A DNA stretch of 64,000 nt from Myxococcota bacterium. Lineage in GTDB: Bacteria > Myxococcota_A > SURF-8. Below the pieces are notes generated by a model. The model had not been told where the DNA came from. It saw nothing but the letters and a program-made list of their open reading frames with translations, and did not search any database. Each line of letters starts with the position of its first letter. The stretch's first letter is position 1. The stretch lies in the NCBI GenBank assembly GCA_965140415.1, contig OZ223209.1, positions 5,600,001 to 5,664,000 of the forward strand, given 5' to 3'. This document shows, piece by piece, positions 1-64,000 of the stretch. The position numbers and the translations under genes are program-made.

Positions 1-966
1 CGCCGTGGAGGCTTCGGACAAGCCCTGCTTGGCTTCCAGGAAAATCTCTTCCACTTCCGTGGGGAAGCCCTTGCCGCTGATATCGGCCTTGGGATTGAGC
101 ATCAACAGACCGGTGAAAACATCGATCGCTTCATCCTCATCACCGTCCAGCACGTTGGCGGCACCCAGGTATAAGCGCGCCTGCTCGACTTTGCTGCGAT
201 ACTCGGCAAATTCGAGAATGGGACCGTAAGCGGTCAGCGCGTTTTCCAGTTGATCGATGGCATCGCCCAGTTTCAACGCGTTGTAGGCGCTAATGCCGTC
301 TTCCAAAGCACGGTCGGCTTTCTTGGCAACGCTATCCTCTTTAACTGCGGAGGGTTCACCGTAAGCGTCGTTGACCGGCATATGCGTGTATTGAGTAGCG
401 CCTCGCAGCCAGTTCTCGATCAACAGTTCCTGCTCTGCGGCACGGCGTTCGAATTTCTTCTGGCTCGGGATGACGATGGAAAGCACTTTGGTCGATCCAT
501 CGACGCGATGATCGGCGAGTTGAGGAGAGCTGACGCGCTGCACGGCTTTCTGCACCGGCTCTTCGTCTTCTTCCATTTCCTCGTCGTATTCCTCGTCCTC
601 GTCTTCTTCGAGTTCCTCTTTCGGTTGAGGTTTCGGAGCGACCGGCTCCTCTTCCTCTTCCAACTCTTCTTCGTCCTCTTCGTCCTCGTTTTCATCCATA
701 ACGGGCTCAGGCTCTTTGGACTTGGCCGGTTCCGGTTCTACTTCCGGCTCCGGTTCTTCCGCCGGCTCTTCTACAGCGGGAGCCTCTTCGGCAGGTTCAC
801 CGAACAGGTCGGAATCGTCCTCTTCCAGCAGATCGTCGATGGATTGGGCGTATGCCTTGCTCACACTTCCATAGATCGGCAGGTTGCCGCCGTAGAGCAG
901 GAAGAACGTAGTAAGCAGTACGTAGGTAATGGGTCTAAACCAGAATAAGGTCGATAGTCGCCTCAT
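1..966 (-). CDS. Secreted protein with signal peptide, very acidic Glu/Pro-rich linker and TPR-like helical region; runs off the window edge (possibly PEGA-domain type)
   Basis: Not in the ORF track because it is open at the edge. Read manually from ATG at 966 (GGAG upstream): MRRLSTLFWFRPITYVLLTTFFLLYGG...AYAQ, then EEPAEEPEPEVEPE...EDEEDEEE and ARLYLGAANVLDGD. Confidence 0.75.
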   Translation of the reverse strand, partial: MRRLSTLFWFRPITYVLLTTFFLLYGGNLPIYGSVSKAYAQSIDDLLEEDDSDLFGEPAEEAPAVEEPAEEPEPEVEPEPAKSKEPEPVMDENEDEEDEEELEEEEEPVAPKPQPKEELEEDEDEEYDEEMEEDEEPVQKAVQRVSSPQLADHRVDGSTKVLSIVIPSQKKFERRAAEQELLIENWLRGATQYTHMPVNDAYGEPSAVKEDSVAKKADRALEDGISAYNALKLGDAIDQLENALTAYGPILEFAEYRSKVEQARLYLGAANVLDGDEDEAIDVFTGLLMLNPKADISGKGFPTEVEEIFLEAKQGLSEASTA

Positions 967-1071
967 CGTGTTACTCTCCCACACAATATGAATAGATGAC
1001 CAAGATTCCCTTGATGTATACCTTAACCGGCTACCCGGTTGCAAGAAATTTTCACTGGGATTTCAAAGCAT

Positions 1072-1671
1072 TCACTCCGCAGCGGAGTTCTCCGGGGCTT
1101 TTTCGTCCAAGCGTTCCAGGTTTACGATCTTTTCTTCCAGTAAATCCACCTGGGCAGTCAGGGCATCGATTTCCTTGCGCAACAAGGTAAAGCTCGTAAC
1201 CGGACCGACCAGAGCCTTGATGCGCTCGTCGATGCGATGCTGCAAATCCTCCAGATTCTGCTGGGAATGCTGCACCACTTCTTCCAACAGGCTCACACCT
1301 TCCTCGCGGGTAAAGACGTTTTTGGACAACAGCTTTTCCAGCGCGCCCCTCGTTTTTTCCGCTTCTTCCTTTAACTGCCCGATATTCATACGTTTTTGCA
1401 AAAAGTCAGTAATCGCGCCACCACCGGTCTGGATGATATCCCGCAGCGTCTGCGAAGGGAAAAGCTTCTGCTTTTTCTCCTTTTCGTAAATGATCTGCGC
1501 CAGGGTAATGGAAGTGATGTCTTTTTTGCTTTTGTAATCGATGATCTTGACATCCACACCGTTTCTCACCATTTGAGCGATTTCATTCAGCGTGATGTAG
1601 CAACTGTCGTTGGTGTTGTACAACTTGCGATTCGCATATCGCTTGATGACGATCGGTTTTGGTTTCTCCAT
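1072..1671 (-). CDS. PhaR-like polyhydroxyalkanoate synthesis regulator DNA-binding domain protein
   Basis: IKRYANRKLYNT..SCYITL and DITSITLAQII motifs of the PHB_acc_N family; coiled-coil C-terminus. Confidence 0.85.
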   Translation of the reverse strand: MEKPKPIVIKRYANRKLYNTNDSCYITLNEIAQMVRNGVDVKIIDYKSKKDITSITLAQIIYEKEKKQKLFPSQTLRDIIQTGGGAITDFLQKRMNIGQLKEEAEKTRGALEKLLSKNVFTREEGVSLLEEVVQHSQQNLEDLQHRIDERIKALVGPVTSFTLLRKEIDALTAQVDLLEEKIVNLERLDEKAPENSAAE

Positions 1672-1767
1672 ACCGGTTTTCCTTGCCTGTTAGCAGATTT
1701 GGAAACGATTCACCCGCTCTGCGTGTAACATAAATCGTGGCAACTTGTCAATTTCGCGTTACGGCAC

Positions 1768-1929
1768 GTGCGTATCACAAGATCTTGCGATTGGCTTTGA
1801 AAACGGGTGCCATGGGACAAACGAAGAGAAACGGAGCTTGTCCATGTGGCTCTTTAACACGGGCAAGCCTGCGGCTTAGCCCGCGCCACCCAGAAATCAT
1901 ACAGGTTTGCAACTTCTTATGATGCACCC
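1768..1929. repeat. Hairpin repeat family A: REP-doublet core (1805-1891) enclosed by imperfect terminal inverted repeats (MITE-like)
   Basis: Core GGGTGCCATGGG...CTTG(T/C)CCATG...CACGGGCAAGCCTGCGGCTTAGCCCGCGCCACCC also at 3547, 6500, 54390 and 57953; outer GTATCACAAGA / TCTTATGATGCACC. Confidence 0.85.
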
Positions 1930-3405
1930 TTACGGAACCTGCACTTGGGTTTCCAACGCTTCCGAAGCGCCATCCGGCCAGACACGCACCGTATACAATC
2001 CGTTCATCAGGCGCGTCAATTCAGTAGTGACATCGATGGGACAGGGAGTATCGCATGGCACCGGGTTGTGTACGGTTTCAAATAGCTCCAGCAGGGCTCC
2101 GTCCTGATTCAAGCGAATGGAGACGTTTTGCAGGCAGCTATCCAGCGGCGCATTGTGATGCACGATCGTCAACCGGTTGTTCTGATAGTTCGCTTCGACC
2201 GACTCCGGATAATTAGCCGGATCGTAGGAGGCAGGCGGTTCGTTGCAATTGGAATTGTAGTAGTCGTCCAGATAGGCGGTGTTCAGGATCACCTGCTCGT
2301 GTTCCTCTTCCACCACATCCGCCCATTCCGGCTCCGGTTCGATTTCGATCAGATCCAGATCGCCATCGGGCAGTAGCCAGGTATCGAAGCTGATGCTGCC
2401 GCCCGCAAAGGCATTTCCGGCCATATCCGTAATTCCCGCATCAATGCTCACCTGGTAGGTCGTGTTGATGTGCAAAGCCTCGTTCAGACTTAAAAAGATA
2501 GAAGTATCAGGTGGTTGCGCCAACCAGTTCCCCTCCCAAAGCGGTTCGTGGTCATCGTCGCCTTTAATCGAAACATGCGCTGCAATATCCCAGCGATCCC
2601 GGTCCATGGCTTCGGAGAAATAGATCAAAACGCCATCTAGCGTAGTCGAAACGCCGCTCTGCCCGTCACGAGGCAGCGAATCGCGCAGGGTGGGAGCCGT
2701 GTAATCGCCCCAGTCCACCTCCCAGTCGCCATCCAGTTCGCCCGCAACGGTGAAATAGAAAGTCGTTCCCGCAAACGCATTGCCTGCCAGATCGTGCAGG
2801 CTATTCGCCTCGATCGAAATAGTATAGGTAACGCCCTCTTCCAGTTCGCCGAAACTCAGATCCAGTTGACGCTTATCCTGAGTGAATTGACCGGAATAGA
2901 TCACGTTGCCCGGTCCGCCGAAAAAGCGCAGATCGCGCTTCATGACAAAGCCGTCCAGCTCCATTGCCTCCGAAAACACGATAATGACGCGCCGAATGCC
3001 GGGGTCGACGCCCTGGGCGCCGTCAACCGGGCTGGTGCTTTCGATCTCCGGTGGGGTGGTATCGACAGCGGGCTCCTGTTCCACCGGATCGTCATCGAGG
3101 TCCGTATCGCCATCCGCCGGGGGATCGGGTGGATTGACGCACTCGCCTTTTTCGCAGACTTTCTCGGCATCGGCGCAATCGGCCAGCACCAACCAGTCGC
3201 CATCGCGACAGATCACCGCCTGGGTTCCCAAGCAGGCTAACACGTCTTCATCGCAAAGCGTGGACTCCTCCTCTTTCTGGACTTCCTGATCTGCGTCCCC
3301 ATCTACGGGGGCATTGTCATCGGAACCGCAGGCAAACAGAAACAAAAGAACGAGCATCGCCGCGCACAGCCGGAAATAACTCTCGATGTTAGAATGGGGG
3401 ATCAT
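1930..3405 (-). CDS. Lipoprotein with two bacterial Ig-like (Big_5-type) domains and DGD linkers
   Basis: Lipobox LFAC; two DTTPP/TAP..S.P.DG..GV...I.FSEAM...D.AGN repeats; start moved to ATG 3405 behind GAGG. Confidence 0.75.
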   Translation of the reverse strand: MIPHSNIESYFRLCAAMLVLLFLFACGSDDNAPVDGDADQEVQKEEESTLCDEDVLACLGTQAVICRDGDWLVLADCADAEKVCEKGECVNPPDPPADGDTDLDDDPVEQEPAVDTTPPEIESTSPVDGAQGVDPGIRRVIIVFSEAMELDGFVMKRDLRFFGGPGNVIYSGQFTQDKRQLDLSFGELEEGVTYTISIEANSLHDLAGNAFAGTTFYFTVAGELDGDWEVDWGDYTAPTLRDSLPRDGQSGVSTTLDGVLIYFSEAMDRDRWDIAAHVSIKGDDDHEPLWEGNWLAQPPDTSIFLSLNEALHINTTYQVSIDAGITDMAGNAFAGGSISFDTWLLPDGDLDLIEIEPEPEWADVVEEEHEQVILNTAYLDDYYNSNCNEPPASYDPANYPESVEANYQNNRLTIVHHNAPLDSCLQNVSIRLNQDGALLELFETVHNPVPCDTPCPIDVTTELTRLMNGLYTVRVWPDGASEALETQVQVP

Positions 3406-3510
3406 GTTCACACCTCTATACTCAGTCAGCTTGACGGTGGTACCCACTACCTAGTCTTATCAAATGGCGACTACGGCGGCAATTCCTTTTTATCAGTGCC
3501 ACCAGTAAAA

Positions 3511-3640
3511 GGTGTATCACAACAAATTGTTACTGGCTAAAAAAGCGGGTGCCATGGGCTAAGCGAAGGGAAACGGAGCTTGCCCATGTAACTCTCGAAC
3601 ACGGGCAATCCTACGGCTTAGCCCGCGCCACCCTGAAATC
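3511..3640. repeat. Hairpin repeat family A copy (core 3547-3633, left end GGTGTATCACAA)
   Basis: Direct sequence similarity to 1768-1929 and 57937-58078. Confidence 0.85.
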
Positions 3641-3802
3641 AGATTGATTTGCTATTCCCTGTAAAATATCCTCCCACCCCGGTAAAGCTAGACGAAGAAA
3701 AAAGTTTGTCTTGCTGAACTTGACACCGTGGCGCTGGTGATGCTACAAAAAAAGACAGAACAATTCTTGTTCGTTTATTCACGATGACGCATGGAGGACA
3801 AG

Positions 3803-4384
3803 ATGGGGAAAAAGTCGCTCGTTTTGTTATTGGCTGTGCTGTTGACACTGACCGCCAGCATCGCTGCCGCAGGAGAGAAGGAAGAAGCCCAGGAGGAAAT
3901 GAAGCGCCTGGAAAAAGTGATGGCCTTTTCCAAGTCTACATTGATTCCGATGATCAACTGTTTCGCTCAGAATCAACCACGCTTGCAGTACCTCAACGAG
4001 CAGAACCCCAACGCCGGACGCGACGCCATCACCAAGCTGGACTATTGCTCCTCGGCTTATCCGGATTCCGTTGAAGACAGCGAAGCCATGGCCCTGAAGC
4101 AGCGGGTATCGGTGCTGTACAGCAAGGATATCCAGGACGGACGCAAGCTGGTCGACATTGCGGATGAATACTACGCTATTCGCGCCGCCTTGCAAGCCGC
4201 CAAAAAGAAAGATCCCGAAAAGATCAAACAACGCGATGCTTTAAAGCAGAAACTGGAAACACAGAAACAGGGTCTGTACAAAGACGCGCTGGAATTCCAG
4301 AAAATCCAGAAGGATTTCAAAACCTGGAGCACGGGCGTGACCAACGCCTTTGTCGAGGCAAGAAAGAAAGCCACCGGCAAATAG
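3803..4384 (+). CDS. Secreted hypothetical helical protein
   Basis: GGAGG RBS, signal peptide MGKKSLVLLLAVLLTLTASIAAA. Confidence 0.7.
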   Translation: MGKKSLVLLLAVLLTLTASIAAAGEKEEAQEEMKRLEKVMAFSKSTLIPMINCFAQNQPRLQYLNEQNPNAGRDAITKLDYCSSAYPDSVEDSEAMALKQRVSVLYSKDIQDGRKLVDIADEYYAIRAALQAAKKKDPEKIKQRDALKQKLETQKQGLYKDALEFQKIQKDFKTWSTGVTNAFVEARKKATGK

Positions 4385-4404
4385 AGCGTTTGAAAGATGC
4401 ATTC

Positions 4405-4432
4405 AAGCCCCGCCTTATTGGCGGGGTTTTTT
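4405..4432 (+). terminator. Rho-independent terminator
   Basis: AAGCCCCGCC-TTATT-GGCGGGGTTTTTT downstream of the stop at 4384. Confidence 0.8.
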
Positions 4433-4465
4433 CTCGGAGACCGGGAAAACGAAGGGAGCCGCTTC

Positions 4466-6460
4466 ATGCATATTCTGTATGAAATCGTGATCGTACTGGC
4501 CCTTGCGGCGATCGTGGTGTTTCTGGGACAGAAACTGCGCCTGCCTGCCATCGTCGGCTTCCTGGTAACGGGAGTGGTTGTCGGACCGTCTTCACTGGGA
4601 CTGATTTCCGACCCGGAAACGGTGGAGATGCTGGCCGAAATCGGCATCGTGCTGTTGATGTTCACCATCGGCATGGAATTCTCGCTGAACCAGCTTTTTT
4701 CCATTCGCAAAACGGTCTTCGCCGGTGGACTGCTACAGGTCTTCCTTACACTGGCCGTCTGTGCCGGTTGGGCGCTGGCAATGGGACGCCCAAGCAACCA
4801 GGCGGTGTTCATCGGCTTGATGCTGGCGATGAGCAGCACGGCCATCGTACTCAAGCTGTTGGCGGAACGAGCGGAAGTCGATACGCCTCATGGCCGGGTG
4901 GCGCTGGGTGTGCTGATCTTTCAGGACATCCTGATCGTGCCTGCCATGCTGGTGGTACCGCTGTTATCCGGCAGCGGTCTGGATGCCGGTGGTCCCATGC
5001 ACCTGCTGCTCGCCAAGGTGCTGCTGGCGGTTCCTTCCGTGTGGCTATTGGCGAAATACATTGTGCCGCTGTCATTGAAGCAGGTCGCCGCGACGCGCAA
5101 CCAGGAACTGTTCATGCTCTCCATTCTGGTGATCGGCTTCGCCATTGCCGGATTATCCGAGGCGATCGGGCTGAAATTGGCGCTGGGCGCGTTTCTGGCC
5201 GGGTTGATCATCTCCGAATCCGAATACAGCCACCAGGCGCTGGGCGCGATCCTGCCCTTTCGCGATGTGTTTTTAAGCTTCTTCTTCATTTCGGTCGGCC
5301 TGCTGCTCGATGTCGGCTTTCTGTTCGATCATCTGGGAACGGTTCTGTTGATCGCGGGCGGAGTGCTGCTATTGAAAACCATTACCGGTGCGGCAGCAAG
5401 TGCGGTGCTTGGGCATCCGCTACGCACGGCGCTATTGGCCGGGCTGGCGCTGTCGCAGGTCGGTGAATTTTCACTGTTGTTGTCGAAAACCGGTCTGGAA
5501 GCAGGCATCATTCAGGCGGATACCTATCAACTCTTTTTAGCCGTGGTCATTCTAACGATGGCCGCTGCTCCGGTGGCGATCGGTCTGGGACCGCGTGTCG
5601 TTGGCAGGGTGGCGACACGCATCAATCACTGGCGTGGTAAGACGCAAACCGAAGCGGAACCGGAAACCGCCGAAAACAATCACCTGCTGATCGTCGGTTT
5701 CGGCTTGAATGGCCGCAATCTGGCCACCGCCGCGAAAAAGTGCGGCATCAGTCACGCCATTATCGAGATGAACCCGGACACCGTTCACAAAATGAAGAAG
5801 GAAGGCATCCCGATTCATTACGGCGACGCCTCCAACGAAATGGTACTGGCGCATGCAGGCGTGAGTGCGGCCAAGGTCGCCGTGATCGCCATCAACGATG
5901 CGGCAGCCACGCGCCGTATCGTCGAACTGCTCAGGCGACGCAATCCCAAGCTGCACATCATCGCACGCACGCGCTTTATGGCCGAAGTCCCCGCGCTCTA
6001 CGGCCTGGGCGCAAACGAAGTGATCCCGGAAGAGTTTGAAACCTCCATTGAAATTTTCGCACGGGTGATGCGGCGCTACCTGATTTCCCGCGAGCAGATC
6101 GAGCGCTTCATTGCCGATATCCGCGCCGATGGCTACCAGATGCTGCGCGCTCCCAGCGGTGCAGCCACTGCGATCAGTCCGCTGCAACCGGTGCTGGAGC
6201 AGGTCGATATCGAATCGGCGCGCGTACAAGCCGACTCCCCTGTGGTCGGGCTGCCCCTCTCCGAGTTGCGCATCCGAACCGATTTCGGCGTGACGGTGCT
6301 TGCCATTCAGCGACAAAACGAGTTGCGCTCCAATCCCGATGGTGAAGAGCGCTTGTGCGCGGGCGACAGCCTGGTGCTGATGGGAAAAAGCGAACAGTTG
6401 CGGGCCTTCACTCAACGGATCGCCGCCTACGAACCTTCCGATTCGGATTCGGACGCATAA
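4466..6460 (+). CDS. Kef-type monovalent cation:proton antiporter (CPA2) with TrkA_N and TrkA_C domains
   Basis: AEIGIVLLMFTIGMEFS, SSTAIVLK, LIFQD, LGAFLAG, LSQVGEFS; IVGFGLNG Rossmann motif, IHYGDAS; C-terminal TrkA_C. Confidence 0.92.
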   Translation: MHILYEIVIVLALAAIVVFLGQKLRLPAIVGFLVTGVVVGPSSLGLISDPETVEMLAEIGIVLLMFTIGMEFSLNQLFSIRKTVFAGGLLQVFLTLAVCAGWALAMGRPSNQAVFIGLMLAMSSTAIVLKLLAERAEVDTPHGRVALGVLIFQDILIVPAMLVVPLLSGSGLDAGGPMHLLLAKVLLAVPSVWLLAKYIVPLSLKQVAATRNQELFMLSILVIGFAIAGLSEAIGLKLALGAFLAGLIISESEYSHQALGAILPFRDVFLSFFFISVGLLLDVGFLFDHLGTVLLIAGGVLLLKTITGAAASAVLGHPLRTALLAGLALSQVGEFSLLLSKTGLEAGIIQADTYQLFLAVVILTMAAAPVAIGLGPRVVGRVATRINHWRGKTQTEAEPETAENNHLLIVGFGLNGRNLATAAKKCGISHAIIEMNPDTVHKMKKEGIPIHYGDASNEMVLAHAGVSAAKVAVIAINDAAATRRIVELLRRRNPKLHIIARTRFMAEVPALYGLGANEVIPEEFETSIEIFARVMRRYLISREQIERFIADIRADGYQMLRAPSGAATAISPLQPVLEQVDIESARVQADSPVVGLPLSELRIRTDFGVTVLAIQRQNELRSNPDGEERLCAGDSLVLMGKSEQLRAFTQRIAAYEPSDSDSDA

Positions 6461-6499
6461 TAATAGTAACGTATTATTGTTTGAAATGTACCCTTCGAC

Positions 6500-6586
6500 G
6501 GGTGACATGGGCTAAGCGAAGAGAAACGAAGCTTGCCCATGTGGCTTTCGAGCACGGGCAAGCCTGCGGCTTAGCCCGCGCCACCC
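6500..6586. repeat. Hairpin repeat family A core
   Basis: GGGTGACATGGGCTAAGCGAAGAGAAACG...GCTTAGCCCGCGCCACCC. Confidence 0.85.
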
Positions 6587-6608
6587 TTCCTTCGTTTGAA
6601 GTATTATT

Positions 6609-6643
6609 CGGCGGGCTCACGCCTCGCCGCTACAAGAAGACAT
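6609..6643 (-). repeat. GTAG-type REP (family D)
   Basis: CGGCGGGCTCACGCCTCGCCGCTACAAGAAGACAT is identical at 20282-20316; minus strand reads GTAG followed by a GC hairpin. Confidence 0.75.
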
Positions 6644-6678
6644 CGCCAGTGATGAATAACAACTCCTCTACACAGCAA

Positions 6679-6707
6679 AAAGCGGCGGGCTTATGCGCCG
6701 CCGCTTT
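6679..6707. terminator. Probable bidirectional terminator between convergent genes
   Basis: AAAGCGGCGG-N9-CCGCCGCTTT with A/T tracts. Confidence 0.65.
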
Positions 6708-6753
6708 AAGAATCAACCTACCCTAGGTTTTCCCGAGATTCTTTTTTTCCTTG

Positions 6754-7590
6754 CTACGGATTCTTCTGAGTCGGTTTTCTGTTCTTCATCGGCTTGACGC
6801 CTTTCGCATTCCGCTTTCTTAACGAGTTTTTCTTCTCCATTTTGTTCAAGCCCTTTTGATTCGGAGCACCTTTGAAGCGTGGAGAAATTGCGGAAGGATG
6901 ATGTTTTCCACGGCGTTTTAAATTTCCCGGTCGTTGCGGCTTGCCGACTTTTTCAAGCAGGGTCGCCATGTCGACCTGATTGATCAAATCCAACGCCACG
7001 CTGCCGGAATCCACACCCGTTGCTTGGGCTTCGATAAACAAACGCCCGCGAACCATGAACATCGACTTCGAAGTTTTGGTGGCTTTGTTATAGAATTCGT
7101 AGCCGTTCAGTTTTCCGGTTCTGATCTTGTTCATCTCGAAATTCTTATCGCGACGAAGTTTGCCGATTCTCTTGCGAGCCACTTTAGTGTGTTCCCTGTC
7201 GCGCATGGTGTCGGTGATGGTCAATGTCACTTTACCCTGAGAACCTTTATAGCTTCTCCGGGCGAAAGACGACTTGGGATCTTCCGCGTTTTTTGCGCTA
7301 TGACCGGTTACTTTCGAGGCTTTCCAGTTTTTGCCCTCCGGAGGCAACACGCTTGCAAGGAAGTCCTGTGTAAACGGCGTCAGCGAAGACCTCTTCGGAG
7401 CCTTTTCCAATTTGCGAGCGGAAGGCTGAAGCTTGACATCCTTTTCGATACCCGCTCCCTTTTCCTTCATCGCCACACTGTCTTTGCTCGCGTTCGCTTG
7501 CTTATCCGAAGAGCACTTGCTGCAACCGGAAGCGGCTACACTAAACGCGACCAGACCCACGCAAAGAATCAAGATCCATTTGGATTTCAT
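6754..7590 (-). CDS. Basic lipoprotein of unknown function
   Basis: GGAG RBS, lipobox ASGC, Lys/Arg-rich C-terminal tail. Confidence 0.7.
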   Translation of the reverse strand: MKSKWILILCVGLVAFSVAASGCSKCSSDKQANASKDSVAMKEKGAGIEKDVKLQPSARKLEKAPKRSSLTPFTQDFLASVLPPEGKNWKASKVTGHSAKNAEDPKSSFARRSYKGSQGKVTLTITDTMRDREHTKVARKRIGKLRRDKNFEMNKIRTGKLNGYEFYNKATKTSKSMFMVRGRLFIEAQATGVDSGSVALDLINQVDMATLLEKVGKPQRPGNLKRRGKHHPSAISPRFKGAPNQKGLNKMEKKNSLRKRNAKGVKPMKNRKPTQKNP

Positions 7591-7628
7591 AGTATAAACT
7601 CCTTTATTGCGATGTATTTCCCGTACAA

Positions 7629-9659
7629 TCAATGATGCGAATTCGAATAATTCGCCAGCAGTCGAACGATTTCCTGCTGGATTTCCTTTAGTCGTCGCCG
7701 GTTTTTACCCATGCACTCGTTGAAAAAGAGGGTAAATACCAGATCGCGCTCGGAGCGGGTATGCAACACACCCGATAATGCGATCACTTGTTCCAGGCTG
7801 CCTGTTTTCCCGCGTAGCAGATCCGTTACCTCGTTGTCAATAAAAGACGTTCGAAGGGTGCCGTCGCGCCCTGCCACCGCCAGGGAAGTTAAAAACTCCG
7901 CCCCGGCTTTCGGATCGTTGCGCATATAACGAAAGACAAGGGCAAACAGTTCCGGCGGTAACTGGTTGACATCTCCCAAACCGCTGCCGTTTTTCAAGCG
8001 ATATCCCTTCAGGTTGTAACCGATTTCCGTCTCCAAAAATTCCCGCAGGACATCGATTCCTTTTTCCCAGGTGCCCGGCTCCTCGCGCAATTGGGCACCC
8101 AGCGTTTTCAAGATCTGCTCGGCCATGTGGTTGTTGGAATACTTGTTCACCAGTGAAACGATGCGCCACAGCGGCAACGAATAGAAGGTATTCAATTTTT
8201 TGGCGTCCTCGGGTACCCGTCCAAGATGCACGTAGCCGGTGGTTCGAATGTCCAGGCGTTTCATGGCATCGTGGATCGTCCAACCGGCGAACATGGGTGG
8301 ATTGTCGATTTTCAGGTTGAACATGCGCACCCTGGCGCGTTCGTTGATGCGCCCCTCCACCGTGATGACGTTGCGCTCATCTTCCAGCACGCTATGAACC
8401 TGCAAGCGTGTACGCCGCTTCGCCATGGTCGTGGCGGTGTTGCGAACTTCGATGTAGCGGGTCTGCGGAATCACGACAACCCGCGCGGCCTGACCCGGTA
8501 CACTGGGACGGATACGCACCGTAACCGCATTGAAATTGGCCGACAAGGCCCCCATGGGAGCCTGATAGGCGTTGTCGGTGTCGTCCTGTTCCCAGCCCGG
8601 TCCCTGGCGTACACTGTCGAAATAGCTGTCGTCGATGTAGATATTTCCTTCGATGCGTCGCAAGCCACGCGCGTACAATTCGGTCGCCAGTCGATAAATC
8701 TGCTCGACCGTCAATGCCGGATCGCCACCACCTTTGATATAGAGATCGCCTTTGAGCGTTCCGGTGGCTTTGTCGATTTCCGCAGTGGAATAGAATGTGG
8801 TTTTAAAACGAAAATTCGGACCGAGCAGTTTCAGAGCAGCCGCCACCGTCAACAGTTTCTGATTGCTGGCCGGGTTCATCGGTTCTCGACCATTGTGACA
8901 GATCAAGACCTGCCCATCCTCGGCATCCATCACATACAGGCCGACCTTCACGCCTTGCAATTCCGGTCGCGCCAACGTCCGCGCCAGGCTTTTCGCCAAT
9001 GCCGTTTCATCCAGCGCCTCGCCGCCTTCGAACAAGGGGCCATCCTCGTCCAGATCGCCTTTGAATTCTGGCAACTCCATGTGCGGTTTCAATGGCGGCA
9101 AATCAGGCAGATCGCCATCTTCGGCAGATATTTCTTCGACGGAATCCAGATCGCCGTCATCCGTACCGGTGGCTTGGGTCTGCTCTGCATCGGCATCGGC
9201 TTGCTTTGCCTGTGCAGTCGTTCCGCTTTCCGGCTGAGAAAGCGGTTTCTCGGTTGTCGCCGCTTGGTTGGGATTGCTTTTCTGTTCAACCTTGGCAGGC
9301 TCAGTAGCGGCGGGAGCAGCAGGAGCAACAGCAGCGGCAGGCTCGGAATCTTTTATTTCGCTTGCCGCGGATTCCTGATCGCCGTCTGAAACGGGAGTCT
9401 CTTTCACTTCCACCGGTGGCGTCGCTGCCGTGGGCGCGCTCGGTGTTTCACTTGCAGCCTTTGCAGCAGCGGGTGCTTCAGTCGTTGCAGAAGATTCTTC
9501 CGGCTTTGGATCGGACGCGGCTTCGACATTGGACGCAGGTGGATTTTCCGTCGTGCTGTCCGCCGCTTGCGCCCAGGCAAACGAAACGAGTGCGACGAAC
9601 GCAATCAATGCCAGAGCGCCTATTAATCTTTTGCGATAGACAACCGGGTACCCACGCAC
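7629..9659 (-). CDS. dacB: D-alanyl-D-alanine carboxypeptidase/endopeptidase (PBP4, peptidase S13) with long Ala/Glu/Pro-rich N-terminal extension
   Basis: PASNQK (SxxK), GGGDP, YSNN (SxN), NGSGL, GKTGSL motifs. Confidence 0.93.
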   Translation of the reverse strand: MRGYPVVYRKRLIGALALIAFVALVSFAWAQAADSTTENPPASNVEAASDPKPEESSATTEAPAAAKAASETPSAPTAATPPVEVKETPVSDGDQESAASEIKDSEPAAAVAPAAPAATEPAKVEQKSNPNQAATTEKPLSQPESGTTAQAKQADADAEQTQATGTDDGDLDSVEEISAEDGDLPDLPPLKPHMELPEFKGDLDEDGPLFEGGEALDETALAKSLARTLARPELQGVKVGLYVMDAEDGQVLICHNGREPMNPASNQKLLTVAAALKLLGPNFRFKTTFYSTAEIDKATGTLKGDLYIKGGGDPALTVEQIYRLATELYARGLRRIEGNIYIDDSYFDSVRQGPGWEQDDTDNAYQAPMGALSANFNAVTVRIRPSVPGQAARVVVIPQTRYIEVRNTATTMAKRRTRLQVHSVLEDERNVITVEGRINERARVRMFNLKIDNPPMFAGWTIHDAMKRLDIRTTGYVHLGRVPEDAKKLNTFYSLPLWRIVSLVNKYSNNHMAEQILKTLGAQLREEPGTWEKGIDVLREFLETEIGYNLKGYRLKNGSGLGDVNQLPPELFALVFRYMRNDPKAGAEFLTSLAVAGRDGTLRTSFIDNEVTDLLRGKTGSLEQVIALSGVLHTRSERDLVFTLFFNECMGKNRRRLKEIQQEIVRLLANYSNSHH

Positions 9660-9660
9660 G

Positions 9661-11367
9661 CTACATTTCCTCCGGAGTTTCCAGTCCCAGTAAGGTCAAA
9701 CCGCGACGCAACACGACGGCGCAGGCTTGCACCAGTGTCATGCGGGTGGCTCGCATAACCGGATCGGCATCGAGGAAACGATAGCCTTCGATGTTGTATA
9801 CTTTGTTAAACGCCCGGCACAACTCGATCAAATGACGCGCCACGATGGACGGGTCGTAGTCGTCGCAGGCGCGCAGCACGCGCTCGGGAAATTCGCCCAG
9901 CAGCTTTATGACTTCCTTTTCTTCGGCCAGTTCCAGCTTGGAGGCATCCCAGTCCGCCACAGCGTCTTCTAAGGCAGCTTTTCGCAGCATCGAGCAGCAA
10001 CGCGCGTGCGTGTACTGAACGTATACACCGGTTTCGCCCTGAAAATTCAAAATGCGTTCCCACTCGAAGGTCACATCGTTCGTGCGTCGATGAACCAGAT
10101 CGCCGAAGATAATCGCACCCACACCGACCTGTTTCGCCACGGTCTGCTTGTCGGCCAGTTCGGCGTTCTTTTCTTCGATGGCAGCCAGTGAAAGATCGAT
10201 GGCTTTTTTCAGCACGTCTTCCAAAAAGATGACCTGCCCCTTGCGGGTGCTCATCGTTTGATCGGCCAGTTGCAACATGCCGAAAGAGACGTGCGTCATG
10301 CGCTCGGCCCAGGCATTACCCATCTTTTTAAGGACATTGAAAAACTGGTTAAAGTGCATGGACTGCTGATGGGCCACCACGTAAAGCGAACGCGCGAAGT
10401 TGAAACGCTCGAAACGATCGATGGCGGCGGCGATATCGCGCGTGGCATACAAAGTCGCGCCGTCGGCTTTTTTAAGCAGGCAGGGAGGCAGTTTTTCCGC
10501 TTCCAGATCCACCACCAACGCGCCTTTGGAAATCTGCGTTCCGGCGGTTTCATCCACCAGCTTGATAACATCATCGAGTCGATCGCGGTATTTCGACTCG
10601 CCCTCGAAGGAATCGAAACGCACACCCAGCAAGCCGTAAATCCGGTCGAACTCTTTCATACTGATTTCATAGAACAGCTTCCAGAGCTCCAACGCTTCTT
10701 CGTCGTTTTGCTCCATGCGCACGAACCAACCCCGAGCTTCTTCTTCCAAATTGGGATCGTTTTCCGCTTCGGCATGGAACTTCACATAAATATCTAGCAG
10801 ATGTCGAATCTGTTTTTCTTCCAGTTCCTCGCGCGATCCCCAGCGTTTATAGGCGACAATCAGCTTTCCGAACTGCGTTCCCCAGTCGCCCAGGTAATTG
10901 ATGCGCATCGTTTTATAGCCGCGCGCCTGATGCAGATTGGCAATGGCGTTTCCGATCACGGTGCTTCTAATATGGTGAAAAGCGATGGGTTTGGCGATAT
11001 TGGGACTACTGAAATCGAGCACCACCGTTTTTCCGTCGCCCTCTTTGCCTTCGCCGTAAGTCTCGTTTTCACTCAAAACCAGCGGCAGCACGTGTTGCGC
11101 CAATTCCGGTGTTGAAAATCGGAAATTCAAAAACGGTCCTTCCGCTTCCACCGAACTGAAAATCGGCATAGAGGAAAAGCGCGTGGCGAAATCCGCTGCA
11201 ATTTCAGCCGGTTTCTTTTTCAATTCCTTTCCGAAAGGAAAACAGGGTAATGCCAGATCGCCGCGTTCGGGCGTATCGGGAGTTTTAAACAACGTCAGAA
11301 AACGTTCTCTCGGAAAAGAAACTTCACCCGAAAGGGTATCCACAATCTGCTCTCGAATCCACTGCAT
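9661..11367 (-). CDS. argS: Arginine--tRNA ligase
   Basis: DFSSPNIAKPIAFHHIRST (HIGH region), NYLGDWGTQFG, MSTRKG, YVQYTHAR. Confidence 0.97.
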   Translation of the reverse strand: MQWIREQIVDTLSGEVSFPRERFLTLFKTPDTPERGDLALPCFPFGKELKKKPAEIAADFATRFSSMPIFSSVEAEGPFLNFRFSTPELAQHVLPLVLSENETYGEGKEGDGKTVVLDFSSPNIAKPIAFHHIRSTVIGNAIANLHQARGYKTMRINYLGDWGTQFGKLIVAYKRWGSREELEEKQIRHLLDIYVKFHAEAENDPNLEEEARGWFVRMEQNDEEALELWKLFYEISMKEFDRIYGLLGVRFDSFEGESKYRDRLDDVIKLVDETAGTQISKGALVVDLEAEKLPPCLLKKADGATLYATRDIAAAIDRFERFNFARSLYVVAHQQSMHFNQFFNVLKKMGNAWAERMTHVSFGMLQLADQTMSTRKGQVIFLEDVLKKAIDLSLAAIEEKNAELADKQTVAKQVGVGAIIFGDLVHRRTNDVTFEWERILNFQGETGVYVQYTHARCCSMLRKAALEDAVADWDASKLELAEEKEVIKLLGEFPERVLRACDDYDPSIVARHLIELCRAFNKVYNIEGYRFLDADPVMRATRMTLVQACAVVLRRGLTLLGLETPEEM

Positions 11368-11592
11368 GATTCCGCTCCATTAACACTTAGATACCGAATA
11401 TTCGAACCACACTAAATGGAGTGACGGGGAATGTCAAGATGCTTGCAGGCAATGGAGATTGAAAAGGAAAGTTGCTGCTAATGGAATGGGTGGGTCTCTG
11501 CATCGAAGAGGGGCAAGCGGTGTGCTTTGTGACGGAGACTTTGTATCATTATCCCCACATCGGCATTTTCGCAGCTCCACAATCCGACCGTA

Positions 11593-11762
11593 AACATACA
11601 CTAAAAGCACACTAAAAGACCGTAAACGCACAGTAAAAAATGGCCGGAACCCATAAAATCAACGGCAAATAAGCAAACCGGTCACGTTTGGGCGTCTTTT
11701 AATGCATGATACAGAAACCAAGTGCGCATCTACGGTCATGTAGTGTGGTTTTAGTGCGTGTT
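11593..11762. repeat. About 40-bp imperfect inverted repeat pair with internal direct repeats in the argS/tetR intergenic region
   Basis: AACATACACTAAAAGCACACTAAAAGACCGTAAACGCA (11593-11630) versus the reverse complement of 11723-11762, AACACGCACTAAAACCACACTACATGACCGTAGATGCGCA. Confidence 0.6.
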
Positions 11763-11958
11763 GGCGCCACTTAGTGTCACAATTTGCGATTTTGGCCGTT
11801 TTTTACGCGCCGGCGCGACCGGTCTTTCGGAGCGGAAATAACCGTGCCTTTTATCCTCATCGGGAAGTTTTCAAGCGGAGAAATAACAGAAAAGCAACGG
11901 CTGAAAATGAGAACTCGCGTGAAAGAATTTCGTTGACGGACATCCTGACTCTCTGATA

Positions 11959-11978
11959 TTGGTTGAACGACCAACCAT
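11959..11978. promoter_or_regulatory. Putative TetR operator 1
   Basis: TTGGTTG-AACGAC-CAACCAT palindrome just downstream of TTGACG (11933); near-identical copy at 12612. Confidence 0.75.
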
Positions 11979-11995
11979 GAACGAGGAGCAGGTTA

Positions 11996-12577
11996 TTGGA
12001 CGAGACAAAAGAGAAAATATTGATCTCCGCCAGGAAAGTCATTTCTGATAAAGGCTATGAAAGGGCTAGCATCAAACGAATCGCAATCGAGGCGGGTGTC
12101 GCACCGGGTTTATTGCATTACCATTTCAAAAACAAAGAAGACCTGCTCATCCAAGTGATGAACTCCATCTACGAAGGAAGCGTCGGGCCTTCGGCGCTCG
12201 ATCAAATGGGTGCGGTTACACCCGAACAGTTGGCCAGCCTTATTACTATGCTTTTCCGAGAAGCACTCAAAAACTCTCCCGATTTTTTCCATCTGATTTA
12301 CGGCACACTAAATATTATCCGTCAGAGCGAAATCGTGCGCAAAGCGATGGAGGAGATCTGGGGCAGGTATCGCAAAGAAACGGAAATTATCATCGACCGA
12401 TTGAAAATAGATGGAGCGGTGACGTCCTCGCGTTCCTCGGCGGTGATTCTTTCGCTGATTGTTGGCGTATTACACGGCATCGGGATTCAGGCTGTCGGAG
12501 AACCGACGATGAAACTGACGGAATCGGATGATCTCTGGTCAGCCATCGAAGACAACCTGCTTTACATTCTGAAATAG
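11996..12577 (+). CDS. TetR/AcrR family transcriptional regulator
   Basis: KILISARKVISDKGYERASIKRIAIEAGVAPGLLHYHFKNKEDLL helix-turn-helix; GAGGAG RBS before TTG. Confidence 0.93.
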   Translation: MDETKEKILISARKVISDKGYERASIKRIAIEAGVAPGLLHYHFKNKEDLLIQVMNSIYEGSVGPSALDQMGAVTPEQLASLITMLFREALKNSPDFFHLIYGTLNIIRQSEIVRKAMEEIWGRYRKETEIIIDRLKIDGAVTSSRSSAVILSLIVGVLHGIGIQAVGEPTMKLTESDDLWSAIEDNLLYILK

Positions 12578-12611
12578 CGGTTTTCACTAGGTATATTTTT
12601 TTAAGGTTAAC

Positions 12612-12637
12612 TTGGTTGAACAACCAACCAATATAAT
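12612..12637 (+). promoter_or_regulatory. Putative TetR operator 2 abutting a TATAAT -10 box
   Basis: TTGGTTG-AACAAC-CAACCAA (12612-12631) immediately followed by TATAAT (12632-12637). Confidence 0.75.
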
Positions 12638-12652
12638 AAGAGCGAGGATAGC

Positions 12653-13831
12653 ATGATCGAAAAAGCATTATCGGGATCGAAGATGTACTGGATCTGGGTG
12701 AGTTTTCTGCTGCTCTGGTGCATGGTAGCGTTGGGAGTTTTTGTCTACCAAACGAACATGGGTCTACACATCACCGGCATGGGACGAGATATTCCCTGGG
12801 GATTGTACATCGCCCAATTGACCTTCATGGTCGGCGTGGCAGCCAGCGCCGTTATGGTGGTGCTGCCGTATTACCTTCATGACTATAAAGCCTTCGGGAC
12901 AATCACCATCCTTGGTGAATTCGTCGCGATTCCTTCTGTAATCGTTGCCATGCTTTTCGTCGGCGTAGATATGGGACGACCGGATCGGGTTTTGAACATC
13001 CTGCTCCACCCAACACCAAACTCTCCCATGTTTTGGGATTTCGTTTCGGTTTCAGGCTATCTTTTGCTCAACATTGTGATCGGCTTTAAAACCCTTCATC
13101 TAAAGGCCAACGACTTAACTCCACCCAAATGGTTGAAAGTCCTGATCGTCATCTCGATTCCCTGGGCGGTCAGCATTCACACGGTCACAGCCTTTTTATA
13201 TTCCGGTCTGGCGGCGCGTCCCTTCTGGCTATCCGCTGTCATGGCGCCACGTTTTCTCGCTTCTGCCTTCGCCTGCGGTCCGTCGCTCTTGATTCTTATT
13301 TTATTCATACTAGAGAAAGTCAGCGATTTCCGCATTGAACAAAAAGTCTGGCAGACCCTGGCGAAAATCGTCACCTACGCATTGGCCATCAGCATTTTCC
13401 TGTTGCTTCTCGAATTCTTCACCGTATTCTTCAGCAACATGCCACATCACATGCATCCCTTCGAGTACCTGCTGTTCGGCTTGGACGGCAAAACCCGCAT
13501 CGTTCCTTTCGCCTGGGCATCTATGGTGCTTACGGTTGCGGCGCTTGTTGTGCTGCTCGTTCCCAGCTTGCGTAACCAATCTCGCTGGCTTATGGCCGCC
13601 TGCGCCTTGACTTTTATCGGCCTTTGGATCGACAAGGGGCTCAATATGGTGGTCGTGGGCTTCGTACCCAATCCAATGAACGAGGTCGTCGAGTACGCCC
13701 CGACTGCGCCGGAAATTCTGCTTTCCATCGGCATTTACGCTTTCGGCGCGTTGATCTTTACTACGCTGGCCAAGATCTACTTGCATTACTTCGAGGACAT
13801 TCAGTGGGTGCAGCAGAAACATCATGATTAG
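12653..13831 (+). CDS. NrfD/PsrC-family membrane quinol-interacting protein, closely DsrP-like
   Basis: GLHITGMGRDIPWGLYIAQLTFMVGVAASAV, DMGRPDR, PWAVSIHTVTAFLYSGL..RPFW, APRFLASAF, WIDKG; about 10 TM helices. Confidence 0.85.
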   Translation: MIEKALSGSKMYWIWVSFLLLWCMVALGVFVYQTNMGLHITGMGRDIPWGLYIAQLTFMVGVAASAVMVVLPYYLHDYKAFGTITILGEFVAIPSVIVAMLFVGVDMGRPDRVLNILLHPTPNSPMFWDFVSVSGYLLLNIVIGFKTLHLKANDLTPPKWLKVLIVISIPWAVSIHTVTAFLYSGLAARPFWLSAVMAPRFLASAFACGPSLLILILFILEKVSDFRIEQKVWQTLAKIVTYALAISIFLLLLEFFTVFFSNMPHHMHPFEYLLFGLDGKTRIVPFAWASMVLTVAALVVLLVPSLRNQSRWLMAACALTFIGLWIDKGLNMVVVGFVPNPMNEVVEYAPTAPEILLSIGIYAFGALIFTTLAKIYLHYFEDIQWVQQKHHD

Positions 13832-13861
13832 TTGGATGTAGGAGGCATAATTGGCTACGCT

Positions 13862-14196
13862 GGGCGCGTGGCCCAGATAATGGGTGGAACGGACAAGCGG
13901 AGTGAAACGGAGTTTGCCCGTGTTCGAGAATCACATGGGCAACCTACGGTTAGCCCCTGCCACCCATTCGTATTTTAAACGTTTGCGGTTTGTCATGGCC
14001 ACCCGACTGTCCTGCTCCAAATGTTTGTCTTCTTTGATTAGATCCATGTCGGGCGCGTGGCCCAGATAAAGGGTGGAACGGACAAGCGGAGTGAAACGGA
14101 GTTTGCCCGTGTTCGAGAATCACATGGGCAAACTACGGTTAGCCCCTGCCACCCACTCGCATTTTAAACGTTTGCGGCTTGTCACGGCCACCCGAC
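13862..14196. repeat. Two tandem copies (period 189 bp) of hairpin repeat family B
   Basis: 13862-14007 and 14051-14196 nearly identical; core GGGTGGAACGGACAAGCGGAGTGAAACGGAGTTTGCCCGTGTTCGAGAATCACATGGGCAA..CTACGGTTAGCCCCTGCCACCC. Confidence 0.9.
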
Positions 14197-14229
14197 CGGT
14201 TCGAATTATTTTTTGGGCACTCCCCCCCC

Positions 14230-15702
14230 CTACTTCCCAACCGCTTTGGAGGAAGCCAGCAGACGCTGCAAGCGTTGCGCGTCGGGTGTGATGTAGATCG
14301 CCTTATGGCGTGAAAGCAATACTTGTCCGGGGTTGGCTCTGGCCGGTTTGCGCACGTGACGCACGAAGGCGATCATCACTTCCACCGGGCCGCCCTTCGC
14401 TTTGGAATAATGCGCGGCCAATGTTGCGGCATCGATGCGCGTTTCCGGGTCGATCTGCTCGCCTTTGGCCATCGGCACAATCACGTGGCTGCCGGCATAG
14501 CCGGAAGCATGGAACCAGACGTCGTCTCCTTTTGAGAGCCTGAAAGTGATGATATCGTTCTCTTTGTCCGTTCGACCCACGCGGATTTCACGACCGCTGG
14601 CGCTTAGGAAACGTCGGAAGGGTTTGCGCTTTTCCTCTTCGCGGCTCTTCTTCGTACCGGAGCGTTGCTCTTCTTCATCCGGCAAATCCAAGCCTTTTCG
14701 AACTCTAGCCAATAGCGCTTCGTCCCGCTCTTCCAATAATTCCGAAAGTCTCAGCAGGTGGTCACGTTCTTCCTCGATCTGCTCGCGACGCTTGGCGATG
14801 GCGATGACCGCCCGTTTGCCTTTTTTGGATTTCTGATACAGGCGGCTGATGTTGTCGCTGGGTGATAACGATGGGTCGAGCTTGATTTCAACCGGTTGAC
14901 CCTCACCCAATAAATCCGGCACTTCGATCTTATCCATACGCGATTTCAGCAGGTGAAAATTGATCTGCAACAACTCGGCCTGATGTCGCTGCTCATCCGA
15001 AAGCTGCGCTCCGGCTTCGTCTTTATCCAAAGACCTGCTCACGCGATCCAGCTTTTTTAAACGTCGTCGGATTTCTTTACGGCATACCGTAAAGCGTTTT
15101 TCGGTTTGATCTTCCTCCGCCTGCACGCCGAAAAGCAAAGCGGCGGCGGTATTATACGGAAAGTCGCCCTCGCCCGCTTCAATGCGCGACGTCACCTGCG
15201 GAGGCGAGGCCAAAGGGAAAGGCGAATGATAGGTTTCGCCAACCAATAAACGCCGCTTTTTACTGCGATTCGGGCGCAAGCTGCCCAGTATCCGATCGTT
15301 TTCATCCAGTAAAAACGCATTGGCGTGACGACCCGTCAATTCCGCCACCAGCCGATACGAGTGGATCTCGCCTGCTTCGTTCATGGTATCCAGCCACAAA
15401 GAGACGACGCGCTCTCCCTGCGTCGCCTGGATATCGCGTACGCGCGACGGTTCCAGCAGCTTTCGCAGCAGCATGACGAAGGCATACGGCGTTTTGGGGC
15501 TTGGCGGCTTGGTTTCGCTTAGATGCAGGCGGCAGGCATCGTCCTGCACGCTGATCAATAACAATCGCTTTCGGTATTCGTGGCGCAGGTTGATGATCAG
15601 CAGTCCTTCATCGGGTTGATGAAAACGCTGCACCGATGCGCCTTGCAGTTGTTGCAATTCCGATACGACAAGCTCGATCTCTTTGTAATTCATGGCGCTC
15701 AT
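14230..15702 (-). CDS. rqcH: NFACT-family protein (RqcH/Rqc2/FbpA ribosome quality control homolog)
   Basis: FVMLLRKLL, ERVV, ELTGRHAN (NFACT-N); LDPSLSPSDN...YQKSKK; VGRTDKEND, WFHA...GSHV, AATLAAHYSK (NFACT-R). Confidence 0.88.
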   Translation of the reverse strand: MSAMNYKEIELVVSELQQLQGASVQRFHQPDEGLLIINLRHEYRKRLLLISVQDDACRLHLSETKPPSPKTPYAFVMLLRKLLEPSRVRDIQATQGERVVSLWLDTMNEAGEIHSYRLVAELTGRHANAFLLDENDRILGSLRPNRSKKRRLLVGETYHSPFPLASPPQVTSRIEAGEGDFPYNTAAALLFGVQAEEDQTEKRFTVCRKEIRRRLKKLDRVSRSLDKDEAGAQLSDEQRHQAELLQINFHLLKSRMDKIEVPDLLGEGQPVEIKLDPSLSPSDNISRLYQKSKKGKRAVIAIAKRREQIEEERDHLLRLSELLEERDEALLARVRKGLDLPDEEEQRSGTKKSREEEKRKPFRRFLSASGREIRVGRTDKENDIITFRLSKGDDVWFHASGYAGSHVIVPMAKGEQIDPETRIDAATLAAHYSKAKGGPVEVMIAFVRHVRKPARANPGQVLLSRHKAIYITPDAQRLQRLLASSKAVGK

Positions 15703-15753
15703 GGCAGGGAGTGTATCCGTATTTTGCAAGGCAGGTCAAGTTACATCTTCGCG

Positions 15754-16380
15754 CTAGCCCTTTACCGCCGTGATGAGTTTCAGTGCCAGTCCCAAAAAGA
15801 TTCCCGCCGCCACCCAGTGCATGGTCCGTTGCGCATTCGGCGAGCGGTTCAACCAGTTTCCCAACGAGCCTGCAAGTACGGCCACCGAACCGAAAACCAG
15901 CATCGTTGCCACAATGAACAGCGCGCCTAAAAGCAGCAGTTGCATAGTCAGCGAGCCACGCGCTGGATCGGCGAATTGCGGCAGGAAAGCCAGAAAGAAA
16001 ATCGAAACCTTGGGATTGGTGACGTTCATGATGATGCCGCGTCGATACAAGCGGGCAGCGGAGAGGCGCGGCTGGGAGTCGTGATCCACGCGACTGGCCC
16101 CGGCCCGTAAGGCCTGTATCGCCAGAACGACCAGATAGCTGGCCCCTGCAATTTTCAAAATAAGAAAAGCCGTTTCCGAAGTGTTGAATACGGCGGCCAC
16201 ACCAAAGGTTACCGCTGCCGTGTGTACGAGCAGCCCCGTACATAGCCCGGCTGTAACCAGCCAGCCTGCGTTACGACCATATAAGGCGGACTGCGTCAAC
16301 ACGAACAGATTATCGGGACCGGGAGCCAGCGCCAGCATGATGCAAGCCAGAAAATAAATTCCCAACTCTTCCAATGCCAT
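15754..16380 (-). CDS. LysE/RhtB family translocator
   Basis: LAPGPDNLFVL, LKIAGASYL, NVTNPKVSIFFLAFLPQF. Confidence 0.93.
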   Translation of the reverse strand: MALEELGIYFLACIMLALAPGPDNLFVLTQSALYGRNAGWLVTAGLCTGLLVHTAAVTFGVAAVFNTSETAFLILKIAGASYLVVLAIQALRAGASRVDHDSQPRLSAARLYRRGIIMNVTNPKVSIFFLAFLPQFADPARGSLTMQLLLLGALFIVATMLVFGSVAVLAGSLGNWLNRSPNAQRTMHWVAAGIFLGLALKLITAVKG

Positions 16381-16410
16381 GGCGCTAGCTCCGCGTGTTA
16401 CTTATCAAGG

Positions 16411-18930
16411 TTATTTGTCGCTTTGAATCAAACCGGTGTACAAACCCATGTAATAGGGCAGCAGCCAGGCGGTGGGTGCCTGTAAGCCGGTGCCGTCGCC
16501 ACCCGATTCCAGATCGTAAGGATTGCCGTTCCACCACATCGTGCGAATCTCGTCGAAGGGGAAAACCCGGTCGCACTGCGCATCGCCGTGGCGGTCGTTT
16601 TCGATTTGCACCATGTCTTTGCGGCTGCGATTGTCGATGTACCATTCGCGGATGTCATCCGGAATTTCCTGCAAGGTGCGAAGCGCGCCCTGGCTGTCTA
16701 CATCGTCGCCACCACCGGATAGCGCATAGACGCCCGCCCACCAGGGATTGCGTTCCGGGCGTTCGTAATCGTACATGAATTTCAACGACTCGATCCATTC
16801 GGCGCGGCGGTCGTCGCGCGCTTCGTAGCGAATTAACGTGGTGTAAGCCAGAATCGCCAGTTCGTGATCGCTGTGGTTGGCGATACTGGGTCGCGTGATG
16901 GTCCAGGTGTTTTCGTTGGCCATGGCCAGTTCGTTGTAACGATGCTCGTTGATCAGATACTCATAGGCATCGTAGAATTTCTTCTCGCCCGACATGTGAT
17001 AGGCGGCCAGCATGTGCCCCAGAATTTCCAGCGAATTCAACCAGCCACCACCGAAATTACCGCTGGTGCAGGCATCCAGGCATTCATCCATGGAATAGCC
17101 GTTTTCGATGCAGACATCGAAGCCGTCGATACAGATGCTCAAGGTTTCCGGGTTCCAGTGACCGTGCATCGTACGTTCGCCGTCCAGATCGATCAGCACG
17201 TAACCGCCGTCGATGATGTATTCGGCCAGTTCGATGGCGTACTTGCTGATTTGTTCGCGTTCCGCATCGTCCTTGGCGCACAGATCGTAGAACATCGGGA
17301 AGCCGAAAAAATGCCCGACGATTTCATCCGAACTGGTGTCGTCTTTCCAGTAATAGTCGCGGCCTTCGTAGGTTACCGGATGCCAGTTGCTCCGCGTTTC
17401 CTTACTGGTGTACACATCACCCTCGTCATCGCGCACCAACGAGCGCGTAATGAAACCGCGTTTCATGCCATTGGCTTCGAAGTCGATGGCCGGAACATCG
17501 ATCTCCAGCAGCATGTTGTCCATCGCTTTTCTGGCGTACTGATAATATTTCTCCTCGCCGGTCGCCGCATAAGCCATGCACCAGCCGCCGATCATCATCT
17601 GCGTCCACAAGCCGTCGTTGTCCTTGTCGCCAAGCCACATCTGCGAGAAATCGCTGTAGGGCTCGGGCAAGCGGCCATCGCTGGAAACGAAACCGTCCAT
17701 GCGCCAGAAGGCGTCTACATAGCCATCGAAAACTTTTTCCTTATCCGCCAGGGTGCGCGTAACCAGATAAATGCGGCTCACACCCGCTTCACCCGCCACC
17801 CAGCGGTCGCCGTTTTCACCCAGCGCCACCGAGCTTACGCGGTTGTTCTCCATCCAACGTTTCGACTGGTAATAATCGATGTGCGCCAGATTGCCCTCGA
17901 TATACGTCGCTCCGATTTCGTGGCCCAGCAGAATGGCTTCGTCGTTGCAAGTGACGGATAGATTGTTGTCCATCGGCAGTCCATCGACTTCCGCCTTGTA
18001 CAGTTTAACCGTATCACCCTGCTTAATGGCAATGCTTGTTGCGGAGGCGATGACCAATCGATCACCGCAGATAGCGATATCGCGTACGTCGTCATCCAGC
18101 AGATCGCCGTTGGCGGCGGTCCAGGTTGTTTGCAGCGTCGCCTGATCGAGCGTATGATCGTAGCTGACTTCCAGCAGCCCGGCATCCGTCGCCAACAGCA
18201 GTGTGTCCTGCGCGTCGATAGCCAAAGCCTTCACCACCGGTTGCGGATCGAGTGTGACCGCGTGCCAGTCCGTATCGCCGAAATTGGTGGAGTAAACATA
18301 GATGCCTGTCGCCGTGGCCGCAGCCAGCATGGCTCCGTTGCTGGCCAGTTGCAACAGACCGCCGGGCGTAAAGGCCAGGGTTTCATCCTGCGCATTGGTG
18401 CTGGAGAGCAAGTCCACCCGGTCATCGAAACCGACCGCCACCTTGCCTTGATACAACTGCTTGGCCATCGCCGTTACCGGAGCGGCGGCGGCGGGAAGAC
18501 TCCAGGCAGCGAAAGCGGCTTCGAAGCTTGCAGAGCCAGCGCCTTTGAAATACACACCCGTTGGCGTACCGACGAAGATCTGTCCGTTCTGTGCCACCAT
18601 GGCGGAAATCTGCAAATCCGCCAGGCGATCCGCGCTGCGGTAGCGATCCGGGAATTCCTGCGCGAAAGAAGCATCCGGCAGCGCGACCGAAGACGTACGG
18701 ACTTCGTGAATGAATTCCGGGTCGGGATACTGGCTTGTTTCTTCGCCCTCGCCTTCCATATCACCATCGGCGGCATCGCCATCCGTTTCCATGTCACCAT
18801 CGGAGATGTCGCCATCCGGGTTTTGATCGCCATCGGTAATGTCGTCATCCGAATCGCTACAGGCGATCATGAGCAGCAGGCAACTGCAAACGACAATCGT
18901 CCACAACAAGAATTTACTACTTCTTTTCAT
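16411..18930 (-). CDS. Large lipoprotein: DGD linker, beta-propeller-like repeats and helical glycosidase-like C-terminal domain
   Basis: GGAGG RBS, lipobox MIAC; LLDDDVRDI / LPMDNNLSV / MENNRVSSV repeats; WKDDTSSDEIVGH and NHSDHELA motifs. Fold call is inference. Confidence 0.65.
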   Translation of the reverse strand: MKRSSKFLLWTIVVCSCLLLMIACSDSDDDITDGDQNPDGDISDGDMETDGDAADGDMEGEGEETSQYPDPEFIHEVRTSSVALPDASFAQEFPDRYRSADRLADLQISAMVAQNGQIFVGTPTGVYFKGAGSASFEAAFAAWSLPAAAAPVTAMAKQLYQGKVAVGFDDRVDLLSSTNAQDETLAFTPGGLLQLASNGAMLAAATATGIYVYSTNFGDTDWHAVTLDPQPVVKALAIDAQDTLLLATDAGLLEVSYDHTLDQATLQTTWTAANGDLLDDDVRDIAICGDRLVIASATSIAIKQGDTVKLYKAEVDGLPMDNNLSVTCNDEAILLGHEIGATYIEGNLAHIDYYQSKRWMENNRVSSVALGENGDRWVAGEAGVSRIYLVTRTLADKEKVFDGYVDAFWRMDGFVSSDGRLPEPYSDFSQMWLGDKDNDGLWTQMMIGGWCMAYAATGEEKYYQYARKAMDNMLLEIDVPAIDFEANGMKRGFITRSLVRDDEGDVYTSKETRSNWHPVTYEGRDYYWKDDTSSDEIVGHFFGFPMFYDLCAKDDAEREQISKYAIELAEYIIDGGYVLIDLDGERTMHGHWNPETLSICIDGFDVCIENGYSMDECLDACTSGNFGGGWLNSLEILGHMLAAYHMSGEKKFYDAYEYLINEHRYNELAMANENTWTITRPSIANHSDHELAILAYTTLIRYEARDDRRAEWIESLKFMYDYERPERNPWWAGVYALSGGGDDVDSQGALRTLQEIPDDIREWYIDNRSRKDMVQIENDRHGDAQCDRVFPFDEIRTMWWNGNPYDLESGGDGTGLQAPTAWLLPYYMGLYTGLIQSDK

Positions 18931-19115
18931 TCTCGTTCCTCCAAATAAGGTATCGTTTCTTTGAATCGTTACAGCTAAGCCGGCACCATCCTGCAAGAAC
19001 ACCACCAGCCTATTTGTTAACCGGATTCTAACAAACCTGTCCCCTGGTAGCAAACATTTGACAAAAGACCTTACTACGATAGGATAGAAGAGCAACTTAA
19101 CGACTGAGGCATGAC

Positions 19116-19919
19116 ATGAATTCGAGCAACCGCATCATTACGTTGCTGACCGATTTCGGTTCCCAAATGGGGTACGTCGGTCAGATGAAGGGTGTGATTC
19201 TGTCGATCAATCCCGGAGCGAGTCTGGTAGATCTAACCCACGAAGCGCCTGCACATCATATTGAAAGCGCGGGAATGATTCTGGAACAGAGTTCCCGCTA
19301 TTTCCCCACCGGCTCGATTCACCTGGCGGTAGTCGATCCGGGCGTGGGTTCCGATAGACCGGCCATTATCGTGACCACCGATCACGGTCTGTTCGTTGGA
19401 CCCGACAACGGTTTGTTCGGTTTTCTGCAAAAAAACAAACTGGTCCGCAGCATCCACCGTATCGTCAACGACCGCTACTTCATGAGCGCCGTTTCCAACA
19501 CCTTCCACGGACGCGACGTCTTCGCGCCGGTCGTGGCCTATCTTTCCCTGGGATACCCGGCGGATGAATTCGGGCCGCCCATCGACACTCTGATTGCCCT
19601 GCCAAGCAAGGGAATTCGTTTGGAAAACGGTGAGTTGATCGGGGAAGTGTTGAATATCGACGTCTTCGGCAACCTGATCACCTCCATTCCATCCGGGGAT
19701 ATCAACGAGTATTACATTCAGCACGCCGACAAGGAAGTATTCGTTTTCTGCGAAGGACAGTACATTCCCATCGCCAATACCTTTTCCGATTTACCGGGGA
19801 AGGAATTGCTGGCTTATGTCGGCTCCGGCAGCCATTTGGAACTGGCGGTCAATCAAGGCAGCGCAAAAGATATGTTGCAGGCGAATATCGGCACACCGGT
19901 CAAACTGGTTTCTATGTAA
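19116..19919 (+). CDS. SAM hydroxide adenosyltransferase / SAM-dependent halogenase family (DUF62)
   Basis: ITLLTDFG, VVDPGVGSDR, FVGPDNG, SNTFHGRDVFAP, IDVFGN. Confidence 0.92.
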   Translation: MNSSNRIITLLTDFGSQMGYVGQMKGVILSINPGASLVDLTHEAPAHHIESAGMILEQSSRYFPTGSIHLAVVDPGVGSDRPAIIVTTDHGLFVGPDNGLFGFLQKNKLVRSIHRIVNDRYFMSAVSNTFHGRDVFAPVVAYLSLGYPADEFGPPIDTLIALPSKGIRLENGELIGEVLNIDVFGNLITSIPSGDINEYYIQHADKEVFVFCEGQYIPIANTFSDLPGKELLAYVGSGSHLELAVNQGSAKDMLQANIGTPVKLVSM

Positions 19920-19972
19920 CCCAAGACTCCACGAAGCTTCATGAACCTTTAGAGAACGCGATGTGGCTCCCG

Positions 19973-20037
19973 GTCGGGTGTCCATGGCAAAGGGTGGCAC
20001 GTGGCCAAGCGGAATGGAATGGAGCTTGCCCGTGTTC
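19973..20037. repeat. Truncated family B repeat (left half)
   Basis: GTCGGGTGTCCATGGCAAA matches the reverse complement of the family B right end; followed by GGGTGGCACG..AAGCGG..GGAGCTTGCCCGTGTTC. Confidence 0.65.
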
Positions 20038-20093
20038 CTGTTTTGGCACATAGACTAGGTATTAATCATTTTTAGCCACAGATCCTGTGATTT

Positions 20094-20222
20094 TGTGCCA
20101 TAGTCTTACGCGATCGAAGATCGTGGAAGGCTGTGTGTCTTCAATAAGTTACACACGGCCTCCCGGAATTTCCATTCCGTGAGACCATGGCACATCATGA
20201 TTACTCGATGGACAGAGATGAG
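20094..20222 (+). repeat. REP doublet / MITE-like family E, copy 1
   Basis: TGTGCCATAGTCT...AGACCATGGCACA inverted ends with two internal hairpins; about 125 bp near-identical to the reverse complement of 26732-26860. Confidence 0.85.
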
Positions 20223-20281
20223 TAATAACTCCTCTAGGCAACGGAAAACAACGGTTTTGAACCCGCACAAACCATGAACGA

Positions 20282-20316
20282 CGGCGGGCTCACGCCTCGC
20301 CGCTACAAGAAGACAT
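20282..20316 (-). repeat. GTAG-type REP (family D)
   Basis: 35-bp identity with 6609-6643. Confidence 0.75.
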
Positions 20317-20432
20317 GCGTACATATTCTCTGATTCCGGGCCATCGATTCGTGCCGAATCGAAGACCCGGGCACCCACATCCAGTAGCGTAAATCGGTCA
20401 ATCGTAACGATAAAAACGCCGTGCGGCTCCGG

Positions 20433-21689
20433 TTATTGTTCGGGGATGCAGACTGCCTGCATATCCGGCGTGCGAGCGCAGGTATAGCCATCCCGGCATA
20501 CCACCTGGAAGCCATCGCAAAGATGCATGCAGTAGTACAGATAGTCGCCGCTGTCCAGTTGCAGACCCGTGCAACGCGAGTAGGGGTTGTTGCATTCGTC
20601 GGTGGAATCACAGGGCTTGCTGCAATAGCCGCGAGAAAACACGCGGTTGTAGGGATTTTCATACTCGGTCAGGCAGACCAGACCGCTCATGCACTGCGCA
20701 TCGGAAGTGCAGGCTCCACCAATGTTGCGTTGGTTTCCGCAGGTATAGGGATCGGGCTGACAGACACCACCGTTACAGATTGCACCATCCGGGCACTCAC
20801 CGTTCTGGCAGGGTGGCGCGCAAAAGGCTTCCTGGAGTTCGTTGTCGTACAGGCAGGCTGAGCCGCTGGCGCAATCCGCGCTGGTCAGGCAGGGATCGCA
20901 GAACGACGTCCAACCCTCGGTTGGCAGGCAACGACCGGTGCCGTAGTTGCAGGTGTAACCTTCAGCGCAGCCGGTATTGGCGCAGTGATCATCAATCGGA
21001 TCGCATACGCCGCTATTGATATTGCATTCGAAGGCCGGAGGGCAGCCGGTGTCGAGGCAGTTTTCCGGGCGCGGCTCGCATTGTCCGGTCTGCGTGTTGC
21101 AGACTTCATCCGCCGAACAGCCGCTGTTGCTGCAATGACTTGGATCGGGTTCGCATAAGCCGCTTTGCGTATTGCAGATCTGGGCGTTTGGGCAGCCGGT
21201 CGTGGTGCAGTCGATCACCGGCAGATCGCCATCGGGAGAGTCGTCACCATCGGGTGCGGTGTCGCCGTCGGGTGCAGTGTCGCCGTCGGGTGCGGTGTCG
21301 CCATCGGGGAACGCATCCCCGTCCGTCGTTCCATCGCCATCGGGGGCAGTGTCGCCATCGATTACCGTGTCACCGTCCGTACTTTGATCGCCGTCGCTGA
21401 GTGGTATATCTCCATCCACGAATGGTATGTCGCCGTCGCTTATTCCGTTGCGAATGCACACGTTCTTTTCTTCATCGCAGCTCATCCCCGTGGGGCAGGC
21501 GATATCGGCGCTGCAATAGGGGCGACAACTGCCATTGATACAGATTGAGCCGGGGTCGCACTCGGCGGAGGTACGGCAAAAGCCCGGATCTTCCATTTCG
21601 ACATCCCCGGCGAAGGGATTGGTCAATGTGGAGGTGCATCCAGCGGCCAGCAATGCAACAGCCAGGATCAATATCTCTATTCGTTTCAC
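20433..21689 (-). CDS. Cysteine-rich lipoprotein with 12 tandem DGD repeats
   Basis: GAGGAG RBS, GTG start, lipobox AAGC; C-x4-C-x4-C repeats; DGDTAP tandem array. Confidence 0.8.
   Translation of the reverse strand: MKRIEILILAVALLAAGCTSTLTNPFAGDVEMEDPGFCRTSAECDPGSICINGSCRPYCSADIACPTGMSCDEEKNVCIRNGISDGDIPFVDGDIPLSDGDQSTDGDTVIDGDTAPDGDGTTDGDAFPDGDTAPDGDTAPDGDTAPDGDDSPDGDLPVIDCTTTGCPNAQICNTQSGLCEPDPSHCSNSGCSADEVCNTQTGQCEPRPENCLDTGCPPAFECNINSGVCDPIDDHCANTGCAEGYTCNYGTGRCLPTEGWTSFCDPCLTSADCASGSACLYDNELQEAFCAPPCQNGECPDGAICNGGVCQPDPYTCGNQRNIGGACTSDAQCMSGLVCLTEYENPYNRVFSRGYCSKPCDSTDECNNPYSRCTGLQLDSGDYLYYCMHLCDGFQVVCRDGYTCARTPDMQAVCIPEQ
21225..21439 (-). repeat. Coding tandem repeat, mostly 18-bp unit (DGDxxx)
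   Basis: GTCGCCGTCGGGTGCGGT-like units encoding DGDTAP and variants. Confidence 0.8.
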
Positions 21690-21810
21690 GTCGTTACTCC
21701 TCTCTTGCGTGCCGATCTCGACGTTCGCGATTTACTAAAATCCAACCCGCACTATAGCCCAGCTTACAATGGGTCGCAAGCCCAATGTGGATGCTTTCGC
21801 GAGAGCGACC

Positions 21811-21850
21811 CTCGAACACGGGCAAGCCTACAGCTTGGTCCGCGCCACCC
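21811..21850. repeat. Partial family A repeat (right half)
   Basis: CTCGAACACGGGCAAGCCTACAGCTTGGTCCGCGCCACCC. Confidence 0.7.
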
Positions 21851-21905
21851 GGAAACCAGGCAGAGTTGCACTGTTTTGCGATGCATCCAATGATTACCCA
21901 GGCTC

Positions 21906-23546
21906 TCACTCGCCCCAGCGAGCTGGGTCCATCAGGATGTCACAGTCTATAAAAACAGCCCCTTGCGGATGCTTCAACGGCGAGGCGCAGTACTCGAACA
22001 GGTTGACGATTTCCGTAGGCCGCACGTAGCTTTTCTCTTTTTCGCCCTGCGCATCGTAGGTGTTGCGATCGGGGATATATTCGTACTCGCCATCCGGCAG
22101 CGCATCCGACCACAGATCCCAGGACTTGAATTCCAGGTAATGGGTTGTCGCCTGGCTGTATTGCTCCATGACGATGCGAGCTTCTTCGGCAGTCAACGGA
22201 ACCCCGTAAGCCGCCGATAGTACAAGCAATTGAGCCAGATCCGGGTACCATTCCGGTACGCCGGGTGCACGCTCGTCGGTGCGGATGCCGTCCAGCCGCG
22301 CGATCAGACCATCTAGCAACTTGCGCGTATGCTCGAAGTCTCCCAGCGCCAGCGACAAAGCCACCGCCGTTTGGTGATAGCCCCAGATCATGTTGCTGGC
22401 CCAGAACTGCGAGTTGATCGCCGCCGTTTCGTAGGCGCCGCCGTCGCCATCGTTGCAGGTATTCTCCAGCGCTTCGCCTTCGGCAAGCAAGGCGGTGGAA
22501 AGTTTGGCATTGCATTCGGCATTGGGGAACAGATCTTCGAAGTTGACGAAGCTGGCGTAGTCCTCGGTGACACCGTTTTCCATGGTGGGAATCCACACCT
22601 CGCCATTGGTCTCTTTGGTGCGGATCTTGTATCCCTGCTCCACAATGTCTTTAGCCAGGGTTCGCATCTGGCGATAGAGCCGGATGGCGTCCTCACTCAC
22701 GGTGTCGTCGGTTGTGGTGCGGATCAGGCGAATGATGGCAATCATCATCCGGTAACCGTAGGGGAAATCGTCTTTACTGCGGCGATTGCGCACGTATATG
22801 TCGCCGTAAGTTGGATTGTTTGGATTGTGAACGTTACTGTGGCGACGCTCTTCGGTGACTTTGCGCATCGGGTCGTAGTCGATACTCACCTGCCGTCCGT
22901 CGTCCAATTCGTAGCTGTGATTGCGATGATAGAATGTGCGCGCCATGATTCCTTCTTGTACCGGATCGTCTTCGCCCCAGCTCATACAGTCGAAGGTCGC
23001 CGAGAAGCCGTGCAGGTAATCCAGCAGCAAATCCCGATACAGCGCATCGTCGCTGCTCTGGTACAGGCCGATGATCGCAGGCAGGATGCGCGTCATCTTG
23101 GCCATGGTGTTGTCCGATCCTTCCAGGTGGCGGAAGGTGACGTGCCTGCCTTCTTTGACGGCCAGGCCATGCGTCCACCAGATTTTGTAGCCCGGCTGTT
23201 CCCATTCGTTGTCATTAGCCAACCCGTGCGAATGCCGCCACACCCAGCGGAAATAGTCGATCTGCTTGTAAAACGCGCCCATGGTGCGGGTGAAATCACT
23301 CACTTCCGCTTCCGTCAAAGCATCGCCTGCCGCATCGCGGGTAACAACCACAGGCAGGCTGCTGTTGAGGACCGGGATGTCTTCCGGCAGTTCCACAGAC
23401 TCCGACTCGGAATCTCCGTTTTCTGAATCGACGAGATCGGTATCTCCGTTCATGCAGATGTAATCATCACCCGAACAGGAAGGCAGCATAAACAAGCAAG
23501 CGAGCGCAAGCAACAGGGGTACAAAGAGCGAAGTGCGCAGGAACAT
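21906..23546 (-). CDS. Lipoprotein of unknown function
   Basis: GGAGG RBS before MFLRTSLFVPLLLALACLFMLPSC; long open frame. Confidence 0.7.
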   Translation of the reverse strand: MFLRTSLFVPLLLALACLFMLPSCSGDDYICMNGDTDLVDSENGDSESESVELPEDIPVLNSSLPVVVTRDAAGDALTEAEVSDFTRTMGAFYKQIDYFRWVWRHSHGLANDNEWEQPGYKIWWTHGLAVKEGRHVTFRHLEGSDNTMAKMTRILPAIIGLYQSSDDALYRDLLLDYLHGFSATFDCMSWGEDDPVQEGIMARTFYHRNHSYELDDGRQVSIDYDPMRKVTEERRHSNVHNPNNPTYGDIYVRNRRSKDDFPYGYRMMIAIIRLIRTTTDDTVSEDAIRLYRQMRTLAKDIVEQGYKIRTKETNGEVWIPTMENGVTEDYASFVNFEDLFPNAECNAKLSTALLAEGEALENTCNDGDGGAYETAAINSQFWASNMIWGYHQTAVALSLALGDFEHTRKLLDGLIARLDGIRTDERAPGVPEWYPDLAQLLVLSAAYGVPLTAEEARIVMEQYSQATTHYLEFKSWDLWSDALPDGEYEYIPDRNTYDAQGEKEKSYVRPTEIVNLFEYCASPLKHPQGAVFIDCDILMDPARWGE

Positions 23547-23702
23547 CGGTAAACCTCCGGCTTTTTTGACTGTACGGCATACGAGCGACGCCGGAACTAT
23601 AGCAGGGAAAACACTTGGAAAACAACGAACTTTTCCAGCTTTTCTTGCACCACGGACCTTGCTGTTGCATACTATGGCAATAATGAAACCGCACATGGAG
23701 GG

Positions 23703-24368
23703 ATGATGTACCTGCCCGATTCAAACGTGCTCCGTCACGATGGCAAAGCGCTGGGTTCCCGGCATGTGTTCTTTACCGAACCGCCGGAGGAGATCGGCCA
23801 GTTGATCAGCGCCCAGAGTGATTTGTCGGCCAAGGATAACCGCAATTACAGCATCGGGCAGCGCCTGTTCAACTGCCTGATTCAAGGGGTGTGGTCGGCG
23901 GGTCTGATTGCAGCGCTTATTTTTGTTGTCGGCGAGCCTTTCGATTCCGCACCGGCCATAGCCTTACTGACGACGATCCCGCTCTTTCTGATGGCGCGCG
24001 CTTACTTCAAAACGCTGCTCAGTGGTTGCTGCACCTACGTTGGAGAACTGGGCGTTTCCCGTCATCACATTTTCGGTCGCACCGACAGTCCCGTGCGCTC
24101 CTCGATTCTGCAATTCAAGGATGCCGAACGCATGACCTTTTCCGAGTCGCGTAAAGGGCAGCGGGGATCGACGCTTAGCGAGTGGCTGTGGCAGTATCCG
24201 CAGGAAAAGGAAAACGGCGGGAAGATCGAGGGCTTTTATCGCATTCTCGCCTATCCGCGCAGCCGCGAGGAAGAACCCCGCGCCACGCTGGACGACTATT
24301 TTTTCGGCGTACAGGCCGAAAAAGCCTGGAAGGCTTTCGAGGAAAAGCGGCAGGCAATGGCTGGATAG
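23703..24368 (+). CDS. Hypothetical membrane protein (2 TM)
   Basis: GGAGG RBS; two hydrophobic segments. Confidence 0.6.
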   Translation: MMYLPDSNVLRHDGKALGSRHVFFTEPPEEIGQLISAQSDLSAKDNRNYSIGQRLFNCLIQGVWSAGLIAALIFVVGEPFDSAPAIALLTTIPLFLMARAYFKTLLSGCCTYVGELGVSRHHIFGRTDSPVRSSILQFKDAERMTFSESRKGQRGSTLSEWLWQYPQEKENGGKIEGFYRILAYPRSREEEPRATLDDYFFGVQAEKAWKAFEEKRQAMAG

Positions 24369-24471
24369 AAAATCATTCCTCGATTGTTGATTAATGTATA
24401 TTTATTTGGCAGTATGATCCTACATTCAAATACGAAACCGGAAGAAATCCATAGCAAAAGGCGAGTAAGCG

Positions 24472-26676
24472 ATGGGGACCAAACAGGCGAAGGCTGGGCT
24501 TAAAACGATCAAGGCGGATGAATTCGTTCGCCGCATCAAAGCAGATATGGACAACGACGATGATTTCCGGCTGACATTTTTCCTGGGCGCCGGTTGCTCC
24601 CGATCTTCCGGTGTTCCGGTATCCAGCGAACTGGTTACACAGCATTGGCTGCCCCGATTGAAGTATCGTCGAACTGGTAGCAGAGAGGATGCAACCGAAT
24701 GGGCGAAAACGGAAATCGAAGGCTTCGATGCCAACAATCCGGGCGCATCCTACGCAACGGTGATTGATGATCTGTATCCTCGGCCTTATCAAAAGCAAAG
24801 TGAGATCGAACGACTGGTCGGTAACAAAAATCCCGGTTTCGGCTACGCCACCTTGGCACAACTGATATCCCACGGAAAATACGGGCCGAAATGCAACGTG
24901 ATTTTAACCACGAATTTCGATGACATGGTGGCCGATGCCCTGTATTTGTATACCCAAAAAAGACCGTTGCTGATTCATCACGAATCGTTGGCAGGCTTCG
25001 TCAAGGTTAGCAGTTCGCGTCCGGTCTGCATCAAGATTCATGGCGATGCACACCTGCCCAACGCCAAGCATACAGAGAAAGATACCAAAGACTTGGATCC
25101 TAGTATCAAAGAAGCCATGAAAAATATCCTGTGCGAGTCGGGCTTGGTGTTTTTGGGCTATGGAGGGAATGACCGCAGTGTCGCGTCGATGCTGAAACAA
25201 CTTCCCGAAGGCGAGCCGCATTGGGGCGTTTATTGGGTTAACGATGTTTTACCCGGTCAGGAGCTAAGGAAATGGCTGGAAGAGGTCAAAGCCATCTGGG
25301 TCCAACAAAAAGATTTCGACGAACAGATGTATTTTTTTTACGAGCAGTTTGGATTCGAACGTCCCAGTGATAAACGCTTCAAACAGATATTTGAAAGTTA
25401 TGATAAAACACAAAGGGAATTGGCAGAACGTGCAAAGGAAAACCCGGAATTGCAAAATGCAATTAAAGTGGAAGGAGACCATTTCGAGTTCAAAAACGCG
25501 TTTGCCGCTATTATGGCAGCAAATGCAGAAGAAAAGGAAAACCCGGAAAAAGCACAAAAGATCTACGAAGCGGCAACGCAGAAGTTTCCCAAGGATGCAG
25601 CCTTGCTTGGAAACTTTGCACGTTTCCTACATGACATCCGCAAAAAATTCGATCAAGCGGAAAAATACTACCAAAAAGCCCTGGAAGCCGAGCCGACACA
25701 TGCAATTTACCTGGGAAACTATGCAGCGTTTTTACATACTATTCGTAAAGATTTCAACCGGGCGGAAGAATACTATAAGAAAGCCCTGGAAGCCGATCCA
25801 ACATATGCCATAGCCCTGGGAAACTATGCTGTCCTTTTAAAAGACATCCGCAAGGATTTCGATAAGGCAGAAGAGTACTACCTAAAAGCCCTGGAAGCCG
25901 ATCCGACAGATGCTACCAATCTGGGCAACTATGCAATTTTCTTGAAGAACATCCGTAAAGATTTCGACCAGGCGGAAAAATACTATAAGAAAGCCCTGGA
26001 AGCCGATCCGACACATGCTACCAATCTGGGCAACTATGCTCTTTTTCTAGATGATATCCGTAAAGATTTCGACCGGGCAGAAGAATACTACCAGAAAGCC
26101 CTGCAAGTCGATCCCACACATGCTACCAATCTGGGCAACTATGCAATTTTCTTGAAGAACATCCGTAAAGATTTCGACCAGGCGGAAAAATACTATAAGA
26201 AAGCCCTGGAAGCCGATCCGACACATGCTACTAACCTGGGAAACTATGCCCTCTTCTCAAGTGATATCCGCAAGGACTTCGACCGGGCGGAAAAATACTA
26301 TAAAAAGGCTCTGAAAGCGGATCCGACATATGCCATTGCTCTGGGAAATTATGGAGGATTTCTACTGCAACAGGGTAAGCATGAAGGATTCGACTATGTA
26401 AATCGTGCCTTAGAAGGCGATGGTGAAGAAAGCTTAAAACTCGAATGTCATTTCTATCTTTACGCACACAGTGAGCAGCCGGAACTGCGGGAGAAAAACC
26501 TTCAGGAAGTGATGACATTGTTGGAAAAGGGTGTGCGTTCACCCGGTTGGGATTTATCCGGCAACGTGCAACGTGCCATTGAAGATGGTCACCCGGAGCC
26601 GGAACGCCTGAAGCTGATTGCCGAGATCATTGCAGAGAAGGTTCCTTTGGAAGAATTGCAGAAGCTGGATTCTTAG
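24472..26676 (+). CDS. SIR2-like (SIR2_2) domain protein fused to a TPR repeat array
   Basis: FFLGAGCSRSSGVP, ILTTNFDD, IKIHGD, LVFLGYGGND; seven 35-aa KDFD.AE.YY.KALEADPT.A..LGNYA..L..IR units. Confidence 0.9.
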   Translation: MGTKQAKAGLKTIKADEFVRRIKADMDNDDDFRLTFFLGAGCSRSSGVPVSSELVTQHWLPRLKYRRTGSREDATEWAKTEIEGFDANNPGASYATVIDDLYPRPYQKQSEIERLVGNKNPGFGYATLAQLISHGKYGPKCNVILTTNFDDMVADALYLYTQKRPLLIHHESLAGFVKVSSSRPVCIKIHGDAHLPNAKHTEKDTKDLDPSIKEAMKNILCESGLVFLGYGGNDRSVASMLKQLPEGEPHWGVYWVNDVLPGQELRKWLEEVKAIWVQQKDFDEQMYFFYEQFGFERPSDKRFKQIFESYDKTQRELAERAKENPELQNAIKVEGDHFEFKNAFAAIMAANAEEKENPEKAQKIYEAATQKFPKDAALLGNFARFLHDIRKKFDQAEKYYQKALEAEPTHAIYLGNYAAFLHTIRKDFNRAEEYYKKALEADPTYAIALGNYAVLLKDIRKDFDKAEEYYLKALEADPTDATNLGNYAIFLKNIRKDFDQAEKYYKKALEADPTHATNLGNYALFLDDIRKDFDRAEEYYQKALQVDPTHATNLGNYAIFLKNIRKDFDQAEKYYKKALEADPTHATNLGNYALFSSDIRKDFDRAEKYYKKALKADPTYAIALGNYGGFLLQQGKHEGFDYVNRALEGDGEESLKLECHFYLYAHSEQPELREKNLQEVMTLLEKGVRSPGWDLSGNVQRAIEDGHPEPERLKLIAEIIAEKVPLEELQKLDS
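25642..26376 (+). repeat. Seven 105-bp coding tandem repeats (TPR)
   Basis: High nucleotide identity between units; 25910-26021 identical to 26120-26231. Confidence 0.9.
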
Positions 26677-26701
26677 ACTTCGTGAGAATGAAACCCAAAA
26701 C

Positions 26702-26730
26702 CTGGACCCCCGCCTGCGCGGACAATGACG
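26702..26730. repeat. Degenerate CGTC-type REP
   Basis: CTGGACCCCCGCCTGCGCGGACAATGACG resembles the ...CCCGCCTGCGCGGG.ATGACG REP class. Confidence 0.45.
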
Positions 26731-26731
26731 T

Positions 26732-26860
26732 CTCATTTCTGTCCATCGAGAACTCACGATGTGCCATGGTCTCACGGAATGGAAATTCCGGGAGCCCGTG
26801 TGTAACTCATTGAAGACACACAGTCTTCCACGATCTTCGATCGCGTAAGACTATGCTACA
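26732..26860 (-). repeat. REP doublet / MITE-like family E, copy 2 (inverted relative to copy 1)
   Basis: Reverse complement matches 20094-20222. Confidence 0.85.
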
Positions 26861-26914
26861 CATTCTTAAATTCGTGTCTAAAACCGCTCTAGATAACCAA
26901 GCAACACCGATGAA

Positions 26915-27787
26915 CTACGCTTCCCCGGCTTTCTTGCGGGCGATGGTGGCGAAGGTGTTCTCGACGTTGAAACGTTTACTGTACTTCTGAAATACGCCGT
27001 TCTGTACGCTGCAATAGCGGATGATTTCGGTCTCGAAATCATTGCGTTCCAAAAGTTCCTGAATGGCGTCCTGATCCACGCCATTGCGAACGATGTGGTA
27101 TTCCGCGTTGTCCTTTGCCGAATCCTCGTAGTACACGCCGAACTTGTGCCGGATGCGTCGGCCAATGCCTCCCAACACACCGATTGGACTAAGGCGCGGA
27201 ATGCGCCACGACAGGTAAGCCATTTCCCCGTAAATCCGGGTGGTCTTCGTCAGGCCGTCGTATCGCATGGGATCCTGGAAGGTGAAAATGATTCCACCGG
27301 GGGCCAGGCAATCGAAGGTTTGTTCGATAAAGCCAAGGTAGTCCGGAATGTGATGCAAAAACGAATTGATCACGACAATGTCGTATTTCCCGTTCAGCTC
27401 ATTCATCACGGCATCGGCGCAGCCGCAATGAACATCCAGCCGCTCGCAGAATCGCGCGCACTTTTTCTGTAAGTTGGCAAGCTGGCTTTTGGAAATATCC
27501 ACCGCCGTAACTTCCCCACCCAGTTCGAGAAAGGGTAACGTCGCGCTGCCTTCGCCAGCCCCTAGATCGAGCACTCTCGGACGTCGCCCATCCTGCATGG
27601 CAAGATCGATGACCCGTACGCACAGTTCCCCGTAAAGATGACGCAACGACGAATGCTTGATGTGGGGAGCGCCGTCGACATAGCGGCGGGTCGCTTCGCC
27701 CGTATAGATTTCCTTATTGGCCATGGAGGCTATTCTTCCAACTCGTTCGTCCATCTGTTCCTCCTCCATAATTTCGATTGCTTTCAT
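26915..27787 (-). CDS. Class I SAM-dependent methyltransferase
   Basis: VLDLGAGEG, VTAVDIS, YDIVVINSFLHHIPD, LAPGG. Confidence 0.88.
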   Translation of the reverse strand: MKAIEIMEEEQMDERVGRIASMANKEIYTGEATRRYVDGAPHIKHSSLRHLYGELCVRVIDLAMQDGRRPRVLDLGAGEGSATLPFLELGGEVTAVDISKSQLANLQKKCARFCERLDVHCGCADAVMNELNGKYDIVVINSFLHHIPDYLGFIEQTFDCLAPGGIIFTFQDPMRYDGLTKTTRIYGEMAYLSWRIPRLSPIGVLGGIGRRIRHKFGVYYEDSAKDNAEYHIVRNGVDQDAIQELLERNDFETEIIRYCSVQNGVFQKYSKRFNVENTFATIARKKAGEA

Positions 27788-27967
27788 CCTTTACTGTTGT
27801 AACACATCGTTTTTATTTTGGGTATCCTAATTATTCGATTCGATGCAGCAAGTAGGGAACCGAACGGAAACGACCTTTGACAAAGCGCAGATAATAAGAA
27901 AAGCACCTCAACCACCCGAACACCCAAGAGATTGGTTGCTATTTTCCGCTTTCTGGATCGATTTTTT

Positions 27968-28125
27968 TCACTCTTCTCCAGTGTGTGGGTGATAGCGGTA
28001 GAAATTGACCGAGCCGGAACCGTAGCTCACACGTGGCAGATCTATTTTCTTTAATAATTCCATGCGTGTAGTTAACCCTGCGTCGAAAAACAACCTGTAA
28101 TCCAAGGTGAATGCGCTTTCATAGT
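27968..28125 (-). pseudogene. Possible C-terminal remnant of a gene interrupted by the REP/IS110
   Basis: Open frame YYESAFTLDYRLFF...GEE* beginning at the IS right junction, with no start of its own. Confidence 0.3.
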
Positions 28126-28140
28126 AGCGACTGTTATTAA

Positions 28141-29282
<1,142 letters not shown>

Positions 29283-29298
29283 AAAGGGATAATACAAG

Positions 29299-29357
29299 GT
29301 CGATCAGATTTTCTGACCGACAATCCAATTCATGTCGGACAGAAAATTTGTCCGACA
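29299..29357. repeat. GTAG REP doublet (family C), interrupted by IS110
   Basis: GTCGATCAGATTTTCTGACCGAC...ATGTCGGACAGAAAATTTGTCCGACA; its GT(AG) head is displaced to 28124-28127. Confidence 0.88.
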
Positions 29358-29533
29358 TGCCCGGCTGCCGCGATGTTGCGCGCCAGTACCAGGTAAAAGG
29401 CAGCGTCATCGGGAATGAATTGCGAAAACATCCATTCCACCGGTTGGGCGATCATGCCGAAGCGCAGCAGTAACCCGATTGAAATCACACCGACCACAGC
29501 CCAGTCGTGCCAACGTGCCGCAGGATTGGTCAT
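29330..29533 (-). pseudogene. N-terminal fragment of a GT-C/ArnT-like membrane protein truncated at the REP
   Basis: GAGG RBS; TM helix ending LLLRF, then IPDDAAFYLVLARNIAAAGH, then the frame runs into the REP and stops. Confidence 0.5.
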
Positions 29534-29724
29534 CAAGCACACCTCGTGAGAAACACAGGGAAAACCATGAAAGTCAGGGTACGAGCAGTGCCGGTGCTTG
29601 TCAAACCTTTTGTCCGTTGAATGGGTTTGCTGCCACACCGACAAACGCAAAAGCCTGCGTTTCTCGTTTTGCCCTAAGCCGGGCTTGTGGTAAGGTTTGG
29701 CCTGGATCGAACGAAGGAGGACAC

Positions 29725-30597
29725 ATGGATTACGTCGGATCGATTTTCAGACCGCCCTCAGAGGCGGATTCCTTGCTGGTACAGGCGACCATCGGTTGCA
29801 GCCATAATAAATGCAGTTTCTGCGCGATGTACCGCGACAAGAAGTTCAAAGTCAAGCCGCTGGAAACCGTGCTGCGCGATCTGGACGAAGGCCTGGCAAT
29901 TCGTCATTTCCGCCGCGTGTTTCTTTGTGATGGCGACGCCATGATTCTACCAACCAAACGCCTGATGGAAATCCTGAACTACATCCGGCAGCATGGACCG
30001 CACATCGAGCGCGTTTCGCTTTACGGCGATGCGCGCGGAATTCTTAAAAAAACCCACGAAGAACTGGTGGAGCTGCGCGACGCCGGTCTGGGCATGGTTT
30101 ATCACGGCATCGAATCGGGCGATGAAGAGGTGCTGCGACGCATCCAGAAAGGCTCATCCGCAGCCGAGCAGATCGAAGCGGCGAAAAAGCTCAAGCGCGC
30201 CGGGGTGCGCTATTCCGGCATCGTGCTATTAGGCGCGGGCGGAGTGGAGCTTTCCGAGCAGCACGCCAAAAACACGGCGCTGGCATTGACCGAAGGCGAC
30301 CCGGATTACGTCGGCTGCCTGATGTTGACGGTCGTGCCCTATACACCGTTATGGGAGCAGCAGCAAAAGGGCGAGTTTAACATGCCCGACAAATGGGGTC
30401 TGCTGCGCGAGCTGCGCACCATCGTCGCCGAATCGAATTTCACGAACTGCCATTTCACCGCCAACCATGCCAGCAACTACCTGCCGATCAAAGCGGATCT
30501 GCCGCGCAACAAGCAGGCGGTGCTCTCCGTGCTCGACGAAGTCATCCGCTCCGGCGACGAAAGCCGCTTGCGCCCCGAATGGATGCGTGGTCTGTAG
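29725..30597 (+). CDS. Radical SAM protein
   Basis: AGGAGG RBS; FRPPSEADSLLVQATIGCSHNKCSFC (CxxxCxxC), GIESG, ANHASNYL. Confidence 0.9.
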   Translation: MDYVGSIFRPPSEADSLLVQATIGCSHNKCSFCAMYRDKKFKVKPLETVLRDLDEGLAIRHFRRVFLCDGDAMILPTKRLMEILNYIRQHGPHIERVSLYGDARGILKKTHEELVELRDAGLGMVYHGIESGDEEVLRRIQKGSSAAEQIEAAKKLKRAGVRYSGIVLLGAGGVELSEQHAKNTALALTEGDPDYVGCLMLTVVPYTPLWEQQQKGEFNMPDKWGLLRELRTIVAESNFTNCHFTANHASNYLPIKADLPRNKQAVLSVLDEVIRSGDESRLRPEWMRGL

Positions 30598-30643
30598 AAG
30601 AAAAGGTCGGGTGAGATCGTCCGACCGGAGGGTGGTCCAGGCT

Positions 30644-30705
30644 GTAGGTCGGTCAGATTTTCTGACCGACAATAAATCATGTCGGACAAAATTTGTCCGA
30701 CCTAC
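30644..30705. repeat. Intact GTAG REP doublet (family C)
   Basis: GTAGGTCGGTCAGATTTTCTGACCGAC-spacer-GTCGGACAAAATTTGTCCGACCTAC. Confidence 0.9.
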
Positions 30706-30736
30706 CGGCTTTGAAACCGGGGATCTGAGGTCTATG

Positions 30737-30770
30737 CACATGGGCAGCCTGCGGTTAGCCCATGCCACAC
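30737..30770. repeat. Partial family B repeat (right half)
   Basis: CACATGGGCAGCCTGCGGTTAGCCCATGCCACAC. Confidence 0.6.
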
Positions 30771-30849
30771 ATTCAATTCGTCAAAGGTTCAGGACGATTG
30801 TAACGCCCGACACACCCCCGCTACCCACTTCCACGATAGCGGGAAAAGT

Positions 30850-32220
30850 CTATTGGTACAACTCACGCACGGCCTGCAACAGCAAGGGGCCGGTCTGCTC
30901 GCCAACCGAGACGGTACGCTCGTAGGCATACATGTCCATCTGCCATTCTTCGGCGTTCATGATGTAACCGATTTCATCGTTGGCCAGACCGAGAATCATT
31001 TTGTGTTTGGAAGGCATCATCTCTTTGATGGCAAAACCTAACGACGGGAAGATCTCGCCCGGCACACTGACGATGTTCAGCGCGCCCAGGTCCACCCGCC
31101 AGACTTCCGAATAGAGCTTGTCGTCGCGGATCTCGCGCTTGATGATCCCCTTCTCGCCCAGCATGCGGAACATGTCGTTTCCCAATGGCAGGCTCAATAA
31201 CTTGCGCTCGATGCGAATCTCCTTCAGATCCAACGGCTGCGCCTGCTGCAAGGAACGGCTGGCCAATCCCGCCAATACACGCCCGGCGCGCATTGCTCCC
31301 TTGCGGCGAATGTCGATCTGGTATTCGGTGTGGCGCGGCATGGCCGGGACGATGATTCCGCCGATGGGTCCATTGTAAAATAGGGCCACTCCGCCTTCAC
31401 GCTGCTCCAACGCCCGGTACAGATAGGCCGGGAAGTCGGCGGAAAGCTTGCGACTTTCCCCGCCCAGAAATTCCGCATGGCAGGCATAATTGACGACGGT
31501 GGCGATGGGCACACCGTTCAAGTCGCGAGCCTGCAACACCGTCATGATATCGTCTTTATGTCCCGGCTTATGGGCGTTTTCGCTGATGCCCTGGGGAACT
31601 TCCACGCTGTTTACGAACAATTTCGCCGGACGTGCCGAGGCGATGGCCCGGAACACGCCCTGGGCGATATCGCGCTCTACACGCGCCATGTAGCCCTTAT
31701 CCAAGCCGGACTGCGTCGGGGTGATCAGCGCCCAGCGTCCCCACATACCGACCGTATCCGGTCCGCTGTGCGTGTGTGTGCTGGCCAACAAGAAGCTGTC
31801 CGTGTACTGCTTGGAAATCCGTCCCCGCGTGCGCCAGACATGCCCGTTCATATAGCCGACGAAATCCATGCTGATCAACCCCAGCGTCTGGCGTCCGTCG
31901 TCGAGAATCAGAATACGGGCCGTGATCGGAGTTTCAACCCCCATGGCGACCTTGTTGGGAGAATAGCCGGCGATAAACATGCCACGAGGATTTTTCGGCG
32001 TTAAGTCCACAACCGCCGCCCCGGCCACCAGCACCGGATTGGGTTCCGCCAAGCGAGCCTGCTTCCAGCGGTCGAAGGGAGTCGGCGTATCCTGCGGAAT
32101 TTCCGATACTTCCGGGATTCGATCCGGCCAGCGGAAATGAGGCGGATCGCAACCGAGCAGGGACAACGAAAACGCCAGAACCAACAGCAATGACCAGCAA
32201 AAGAAAGATATTCGTTTCAC
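30850..32220 (-). CDS. Neutral/alkaline ceramidase N-terminal-domain lipoprotein
   Basis: Lipobox LLGC; ASTHTHSGPD, NYACHAE, LSADFP, VPGE, GLANDEIGYI. Confidence 0.8.
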   Translation of the reverse strand: MKRISFFCWSLLLVLAFSLSLLGCDPPHFRWPDRIPEVSEIPQDTPTPFDRWKQARLAEPNPVLVAGAAVVDLTPKNPRGMFIAGYSPNKVAMGVETPITARILILDDGRQTLGLISMDFVGYMNGHVWRTRGRISKQYTDSFLLASTHTHSGPDTVGMWGRWALITPTQSGLDKGYMARVERDIAQGVFRAIASARPAKLFVNSVEVPQGISENAHKPGHKDDIMTVLQARDLNGVPIATVVNYACHAEFLGGESRKLSADFPAYLYRALEQREGGVALFYNGPIGGIIVPAMPRHTEYQIDIRRKGAMRAGRVLAGLASRSLQQAQPLDLKEIRIERKLLSLPLGNDMFRMLGEKGIIKREIRDDKLYSEVWRVDLGALNIVSVPGEIFPSLGFAIKEMMPSKHKMILGLANDEIGYIMNAEEWQMDMYAYERTVSVGEQTGPLLLQAVRELYQ

Positions 32221-32334
32221 GGCTTTACCTCAAATATGGAATTTGCTTGAAGTTTGGAATCCTGTAAAAAGCGAGGTCATCCTAACACCACATCCACCCC
32301 CGGTCAAGCAGCGAAAAAGCACCTGTTTCACCGG

Positions 32335-32919
32335 TCAACGCCTGCCATTTTTCATTTTGAATTGCTTGATGGCCAACTCGATCTGCTCCGGGTGATACCC
32401 GACAATCACACGCGTACCGATTGTCACGACCGGCACGGCGCGCAAGCCTTTGGTGAGCTGCATCAGGTTGCGCATACCGCGCGGATCTTTTTCCACATCG
32501 AAATCGGCATAACCAACCTTCAGCTCTTTCAGCAGTTTCTCGATTTTCTTGCAACGCGGGCACCAACTCGTTTTGTACAGCACGATGCGCGTGGATAGCG
32601 TCACATCGGGTACCAGACTTTCTTCCTTTTCCATTTCGTAGTCTTTGATGCTGTTATCGGCCTCGGAATCCAGCACCGTAATATCCGACATGTTCACCCG
32701 CTCGGCGGCATCTGCGAATTTTTCCGGAATGAATTCCGTACTGTTGGCGTAGTGGGTAATGCCCTTTTCATCCGCCCAGGTGTAAATGACCCCAGAATTT
32801 GAATTTGAATTACCAAGAGAGATCGATCCGGAATTGTCGTCACCGCTGAAGTAGTCGTAGGCCAACCAACCTCCGCCCGCCAATACTGCCAGAATGACTA
32901 CGGCTTTCCACAACGGCAT
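32335..32919 (-). CDS. Membrane-anchored DUF4124 + glutaredoxin (NrdH-like) protein
   Basis: IYTWADEKGITHY; LYKTSWCPRCKK CxxC; AVPVVTIG. Confidence 0.85.
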   Translation of the reverse strand: MPLWKAVVILAVLAGGGWLAYDYFSGDDNSGSISLGNSNSNSGVIYTWADEKGITHYANSTEFIPEKFADAAERVNMSDITVLDSEADNSIKDYEMEKEESLVPDVTLSTRIVLYKTSWCPRCKKIEKLLKELKVGYADFDVEKDPRGMRNLMQLTKGLRAVPVVTIGTRVIVGYHPEQIELAIKQFKMKNGRR

Positions 32920-33036
32920 CGCATCCTCTCTTTCACATGCAGCTTTCAGGTATGTAACCGCATGATTTATACCATGATTCGATCGGGCTGGCAATGATCG
33001 CTACCGGATGGAAAACGGCATCTACTGTGGTGTCGG

Positions 33037-36000
33037 TCAATTGTCCAGAATTTCACGCACCTTTTTGGCAAGCAGTTGCGGGGTGTAGGGTTTGCCGATG
33101 AAATTGAGTCCCTCGTCGAGCACGCCATGATGCGCGATTACATCCTCCGTGTAACCGGAGGTAAACAACACTTTCAAATCCGGCATGTCTGCCGTTAGCC
33201 GTTCCGACAGCTCGCGCCCGTTCATGTTCGGCATCACGATGTCCGTCAGTAACAGATCGATGCGAACCTGCTCATTCTCTACCATTGCCAGAGCTTCATC
33301 ACCGGAGGAGGCATGGTACACCTTGTATCCCTGTCGCGTTAAGATTCTGATCGCAATATTACGCACCATCGATTCATCTTCGACGATCAACACCGATTCA
33401 TCACCCCTTGGAATTTCGCCAAGTGTATGCGTGCGTGTCAGTTTATCGGCTTTCTGTTCCACTTCCGGGAAATACAGCTTGAATGTCGTGCCGTTGCCGA
33501 TTTCGGAATAGACATCGATCAAACCGTCATGCTGCTTGATGATACCGTATGCGGTGGCAAGTCCCAAACCGGTACCCTTGCCTTCCCTTTTCGTTGTGAA
33601 GAAGGGATCGAAGATCTTCGACTTCGTTTCTTCATCCATGCCTTCACCGTTATCTGAAATGGCCAGCATGATGTAATCGCCCGGATTCAGGCTCGGATAA
33701 CCTTTGCAGTATTCCTCATCCAGCATCACCGACTTCGTTTCCAGTGTCAGTTTGCCACCTTCAGGCATGGCGTCTCTGGCGTTGATAGCCAAATTGACGA
33801 GAACCTGCTCGATCTGTCCCGGATCGGCCTTGATACGGCACGAGTCCTTTTTCTGTATCGTGCGAAGCTGGATATCCTCACCGATCAATCGAACCAGCAT
33901 CTTCTGCATATCGTCGATCAACTCGTTCAAGTCGAGAACCTTGGGATTAATGATCTGTTTGCGGGAGAATGCCAGTAACTGCCTGGTCAATGACGCCGCG
34001 CTGTAGGCGGCTTTACTGATTTCGCCAAGCGTTTCATTTAAGGAATCACTCTCCGACAGATCCATCAACGCCAAAGAAACGTTCCCAGTAATTCCGGTCA
34101 GTAGGTTGTTGAAATCGTGCGCCACACCACCGGCCAGTCGACCGATTGATTCCATTTTCTGCGCCTGTTGCAGTTGGAATTCGATTCGCTGTTTTTCCTG
34201 TTCCGCTTCGATGCGGTCCGTGATATCGCGCGCGGATGCGGAAATTCCAACCTGTTCCCCGTTTTGATCGTGCAGTGGATTCAGGCGTAATTCATAGTGA
34301 TAGGTCTTACCGTCCGGTCTTACAACCGAAGTATTTCGCTTAACCACCCGATCCGTTTCGAAGACTTCCCGCAGAAAACCATCCCATTCATCGCACATCT
34401 CTTTTGGAAAGCCCAAATCGGCATGGGTTTTCCCGATGAATTCCTCTTCTGTAAGGTCGTGCGTTTCGCATAGACTTTTATTGGCGCTTGAAAAGCGCAG
34501 GTTTGTATCATAGCTGTAAATGAAATCGTGACTGGCGTCATTGATGATGCGGTAGCGTTCCTCCGCCCGCTTGCGGTCGGTGATGTCGATACCGGTAGCG
34601 GCAATATAGGCGGGAGCGCCTTGTTCGTCGTCCACGCGGATGCCGTTCATCAGCATTGGAAACTCGGTACCATCTTTGTGAACGTGCCACAACTCCAAGG
34701 TATTGAAACTACCTTCATTGATCATGCTATTTACGGAATCCATAACTGACACCATTTGGGCTTCCGAATGGAAAATACGCAGGTTTTTCCCGAGCAGTTC
34801 TTCAGGAGTATATCCATGCACCTTGGCGAAATACTCGTTGACGTAGAGCAGAATGCCTTGTAAGTCAGCAATTACACTTCCTGTTACCGCTCGATCTGTA
34901 ATGATTCGGAACTTTCGGATTTCCTCTTCCGCCTGTTTGCGCTCCGTTATATCTCTGGAAATTCCCTCGAAATAAATAGGCTGTCCATTGTCATCCAGAA
35001 GCATCGTCACCACGGCTTCACAGGGAATCGTGTGGCCATCTTTGTGTATGTACTCAACTTCGATACGATAAGTAGTTTTCGGTGGATTGGCTGCCAGGCA
35101 TTCTGCAACGGCATTGTCGATATCTTTGATCGACTGGGGTGTAGTGTACCCTTCAATCCCCATATTGAACAATTCTTCCTTTGAATGTCCGGTAACTTCC
35201 GTTGCGGCGGAATTGATGAATAAAATCCGACCATCCGCATCGATGCGCCAGATGATATCCGTAGCGTTTTCCGTCAGGCGGCGATAGCGTTCCTCGCTTT
35301 CAAGCAGGGCCTGATCTCGTTTCTTCCGTTCGGTAATATTTTGAATGGTTCCGAATACCCGAACGGGATTTCCATGTTCGTCCTTTTCCAGTTCTCCAAT
35401 GGCATGAATAATCTGGGAATTTCCATTGTCGATCCGAATCACTTCGTATTCCAAATTGTAAGGCGTACCTTTTTCGATAAGATCTACAAGTGCCTGATGG
35501 ATTCGATCGCGTTCGGGCATACAGTCTTCGACCAAATCCATCGGCAGAAGTTGAATCGTATTACTATCTTTACCAAACGGCATCCCAAAAATGTGATGAG
35601 CCTCTTCTGACCCCCAGATCATATCTTTTGCGATATCATATTCCCAGTTGCCGATTTTGGCTACTTTCTGTGCTAACAACAAGCGTCGAACGTTGATTCG
35701 AAGATCTTCCTCCACCAGTTTTCGTTCTGAAATATCCGTATGCGTACCCACCATTCGGATCGGTTTATTGCTTTCATCCCATTCAACAACCTGACCGCGC
35801 GCCAGAACCCATCTCCAGCCGCCATCTTTCATTTTCATGCGGAATTCAGAGGAAAAGGCCCCTCGTTTTCCCTCGATGTGTTGATCGATTGCTTCCGTTG
35901 CCATTTCAAGATCATCCGGATGAACAAGGCTTCGCCATGTAGCATCGGTAGAAGGCAGTTCATCGGGTTCATAACCCAGCATCCGAAAATATTGTGGGCT

Positions 36001-37950
36001 GAAGTACCCCTCTCTAGTAATCAGATTCATATCCCATACGCCATCATGCGTAGCGTTTAAAGCAAGATTCAAGCGCTCTTCGCTTAAACGAAGCGCTTCC
36101 TGTGTTTTTACTCGTTCGGTTACATCCGTAAACGCAACAGCAAATTGATTTTTCTTGGGCGAATAGGCAGTTATTTCCCAATAGCGGTCCAGAAACTCGG
36201 AATGGTCAATGAAAAAAGTCAGCTCTCCGGTCAAAGCGACTTTTCCATAGATCTCGATCCATTTCTTTTCAAGATTCGGAATGACCTCTAAAACGCGTTT
36301 TCCGATGATGTCCTCTGCTTTTAAATGTGTCAGCTTTTCGTACATCGGGTTGCATTCCAGAAAAACATAATCTACCGGTTTGTAGTTTTCATCCGTGATA
36401 ATCTCGTGCAGGGCCACTGCCTCGTTGATGTTCTCAATCAATGAACGGTGCCGACCCTCACTCTCTTTCAAATCCCGTTCCACTCGCTTGCGGCTCGCAA
36501 TGAATCGGGCTTGCTGGATATTCTGATAAGCTGCACTGGAAAGCTGGTTGGCCAGTGTAAATAACACTTTGGCGACTTTGGTAAAACGCTCGATAGACAT
36601 GGATGGCACATCCTGAAACGCCCGAGCGGCCTCCTCTTCGTCCACTTCGATTTTACGCGCATACGCTCGGATCATTTCCTCGCTTTGCGTTTCGTCGCGA
36701 ACCTGTCCGATCAGCCAACTGGCGATATGTTTACCTCCCACGGTGATCGCCGCACCCGCATCCCAAAGTCCCAGGTTCAAGCAAGGCTGGATGATTGGAC
36801 CGTCAGGATTGAATCGACCGATTTTAGCGTCGGAGCGATAACAGTTCTTTCGACCCTTTTCGGTGCCTCGAATGAGTGAACTGCATAACTTGGTGAAATT
36901 ACTCGTCTCGGTGATCGGTGTGCCATCCGGCATTATGACAAGGGAGGCAACACCTGTGGCGTCGGAAAACTCATTTTGCAGCCGCTGAATATCCTGCAAA
37001 TTGAAAAGATCGTGGAAGGTTACGGATTCACTGTCATCTAGCGGGCGTGTCAAGGCTACGAGGCGTTTTTCAAGCGCCAGCGCTACTTGCTTGCGTTCTG
37101 TAATGTCATCGATGATCCAGACTGCACCTAAACTCAAATCCGGAGGCGCAAAGGCTTTTCCGCTGAACTGACACCAAACGGTGTGACCATCTTTATGCCG
37201 CAGGGGATATTCCCGTTGAACGATTTCCTTCTCAGCCAGTTTCCAATAATGTTTCTCCCCGAATTCAACAAAATTCTCATGGCTCAGGTGAAGCTTTTCC
37301 GGTCCCTCTCCTTCCAATTCGTAGACTTCATATCCCATCATATCGGCCATGCGTTGATTGACTTTGGTGATGATGCGATTGTGCAACACCATGATACCGA
37401 CCATGCTGCTGTCAAAAATGGCCTTCTGTTGCTCCAGGCTCGATTGGAGCGCCGCTTCGGTCTCCACGTATGACGTCATGTCGCGAGCCAAGCCCATAAT
37501 TTGCTTTCCGCTCGGCGTTTCGATCAAGGTAATGGTGATTTCCACCGGGAAAACGGAACCATCTTTTCTGCGATGGCGAGATTGCAAGCGCCTTGGTTGA
37601 CCGCCTCTCAATTCTTCAAAGAATGTTCGCACGATTTCCGGGCTTTGCAATTCTTCATCCAGATCCGCCACATTCTTTGTAAGCAATTCTTCTTTAGTAT
37701 ATCCAGTGCTCAAACATGCTTGCTCATTTGCATGTAACAAGTGTCCGTCCGTCGAAACGATGAAAATGGCATCGCCAGCCTGTTCGAATAACGAATGCAG
37801 GTGGATTGTTTCCGAATCGAGAATCGGATTTTGGAGATTGGCTTCCAATTCTTCGATTCTCTTGCGAGCCTGTTTCAATTCCTCGATCAACTGTTCACGG
37901 GACAGGTTTCGATCTGACACAAGATTCTCCGTTGGTAACGAGGCTATCAA
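33037..37950 (-). CDS. Cytoplasmic hybrid sensor histidine kinase: multiple PAS/PAC, PocR, HisKA, HATPase, receiver
   Basis: Repeated DITERK PAC ends; PocR GVASL...SNFTKLC...GLWDAGAAITVGG; GGVAHDFNNLL; FFTTK..GKGTGLGL; LLLTDIVMP. Confidence 0.95.
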   Translation of the reverse strand: MIASLPTENLVSDRNLSREQLIEELKQARKRIEELEANLQNPILDSETIHLHSLFEQAGDAIFIVSTDGHLLHANEQACLSTGYTKEELLTKNVADLDEELQSPEIVRTFFEELRGGQPRRLQSRHRRKDGSVFPVEITITLIETPSGKQIMGLARDMTSYVETEAALQSSLEQQKAIFDSSMVGIMVLHNRIITKVNQRMADMMGYEVYELEGEGPEKLHLSHENFVEFGEKHYWKLAEKEIVQREYPLRHKDGHTVWCQFSGKAFAPPDLSLGAVWIIDDITERKQVALALEKRLVALTRPLDDSESVTFHDLFNLQDIQRLQNEFSDATGVASLVIMPDGTPITETSNFTKLCSSLIRGTEKGRKNCYRSDAKIGRFNPDGPIIQPCLNLGLWDAGAAITVGGKHIASWLIGQVRDETQSEEMIRAYARKIEVDEEEAARAFQDVPSMSIERFTKVAKVLFTLANQLSSAAYQNIQQARFIASRKRVERDLKESEGRHRSLIENINEAVALHEIITDENYKPVDYVFLECNPMYEKLTHLKAEDIIGKRVLEVIPNLEKKWIEIYGKVALTGELTFFIDHSEFLDRYWEITAYSPKKNQFAVAFTDVTERVKTQEALRLSEERLNLALNATHDGVWDMNLITREGYFSPQYFRMLGYEPDELPSTDATWRSLVHPDDLEMATEAIDQHIEGKRGAFSSEFRMKMKDGGWRWVLARGQVVEWDESNKPIRMVGTHTDISERKLVEEDLRINVRRLLLAQKVAKIGNWEYDIAKDMIWGSEEAHHIFGMPFGKDSNTIQLLPMDLVEDCMPERDRIHQALVDLIEKGTPYNLEYEVIRIDNGNSQIIHAIGELEKDEHGNPVRVFGTIQNITERKKRDQALLESEERYRRLTENATDIIWRIDADGRILFINSAATEVTGHSKEELFNMGIEGYTTPQSIKDIDNAVAECLAANPPKTTYRIEVEYIHKDGHTIPCEAVVTMLLDDNGQPIYFEGISRDITERKQAEEEIRKFRIITDRAVTGSVIADLQGILLYVNEYFAKVHGYTPEELLGKNLRIFHSEAQMVSVMDSVNSMINEGSFNTLELWHVHKDGTEFPMLMNGIRVDDEQGAPAYIAATGIDITDRKRAEERYRIINDASHDFIYSYDTNLRFSSANKSLCETHDLTEEEFIGKTHADLGFPKEMCDEWDGFLREVFETDRVVKRNTSVVRPDGKTYHYELRLNPLHDQNGEQVGISASARDITDRIEAEQEKQRIEFQLQQAQKMESIGRLAGGVAHDFNNLLTGITGNVSLALMDLSESDSLNETLGEISKAAYSAASLTRQLLAFSRKQIINPKVLDLNELIDDMQKMLVRLIGEDIQLRTIQKKDSCRIKADPGQIEQVLVNLAINARDAMPEGGKLTLETKSVMLDEEYCKGYPSLNPGDYIMLAISDNGEGMDEETKSKIFDPFFTTKREGKGTGLGLATAYGIIKQHDGLIDVYSEIGNGTTFKLYFPEVEQKADKLTRTHTLGEIPRGDESVLIVEDESMVRNIAIRILTRQGYKVYHASSGDEALAMVENEQVRIDLLLTDIVMPNMNGRELSERLTADMPDLKVLFTSGYTEDVIAHHGVLDEGLNFIGKPYTPQLLAKKVREILDN

Positions 37951-38215
37951 TACTTCAGCAATATCAGACTTGTGCTTTTACATATCTGGACATAAAAAGT
38001 TGAATTGACAGTAACATTTCGTGATACCGGTCTTTCCACACAAAAATAAATGTCGTTCCCTTCCTTTGAGCAAAGAGCACAAGAACACCGGATTTCTTCC
38101 AATTGTTGCGGTACGAATAGTTTGAGTTTTAGCTTTCTCCGGCCACACACCTGATTTATAACTTTACACTATTGTCAAAAGGATTTGCAACGAACAATAG
38201 TTCCAGAATATTTCA

Positions 38216-38725
38216 TTACTCAGTAATTTCAAATTCCCATTCTACATACTCACCACTGGTCTGCGTGTGTAACTGTAGTGAAACCGCCACAATGAAGGTT
38301 TTCCCAACCAGTTCGGGATCGTTTTTAAGCAGACCTCCCATGTCTGCGTTAAAGGAAGCGCCTTCGGGATAAATGTCTTGCGTCACCCAGATATGCCGAC
38401 TGGAACCCTTGACCCAAACCACCGCCATGTTGACTTCCTCCGGCTTGGGCCAATCCGTTGTCACTTCCAGCACGAAAGGCTCGCCGACCCGGATAGAATC
38501 CGGCGCAGTCAACTCCGTAATCTGAGCTTCTTCCCCGGCATCACCAACCGGCGGTGGCATTTCATCGACGACCTCGGAGCCATCGAACTCCAGGGCGGCA
38601 GTCAACCGTTCTGCAAGTTCTCCCGCAATTTCACCTGCATCGGAATCATCCGCACACGATTGAAAAAACAAGGCGGCTATCAGCAGCAAGTATACGGAAA
38701 ACGATGTCATTCCAAGTTGATGCAT
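38216..38725 (-). CDS. Small acidic lipoprotein
   Basis: AGGAG RBS, hydrophobic leader ending FQSC. Confidence 0.65.
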   Translation of the reverse strand: MHQLGMTSFSVYLLLIAALFFQSCADDSDAGEIAGELAERLTAALEFDGSEVVDEMPPPVGDAGEEAQITELTAPDSIRVGEPFVLEVTTDWPKPEEVNMAVVWVKGSSRHIWVTQDIYPEGASFNADMGGLLKNDPELVGKTFIVAVSLQLHTQTSGEYVEWEFEITE

Positions 38726-39003
38726 GAGACTTGTCTCCTTGTGCCGTAATTGCAGACGATGTCCACATTAATATTAGGTCGTTTGAGTGCTTATTCTGCG
38801 GATTGTACCTAAAATCTGCTCTTTCGGCAAAGAGAACCATCCCTGTTTTTGCAATAAGCTGTGGTGATTTCAATTTTACTTACTTTTGTGGCACTTTTCG
38901 GACTGGCAATTCGAAAAGATTGCGTTCGACTAGCTGGCCGACTACAATACGTATCACGAATAAACCGGCGCGAGTTGCGCCATTCAAAGCAAAGGGAAAA
39001 CCC

Positions 39004-40167
39004 ATGATCCAGGCTCGCACAACCCTGCTTTTTGTTCTCTTTTCGGTTTTAGCGCTTTGTTTCGCCTGTAGCTCCGAAGACGAAGAACCCATTGGCGACG
39101 ACATGTTGGTGGATGATAAAGGTGCAATATTACAAACGGAATCCGGCGTAACGCTTACCATTCCCGCAGGTGCGCTGGAGCAGGCTGTAACCTTTAGCAT
39201 CGTGGAAACCACGCCGCCGGATAGCCTTGAAAGCGCCGGGCGCTTTTTCCGCATCGGTCCTGAAGAAACCGAATTGTTAAAACCGGTTACGGTAGAGCTT
39301 CCGCTGGATCTGGAGAATTTAAGCGCATCCAAGCAATCGAAAATCGCGCTGCACTTTTCCTTCGATTCCGAGAACTTCACCGCCTTGACCGGTGAACTGG
39401 ACCTGCAAAATGAGTTGGTCCGCGCCAGAAGCGAACAGCTCGGAGTGTTCGGTCCTGCGATTTCCAGCAACGATACTCCCGCGCCTGCCGAACTCGAAAC
39501 GGCAGAGGAATTGGATTTCGGTTTATTGAGTGTCGACGAGCAGGCGCAGCAAACCTTGCAGATTTCCAACCAGGGCGAAGCTCCTTTAACGATTTCAAGC
39601 GCCGAGATCACGACGAATTCCACACCGTTTGAATTGCCAATGCCGCCTTCGAACGTGCAGATCGAAGCAGAGGCCGTGTACGATCTGACGGTGACCTTCC
39701 AGGCCGCTCAGAGCGGGGTCTATGAAGCGGAACTGTTGGTGAACTCCGATGATGCCGAAAATCCCGCATGGCCGGTGACTTTGCGCGCAACGGTGTCCGG
39801 CGGCGGCGAAGCGACGGTGAGTCCGGATCGGCTGGATTTCGGTTCGGTGAACATCGGGGAAAATCACACGCTCGATATCGAGTTGCAAAACAGTGCATCA
39901 CAAGGCAGCTTGACGCTCTATGAAGTTGAACTGGAAAGCGGTCCCTTTGCACTGGAGGCGCTTTCCCTGCCGCTGACATTAAATGCCGGAGACAGCGAAA
40001 CACTGACCGTCTCCTTTGCGCCAAGCGTATCGGGTTCGGCTCAAGCGGATTTGCTGTTGAAAGTGGACGACGCCTCCAGGCCGGAAGTGGAAATCGAGCT
40101 ACTCGGCGTTGGTGTCGCGACAGACGGCGACAGTGACGACGCCATCGACGGCGATCTGGACGAATAA
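39004..40167 (+). CDS. Lipoprotein with ZU5-like and two ASH/choice-of-anchor-D Ig-like domains
   Basis: Lipobox CFAC; GVTLTIPAGAL..GPE..LLKPV; LDFG...ISNQGEAPLTI repeated twice. Confidence 0.75.
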   Translation: MIQARTTLLFVLFSVLALCFACSSEDEEPIGDDMLVDDKGAILQTESGVTLTIPAGALEQAVTFSIVETTPPDSLESAGRFFRIGPEETELLKPVTVELPLDLENLSASKQSKIALHFSFDSENFTALTGELDLQNELVRARSEQLGVFGPAISSNDTPAPAELETAEELDFGLLSVDEQAQQTLQISNQGEAPLTISSAEITTNSTPFELPMPPSNVQIEAEAVYDLTVTFQAAQSGVYEAELLVNSDDAENPAWPVTLRATVSGGGEATVSPDRLDFGSVNIGENHTLDIELQNSASQGSLTLYEVELESGPFALEALSLPLTLNAGDSETLTVSFAPSVSGSAQADLLLKVDDASRPEVEIELLGVGVATDGDSDDAIDGDLDE

Positions 40168-40176
40168 GGGAGCACG

Positions 40177-41238
40177 ATGTCTCATAAGGACGAAATCACA
40201 GAAAGCCGAAAAAAGGATCACCTGAAGCCGTTTCGAACGGGTGGCGTCGAGGCGAGAAACGGCTCGAACTGGTTGGAGTACGTGCACCTGATTCACCAGT
40301 CGCTACCCGAATTGGATAGCGCCGAACTGGATCTCAGCACCACCTTTGCCGGACATCGCTTCGAAGCGCCGCTGTTCATCACCGGCATGACCGGCGGTAC
40401 ATCAGAAGCGGCGGCGATCAATCGCGCGCTGGCGAAAACCGCGCAATATTTCGGGATCGGGTTCGGCTTAGGCAGCCAACGCGCCATGCTGCAAAACCCG
40501 GCACTGGCGGAGAGCTACAAGGTGCGCGAAGCCGCGCCAAAAGCCTTCGTTGCCGGAAACCTGGGTGGTGTACAGGCGGCAGCCAGTTCCACCACAGACG
40601 TTCAAAAACTGCTGGACGCCGTACAGGCCGATGCGCTGTGTATCCATCTCAATCCTGCACAGGAAATGCTGCAACCGGAAGGCGACCGCGACTTTCGCGG
40701 CGTGGCGGATGCCATTGCGCGGCTGGTGCAGGAACTGGATGTCCCGGTGATCGTCAAGGAAACGGGTGCGGGGCTCTCGCGCGAAAGCTGCCAGCGCCTG
40801 CAAGATAGCGGCGTGCGTTACGTCGATATCTCCGGCTCGGGCGGCACCTCCTGGGTAGGCGTGGAAGTTCAGCGTCGCCAGGGCGAAAGCGATCCGAATC
40901 TCACCGCCTTTTGGGACTGGGGCGTTCCCACCGCCGCTGCCTTATGCGACGTTTCCGACTCGGGCTTGCAGTTCATCGGCAGCGGTGGCATCCGCACCGG
41001 GTTGGATGTCGCCCGCGTATTGGCGCTTGGCGCGCAAATGGCCGGCGCGGCCAGTCCTTTCATTCAAGCGTATTTCCAGCAGGGAGAAGAAGGAATCCAT
41101 AAAGCCGTGGAATCGATATTGCACGGGCTGCGCACTGCAATGCTGTTAACCGGCAGCCGGAACCTGGACGAACTACGCAGCGCTCCGCGCGTACTCGGCG
41201 GAGAGCTGTTGTCCTGGATTCAACAGCGGGAAGGCTAA
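40177..41238 (+). CDS. fni: Type 2 isopentenyl-diphosphate delta-isomerase
   Basis: RKKDH, ITGMTGG, GLGSQR, IHLNPAQE..QPEGD, IVKETGAG, GGTSW, SGGIRTG. Confidence 0.96.
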   Translation: MSHKDEITESRKKDHLKPFRTGGVEARNGSNWLEYVHLIHQSLPELDSAELDLSTTFAGHRFEAPLFITGMTGGTSEAAAINRALAKTAQYFGIGFGLGSQRAMLQNPALAESYKVREAAPKAFVAGNLGGVQAAASSTTDVQKLLDAVQADALCIHLNPAQEMLQPEGDRDFRGVADAIARLVQELDVPVIVKETGAGLSRESCQRLQDSGVRYVDISGSGGTSWVGVEVQRRQGESDPNLTAFWDWGVPTAAALCDVSDSGLQFIGSGGIRTGLDVARVLALGAQMAGAASPFIQAYFQQGEEGIHKAVESILHGLRTAMLLTGSRNLDELRSAPRVLGGELLSWIQQREG

Positions 41239-41242
41239 ACGC

Positions 41243-42190
41243 ATGCACTCGCCCATTTCGGCATATGGAAAAGTGATTCTGCTAGGCGAGCATGCGGTGG
41301 TGTACCAACGGCCCGCGCTGGCGCTCGGATTGGCGGACGGCATCACGGTCAGCGATCTGCAAGCGACTTCCGGCGTGTTGCAGGTGCGCGTTCCCGCATG
41401 GGAACTGGATGAGAACGAGCGCGGCGAGTCCGCCATCGCACAAGCTCTGCGCCGCTTGGATGAACTGGTTCCAGGTTCCGCAAAAGGTTTTTCCATTACG
41501 TTGGAAACCCAACTGCCACTGGGGGCCGGTCTGGGAAGTTCGGCGGCGCTGGCGGTGGTTTTGGCCAAGGCGCTTTGCCGGATACGCAATGTGGCGGCGA
41601 ATTCGGAAAGCATCCACGAACTGGCGCACGAACTGGAAATCGTTTTTCATGGCCGCCCCAGCGGGCTGGACGACACCCTGGCGACCTATGGCGGTCTGTG
41701 CCTGTTTCGCCGCGATGGCTTCAGCAATCGGGACCGGCAGCAATTCTGGCGCTATCGCGCATTGACCGAAAAAGCCTTTTCCCTGCCGTTCCCCTTGCCT
41801 TCTCTGGTAGTCGGTCACAGCGGCGTTCCGCGCGAAACGGCGCGCATGGTGGCCATGGTCAAACAGCGCTATGAAGATGCTCCCGACACCACCAACGTAA
41901 TTTTCGATGACATTGCCGGGTGCGTACAGGCGGGATTGAAGGCGCTGGAAAAGAAAAACCTGCAAGATCTCGGTGCGGCGATGAATCGCAACCAGCAGCA
42001 TCTTGCCGAGCTGGGCCTGTCCTGCCCGGAAATCGACCGCATGATACAACTGGCGCAGGACGCCGGAGCGCCTGGAGTCAAGCTGACCGGCGCAGGCGGC
42101 GGCGGTTGCGTGATTGCATTGGCGGGTGAGCACCGCAGGGAAATCGAACGGGCCTGGCAATCCACCGGATTTCGTACCTGCCAATTCTGA
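41243..42190 (+). CDS. mvk: Mevalonate kinase
   Basis: GKVILLGEHAVVY, LPLGAGLGSSAA, HGRPSGLD, KLTGAGGGG. Confidence 0.93.
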   Translation: MHSPISAYGKVILLGEHAVVYQRPALALGLADGITVSDLQATSGVLQVRVPAWELDENERGESAIAQALRRLDELVPGSAKGFSITLETQLPLGAGLGSSAALAVVLAKALCRIRNVAANSESIHELAHELEIVFHGRPSGLDDTLATYGGLCLFRRDGFSNRDRQQFWRYRALTEKAFSLPFPLPSLVVGHSGVPRETARMVAMVKQRYEDAPDTTNVIFDDIAGCVQAGLKALEKKNLQDLGAAMNRNQQHLAELGLSCPEIDRMIQLAQDAGAPGVKLTGAGGGGCVIALAGEHRREIERAWQSTGFRTCQF

Positions 42191-42212
42191 CGAAGTGAGG
42201 AGTCGCTAGACG

Positions 42213-43187
42213 ATGAGTACCGCTACCGCGCTTGCGCGGCCAAACATTGCGCTGATCAAATACTGGGGTAAACGGGATACGCACCTGAACCTGCCGGAAA
42301 CCGGTAGCCTGTCGCTTACGTTAAGTCGTTTCCACACCCGCACCACCGTAACTGTCGATCCTAACCGCAAGCAGGACCGTATTCTGTTGAACGGACAACT
42401 GGCCGTTGGGCGTGAAGCGGAGCGCGTCGTTTCCATGCTGGATCTCATTCGGCGGCGATACAACGTCACCGGCGCGGCGGAAGTCGTGAGCGAAAACAAT
42501 TTCCCAACCGCCTCCGGGCTGGCCTCTTCCGCCTCCGGTTTTGCGGCGCTGGTGTTGGCCGCAACCCATGCCTGGGAACTGGCTCCATCTTTCGATGAAC
42601 TGGCGGATCTGGCCCGGCGCGGTTCCGGTTCCGCTCCGCGTAGCCTGGCTGGTGGTCTGGCGCTCTATGCACCGGAAAAAGAAGGCGACACGCCACAATT
42701 GCAGCCATTAGGCTCGCTCGACCCCTTGCCACTTAATCTGCTGGTGGCTGTTACCACGCAGGAGGCGAAAAAAGTTGGTTCCACAGAAGGCATGCAACGC
42801 ACACGGGAGACCTCCCCTTATTATAAGGCCTGGATCGATCACAACCGCAGTTTATTGAAACGCGCCTGGCAGGCCGCCATCGATCGTGATTTCACGACGC
42901 TCGGCCAACTGACGGAAACCTCCTGTTTCGGTATGCATTCCGTGATGATGAGCGCGACTCCACCGTTGATCTATTGGAATCCGACAACGCTGGCGCTGAT
43001 TCAGAAAGTCTGGGAACTGCGCGAATCCGGCCTGGAAGCTTACGTGACCATCGATGCAGGTCCGCATGTCAAGGTGTTATGCCAACCCGAAAACAGCGAA
43101 CGCCTGCAAACGGAACTTTCCGATGTTGCAGGAGTACAGGAAGTCTGGATCGAAGAACCCGGCAGAGGCGCGGAGCTCCTACGATGA
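42213..43187 (+). CDS. mvaD: Diphosphomevalonate decarboxylase
   Basis: NIALIKYWGK, NNFPTASGLASSASG, ARRGSGSA, TIDAGPHVK. Confidence 0.96.
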   Translation: MSTATALARPNIALIKYWGKRDTHLNLPETGSLSLTLSRFHTRTTVTVDPNRKQDRILLNGQLAVGREAERVVSMLDLIRRRYNVTGAAEVVSENNFPTASGLASSASGFAALVLAATHAWELAPSFDELADLARRGSGSAPRSLAGGLALYAPEKEGDTPQLQPLGSLDPLPLNLLVAVTTQEAKKVGSTEGMQRTRETSPYYKAWIDHNRSLLKRAWQAAIDRDFTTLGQLTETSCFGMHSVMMSATPPLIYWNPTTLALIQKVWELRESGLEAYVTIDAGPHVKVLCQPENSERLQTELSDVAGVQEVWIEEPGRGAELLR

Positions 43188-44170
43188 AGGAACACGGTTT
43201 TCCTTGCCTGTCCGCTGCCGGCAAGCTGGTGCTGCTGGGTGAATACGCGGTCGCATTCGGCAAACCGGGGTTGGTGATGGCGGTAAATCGGCGCGTTCGA
43301 CTGACTCCTCATGATCCAACTCCCGAAGCTTCGACAACCACTGATACGGCTCCCGATCTAGTGCGCTTTGTACGTGAAGCGACAGCCCGGCAGTTGGGCG
43401 TTCAGTTGGACAATCGCTGCTGGTTGGCGGATTCGTCATGTTTTTCGCAGGATAGCATCAAACTGGGACTGGGTAGCAGCGCCGCCGTGGCAACGGTCAG
43501 TGCGGCGTCGGTCTTTACCGAGCAAGGAAAAGATATCACGGCTTTCGAAACCCGGCGGCAACTGTGGACTATCGCGCAGCAGGCGCACAATACGTATTTT
43601 TCCAGTAACGGCAGCGGCATCGACATCGCCGCGTCGCTCTTTGGCGGTTTGCTACAGATGCGACCTGCGACAAAGGAAGCTCCCGTAGGTTTCAAATCGC
43701 TTACGTGGCCTCGCGAATTGCAATTGGTCACGGTCTGGACGGGCAAGGCGGCTTCCACACCGATACTGCTGCAAAAAGTGCGAGAGTATAAACAACGCCA
43801 CCCCGAAGAATTTCAGGAACGTATCGACGCCATGGAGGCTGCTGTCAACAATGTGCTGCAAAACATCGATGATGCTGAAACCTGGTGCAGTGAAGCACAA
43901 CGATATATGAAACTGATGGACGAGTTAGGGATCGCCTCCGGCGCGGAGATCGTCACTCCCGCCATGAAACGTATCGCCCGCTGGGCGCAAACCTGCGGCG
44001 GCTACGCCAAGCCTTCCGGGGCGGGGGGTGGCGACATGCTGCTGGTTTTCTTTCCCAAACAGGGAGATCCCGAACGTTTTAAGCAAGGTCTTTCAAACGA
44101 GGACGGGCTGTGCATCCAATTGACGCGCGACGAGCGCGGCGTGAATGCCTGCGCAAAAGAGGAAGGATAG
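43184..44170 (+). CDS. Phosphomevalonate kinase (GHMP family)
   Basis: GKLVLLGEYAV, KLGLGSSAA, GSGIDIAAS, KPSGAGGGD; ATGA overlap with mvaD. Confidence 0.9.
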   Translation: MKEHGFPCLSAAGKLVLLGEYAVAFGKPGLVMAVNRRVRLTPHDPTPEASTTTDTAPDLVRFVREATARQLGVQLDNRCWLADSSCFSQDSIKLGLGSSAAVATVSAASVFTEQGKDITAFETRRQLWTIAQQAHNTYFSSNGSGIDIAASLFGGLLQMRPATKEAPVGFKSLTWPRELQLVTVWTGKAASTPILLQKVREYKQRHPEEFQERIDAMEAAVNNVLQNIDDAETWCSEAQRYMKLMDELGIASGAEIVTPAMKRIARWAQTCGGYAKPSGAGGGDMLLVFFPKQGDPERFKQGLSNEDGLCIQLTRDERGVNACAKEEG

Positions 44171-44174
44171 GTTT

Positions 44175-45365
44175 ATGAGCGAAACAAAGAGAAGCTCTCG
44201 CCGTTCCGGTTGGCATCGACTCAGTCCCGAACAGCGCATTGCGGAACTGGCCATCTGGTTGGGTCGGGATTACGACCGCTTGCAGGCGAACCTGCAAGAT
44301 GGCGGCTTGAGCACCGCCATGGCCGACTCGCTGGTGGAAAATGTCTGCGGACGTTTCGCCCTGCCGTTTTCGCTGGCGGCCAATGTCCTCGTCAACGGAA
44401 ACGACGTGTTGATTCCCATGGTGGTGGAGGAACCGTCGGTGGTGGCGGCCTGCTCGAATGCGGCTCGTATGGTGCGCGAAGGCGGTGGCTTTTTCGCCGA
44501 AGCCGACGATCCGGTGATGATCTGTCAGATTCAGCTTTTCGATGCCGCACACGAGCACATCGAAACCGTGGTCAAACAACACCGAGAGGAATTACTGGAA
44601 CTGGCGCGGCGGCAGGACGATGCACTGTGCGCGCTGGGAGGCGGCCCGCGCGATCTGGAAGTCAGAAGCATTCAAGATGCCGAGGGCGCATACCAGTTCA
44701 GTGTCGTACATATTTCGGTCGACGTGCGCGACGCCATGGGAGCCAACGCCGTCAACAGCATGGGCGAAGCCATCGCCCCGCGACTGGAAGAGCTTACCGG
44801 AGCGCGTAGCGGGTTGCGCATACTCTCCAACCTGGCCGACCGTCGCCTGGTGCGGGTCCGCTTTGAATGTCCCGCCGATGCACTGGCTTTAAAAGGTTTT
44901 CCCCCGGAACAGGTGGTGGACGGTATCGTGGCGGCGTCCCATTTTGCAGAACTGGACCCCTATCGCGCCACCACCCACAATAAAGGACTCATGAACGGTG
45001 TAGACCCGGTGCTACTGGCCACCGGCAACGATTGGCGCGCCGTGGAAGCCGGAGCGCACGCCTATGCATCTAAAAGTGGATGCTACCGGCCACTGTCCAC
45101 CTTCAGAAAAGGAGAACAGGGTCAACTGATCGGAAAACTGGAACTGCCCATGGCGGTGGGCACCGTTGGCGGCGCGACGCGACTGCATCCGCTGGCAAGA
45201 CTTTCATTGGCTATCATGGACGTTCATTCGGCGGGTGAACTGGCGATGCTGGCGGCGACCGCCGGGCTGGCCACCAATCTGGCCTCTTTGCGCGCACTTT
45301 CCACCGAGGGTATCCAGAAGGGTCACATGCGCCTGCACCGCCGCAGTCGCCATTTACAAGAATAG
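44175..45365 (+). CDS. mvaA: Class II hydroxymethylglutaryl-CoA reductase
   Basis: ENVCG, PMVVEEPSVVAA, DAMGAN, ILSNL, RATTHNKGLMNG, TGNDWRA, GIQKGHM. Confidence 0.95.
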   Translation: MSETKRSSRRSGWHRLSPEQRIAELAIWLGRDYDRLQANLQDGGLSTAMADSLVENVCGRFALPFSLAANVLVNGNDVLIPMVVEEPSVVAACSNAARMVREGGGFFAEADDPVMICQIQLFDAAHEHIETVVKQHREELLELARRQDDALCALGGGPRDLEVRSIQDAEGAYQFSVVHISVDVRDAMGANAVNSMGEAIAPRLEELTGARSGLRILSNLADRRLVRVRFECPADALALKGFPPEQVVDGIVAASHFAELDPYRATTHNKGLMNGVDPVLLATGNDWRAVEAGAHAYASKSGCYRPLSTFRKGEQGQLIGKLELPMAVGTVGGATRLHPLARLSLAIMDVHSAGELAMLAATAGLATNLASLRALSTEGIQKGHMRLHRRSRHLQE

Positions 45366-45625
45366 CTGTATCTTATTGAAATAACGTGCTATAATTACAG
45401 AATTGATTGTTTTCCATCATTCAAGGGACTCGGCCAACCGATAGGGAAAGATGGAAATTTCCACGGGGAATCGAATCATTCCGGTTGATTATTCGCGAAA
45501 CTATGGTAAACCGATACCAGCGAATTTGGCCGGGGGACGGCCCCTGAAGTGAAACTTGCTTATAACGCTCGGACATCGGAAGCATGGATAACATCGAAGG
45601 GGATTTTCGAGCATCGGAGAACGAT

Positions 45626-46915
45626 ATGCCAACCGGACTTGAGGCACTGTCCGTTTACATTCCAGCTCACTACCTCGACGCACGTGAGTTGGCCAACGTC
45701 AATGAAGTCGATCCACGGAAGTACACTGTCGGCATCGGCATTCATCAGATTTCCATTACCTCGCCGCATGAAGACTCGGTGACGATGGCTCATCAGGCGG
45801 CGCAGTCGTTGTTGACCGAATACGACATCGACCCGGCGGATATCGGAATGTTGATCGTCGGCTCGGAAACGAGCGTCGATGCCGCCAAGCCGATCGCAGC
45901 CTACGTGCACGGCCTATTGGGTCTGCCTTCCAATTGCCGCACCTTCGACACCAAGCATGCCTGTTACAGCGCCACCGCCGCATTGCGCATGGCGCGAAGC
46001 TGGTGCAGCGAAGCAGGGAAAGGCCGCAAAGCGCTGGTCATCGCCAGCGACATCGCCCGCTACGAAGTCGGCTCGCCCGGCGAACCCACCCAGGGCGCAG
46101 GCGCGGTGGCCATGCTGGTCAGCGACAAACCTTCGCTACTGGTTTTCGACGATTTCCCGGAAGCCTATTACACCGAAGACGTGATGGACTTCTGGCGGCC
46201 CAACTATCGCAACACGGCGCTGGTGCAGGGGAACCTGTCGATTGAAAGCTACTTGAAGGCGCTGGAAAGCACCTACGAACTGTACCAGCGGCAGTCGGAA
46301 TTAAGCTGGGAAGACTACGATTACATGCTGTTCCACGTTCCGTTTCCAAAAATGGCCAGCAAAGCTTTTCACAGATTGTGCGAAGTCGATGCGCGCCGGG
46401 GAGACATGCAGGCGCTGGAACTGATGTTGAAACAATTCAAGCTGCGCACGCAACCTTACTTGCAGGCCAACAGCCAAACCGGCAACCTGTATTCGGGAGC
46501 ACTGTATCTCTCGCTGGCGGAACTGCTGAGTTCACAGGCCGCCGACCAGCCCGGTCGCCGGGTGGGACTGTTCTCCTACGGCAGCGGCTGCTGTGGCGAA
46601 TACTTCAGCGGATTGATCGGTGATGGCGCCCGTCACTGCCGGGAGAAAATCGGTCTTTTCGCCGCGCTGGAGAATCGCTCCGAACTCAGCTACGAAAAAT
46701 ACCTGAGCTTCCGCAAACGCTCGGAAAAAATGGCGGATGACGGCTCCTACCATTTGGAGTTGAGCTGCGACGGCAGCAGTTGCCCCGGTGGCGCGGTATT
46801 TTTAGGCATCGAGGAAGACAGGCGGTTGTACTGTGTAGCCGAGCGGGCACAAGTCTGTCGACGCGAACCGCGCATTCAGCCTGCTCGACGCCCCAATCTG
46901 GTAGCGGTGCGCTAA
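45626..46915 (+). CDS. mvaS: Hydroxymethylglutaryl-CoA synthase
   Basis: VGSETSVD, KHACYS, GEPTQGAGA, DFWRP, FHVPF, GNLYSG, FSYGSG. Confidence 0.95.
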   Translation: MPTGLEALSVYIPAHYLDARELANVNEVDPRKYTVGIGIHQISITSPHEDSVTMAHQAAQSLLTEYDIDPADIGMLIVGSETSVDAAKPIAAYVHGLLGLPSNCRTFDTKHACYSATAALRMARSWCSEAGKGRKALVIASDIARYEVGSPGEPTQGAGAVAMLVSDKPSLLVFDDFPEAYYTEDVMDFWRPNYRNTALVQGNLSIESYLKALESTYELYQRQSELSWEDYDYMLFHVPFPKMASKAFHRLCEVDARRGDMQALELMLKQFKLRTQPYLQANSQTGNLYSGALYLSLAELLSSQAADQPGRRVGLFSYGSGCCGEYFSGLIGDGARHCREKIGLFAALENRSELSYEKYLSFRKRSEKMADDGSYHLELSCDGSSCPGGAVFLGIEEDRRLYCVAERAQVCRREPRIQPARRPNLVAVR

Positions 46916-46947
46916 CTGATATCCGCTCTACTCCTACTACAAACAGA

Positions 46948-46975
46948 ACAGGAGCGGGACAATGCCCGCTCCTGT
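46948..46975. terminator. Hairpin between convergent genes, probable terminator
   Basis: ACAGGAGCGGG-ACAATG-CCCGCTCCTGT. Confidence 0.55.
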
Positions 46976-47002
46976 CAGATTCCATTCCCTTATAAAAACG
47001 AT

Positions 47003-48007
47003 TTACTCCGCATAGGGTTCCGCGTAAGCCGTTCCCCAGTGCAAGTCCTTGGAGTTGAGAATACGGAAGGTTTTGCTTGCCGTGTCTACTTCCACGATCA
47101 GGTAGTTGTCCGGGTCGTAGCGTGTCGCACCCAGCACCATGTGCTGCGGGCCGTACATGTCGCCAAAGTTGATCCAGCGATGCGTGTGACCGGCGAAGAA
47201 CAGGCGGATGTCGTCTTTGTACTGACGCAGCAGCCGCTGCAAGCCCAGGTCTTCTCCCTCGGTCGGAATCACCAGCGGCAGCATGTAATGCATGAACAGG
47301 AAAGAGGGCATCCCTTCCGCGAGTTGATCGTTCAGCCAGTTCAGTTGCGTTTCACCCAAACTGCCTAAGTCGGTCTGGAAATTGTCACTGTCCGCATCCC
47401 AGGTTTCGCCCAGGAAATTATTAAGCAGGATAAAACGGAAACCGTGCAGATCCACCGAATAGTAGGGATCGACACCGAATTTCTCCTTGAACAGTTCGTG
47501 TGTCGTTTCGCGCGTGATGTTCTTGACATCATAGTCGTGATTGCCCAGCGTAATATGCACCGGCATGTCGAAACCATCGAAGATTTCTTTGGCGATATCG
47601 AAGCGGGTTCGGTTGTTGCGCACGAATTCGGCGCTGTCGTTGGGGTAATTGTGAATGATGTCACCCGGCACGAAAACCGCTTCCGGTTGCGGATCGAGTG
47701 CGTTGATCGCATCACGCACCGCCTTCAGGCGCTCATCGGTCACTGCCACCGTGTCGGTGTCGAGTTGATTCCCTTCCTGGCCATCGTAATAGTCGTCGCA
47801 AACATGCGGATCGGTGATGACGGCAAAGCGGAAGGTACGCGGCGTTTCGGCTTCCGGCGTGGTTTCATCCTGAATCTTGGCCAGCGGTTGATTGCTTTGC
47901 GGCAGGGGTGCGTCTTCGTAGCAGGCGGCGATCAACAGCAATGCGGCCATGCAAAACAGGAACATTGAAAACGGTCTGTTATGGGTATAGCGTCGAATAT
48001 ATGTCAT
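47003..48007 (-). CDS. Calcineurin-like metallophosphoesterase lipoprotein
   Basis: ITDPH, PGDI, GNHD, FMH, GHTH motifs; lipobox IAAC. Confidence 0.88.
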   Translation of the reverse strand: MTYIRRYTHNRPFSMFLFCMAALLLIAACYEDAPLPQSNQPLAKIQDETTPEAETPRTFRFAVITDPHVCDDYYDGQEGNQLDTDTVAVTDERLKAVRDAINALDPQPEAVFVPGDIIHNYPNDSAEFVRNNRTRFDIAKEIFDGFDMPVHITLGNHDYDVKNITRETTHELFKEKFGVDPYYSVDLHGFRFILLNNFLGETWDADSDNFQTDLGSLGETQLNWLNDQLAEGMPSFLFMHYMLPLVIPTEGEDLGLQRLLRQYKDDIRLFFAGHTHRWINFGDMYGPQHMVLGATRYDPDNYLIVEVDTASKTFRILNSKDLHWGTAYAEPYAE

Positions 48008-48044
48008 GGTTTTCACCTTTTCCTTATTGAATTCCCGGTTTCGC

Positions 48045-50189
48045 TTACATGCCGCCCATCGAAGAGGCGGAGGACATGATCTTCTGCTGCATGGCATTGG
48101 TCATGCGTGGATCGGCCATTTTGAATCCCTCGACAAAACCGTATTCGGTTACATCGCCTTTAACGATGTTGCCCATGTCCAGCCACAACAAGCCGTTATA
48201 CGATGCGGATTTCCAGGGAATGTAGGCTTGATCGCCCGCGATGCCGTCCGGTGCGGAAAACGGATAAGGCGTTTCGTGCGAGATTTCCGCCGGAGGATCG
48301 GGAATGTAGTAGGCGTCCACGAATTCCGGCTGCGCGAAGTGATCGTAATCGCGACCCGAATCGGGTTGACAGTCCATGTCGTAGAAGAAAATATCAGCCA
48401 GTCCGTTGGGGTCGATGGTCGATTCGATTAAAATCGCCTCTTCGCCGTTTTCATCACTGTAACGCGCCACAACCGTTGTGCCGTCCGGAATTTGCAGCAT
48501 GCCATCTTCCTGAACGATCTGAGCCTGGGTTGCCTGCGCCGTGGCCAGCGATCCGCCGAAGAATCCGACGATGACATCGTCTTCCGTCAATGTTACCGGT
48601 TCCCGATCCAATACGACCGGCTCACCACTCTGCTCTTCAGTCGGAATCAGAATCGAGTAAAGCGTGATGGCTGCCGTATCGTTGGCCGCGCCTTCGGTGG
48701 CGTCGCCAACGGGACCGCGATCATGCAGCAGAATCGGCAAAGCGTCGCCCGGCGTAAAGCTTTCGAAATCGAAACCCAGCCTGGCGCACTCGAAGGATTT
48801 CAAGAAAGCATAGCGGCCATCGAAAGGATTGGTTCCGATATTGCCGATGAATTCCCGGAATGGATAGGGGCGCGAGTAGAAGGTGTTGACGTCCAGTTGA
48901 ATCGTGTCCGCCGGAATGCCCGCCATCGGCAAGAAGCCGATCAGCATGGCCGGTAAGGCTTCGCCGTTATCCTGTCCCACCGAATCGACCAGTTGCAGAA
49001 TCGAAGAGTCGATGCCTTCGATTCCCATCAAGGAAAGCAGATCCTCAAAGCCGATCGCCTTACGCAGAAAATCGGCGAAGACGCCCATCATCATCATCAG
49101 ATCGGTTTCCAGCCGCAGGCGCGTGTCGTCTTTGCCGTCAAGATGCTCGATCATGCGGTCCAGGGTATTCATCACCGACAGATCTTCCCCGTTCCAAAGT
49201 AGTGACACTTTCGTTGTGCCGGTATTGAAGCTACCCTGCATCGCGAAATGCTCGACGCGCTTGACGGTCAGGCTGTCGTTCTGGACCATGACGTCGTCGG
49301 ACTGCTTGTCGGTTTCCACCGCCATCAGCCGGAAAGCCTGCCGAGCATCGGCCACGCTGGTGGTCAGGCTGGCTTTGGAGCGTGTCCAGGCGGCCAGTCC
49401 CTCCGCGCCGCGAATGGTCAATAACTCCGTGTCTTTGTCGAACAGTTCCACCAATAGCGCCAACGGGTCCGGGTTTTCCTCGTTGATCTCCGAGCCGATA
49501 TCTCCGAACTTGAAATCGATCTGCTGCGAATCCATCAACACGATCACGCTGTATACCATGTTGGTGATGGCAGACAGGAAGTGCACGTCGGCCAGATCCC
49601 ACTCGCTGTGCAGGTTCATGTACTCTTTCTGACGGAAAATCACGGGATAGCTTTCCAGCGTGAAGGTGAATTCCTCCAGCTGTTTCAGGCTATCCAGCCG
49701 CGTGATCTGATCTTCCATCTCCGCGCGCAGGCTTTGAATAATGTTGCTGGCCAGTTCCGGTGGTCCACCACTGCCGTCTTCGGCTTTAAAAGCACCGCTT
49801 TTTTGCACGCTGCTTCCAGCGCCGCTGACTTGCACCGGTTCCAGGTATTGCTCGTCGCCGGCGACAAGACCTATTCCGGTATCGATCAAGCCCATCCAGT
49901 TCTGCAAGGTTGCCAGACAATAGCCGAAGGTGGCCTGGCTGTTTTCGGGATAGTTGATACTGGCCACCCGAAAGGTGTCGTAGGCAGCCTGGCTTTCACC
50001 TGCCGCCAAATAGCGCTTGCCCTGTTCGATCAGGTTATCTGCCGAAGCGGGATCGTCGCCGTCCGTTTCCTGGTCGCCGTCGATGTCGCCGTCCGGGTTG
50101 TCGTCGGAGCTTCCGCAAGCGACACTGACAAGCAGGATCAGCAGGCTGAATGCAACAAATATCAGGTATTGAAATCGGGTCATCTTCAT
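48045..50189 (-). CDS. Large acidic lipoprotein with DGD linker and TPR-like N-terminus
   Basis: Lipobox SVAC then DGDIDGDQETDGD. Confidence 0.7.
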   Translation of the reverse strand: MKMTRFQYLIFVAFSLLILLVSVACGSSDDNPDGDIDGDQETDGDDPASADNLIEQGKRYLAAGESQAAYDTFRVASINYPENSQATFGYCLATLQNWMGLIDTGIGLVAGDEQYLEPVQVSGAGSSVQKSGAFKAEDGSGGPPELASNIIQSLRAEMEDQITRLDSLKQLEEFTFTLESYPVIFRQKEYMNLHSEWDLADVHFLSAITNMVYSVIVLMDSQQIDFKFGDIGSEINEENPDPLALLVELFDKDTELLTIRGAEGLAAWTRSKASLTTSVADARQAFRLMAVETDKQSDDVMVQNDSLTVKRVEHFAMQGSFNTGTTKVSLLWNGEDLSVMNTLDRMIEHLDGKDDTRLRLETDLMMMMGVFADFLRKAIGFEDLLSLMGIEGIDSSILQLVDSVGQDNGEALPAMLIGFLPMAGIPADTIQLDVNTFYSRPYPFREFIGNIGTNPFDGRYAFLKSFECARLGFDFESFTPGDALPILLHDRGPVGDATEGAANDTAAITLYSILIPTEEQSGEPVVLDREPVTLTEDDVIVGFFGGSLATAQATQAQIVQEDGMLQIPDGTTVVARYSDENGEEAILIESTIDPNGLADIFFYDMDCQPDSGRDYDHFAQPEFVDAYYIPDPPAEISHETPYPFSAPDGIAGDQAYIPWKSASYNGLLWLDMGNIVKGDVTEYGFVEGFKMADPRMTNAMQQKIMSSASSMGGM

Positions 50190-50381
50190 GCTCTGGCCTT
50201 CCTCTGCGGCAAAGATACACTTTTTCGCCGCTGCTGCGTTTGAAATGGTCTGTGGCATTGAATGGACGAACTTCGCCCGAAACTCAGGCTATGTGCTAGC
50301 GGAGCAAATTTCAAGTTAAAAACGCATCATTTCGTTTGCCGGGGTGCATGACAAGAGATTGCAGAAAAGGTCATCACAGAT

Positions 50382-50442
50382 TGTCGGACAAAATTCTTGT
50401 CCAACATGAATTCTTGTCGGTCAGAAAATCTGACCGACCTAC
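50382..50442. repeat. GTAG REP doublet (family C), unoccupied
   Basis: TGTCGGACAAAATTCTTGTCCAACA...TGTCGGTCAGAAAATCTGACCGACCTAC. Confidence 0.88.
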
Positions 50443-50468
50443 TATACCTGCCGCCATCATATGATTCT

Positions 50469-52043
50469 TTAGGATACGGCCTGTACGCTCGATGTGTCCC
50501 ACGCGCCCCGGTCGTTTTGCACGATTTCTTCCCGCAGGGTAGCCCAGTCGGCCCGCAACTGCTTGACATGACGGTGGAAACCTTCCATGGAAACCAGGAA
50601 GATGATGGCGATATTCGGGGAAATCTTTTTCTGCCGAACCAGCTTCATCAATTCCAGAAACAGCTTCCGCTTGTGTTTGTCGCCAGTCAGCAAATAGCTT
50701 CGAATCAGCATGGCGGTTGCTTTGGCTTTAAAGGCCACCCCGGCGTTGGGATCGTCGAAAGTGTATTGGAACGCGCCGTTGCTAAACAGATTCAGCGCTT
50801 TTTCCCCGATCTGCTCGAACGAATACATTCGTTCCAGCGTTTCCACGTAGCGGTCGAAGATGTCCACATGCGACATATTCATATAGCGGAACGGTGGAAA
50901 CATCCCGGCAGCCATTACCGTCGGCGTGCCGTACAAGCGACCTTCTTTTTCCATGCGCTCGTAAATATCCGTTCCAGGAGCGATGCCCAATACGTTGATC
51001 ATCACCAGCGGCAGATTGACCTCGCGCGAGAACGCCTCGATGTGATCGAACTCGTCCAGCGTGTCATGGTCGAAACCGATGATGAACGCCCCGATGATCT
51101 GAATGCCTGCCGCATGAATGCGGTCGATGGCCTGTTTGTAATCGTCGGCCTTGTTATGCAACTTGCGCGTTTCCACCAGGCAGTCGGGATTCACGGATTC
51201 AAAACCGACCAGGATGTACTGGCAACCGGCTTTGGCCATTTTATCCAGCAGTACGGGATCTTTGGAGACATCGATACTGGCCTGGCAGGTCCAGGATAGA
51301 TTCAGCGGCTCAAGCCGGTCCATCAACTCCATGGCATACTTCTTGTTCATCGTAAGATTGTCGTCTACGAAAAACAGAATTTTGGAAGGCAGCGACTCGA
51401 TTTCGGCGATGACATCGTCGATCTCGCGATAGCGCATCCGGTTGCCCTGCATTTTCGTGACCAGACAGAATTCGCAACGGAAAGGACAGCCACGTGAAAT
51501 CTGCACGCCCAAAGCCAGAATCTTGTCGGTATCGATCAGATCCCAGCGCGGACGCGGCGAGGAACGAAATTCGCAAACGGCTTCGGCCTGATAGCTCGAC
51601 TTCAACTCACCACGCTCGAAATCGGCCAGAATATCTTGCCAGATATCCTCCATCTCACCCACCGCCACGCAATCCGCGTGCTGCAAGCCTTCTTCGATCA
51701 TGTAAGAGGAATAGGCACCGCCGAGAATAACGGGCACCCCTTTTGAACGGTACCAGTCCGCCAGTTCGTAGGCGCGATGAACGGTATGGTTTTTTGTAGT
51801 GATTCCAACCAGATCGGGAAGGACATCTTCCGGCACGGAGCAAATATCTTCGTCGATAATGGTGATATCGTAATGGTCCGGCGTCAGAGCGGCCAACGTG
51901 GGCAATGCCAACGGAGTAGTAAACGTGCGCTTACCCAATAGATGACATAATTCCGTTTGGCGAGCGAACAGGGTGTGCTGCTGCCGCCCGTTGATTAGAA
52001 ACAGTTTGCGTTTTCCCGTTGTGTTGCTAGAGACCGCTCCCAT
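50469..52043 (-). CDS. B12-binding radical SAM protein
   Basis: PLALPTLAALTP, VILGG, VGEME, SRGCPFRCEFC, FFVDDN, VGFES, FIIGFDHD. Confidence 0.9.
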   Translation of the reverse strand: MGAVSSNTTGKRKLFLINGRQQHTLFARQTELCHLLGKRTFTTPLALPTLAALTPDHYDITIIDEDICSVPEDVLPDLVGITTKNHTVHRAYELADWYRSKGVPVILGGAYSSYMIEEGLQHADCVAVGEMEDIWQDILADFERGELKSSYQAEAVCEFRSSPRPRWDLIDTDKILALGVQISRGCPFRCEFCLVTKMQGNRMRYREIDDVIAEIESLPSKILFFVDDNLTMNKKYAMELMDRLEPLNLSWTCQASIDVSKDPVLLDKMAKAGCQYILVGFESVNPDCLVETRKLHNKADDYKQAIDRIHAAGIQIIGAFIIGFDHDTLDEFDHIEAFSREVNLPLVMINVLGIAPGTDIYERMEKEGRLYGTPTVMAAGMFPPFRYMNMSHVDIFDRYVETLERMYSFEQIGEKALNLFSNGAFQYTFDDPNAGVAFKAKATAMLIRSYLLTGDKHKRKLFLELMKLVRQKKISPNIAIIFLVSMEGFHRHVKQLRADWATLREEIVQNDRGAWDTSSVQAVS

Positions 52044-52324
52044 CCCCGTGCCGATCCTTTCCGTTTCGTGATCCATTGCACAAAATCTGCAATGTTTTTT
52101 AATTTTATAAAATAGACGAATGATTCCCTTGAGTCGGATCATAGCACCGTTCCGCAATTTTACCAGGAGTAAAATTACGAAAATTCCTTCCTTGATAGTG
52201 GCTTTGTGAATTTCTGAATGCTCGCCGCACCTGTATGGAAAACGTTGCCTTTTATTTCACTGGGAATTGAAAGAAATCCGGATTCCAGGTATGATCCGAA
52301 CTCCTATTCTTACAGGAGGTTCCA

Positions 52325-54373
52325 ATGCCCAGAGTTCTTTCCGCCCTGCTCGCTCTTTCATTTTTGTTCCTCGCACTGCCGCAGGCGTATGCCTGGCAGG
52401 TAGGTGTCGCTCCGGCAACTCGCAAAATCATGCAGGATCTGCCCGTTCCCAACGAGCAATCGGTACAACTCATGGCAGCACGTAACGAATGGGAAGCCTT
52501 CCAGATCGTTGTGAAAGACGATGCCGGTGTACAGGGCGTGGATGTCAGCATTACCGATCTTTCGATGCAGGATGGCGGCAGCATTTCCTCCGACAACATT
52601 CGCTTGTACCGGGAATATTACGTGGATATCACCAACGATTCTCCCGGATCGGTGACCTATCACGAGCGCGAACTCGGACTTTATCCCGACCCGCTGATTC
52701 CCTTTACCGATCCCTACGCCACCGAAAAGAAAGCGGTTGGCGCACCCTTCGATCTTCAGGGCGAACAGGTTGGAGCCATCTTCGTGGATTGCTACGTTCC
52801 CACCGATACAGCGCCGGGTGAATATACAGGAACAGCCACGGTTACGGCCACGGGCAAAGAGCCTGTTGAAATTCCGATTTCGTTGACAGTCTGGGAGTTG
52901 GAGCAGCCAAAGACAAAAAGTGTTGCCACCGCTTTCAACTTTTCCTGGGATCATATCGTGCGTTACCACGGCGGCATCGAGCAGACCGATGAAGAACTGG
53001 TGCAGACGATCATCAACAATTATTATATCGCACTGCATGAACATCACATCGATCCAACCCACTTGAAAGGTCCGGTGTCCTTTGAATTCGACGAAGATGG
53101 AGAACTGCTGCCCATCGACTGGACTGAATACGACGCCTACATGACGCCGTTCATGACTGGCTCGCTTTTCCCAGATGGCGAACCGGTGAAGCGCTTCAAC
53201 GTCACTTACTTCAAACCGGGTCGTGGCATCGGTTCGATGACGGAAGAACAGTATTCCCGCGCGGCGGCGGCCTTTGCCGAGCATCTGAACGAAAAAGGCT
53301 GGTGGGACAAGGCGTATATCTATGCCACCGACGAACCATGGTTGAACGGCGGCGATGAAACCTTCAATCAGATCAAGCATGACGCTACGCTGCTGTTCAC
53401 CTATTCGGATCTGTGGCGCGACAAGATCCTGGTTACGGGACCATACGACGAGCGCATCGGCGACGAAGTCGGTATCTGGTGCCCGGTGACACCGATGTAC
53501 GAAGACTGGTGGTGGATCGACGGTTCCCGCGCAGGCTGGGACGATTACACGCCGCTATTGGAGCAAGGCAAGCAATTGTGGTTTTACGTGTGCAATGCCA
53601 ATACACCGCCATATGCTGGGTATGACATCGATACGCAGATCGGCTACGAACCGCGCATCGTTAAATGGGGTACCTGGTTCGAACGTGGCAGCGGCTTTTT
53701 GTATTGGCGAGTCAATTACTGGATCGACAACGATCCCTGGAACAAGTACATGAACCTGGAGAATTTCGGCGAGCCTTTCTCGCGTAACGGCGACGGTATC
53801 CTGATTTATCCGGGCGATCACAACGGCAACAACGGCGGCATGGGATCGCCGGAAGACATCGCCATTGACGGCCCCATCCTTTCCTATCGTTTAAAGCAGA
53901 TTCGCGACGGCTTTGAAGACTGGGAATTGTTCAATCTTACCAGTCGCCTGGGCGGCGAAGACTACGTTCGCGAGCAGGTGCGCCGCGCCTATACACGCTT
54001 CGGAAATTTCTTTGTAGAAAGCTGCGAATCGGAAGATGCCTACTGCCCCGACGATCAACCCTGGACCCTGGATGAATACCTGTTATTTGAAGTCCGGGAG
54101 AACATCGCTAAAAAAGCCTTGTATCTTTCCTACCCGGATCGCTACCCGGACCCGGAAGCGTCAAGCACGGATGGCGATCTGGACGGGGAGTCTGTCGAGC
54201 AAGAAACGGATAATGACACTTCGGCCACGGATGGCGATCAGGTGGTAGAAGATGGGGATGATGGGTGCTCCGGTACGCAATCACCCAGTAGTTCATGGAG
54301 CCTGTTGCTGCTTTGCGCTGCGCTGTGCGCCTTGATGCTGCGTCGAAAGAATCGCTCTTATACAGGTCAGTAG
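52325..54373 (+). CDS. Secreted DUF4091/GH123-like protein with C-terminal MYXO-CTERM-like sorting signal
   Basis: AARNEWEAFQIV, YPDPLIP, YATDEP, LWFYVC, GFLYW, NGDGILIYPG, RLKQIRDGFEDWE; tail DDGCS...LLLLCAALCALMLRRK. Confidence 0.8.
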   Translation: MPRVLSALLALSFLFLALPQAYAWQVGVAPATRKIMQDLPVPNEQSVQLMAARNEWEAFQIVVKDDAGVQGVDVSITDLSMQDGGSISSDNIRLYREYYVDITNDSPGSVTYHERELGLYPDPLIPFTDPYATEKKAVGAPFDLQGEQVGAIFVDCYVPTDTAPGEYTGTATVTATGKEPVEIPISLTVWELEQPKTKSVATAFNFSWDHIVRYHGGIEQTDEELVQTIINNYYIALHEHHIDPTHLKGPVSFEFDEDGELLPIDWTEYDAYMTPFMTGSLFPDGEPVKRFNVTYFKPGRGIGSMTEEQYSRAAAAFAEHLNEKGWWDKAYIYATDEPWLNGGDETFNQIKHDATLLFTYSDLWRDKILVTGPYDERIGDEVGIWCPVTPMYEDWWWIDGSRAGWDDYTPLLEQGKQLWFYVCNANTPPYAGYDIDTQIGYEPRIVKWGTWFERGSGFLYWRVNYWIDNDPWNKYMNLENFGEPFSRNGDGILIYPGDHNGNNGGMGSPEDIAIDGPILSYRLKQIRDGFEDWELFNLTSRLGGEDYVREQVRRAYTRFGNFFVESCESEDAYCPDDQPWTLDEYLLFEVRENIAKKALYLSYPDRYPDPEASSTDGDLDGESVEQETDNDTSATDGDQVVEDGDDGCSGTQSPSSSWSLLLLCAALCALMLRRKNRSYTGQ

Positions 54374-54389
54374 AATCGGCCACAACCAA

Positions 54390-54475
54390 GGGTGATATGG
54401 GCGAAGCCCTAGGTTTGCCCGTGTTCGAAAGCAACATGGGCAAGCTCCGTTCTCTTTGTTTCGCCCATGACACCC
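54390..54475. repeat. Hairpin repeat family A core, reverse orientation
   Basis: Reverse complement GGGTGTCATGGGCGAAACAAAGAGAACGGAGCTTGCCCATG...TCGAACACGGGCAAACCTAGGGCTTCGCCCATATCACCC. Confidence 0.8.
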
Positions 54476-54608
54476 GCCGTGGGTCGTTTGTAACTTCTCC
54501 TCCTCTATCCAAGCCAATCGCGAATCGATTTCACAATCGCTCTTGACACGGTGCGTCATGATCGCTATACTTTCTTTGCAGCCGGGGTTTCCGGTGGAGG
54601 AAAGAATC

Positions 54609-55397
54609 ATGACAGACGTGGCTCAGGTTTTCGGTGCGGTCGGGCGGGGAATCGCCAAGGCGGGTGTTTTCGTTGGCCGTAAGCTGGCTGATGGCTATCA
54701 TTCCATCGACCCGGATGTCATTCGCCATATTTCACAGGTACCGCTGTTAAGTTATTCGCTGCTGGTTTCCAAAAACGAGCATATCGATCCCGGCGAATCG
54801 GACGGCTACCCGCCCTTGATTTTCGTGCATGGGCTGGGCGGCAATCGCGGGAATTTCCTTTTAATGTCCTGGTATTTAAGTATGCTGGGCCGCAAGCGCA
54901 GCTATAAAATCCACTTCGCCTCGGGGCAATCGATGGAGCAGATGGCCGAAGCGCTGGCCAAATTCATTCGCAACGTTCAACGCGCCACCGGCGAATCGCA
55001 AGTCGATATTGTTGCGCACAGCATGGGCGGGGTACTCGTTCGACTGGCGATGGTCGATCACGATGTGACCGATGCCATCCATACTTTGCTGACACTGGGA
55101 ACTCCGCATCATGGCACCTACCCAGCTCGTTACGCCAACACCGATCTAACCCGCAATCTGCGCCCGGACAGTGAAATCGTAAAGAAGATCAATGCGTTGC
55201 CATGGCCTAAGAATGTGCGCGGTATTACGATGTGGAGTAAAAACGACGTGTTTGTGCTGCCGCCGGAATCGGCCAAGGTGGAAGGAACCGAGCAGATCGA
55301 GATGACCCCCTTCACCCATTACAGTTATCTGATCGATCCTAAAGCCTGGTCACAAGTGGGACGTATGTTGATGGCAGAACAAATCCCGGCGAATTGA
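54609..55397 (+). CDS. Alpha/beta hydrolase (lipase/esterase)
   Basis: IFVHGLGG, VAHSMGG, LGTPHHGT, SKND, H; GGAGG RBS. Confidence 0.88.
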   Translation: MTDVAQVFGAVGRGIAKAGVFVGRKLADGYHSIDPDVIRHISQVPLLSYSLLVSKNEHIDPGESDGYPPLIFVHGLGGNRGNFLLMSWYLSMLGRKRSYKIHFASGQSMEQMAEALAKFIRNVQRATGESQVDIVAHSMGGVLVRLAMVDHDVTDAIHTLLTLGTPHHGTYPARYANTDLTRNLRPDSEIVKKINALPWPKNVRGITMWSKNDVFVLPPESAKVEGTEQIEMTPFTHYSYLIDPKAWSQVGRMLMAEQIPAN

Positions 55398-55417
55398 ACC
55401 AGATAGAATAGCGGATT

Positions 55418-56197
55418 TCAGGTCAATAGATATTCCAGTTCCAGATCGATCGAGGTCGGATCGATGCGGAACAGCCAGTTTTCCATCGGCTGCATGGTAA
55501 CCTGCTCTGGGCTGCGTTGTACCAACTGGTTGATTTCGATGACACGCCCACCCAACGGACACCAAAGCGTATAAGCTCTTCCATCCGTCGCCGTAATGCG
55601 CGCGCAACCGGAGCCCTGAGAAACGCTGTCACCAACGGCAGGTAGTTCAACAGTGGCAATATCACCGATCGTGGCAATGAAATTGCGCTCAACGCCAATG
55701 ACTACACTGGCATCCTTTTCGATACGCGCCCAGCTATGATGCCGTAACGTATACGTTTTCCCAGGCTTTAGAGCATCGTCATCCAGCACGGCTTCCGTTT
55801 GCTCTTCGCCTTCAACCTCGGAGAGTTTGCCCACCGCCATGGCTCGATGAACCAGGTTATTGAATTCTTCCTTGGTAAAAGGCTTGGCCAGAAAATCGAA
55901 AGCTCCCAGCCGCATCGACTGCAACGCCGTTTTCATCGTGGCATAGCCGGTGATCAAGATCACACGCACGTCACGGTCGATTTCTCTGACTTTCTGCAAG
56001 AATTCCAACCCGTTCATGCCAGGCATCATCAAATCGGTGATGACGACATCGTAGGTACGGGATTCCATCATCGCCAGTCCGAGTTGGGGCGATTGAACGG
56101 TATCGAGTTCGTAGTTGGACCCTTTCAACACACGCCGGATGCTGAGCAAGACCACTTCTTCATCATCGACAACAAGTATTTTTCCGGGGGTATCCAT
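55418..56197 (-). CDS. Response regulator: receiver domain fused to a GcvH (H-protein)-like domain
   Basis: ILVVDDE, ITDLMMP, ITGY, KPF; then HSWAR...IGV...GDIATVELPAVG...CPLGGRVIEIN...NWL. Confidence 0.85.
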   Translation of the reverse strand: MDTPGKILVVDDEEVVLLSIRRVLKGSNYELDTVQSPQLGLAMMESRTYDVVITDLMMPGMNGLEFLQKVREIDRDVRVILITGYATMKTALQSMRLGAFDFLAKPFTKEEFNNLVHRAMAVGKLSEVEGEEQTEAVLDDDALKPGKTYTLRHHSWARIEKDASVVIGVERNFIATIGDIATVELPAVGDSVSQGSGCARITATDGRAYTLWCPLGGRVIEINQLVQRSPEQVTMQPMENWLFRIDPTSIDLELEYLLT

Positions 56198-56224
56198 CGT
56201 GATTCCTCTCACTAAGCCAACAGA

Positions 56225-57769
56225 TCACACTTTCTTTTGGCTCCGTTCAGCGGGCAGGCGGACGATAAATGTCGTCCCCACTCCGGGTGTGGAAGATACA
56301 TCCAAAGAGCCGCCGTGTTCCTCAATAATTCCCAAACTTATCGATAAACCCAATCCCTGGGTTCGTCCTTCTTTCGTGGAAAAGAACGGTTCGAAAATCC
56401 GCGCTCTTTCTTCCGGCGTCATTCCCTTGCCCTCGTCGATCACTTCGATTTCGATCAGCGGATCGGGCGGCGTATGCCGGGAAATGATATGAATATCACC
56501 GCCTTTTGGCATGGCTTGGGAAGCATTGACCAGCAGATTTAAAATGACCTGCTGTAACTGGCTGGTATTGCCGCGCACCAGAGGCAGGTCGATTTGCGTG
56601 TTGGTATGGATTTTACAATTCTGGAAACGTGCCAACCGCTCCACCAGTTTGATGGTGCGGCGAATGGCTTCGTTGAAATCGACAATACCGATTTCCATGT
56701 TGTCGGGACGGGCGAAGTCGAGCAGGTTGCGCACGATATTGCGGCAGCGAATCGACTCGCGCTTGATTACCAGGAAATCCTCGTAACGTTCGTCGTCTTT
56801 GGAGGTTTCATCGAGCAGATCCTGGGAAAAGGTCAGAATGCCGGTCAGCGGGTTGTTGATTTCGTGGGCAACTCCGGCGGCAAGTTGGCCCAGAGAAGCC
56901 ATTCGTCCAGACAGCACGAGCTGGCGCTGGCTGAATTGAAGCTTTTCCTGCATACGATTGAAGGCACGCGTCAATTCGCCCAGTTCATCCTGACGACCAC
57001 CGTAAATCGGCTCGTTCCAGACGCCTTCCCCGACACGGTCGGTGGCATGAGCAAGACGGGCCACCGGTCGCAGAATCAAGCGCCGCACGATCAACAGTGT
57101 GATCGTACTCATCCCGATAATGGCCAGTAGCGCAAACAAAACCGTATGTATTTGAGCTTTGAAAATGCTGTCCTGTACCTGAGTCAGCGAAATGGACACA
57201 TCCAGTAAGCCTAGAATTTTCTGTTCGGGCGGATGATAATGACATTCCGAGGTGGAGCAGTCGGGCGCATTGAAAACGGGATTGGCAACGCGCAGATAGC
57301 GGATGCCTTCCGAACTGGTAAAGAAATGCGCATCGATTTTGGCTTCGGAAGGCATAACACCTTCCACCTGGTGACAGGTTCGGCAGGCATCGTGAATGAT
57401 TTCAAGCCGTTGTCCACGTTCCAGCACATCGGAGGAAAGCCATACCGAACTGTCCGTGCGATGCGAGAGCAGACGCACGCTATAGACTTCCTTGTGTTCT
57501 CCCAGCCGTTCAAAGGTGCCGGTCAAGGCTTCCATATCGTTGGCGAGCATGTCCCGGTGAATATCCGCCTTGATGAACTCGGTGAGCATTTTGCTCGTTT
57601 GGATTTTTTCCTGAATGATGGTTTCCCGATAAAATCGGAATGCGAAAAAAGAAGTAAACCCGATAATGACCACACCAAGAATGACCACAGCGACCACCAT
57701 CTTGGTGCCGATCTGCCCGATCCCCTCCCTCGTGATCGATTCGGTTTTCTTAAAAAGATTTCGTATCAC
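56225..57769 (-). CDS. Membrane sensor histidine kinase (HAMP, HisKA, HATPase) with periplasmic heme-c-type motifs
   Basis: 2 TM; CRTCH and CSTSECH between them; DELGEL; GVAHEINNPL; PFFSTK, GLGL. Confidence 0.92.
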   Translation of the reverse strand: MIRNLFKKTESITREGIGQIGTKMVVAVVILGVVIIGFTSFFAFRFYRETIIQEKIQTSKMLTEFIKADIHRDMLANDMEALTGTFERLGEHKEVYSVRLLSHRTDSSVWLSSDVLERGQRLEIIHDACRTCHQVEGVMPSEAKIDAHFFTSSEGIRYLRVANPVFNAPDCSTSECHYHPPEQKILGLLDVSISLTQVQDSIFKAQIHTVLFALLAIIGMSTITLLIVRRLILRPVARLAHATDRVGEGVWNEPIYGGRQDELGELTRAFNRMQEKLQFSQRQLVLSGRMASLGQLAAGVAHEINNPLTGILTFSQDLLDETSKDDERYEDFLVIKRESIRCRNIVRNLLDFARPDNMEIGIVDFNEAIRRTIKLVERLARFQNCKIHTNTQIDLPLVRGNTSQLQQVILNLLVNASQAMPKGGDIHIISRHTPPDPLIEIEVIDEGKGMTPEERARIFEPFFSTKEGRTQGLGLSISLGIIEEHGGSLDVSSTPGVGTTFIVRLPAERSQKKV

Positions 57770-57936
57770 AGGCTCACAGGTCCGTTACGTCCAGCACTAG
57801 CGCTGAAAGACAACACGCATCCACCCGCCAACGATCAAGGCATTGCTTTATCGATACAACGAGAGGTCCGGTTTATATATCCATTATATTCCACCGGTTT
57901 TAAAAACCTAGCGAAAAAACAATGTGGGCTACAAGA

Positions 57937-58078
57937 GGGTGTATCACAAGCAGGTGCTATGGGCGAAGCAAAGAGAAACGGAGTTTGCCCATGTACCTCT
58001 CGAACACGGGCAAGCCTACGGCTTAGCCCGCGCCACCCTGAAATCAAACAAGTTTTCAACTTATTGTGATGCACACCC
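57937..58078. repeat. Hairpin repeat family A with both terminal inverted repeats
   Basis: GGGTGTATCACAA...core 57953-58038...TTGTGATGCACACCC. Confidence 0.85.
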
Positions 58079-58172
58079 TTCAGGCTGATCGCAATTGGAG
58101 GCGTTTCTTAAAAGCACCCCTAATTGCTTTCGGTCAACAACAACCTGATTGTCGTGCGAATCGAGTGCCGCC

Positions 58173-60128
58173 CTAGGCGACGCCCTCCTGCTCCGTGGGC
58201 TCTTCTTCCACCGGCGTACTTTCATCCGGCTTGATCACTCCCTTGAACACCAAAATGAGAATCGGGCTGGAGATTGCGATAACTCCAAGGATCAACCACA
58301 TCATTTCCGGGCCGTTGTACCAGCTACGTGCACCGGACACGATATCGTTCATGACGCCATCCGGACAATATTTGGTAAGCAGTTTTCCGGAGAGCCAGCC
58401 GTTGAGCGGTTTGGCTAGGAACATCGGAAGTACGGCCATACTCATGTACGAGCCTTCACGCCCTTTGGGAGCAATCGTCACGGTATATTCAGACAGTCGG
58501 GGCGACCAGATCAATTCTCCGAAGGAAAAGAGAACGATTTGAATGAGGATCAAAGTCAGATATCCGCTTTCCAGGCTCCATCCGATCAGGGTAAAGAGCT
58601 TTGCGGGAACCACCAGCGCAAAGACTGAAAGCGAGGAAACGATGGTTCCAACGATAATCAACCGGAAGACGCTAAATCGCATGATCACGGGAATGAGCAG
58701 AATCAAACCGATGGTGATGATGGTCGGGTTGATGGTGTTCATCATTCCGATTGGTGCATCTTCGCCAAGGATACGAGTGTAATACTTTGGAAACACGATG
58801 AACTGATGGGTAAAAGTCAATTTCACACCGATCAATAACGAAATGAACAGCATGAAACGCCAGAAAGCGGTTTCCTTCATAACGGAAATCGCAATGGAAA
58901 TCGGATTCTCGCGATCCTCTTTTTTCACTTCGGGCATGTTGACGATTTCGCCATCCTCTTCGACCTTGATCCCACTGCGCAATAACAGAACACCCGCACT
59001 ACAGATCACGGCCATCAAGGCGCCGAAAAGAAAGATCGCTTCATTGCCGAAATTGAGGCGTAGTGCATCGAACATGGCAAACGACATGACCGCGCCGATG
59101 TTCATGGTCAGATACTGGAAGTTAAAGGCGGTGCCGGAAGTACGCTTATTGGTGTAGCGGCGTAGTGCAACATAGATTGCAGGCACCATAAGTGCTTCGC
59201 CTACCGCCGTCACTAACAGGATCAGGTGCATGACGATCATCAGCATGTCGAGGAAGGTATATTCCGGCGTGTTCTTGAACATTCCGATTACGCCCAGCGT
59301 ATTCTTGTAAAAGCCGGTTTCCGTGAACGACGCCAACCAGGACGGAAGTTGGCTGCGCGGTCTCAATTCGGGGTAGGACTGGACGGTAGCGATCAGTGTG
59401 GTCTTCAGTTCCTGCGGTTCCGATTCCATATCCAAATAGTATTTTTTGGCCAACACCGGATTCTCACCGACCATCAGGATCACAGCTTTTTTCAGGTTCT
59501 TCTGATCCTTCATCTCCTCTTTCAGATCTCCCTGAAACGCCTCCTTGATTGCAGCGGACTTGGGTAGGGCCAACATGAAGGTATCGAACAACTTCTGGGA
59601 ATCCTCACTCAAGACTTCAATGGTGTCATCGCCTTGCGGAGCAAACACATTATATTGTTTGATCAGGTCGATCTGGGCGTGTTTGAGAGAATCGGAACTC
59701 TTGGTGAAAAACGATTTATCGTAACCTTTGTCGATGATCGTCGCCCTCGTTTGCTCGAAATCAAGGGTTTTGCCCAGATCCCAGCTATCCACCGGCGTCG
59801 TAATACCCAGTAGGAAGCGACAGGGAATCAAGATCACCATGGAGATAAACAAGGCTTTTTTCACACCGATCGAATCGATGATAAAGCCGGAGAAAAACAT
59901 GACCAGAGAAAGGAACAGGGTGAAATAACCCATTACATTCCCGGCATGTTCGTCGTTCAAGCCGACATTGTTCGTCAAGTAGAGGGTGAGCACCGTGATG
60001 AAGGAGAAATACGCCAGCATCTCGAAGAAGTTGATAACCAAATTCAAAATCCAGAATTCTCTTGGAGTTTGACCCAGAATCTTGAATTCGGAAAAATACT
60101 TTTTCACTTCGTTCCACATAGCTGTCAT
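58173..60128 (-). CDS. MFS transporter (POT/PTR-like) with a large inserted soluble domain
   Basis: FFEMLAYF, GFIIDSIG.KKAL, FNFQY..MNIGA, INP..I, FSFGELIWSP...APKG. Confidence 0.8.
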   Translation of the reverse strand: MTAMWNEVKKYFSEFKILGQTPREFWILNLVINFFEMLAYFSFITVLTLYLTNNVGLNDEHAGNVMGYFTLFLSLVMFFSGFIIDSIGVKKALFISMVILIPCRFLLGITTPVDSWDLGKTLDFEQTRATIIDKGYDKSFFTKSSDSLKHAQIDLIKQYNVFAPQGDDTIEVLSEDSQKLFDTFMLALPKSAAIKEAFQGDLKEEMKDQKNLKKAVILMVGENPVLAKKYYLDMESEPQELKTTLIATVQSYPELRPRSQLPSWLASFTETGFYKNTLGVIGMFKNTPEYTFLDMLMIVMHLILLVTAVGEALMVPAIYVALRRYTNKRTSGTAFNFQYLTMNIGAVMSFAMFDALRLNFGNEAIFLFGALMAVICSAGVLLLRSGIKVEEDGEIVNMPEVKKEDRENPISIAISVMKETAFWRFMLFISLLIGVKLTFTHQFIVFPKYYTRILGEDAPIGMMNTINPTIITIGLILLIPVIMRFSVFRLIIVGTIVSSLSVFALVVPAKLFTLIGWSLESGYLTLILIQIVLFSFGELIWSPRLSEYTVTIAPKGREGSYMSMAVLPMFLAKPLNGWLSGKLLTKYCPDGVMNDIVSGARSWYNGPEMMWLILGVIAISSPILILVFKGVIKPDESTPVEEEPTEQEGVA

Positions 60129-60322
60129 TCTCCTTGAGCGCGGAAATTATTGTCGTGCAAGTCGTGACGGGCAGGTGTTCTCGTCCGAGACGATAGAAAC
60201 TTCTAACACCCGGTAAATCGTTTGTAAAGAGGAAAACAGGAAGGAGGGGGGGAGCACGCTACCCCCTTGAACAGAGCAACGAAGGAATGTATTTCAATCG
60301 ATGAATTGCTGTGGTTTGCCGA

Positions 60323-61249
60323 TTACGTCAATACACCTGTGGTTCTGCGATGCTCAATATTACGTTCAGTGTAGAAATCCAAATGACGAATAGCAGAGAG
60401 GCTATTATCAAGTTGGTGGCAATATGAAATAATACTCAAGCAATTGTCTTGAGGACATTGACACACACCCTTGCGCTTTATCCGTCCATCGAGAAAGTTT
60501 CCCATAATTTTCGATCGTTTAAAAAAGGAACGTTTTCCTTCGTAACCACAGCTTGTCAAGTCGCCGTTGCTGATATCTACGTTGAAAAAAGTATCTGCCG
60601 CATCGCAGGCCTTTCCGTGGCATGGATTTAATCCATGAATGAAATCCCAGTCCTGCTCGCATGTATATCGCCCAACTATTTCTCGATACTCAGGGGAATT
60701 ACCCTTCGCAAAATCTGCCGCAACATTCAGAAAAACATCTTGGTCGTGAAATCGTTTAACAAGATCGTCAAGATCGAGATTGTTCTCTTTGAGATACTGC
60801 ATGTTCTCACCGCTTGCCACGAAATTTACCATGCCGACCATCTCATGCTTTTTAAGTCGCATAACAGAATCCCAGATCTGCTCGAAATCGAATCTATGTG
60901 TATGCCAAGAACAATTAAGTTTGATTCTACTATCCACGCATTGTTTAAGAATTTTATTGGTGAAAGTCATGTTCGTATCGACACGAACCCAATATACAAA
61001 GTCGTAAGAAAGAAATCCGTTGATAAGTTCATACGTCCCATTCAACAGAAACGGTTCTCCGCCCCAAAGATAGAACTCAACGTTATTATTCTTGAAATGA
61101 CTCATCGCTTCAACCCACCGCTCTGGCGAGATCGAATCGAACATCGTTGGCTCCGTGCCCTTTGAATGTGGCAGAAAGCAATACGGACAACGCAAATTAC
61201 AGCGCATCGTGGGTACAAAGCGAAATTGGAGAAAGTTTGCTGGACTCAT
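60323..61249 (-). CDS. Radical SAM protein (polysaccharide locus)
   Basis: TMRCNLRCPYC, WGGEPFL; Cys-rich C-terminus. Confidence 0.85.
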   Translation of the reverse strand: MSPANFLQFRFVPTMRCNLRCPYCFLPHSKGTEPTMFDSISPERWVEAMSHFKNNNVEFYLWGGEPFLLNGTYELINGFLSYDFVYWVRVDTNMTFTNKILKQCVDSRIKLNCSWHTHRFDFEQIWDSVMRLKKHEMVGMVNFVASGENMQYLKENNLDLDDLVKRFHDQDVFLNVAADFAKGNSPEYREIVGRYTCEQDWDFIHGLNPCHGKACDAADTFFNVDISNGDLTSCGYEGKRSFFKRSKIMGNFLDGRIKRKGVCQCPQDNCLSIISYCHQLDNSLSAIRHLDFYTERNIEHRRTTGVLT

Positions 61250-61269
61250 TATGTTATACCGCCTCTTCC

Positions 61270-62178
61270 TTATCGTTTCAGATCGAAATTTTCAAGAGTC
61301 TGTTCTATCTGCTTAAAATGATTGTTTACAGTTTCAGAAGCTAAATCCCGGAAAGCTTTTTGCCGTTGTCGTATGAGATCTTTATTTTCTTGTAGTTTGT
61401 GAATCAAGACCTTCAGCTTATTTACTTCTTCGTATTTAATACAGAATTCCTCTATTCCGCATTCCGTCATTAATGCCCTGATTTTCGGACAAACATCGAT
61501 TCCTATCACGGGAATGCCACGCTGAATGGCAGCAACTACGCCATGGTAGCGTGCAGAAATAACAAGTCCAATATTTTCCGTCATATGTTCGATATCGCAT
61601 TTCGTTGTTTCGAATTCATTGACAGTTATCTCGGTATAATTTTTTTCTATTTTGGAAATCCATTGGTTGCGATTTGTGACCGGTCCAATGTACTCTCTGA
61701 AATCATCGAAACTCAACAACACCGATGGATCACGCCAAATGAAAAGACAACGTTTCTCCATTTGTCTATCCACCCAAGGTAACGGACGGGCAAAAGTGAG
61801 ATCATAGGAACGGTAACGCTCATCAAGTTGCATGCATTTCAAAGAATATTCATCACGAACGAAAAAGAATTCAGCCTCAGCAGCCAACTCGGATGCTCTT
61901 GTATCTTTGTGCTTGAATTCCGCACCGAGACCTGCCATCCCGAACGGAATAGAAATCCTGGCATTCCAAGGAGGTATGACGTCCCGAATAAACAACCCAC
62001 CTCCAGCGCAAATAACGAAACGATATGGTTTAAAATCTAAAACACCCGTATCGATGTAATCTGCTTCGGGAAAACGCTCTAACCAAATACTTCGGATCCA
62101 ATTGTCACCTAAATTTTTCCCCTGCCACCATCCCCAAATAGCAAGCTTAGGTTTGTTTTTCCTAAACCATTTCAACAT
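61270..62178 (-). CDS. Polysaccharide pyruvyl transferase family protein
   Basis: GWWQGKNLGD, AGGGLF, FVRDEYS, ISARYHG..AAIQRGIP. Confidence 0.85.
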   Translation of the reverse strand: MLKWFRKNKPKLAIWGWWQGKNLGDNWIRSIWLERFPEADYIDTGVLDFKPYRFVICAGGGLFIRDVIPPWNARISIPFGMAGLGAEFKHKDTRASELAAEAEFFFVRDEYSLKCMQLDERYRSYDLTFARPLPWVDRQMEKRCLFIWRDPSVLLSFDDFREYIGPVTNRNQWISKIEKNYTEITVNEFETTKCDIEHMTENIGLVISARYHGVVAAIQRGIPVIGIDVCPKIRALMTECGIEEFCIKYEEVNKLKVLIHKLQENKDLIRQRQKAFRDLASETVNNHFKQIEQTLENFDLKR

Positions 62179-63089
62179 TGTTTTATAACCAACCGCTTCA
62201 GTTTCCTCTTTAGTTTTTCCGGAAACGATAACTTCACAAGATAGTACTTTCTGATGGAATCAGTGAGACTTACAAGAAAAGAAGTTCCAGCTAGCATAGC
62301 TTTGTGGTGATATCCGATGGAATTGTAGATTTCTTTTTGAATAATAATGTTTTGAGCTGCACAGATCGCCAATGAAAGTCTACTGAAAAACACTCCCCTA
62401 TATTTCAATCCTAAAGTATTCATGACCGCTCGTGTAGATTCTTTTGCAGACCCATAAGATACACCAGCCCTTCTGAAAAGCTGTATATCTTCATCCATGC
62501 TGATTTTCCCATTGAAGGCTATAGCAGCAAGCCAACAGCGATCTGCTCCAAATCTATTCTCCATGTTGATTTTTTTAATTAGATCCGTATACATTAATCC
62601 ATAGATTGAAACCAACATTGGCGATGATGCTGACCACGTCGCAACAGAGCGTCTCCACCCTGAATTTTGCTCGAAATTTGCTTGTTTTCCTTCGATTTTT
62701 TTTATTGACCCATCCTTTAAAACAAAGTACGGAACTCCGCATATTAAAACATACTCGGGATGGTTTGAAAGGAAACCGACACAAGTCTCAATATAATCCT
62801 CGCTCAGAAAATCATCATCCGCCAACCATAAAAAATACTTTCCAGAAGCAGCGTCTCTGGTAAATCGGAAATTCGCTATGGCTCCAATATTTTTCTCTTG
62901 TTGAAAATACACAATTCGAGGATCTATTTTTAGAAACTCCCGAGCTACTTGATCGACTCTTGGATCCGGCGAGGCGTTATTTGAAATGATAATTTCCAAA
63001 TTTGAATAGGTCTGTTTTAATAGCGACTCTAGGCTCCGCTTCAGACCATCCGGTCTATTGTAACATGGCAACCCTACGCTTACAAGCAA
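62172..63089 (-). CDS. Glycosyltransferase family 2
   Basis: VSVGLPCYNR, IIISNNAS, NIGAIANF, YFLWLADDD. Confidence 0.92.
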   Translation of the reverse strand: MLVSVGLPCYNRPDGLKRSLESLLKQTYSNLEIIISNNASPDPRVDQVAREFLKIDPRIVYFQQEKNIGAIANFRFTRDAASGKYFLWLADDDFLSEDYIETCVGFLSNHPEYVLICGVPYFVLKDGSIKKIEGKQANFEQNSGWRRSVATWSASSPMLVSIYGLMYTDLIKKINMENRFGADRCWLAAIAFNGKISMDEDIQLFRRAGVSYGSAKESTRAVMNTLGLKYRGVFFSRLSLAICAAQNIIIQKEIYNSIGYHHKAMLAGTSFLVSLTDSIRKYYLVKLSFPEKLKRKLKRLVIKQC

Positions 63090-63149
63090 CTATATACTCC
63101 CTTTAAAAAACGGAATAAGATGAAAATTCTCATTAAACCTACCTTGAAT

Positions 63150-64000
63150 TCATGTAAGTTTCTGGCTTTCCCAATTTAAAAACGGTCGAACAACCCCAGG
63201 AAGCTTGCCGAAAAACTTGGCCCTTGTCGGTGTTTCATCAAACTGGTCAACTACTTTAAATTTCAGAAGATCTCGGGCATAAAAATGTACTTCAGATCTA
63301 ATTAAGAAAGAAGACAAAGCAACACCAACAGAAAACATGCCATCATTAAATAAATTACCAGGGATTTTGCAAGTAGATTTATATCTACCGGGAGTATCTG
63401 TTCTTACAGGAACATTCTTCCCAGCACTCATCGTGACAAAGCAGCAGATACCCTCTGAGTTAAAAAAATGTAGATTAGGAACAACTTCCACGTTTCTTAC
63501 TAAAATATCATATTCAAATTCAACAGAGAAGGGATCGCTAATATTGATTTCGGAAGAAGACTTGCCTCTACAGTCCACAATTCGGGCAGCGCGTAACCTC
63601 GCTTTCACATCTCCTAAGGATTCAATTTTACTATATGATACTTCACACCTGCCACCATTTTCCGAAAAGTAATTTTCGATAACACTGGATGTTGGTCCGA
63701 TTTGTATTGCCACTCCCTTTTCCAGATGTACCGAACGCTGGCACAGTTTATTGATAACCGCCATATTATGACTGACAAACAGCACGGTGCGGCCCTGTTT
63801 GGCTACGTCGCCCATTTTTCCCAGGCATTTCTTCTGGAATTCGGCGTCACCAACCGCCAGGACTTCGTCCACCAGCAGAATCTCCGGTTCCAGATGCGCC
63901 GCCACCGCAAAAGCCAGGCGCACGTACATGCCCGAAGAATAGCGCTTGACCGGCGTGTCGATGAACTGCTCGATGCCGGAAAAGTCCACGATTTCATCGA
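63150..64000 (-). CDS. wzt: Polysaccharide ABC transporter ATP-binding protein with C-terminal carbohydrate-binding domain (5' end outside window)
   Basis: FIDTPVKRYSSGMYVRLAF, ILLVDEVLAVGDAEFQKKC, VLFVSHNM, then a Wzt_C-like beta domain. Confidence 0.92.
   Translation of the reverse strand, partial: DEIVDFSGIEQFIDTPVKRYSSGMYVRLAFAVAAHLEPEILLVDEVLAVGDAEFQKKCLGKMGDVAKQGRTVLFVSHNMAVINKLCQRSVHLEKGVAIQIGPTSSVIENYFSENGGRCEVSYSKIESLGDVKARLRAARIVDCRGKSSSEINISDPFSVEFEYDILVRNVEVVPNLHFFNSEGICCFVTMSAGKNVPVRTDTPGRYKSTCKIPGNLFNDGMFSVGVALSSFLIRSEVHFYARDLLKFKVVDQFDETPTRAKFFGKLPGVVRPFLNWESQKLT

Follow-up and report, generated by a model that had tools for sequence, protein, structure and literature searches.

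A SIR2-TPR protein with a groove-variable repeat array, a candidate single-protein sensor-NADase

Two kinds of known receptors are relevant to the protein described here: single-protein sensor-NADases, such as DSR2 and the TIR-TPR proteins, and STAND receptors that sense through repeats, for instance Avs proteins and NLRs. DSR2 of Bacillus subtilis (PDB 8z18, 8wyb) is one protein that combines an N-terminal SIR2 NADase with a C-terminal helical solenoid binding a phage protein and has no NTPase; its sensor comprises a MID domain and a HEAT-like CTD (~700 aa), and to our knowledge no modular repeats of varying number occur in it. It is described as oligomeric and as acting by NAD+ depletion (PMC10981675, PMC11850899). 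TIR-II of E. coli is reported to be a validated one-protein defence with an NADase-type effector and a TPR domain, only ~30% of its members also carrying an ATPase (PMC11350192). In SPARSA, the Sir2-APAZ protein (PDB 8jkz, 8jl0, 8y80) works with a pAgo and a guide RNA as the sensor, and its catalytic residues N142 and H186 are reported to superimpose on N116 and H135 of yHst2 (PMC11452484). Avs5, or SIR2-STAND (PDB 9jap, 9nc9), has a SIR2 effector, a central STAND NTPase and C-terminal TPR/Sel1-type repeats that are described as sensing a phage protein (PMC12931631). Finally, the TPR, ANK and WD repeats of fungal NLRs (Podospora NWD, HET-E), which are eukaryotic proteins with a NACHT or NB-ARC NTPase, are reported to be highly conserved internally, to be polymorphic in number and to vary at sites on their concave face (PMC4986451); positive selection has also been shown for them.

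The gene analysed here lies in a 64-kb stretch of DNA, referred to below as the window. Its product opens with an immune-type SIR2 domain, continues with seven regular 35-aa TPR units and a degenerate eighth one, and closes with a conserved helical tail; the features are as listed.

24472..26676, + strand: SIR2-TPR gene, intact ORF of 734 aa
24499..25476, + strand: SIR2 domain (SIR2_2, immune-type), ~aa 10-335 (PADLOC, domain model, Foldseek)
24913..24915, + strand: codon of N148 in the TTNFD motif, aligning with catalytic N142 of SPARSA Sir2
25039..25041, + strand: codon of H190 in the IHGD motif, aligning with catalytic H186 of SPARSA Sir2
25498..25596, + strand: N-terminal TPR-like capping helix pair, aa 343-375 (model helices 343-353 and 358-371)
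25597..26331, + strand: seven regular 35-aa (105-bp) TPR units, aa 376-620 (Tandem Repeats Finder, unit HMM, model)
25910..26021, + strand: first copy of a 112-bp exact repeat (unit 4 and the first bases of unit 5)
26120..26231, + strand: the same 112 bp again, corresponding to unit 6 and placed 210 bp farther downstream
26332..26436, + strand: eighth TPR unit, a degenerate cap, aa 621-655, with the LGNYAGFLL...G motif kept family-wide
26437..26673, + strand: conserved C-terminal helical module, aa 656-734, LECxFYxYAH...RSPGW...DGHP (family consensus, model helices)

Pfam recognizes SIR2_2 (PF13289) at aa 143-250 (40.8 bits, cut-off 24.5) together with many TPR families, and an NTPase is absent both among the 25 Pfam families listed for the protein and among its NCBIfam matches. 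The SIR2 domain runs to about aa 335, TPR-like helices begin at aa 343, and no more than ~40 residues lie between the SIR2 fold and the first such helix pair. Nine long TPR-bearing members of the family (1004-1237 aa) were also scanned; they have extra TPRs and still no NTPase. The joining of SIR2 to TPR units in one gene without an NTPase, as put forward in the original prediction, is thus upheld by Pfam, by the predicted model and by the long family members. The C-terminal helical module (aa 656-734) matches no Pfam family, and a search of the ESM Atlas with the C-terminal 95 aa yielded scores of at most 0.81, which is the chance level.

The best PADLOC matches of the SIR2 domain are models of SIR2 proteins associated with short pAgos (Aga_SIR2, E 3.5e-34 over aa 34-333), and among solved structures it is closest in sequence to Sir2 chains of SPARSA (8jkz, 8jl0 and 8in8; E 1.4e-13), with the catalytic pair N148/H190 aligned to N142/H186. 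The residues G39, G41 and S43 of the GAGxS NAD loop, N148 and H190 are invariant in all 60 rows of one family alignment, and H190 is kept at 90% or more in a second one. In a Foldseek search with the SIR2-domain model (pLDDT 88.3, pTM 0.85), the best match was SPARSA 8y80_E (TMq 0.68), followed by DSR2, ThsA, Avs5 and KomC at TMq 0.44-0.56 (DSR2 at 0.47-0.56), every match listed being an antiphage SIR2 protein. VIA-align scored ThsA highest (Z 18.8, rmsd 3.7, 252 aligned), then KomC (Z 17.4) and PsSIR2 (Z 16.7), and gave Avs5 a Z of 15.0; classical Sir2 proteins and sirtuins, at Z 13-15.4 (best 15.4, rmsd 3.5, 216 aligned), scored below ThsA, KomC and PsSIR2. No Cys4 zinc module is seen in the sequence, the sole cysteines being C42, C141, C186, C221 and C660. 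The SIR2 domain is, to judge from its sequence and fold, of the antiphage type with both catalytic residues intact, and its putative role is that of an NADase. Profile, fold and the catalytic Asn and His all fit the proposed NADase-type immune domain.

For the isolated SIR2 domain, a homodimer was predicted with an ipSAE of 0.69, compared to 0.00 for the best of three controls, at least 76% of contacts being common to the runs and the partner pLDDT being at least 79. In calibration, 20 of 30 proteins whose solved structures are same-chain pairs attained the mark used here, as did one of 23 solved as single chains. The homodimer score may merely reflect likeness to similar SIR2 assemblies that have already been solved.

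The protein differs from each of the described systems. The APAZ part of the SPARSA protein is missing, as only positions 8-322 of the 558-position profile were matched and the C-terminal part is TPR; no Argonaute gene was found nearby, and the sensor is a TPR array instead of a guide RNA with pAgo. PADLOC includes a DSR2 model, and no DSR family was among the PADLOC matches of the protein at E 0.1 or better. The whole-model match to DSR2 (8z18_A) is poor (TMq 0.28, rmsd 21), and where DSR2 has a MID domain and a HEAT-like CTD this protein has a regular TPR array. Unlike Avs5, it lacks the STAND NTPase, and unlike TIR-II it carries SIR2 as the effector. The PADLOC candidate PDC-S65 has a related SIR2 domain (E 7.7e-19), but only part of the profile is covered (aa 37-385 align with positions 36-382 of 592); a true full-length PDC-S65 member is present elsewhere in the genome (E 1.8e-204, positions 16-588 of 592) and has no TPR. 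The checks proposed with the original prediction, a PADLOC search and structure prediction, thus recovered an immune-type SIR2 domain and a TPR superhelix, whereas no PADLOC model was found to cover the whole protein. Our literature search, with subscription journals outside its coverage, found no NTPase-less SIR2-TPR protein described among the papers listed and no match to the exact terms SIR2-TPR (anywhere in a word) or PDC-S65.

Tandem Repeats Finder reported a 105-bp period with 6.6 copies at 25636-26333 and also a 210-bp period with 82% matches, and the unit HMM placed eight units starting at aa 376, 411, 446, 481, 516, 551, 586 and 621. The seven 105-bp TPR units claimed initially are therefore confirmed by both the period and the HMM, with the degenerate eighth unit to be added. 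In the full model (pLDDT 89.9, and 97-98 across the array) helix A spans unit positions 1-15 and helix B positions 18-31, and by fold the model is best matched by the TPR superhelix of OGT and by consensus TPR proteins. The units carry L4, Y7, A8, L11, A21, Y25, A28 and P33 and, relative to the TPR pattern W4-L7-G8-Y11...A20-F24-A27-P32, have one extra residue in a loop; in Pfam, TPR_1 positions 15-34 match unit positions 16-35.

The segments 25910-26021 and 26120-26231 are identical in 112 of 112 bases, with no extension possible on either side, and since unit identity is about 80%, such an exact run is not due to chance. In the contigs of one sequencing run, the unitig over 25910-26008 had a depth of 88, compared to 44-46 in the adjoining unique unitigs; at this two-fold depth the duplicate is not an assembly artefact. 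The perfect duplication noticed at the outset is therefore real. The description of the array as homogenized holds for units 4 and 6, which are identical in DNA, but every other pair of the seven regular units is 71-84% identical, so that the array of this gene is not globally homogenized; the synonymous difference at scaffold codons among its units is 0.47. The array carries one recent conversion or duplication of one unit. Judged by their DNA, most units of the gene are old, so recent recombination within this copy was not frequent. Alternative repeat-number joints in the array were not found in the contigs of two runs, in which rare variants are dropped.

The variable columns listed in the original prediction correspond to unit positions 35 (H/Y/D), 2-3, 9-10 and 12-13. 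Within-protein entropy, calculated for 18 family members with at least six similar units, peaks at positions 2, 3, 9, 12, 13 and 35 (1.5-1.9 bits, compared to 0.2-1.0 elsewhere), and the same pattern was obtained for 43 proteins with 260 units. The positions described as canonical concave or ligand-contact positions of TPRs are 2, 5, 9, 12, 13, 33 and 34, with Asn6 touching the ligand backbone (PMC1261162). Five of the six hypervariable helix-A columns (2, 3, 9, 12, 13, 35) are canonical concave-face positions. Residue changes are thus indeed clustered at a few columns, and the possibility raised earlier that the variable residues lie outside the groove is not favoured by the canonical positions. 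The helix-B columns are uniform inside a protein and differ between proteins of the family.

In 20 non-overlapping pairs of close relatives the mismatch rate rose from 0.077 in SIR2 to 0.187 in the TPR scaffold and to 0.502 at the hypervariable columns, the groove columns diverging ~6.5 times faster than the enzyme domain. At the hypervariable columns dN/dS above one was found neither among the units of the gene (pN/pS 0.48, with pS near saturation) nor in four orthologue pairs (pN/pS 0.0-0.58, with few sites, ~29 in each). Comparison of relatives for repeat number and per-column selection, as suggested with the original prediction, therefore showed variation in number, and pN/pS values below one at few or nearly saturated sites.

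The family is large and taxonomically scattered across many bacterial and archaeal phyla, with 643 word-index matches and 412 clusters of the SIR2 head at 50% identity (E 1e-30 or better); the closest relative of the present gene in the databases searched is just 49-50% identical. The number of repeat units per member ranges from one to 13. Twenty of 25 pairs with SIR2 identity of at least 90% differ in raw length, and in eight of these the difference is an exact multiple of 35 aa; in all four close pairs aligned in full the indels are clean, in register and 35 or 70 aa long. Exact in-register DNA repeats of at least 40 bp are present in 21 of 63 homologues, and of at least 100 bp in six of 63. 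Of the 260 units, 60% have their closest counterpart at scaffold positions within the same protein, compared to 2.2% expected by chance, which indicates concerted evolution. Invariance across relatives, which was to count against the proposal, is not what we observed in the family, whose repeats vary both in number and in groove residues. Reshuffling of repeats is likewise seen family-wide, in the 35- and 70-aa indels and the exact DNA repeats, but hardly in the present gene with its units at mostly 71-84% identity. The proposed likeness to fungal NLR repeats extends to concerted evolution, repeat-number polymorphism and concave variation, all found across the family, and not to an NTPase switch.

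One member of the clade (P0258) couples the same type of SIR2 to SAVED and GT4-conflict domains. Distant SIR2-TPR relatives were found inside Mu/P2-like proviruses, and 46 relatives, 25-35% identical, are on viral contigs; four of these (L083-L086) were scanned, all having SIR2_2 and TPR, and in L083 the gene is located between phage replication and baseplate genes. Distant SIR2 relatives are also present on eight plasmid records.

The gene has a GC content of 44-50%, compared to 55-60% in its flanks, and is located in a low-GC accessory block beside an IS110 transposase and a MITE-like repeat; the window itself is ordinary chromosome. The neighbouring features are as follows.

23703..24368, + strand: 221-aa ORF, 103 bp upstream of the gene, same strand
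26732..26883, + strand: MITE-like element of ~152 bp, one copy of a dispersed repeat, immediately 3' of the gene
26915..27787, - strand: class I SAM methyltransferase in the accessory block, transcribed convergently to the gene
28143..29108, - strand: IS110-family transposase

A search of 60 relatives with a cut-off of E 1e-20 retrieved no homologue from any of them, and the gene is accessory or mobile. Borders of an island could not be derived from synteny, the orthologues of the left and right flank genes being on different contigs or far apart in five of five relatives. The 221-aa ORF has no match in Pfam, NCBIfam or PADLOC, retrieves only itself among 5.8 billion proteins and was not found in 20 relatives; as it is without relatives and not conserved beside SIR2-TPR homologues, it was rejected as a partner gene. 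A PADLOC mad2 match of the methyltransferase was also rejected as a link to defence, because it covers only the generic core (positions 290-396 of 492). No PIWI/Ago family was detected among the scanned ORFs of the window, the Rfam scan of 19900-29500 had no match up to E 0.01, and neither promoter nor terminator scans exceeded the counts expected from shuffled sequence. That the gene acts as a single-gene system, as proposed, agrees with the lack of a conserved partner gene in 63 related loci. A defence-island setting was not seen for family members: among 150 of the 205 nearest ORFs, in 45 loci, ten ORFs in eight loci look mobile or defence-related (AbiTii, HepT, DUF559, DDE_3 with HTH, TnpB-like, IS200, ParD and a MNT/HEPN-like pair), the remaining neighbours being mostly housekeeping genes (tRNA synthetases, gyrase, ClpXP, Hsp70, EF-G, L2).

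We consider the protein to be, with a probability of roughly 0.55, a single-protein sensor-NADase resembling DSR2 or TIR-TPR proteins, that is, a stand-alone conflict sensor-effector, most likely acting in antiphage defence by abortive infection; here we infer the NADase activity, the ligand, activation by oligomerization and any antiphage effect. The seven regular TPR units would form a superhelix, in which the invariant Asn at unit position 6 would line the concave groove as an Asn ladder gripping the backbone of an extended foreign polypeptide, while the hypervariable positions 2, 3, 9, 12, 13 and 35 would read the side chains of the bound polypeptide. Ligand binding may gather the N-terminal SIR2 domains into dimers or higher assemblies, or re-arrange pre-existing ones, for which tetramerization of the SPARSA Sir2 serves as the mechanistic model; the assembly would align N148 and H190 for NAD+ hydrolysis, as in SPARSA, DSR2, ThsA and Avs5, and the resulting NAD+ depletion would halt the infected cell. 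Specificity would evolve both through whole units being gained, lost or converted and through residue changes at the groove columns.

Alternatively, the protein could be a housekeeping or regulatory NAD-dependent enzyme (protein deacylase, ADP-ribosyltransferase or metabolic NADase) whose TPR recruits cellular clients and whose variation reflects differing host clients. The mostly housekeeping neighbourhood of the family, with no defence island seen, would suit such an enzyme, as would the good fit of classical sirtuins to the fold and the catalytic Asn and His, which are common to deacylases, as the reported superposition of SPARSA on yHst2 illustrates (PMC11452484). We nevertheless regard it as unlikely, given the negative search for the gene in 60 of 60 relatives, its low-GC block with IS110 and the MITE-like repeat, the carriage of relatives by proviruses, nearest relatives by sequence and fold that are all antiphage SIR2 proteins, no visible Cys4 zinc module, and groove columns that change so much faster than the enzyme domain. 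It is very improbable that the repeat features themselves are an artefact of a mis-assembled array, or chance in the form of ordinary TPR variability: repeats are prone to assembly errors and run contigs do break inside the array, but the duplicated unitig has two-fold depth, the ORF is intact with a high-confidence model across the array, and the column pattern recurs in 43 independent proteins.

A role in conflicts other than antiviral ones, whether in kin recognition or allorecognition, in sensing plasmids to counter them or as an addiction-type death switch, would have the groove read polymorphic proteins of other cells or elements, in the manner of fungal het-type NLRs. The family matches the signature reported for fungal NLRs (internal conservation, repeat-number polymorphism, concave variation; PMC4986451), SPARSA, with the closest Sir2, is reported to target plasmids as well (PMC11452484), and eight plasmid records carry distant SIR2 relatives. 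Neither a partner nor a polymorphic target locus was found adjoining the gene, however, and the provirus-borne relatives occupy usual sites of phage accessory genes, which superinfection exclusion fits better. Although the data at hand do not separate such a role from antiphage sensing, we think it quite unlikely, and antiphage sensing remains our preferred reading.

More tentatively, it is possible, though doubtful, that this family, widespread among prokaryotes, has come to make receptors in the style of fungal NLRs, by shuffling of TPR units and groove substitutions along an Asn ladder, without the NTPase switch, so that a peptide-reading array would directly gate an NADase. If this is true, specificity could be read off approximately, one unit at a time, and re-programming as in a designed repeat protein would be possible.

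In summary, the family joins the repeat sensor of STAND receptors to the switch-less simplicity of single-protein sensor-NADases, and this large family falls outside the PADLOC models used. Across many phyla it shows repeats that change in number and evolve in concert, with hypervariable columns in the groove, features so far documented mainly in fungal NLRs. If its members are immune receptors, they would provide a compact model of how recognition diversity arises from repeat arrays in prokaryotes and a candidate scaffold for programmable peptide sensing with an easily measured output, the loss of NAD+.

The ORF at 24472-26676 (+) is intact and encodes a 734-aa product, in which Pfam identifies SIR2_2 with 40.8 bits over aa 143-250 (cut-off 24.5) and a long series of TPR families. 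An NTPase family is absent from the 25 Pfam families listed for this protein, and none was added by NCBIfam. The AlphaFold2 model, built from a 60-row family alignment, is of high confidence (mean pLDDT 89.9, pTM 0.65). These three sources bear out the original prediction that the SIR2 and TPR parts are joined without an NTPase, and the observation as a whole, a SIR2-TPR gene with a repeat array and a duplicate, is confirmed. In the DNA, Tandem Repeats Finder reports a period of 105 bp in 6.6 copies and a further period of 210 bp. The protein is organized as follows:

up to ~aa 335, alpha/beta SIR2 domain (AlphaFold2 model)
aa 327-335, short linker of low confidence (pLDDT <50 in the model)
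aa 343-666, unbroken series of helix pairs (model)
after aa 666 to the C-terminus, four further helices (model)
starts at aa 376, 411, 446, 481, 516, 551, 586 and 621, eight 35-aa units, the eighth degenerate (unit HMM made from the gene)

The enzymatic head resembles antiphage SIR2 domains. The top PADLOC matches are the SIR2 portions of short-Argonaute-associated Sir2-APAZ proteins (E 3.5e-34, aa 34-333), and the closest solved structures by sequence are SPARSA Sir2 chains (E 1.4e-13). N148 (TTNFD) and H190 (IHGD) align with SPARSA N142 and H186, which the SPARSA study shows to be catalytic and brought into catalytic alignment only upon Sir2 tetramerisation (PMC11452484); neither these two residues nor the GAGxS loop vary among the 60 family rows. 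When aa 1-345 are modelled on their own (pLDDT 88.3, pTM 0.85), the Foldseek matches listed are antiphage SIR2 proteins only: SPARSA (TMq 0.61-0.68), then DSR2, ThsA, Avs5 and KomC. An aligner independent of Foldseek gave Z scores of 18.8 for ThsA, 17.4 for KomC and 16.7 for PsSIR2 versus at most 15.4 for classical sirtuins; since this margin is modest, deacylase-type chemistry would stay compatible with the SIR2 fold taken alone. A SIR2-domain homodimer is predicted with an ipSAE of 0.69 versus 0.00 for the best of three controls (at least 76% of contacts agree between runs, partner pLDDT at least 79). In calibration, 20 of 30 one-chain pairs among solved structures reached the mark used, compared with one of 23 solved single chains. 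As SIR2 assemblies of relatives are already solved, this pass may reflect only likeness to them.

The perfect duplication claimed for the array was reproduced: 25910-26021 and 26120-26231 share 112 of 112 bases, with no extension possible on either side, covering the whole of units 4 and 6 and a few bases of the following unit. In the contigs of the public run holding the locus, unitig depth is 88 at this stretch versus 44-46 in the adjoining unique unitigs, which supports two genomic copies. In DNA, identity between the remaining units is just 71-84%, so that the description of the array as homogenised holds for one unit pair and is overstated for this copy of the gene. Between units, scaffold codons differ by 0.47 at synonymous and 0.063 at non-synonymous sites, while the non-synonymous difference at the six variable columns is 0.40. 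The array is thus old and its scaffold is under purifying selection; a single unit was converted or duplicated recently.

Residue changes cluster at few columns, as predicted: within-protein entropy in the family peaks at unit positions 2, 3, 9, 12, 13 and 35. The register of the unit follows from its packing residues (L4, Y7, A8, L11, A21, Y25, A28 and P33), which fit the canonical TPR pattern with one extra loop residue, and from the match of unit positions 16-35 to Pfam TPR_1 positions 15-34. Magliery and Regan describe canonical positions 2, 5, 9, 12, 13, 33 and 34 as hypervariable, concave-face and ligand-contacting, with Asn6 touching the ligand backbone (PMC1261162). Of the six variable columns here, five (2, 9, 12, 13 and 35, where 35 corresponds to canonical 34) fall within this concave set. 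Asn occupies position 6 throughout the eight units and is the family consensus there as well. By register and this literature, the variable columns probably line the groove, in line with the original proposal.

The family is large and diverse. A word-index search with the SIR2 region considered 4400 candidates, and 643 proteins scored E 1e-3 or better, the best non-self match being only 49-50% identical. When 50%-identity representatives were searched exhaustively, 2947 clusters passed E <=1e-3 and 412 passed E <=1e-30. With few exceptions, the 120 matches listed combine SIR2_2 with TPRs in a length of 400-870 aa; a few (P0004, P0072, P0108 and P0110) have a different, unnamed C-terminal part. 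Ten long members (1004-1237 aa) were scanned, and nine of them carry extra TPRs but likewise lack an NTPase. The tenth, P0258 (1175 aa, SIR2 38% identical), is fused to SAVED and GT4-conflict glycosyltransferase domains, a CBASS-like effector architecture. Relatives are encoded in 90 of 223 candidate stretches of species-representative genomes, from Halobacteria, Methanosarcinales, Heimdallarchaeota, Zixibacteria, Chloroflexota, Verrucomicrobiota, Acidobacteriota, Actinomycetota, Pseudomonadota and others. In a Methanosarcinaceae MAG (L025:8001-11066), two DDE_3-type transposase ORFs (HTH_32 + DDE_3) break the homologue, and at another locus (L007) it is seemingly split, with a separate TPR ORF at 9663-10205.

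The proposed reshuffling of repeats is seen at the level of the family. Units number from 1 to 13, and 115 of the 120 listed proteins have at least one. Units of one protein share a mean identity of up to 0.76 (0.62 in our gene) versus 0.41 for units of different proteins. Compared at scaffold positions, 60% of units have their nearest unit in their own protein versus 2.2% by chance (260 units from 43 proteins, each with at least four good units). Helix-B columns 18, 20, 23, 24, 26 and 31 are uniform inside a protein and different among proteins, the signature of concerted evolution or recent expansion. Length differs in 20 of 25 pairs with SIR2-domain identity of at least 90%, by exact multiples of 35 aa in eight; some proteins recur in more than one of these pairs, and contig ends may have truncated some sequences. 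All four fully aligned close pairs show a single clean in-register gap in the array (35, 35, 70 and 69+1 aa), head and tail being otherwise collinear. Exact in-register DNA repeats of at least 40 bp occur in 21 of 63 homologues from representative genomes, and of at least 100 bp in six. Over 20 non-overlapping pairs (SIR2 identity 85.7-99.4%), mismatch rates are 0.077 (505/6600) for the SIR2 domain, 0.187 for the scaffold and 0.502 for the six variable columns. At the variable columns, pN/pS is 0.48 within the gene and 0.0-0.58 in four orthologue pairs with ~29 non-synonymous sites each, values that do not establish positive selection formally. In two Verrucomicrobiota homologues (L035 and L036, proteins 98.5% identical), the synonymous difference is 0.31 (12/39 sites) in the TPR scaffold versus 0.075 in SIR2; this ~4x excess, based on small numbers, hints at array recombination.

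Arginyl-tRNA synthetase, mevalonate-pathway genes and histidine kinases mark the window as ordinary chromosome. GC drops to 44-50% around the gene versus 55-60% in the flanks. The surroundings of the gene include:

23703-24368 (+), 221-aa ORF on the gene's strand, 103 bp upstream of it and containing a hydrophobic stretch, within the low-GC stretch
26732-26883 (+) and ~20099-20222 (-), dispersed ~152-bp MITE/REP-like repeat, one copy of which is within the low-GC stretch
within the low-GC stretch, class I methyltransferase and IS110 transposase

The 221-aa ORF matches only itself among 5.8 billion proteins and has no family match. The ~152-bp repeat has at least 42 matches in the 5.98-Mb genome, which are 85-96% identical (40 of 90 candidates were scored), a contig depth of 3000-6000 versus ~40 elsewhere, and no matching Rfam family. 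The SIR2-TPR gene was found at E 1e-20 or better in none of 60 relatives (five of the same family, four of the same order and 51 of the same phylum). Neither the 221-aa ORF nor the methyltransferase was found in 20 relatives. The same genome encodes a second SIR2 protein without TPRs (C1:1257285-1259078, L002:1441-3234; 597 aa, 27% identical), a full-length member of the PADLOC candidate family PDC-S65 (E 1.8e-204).

Across 63 related loci there is no conserved neighbour gene, the sole other cluster being antisense ORFs within the gene itself. Only 10 mobile- or defence-like neighbours, in eight loci, occur among 150 of the 205 nearest-neighbour ORFs (45 loci); the family is therefore one of lone, scattered accessory genes and not of defence-island residents, which is the chief evidence against a simple immune reading. 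On the other side, SIR2 relatives with 25-35% identity are found in 46 of 177 candidate stretches of viral contigs, and all four viral-contig proteins scanned (L083-L086) are SIR2_2 plus TPR. One of these genes lies in a Mu/P2-like provirus (L083), with a phage replication gene on one side and genes for DNA circularisation and the baseplate on the other. More distant SIR2 relatives are present on eight plasmid records.

The protein belongs to none of the known systems compared. SPARSA Sir2-APAZ is nearest to its head, but it has no APAZ domain and the window ORFs scanned contain no Argonaute; it also lacks a DSR-type sensor and the STAND NTPase of the Avs5 type, and it matches the PDC-S65 profile only in part. 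No paper using the names "SIR2-TPR" or "PDC-S65" was found in the searchable literature. By analogy, it would work most like DSR2, which combines a SIR2 head with a helical phage-protein-binding sensor and no NTPase, and like E. coli TIR-II, a validated single-protein TIR-TPR system (PMC11350192). Its repeats behave like the TPR, ANK and WD domains of fungal NLRs (PMC4986451), although it has no NOD module. The reading of the protein as a candidate sensor-effector is partly supported, and more firmly at the level of the family, where units are gained and lost and the variable columns map to the putative groove.
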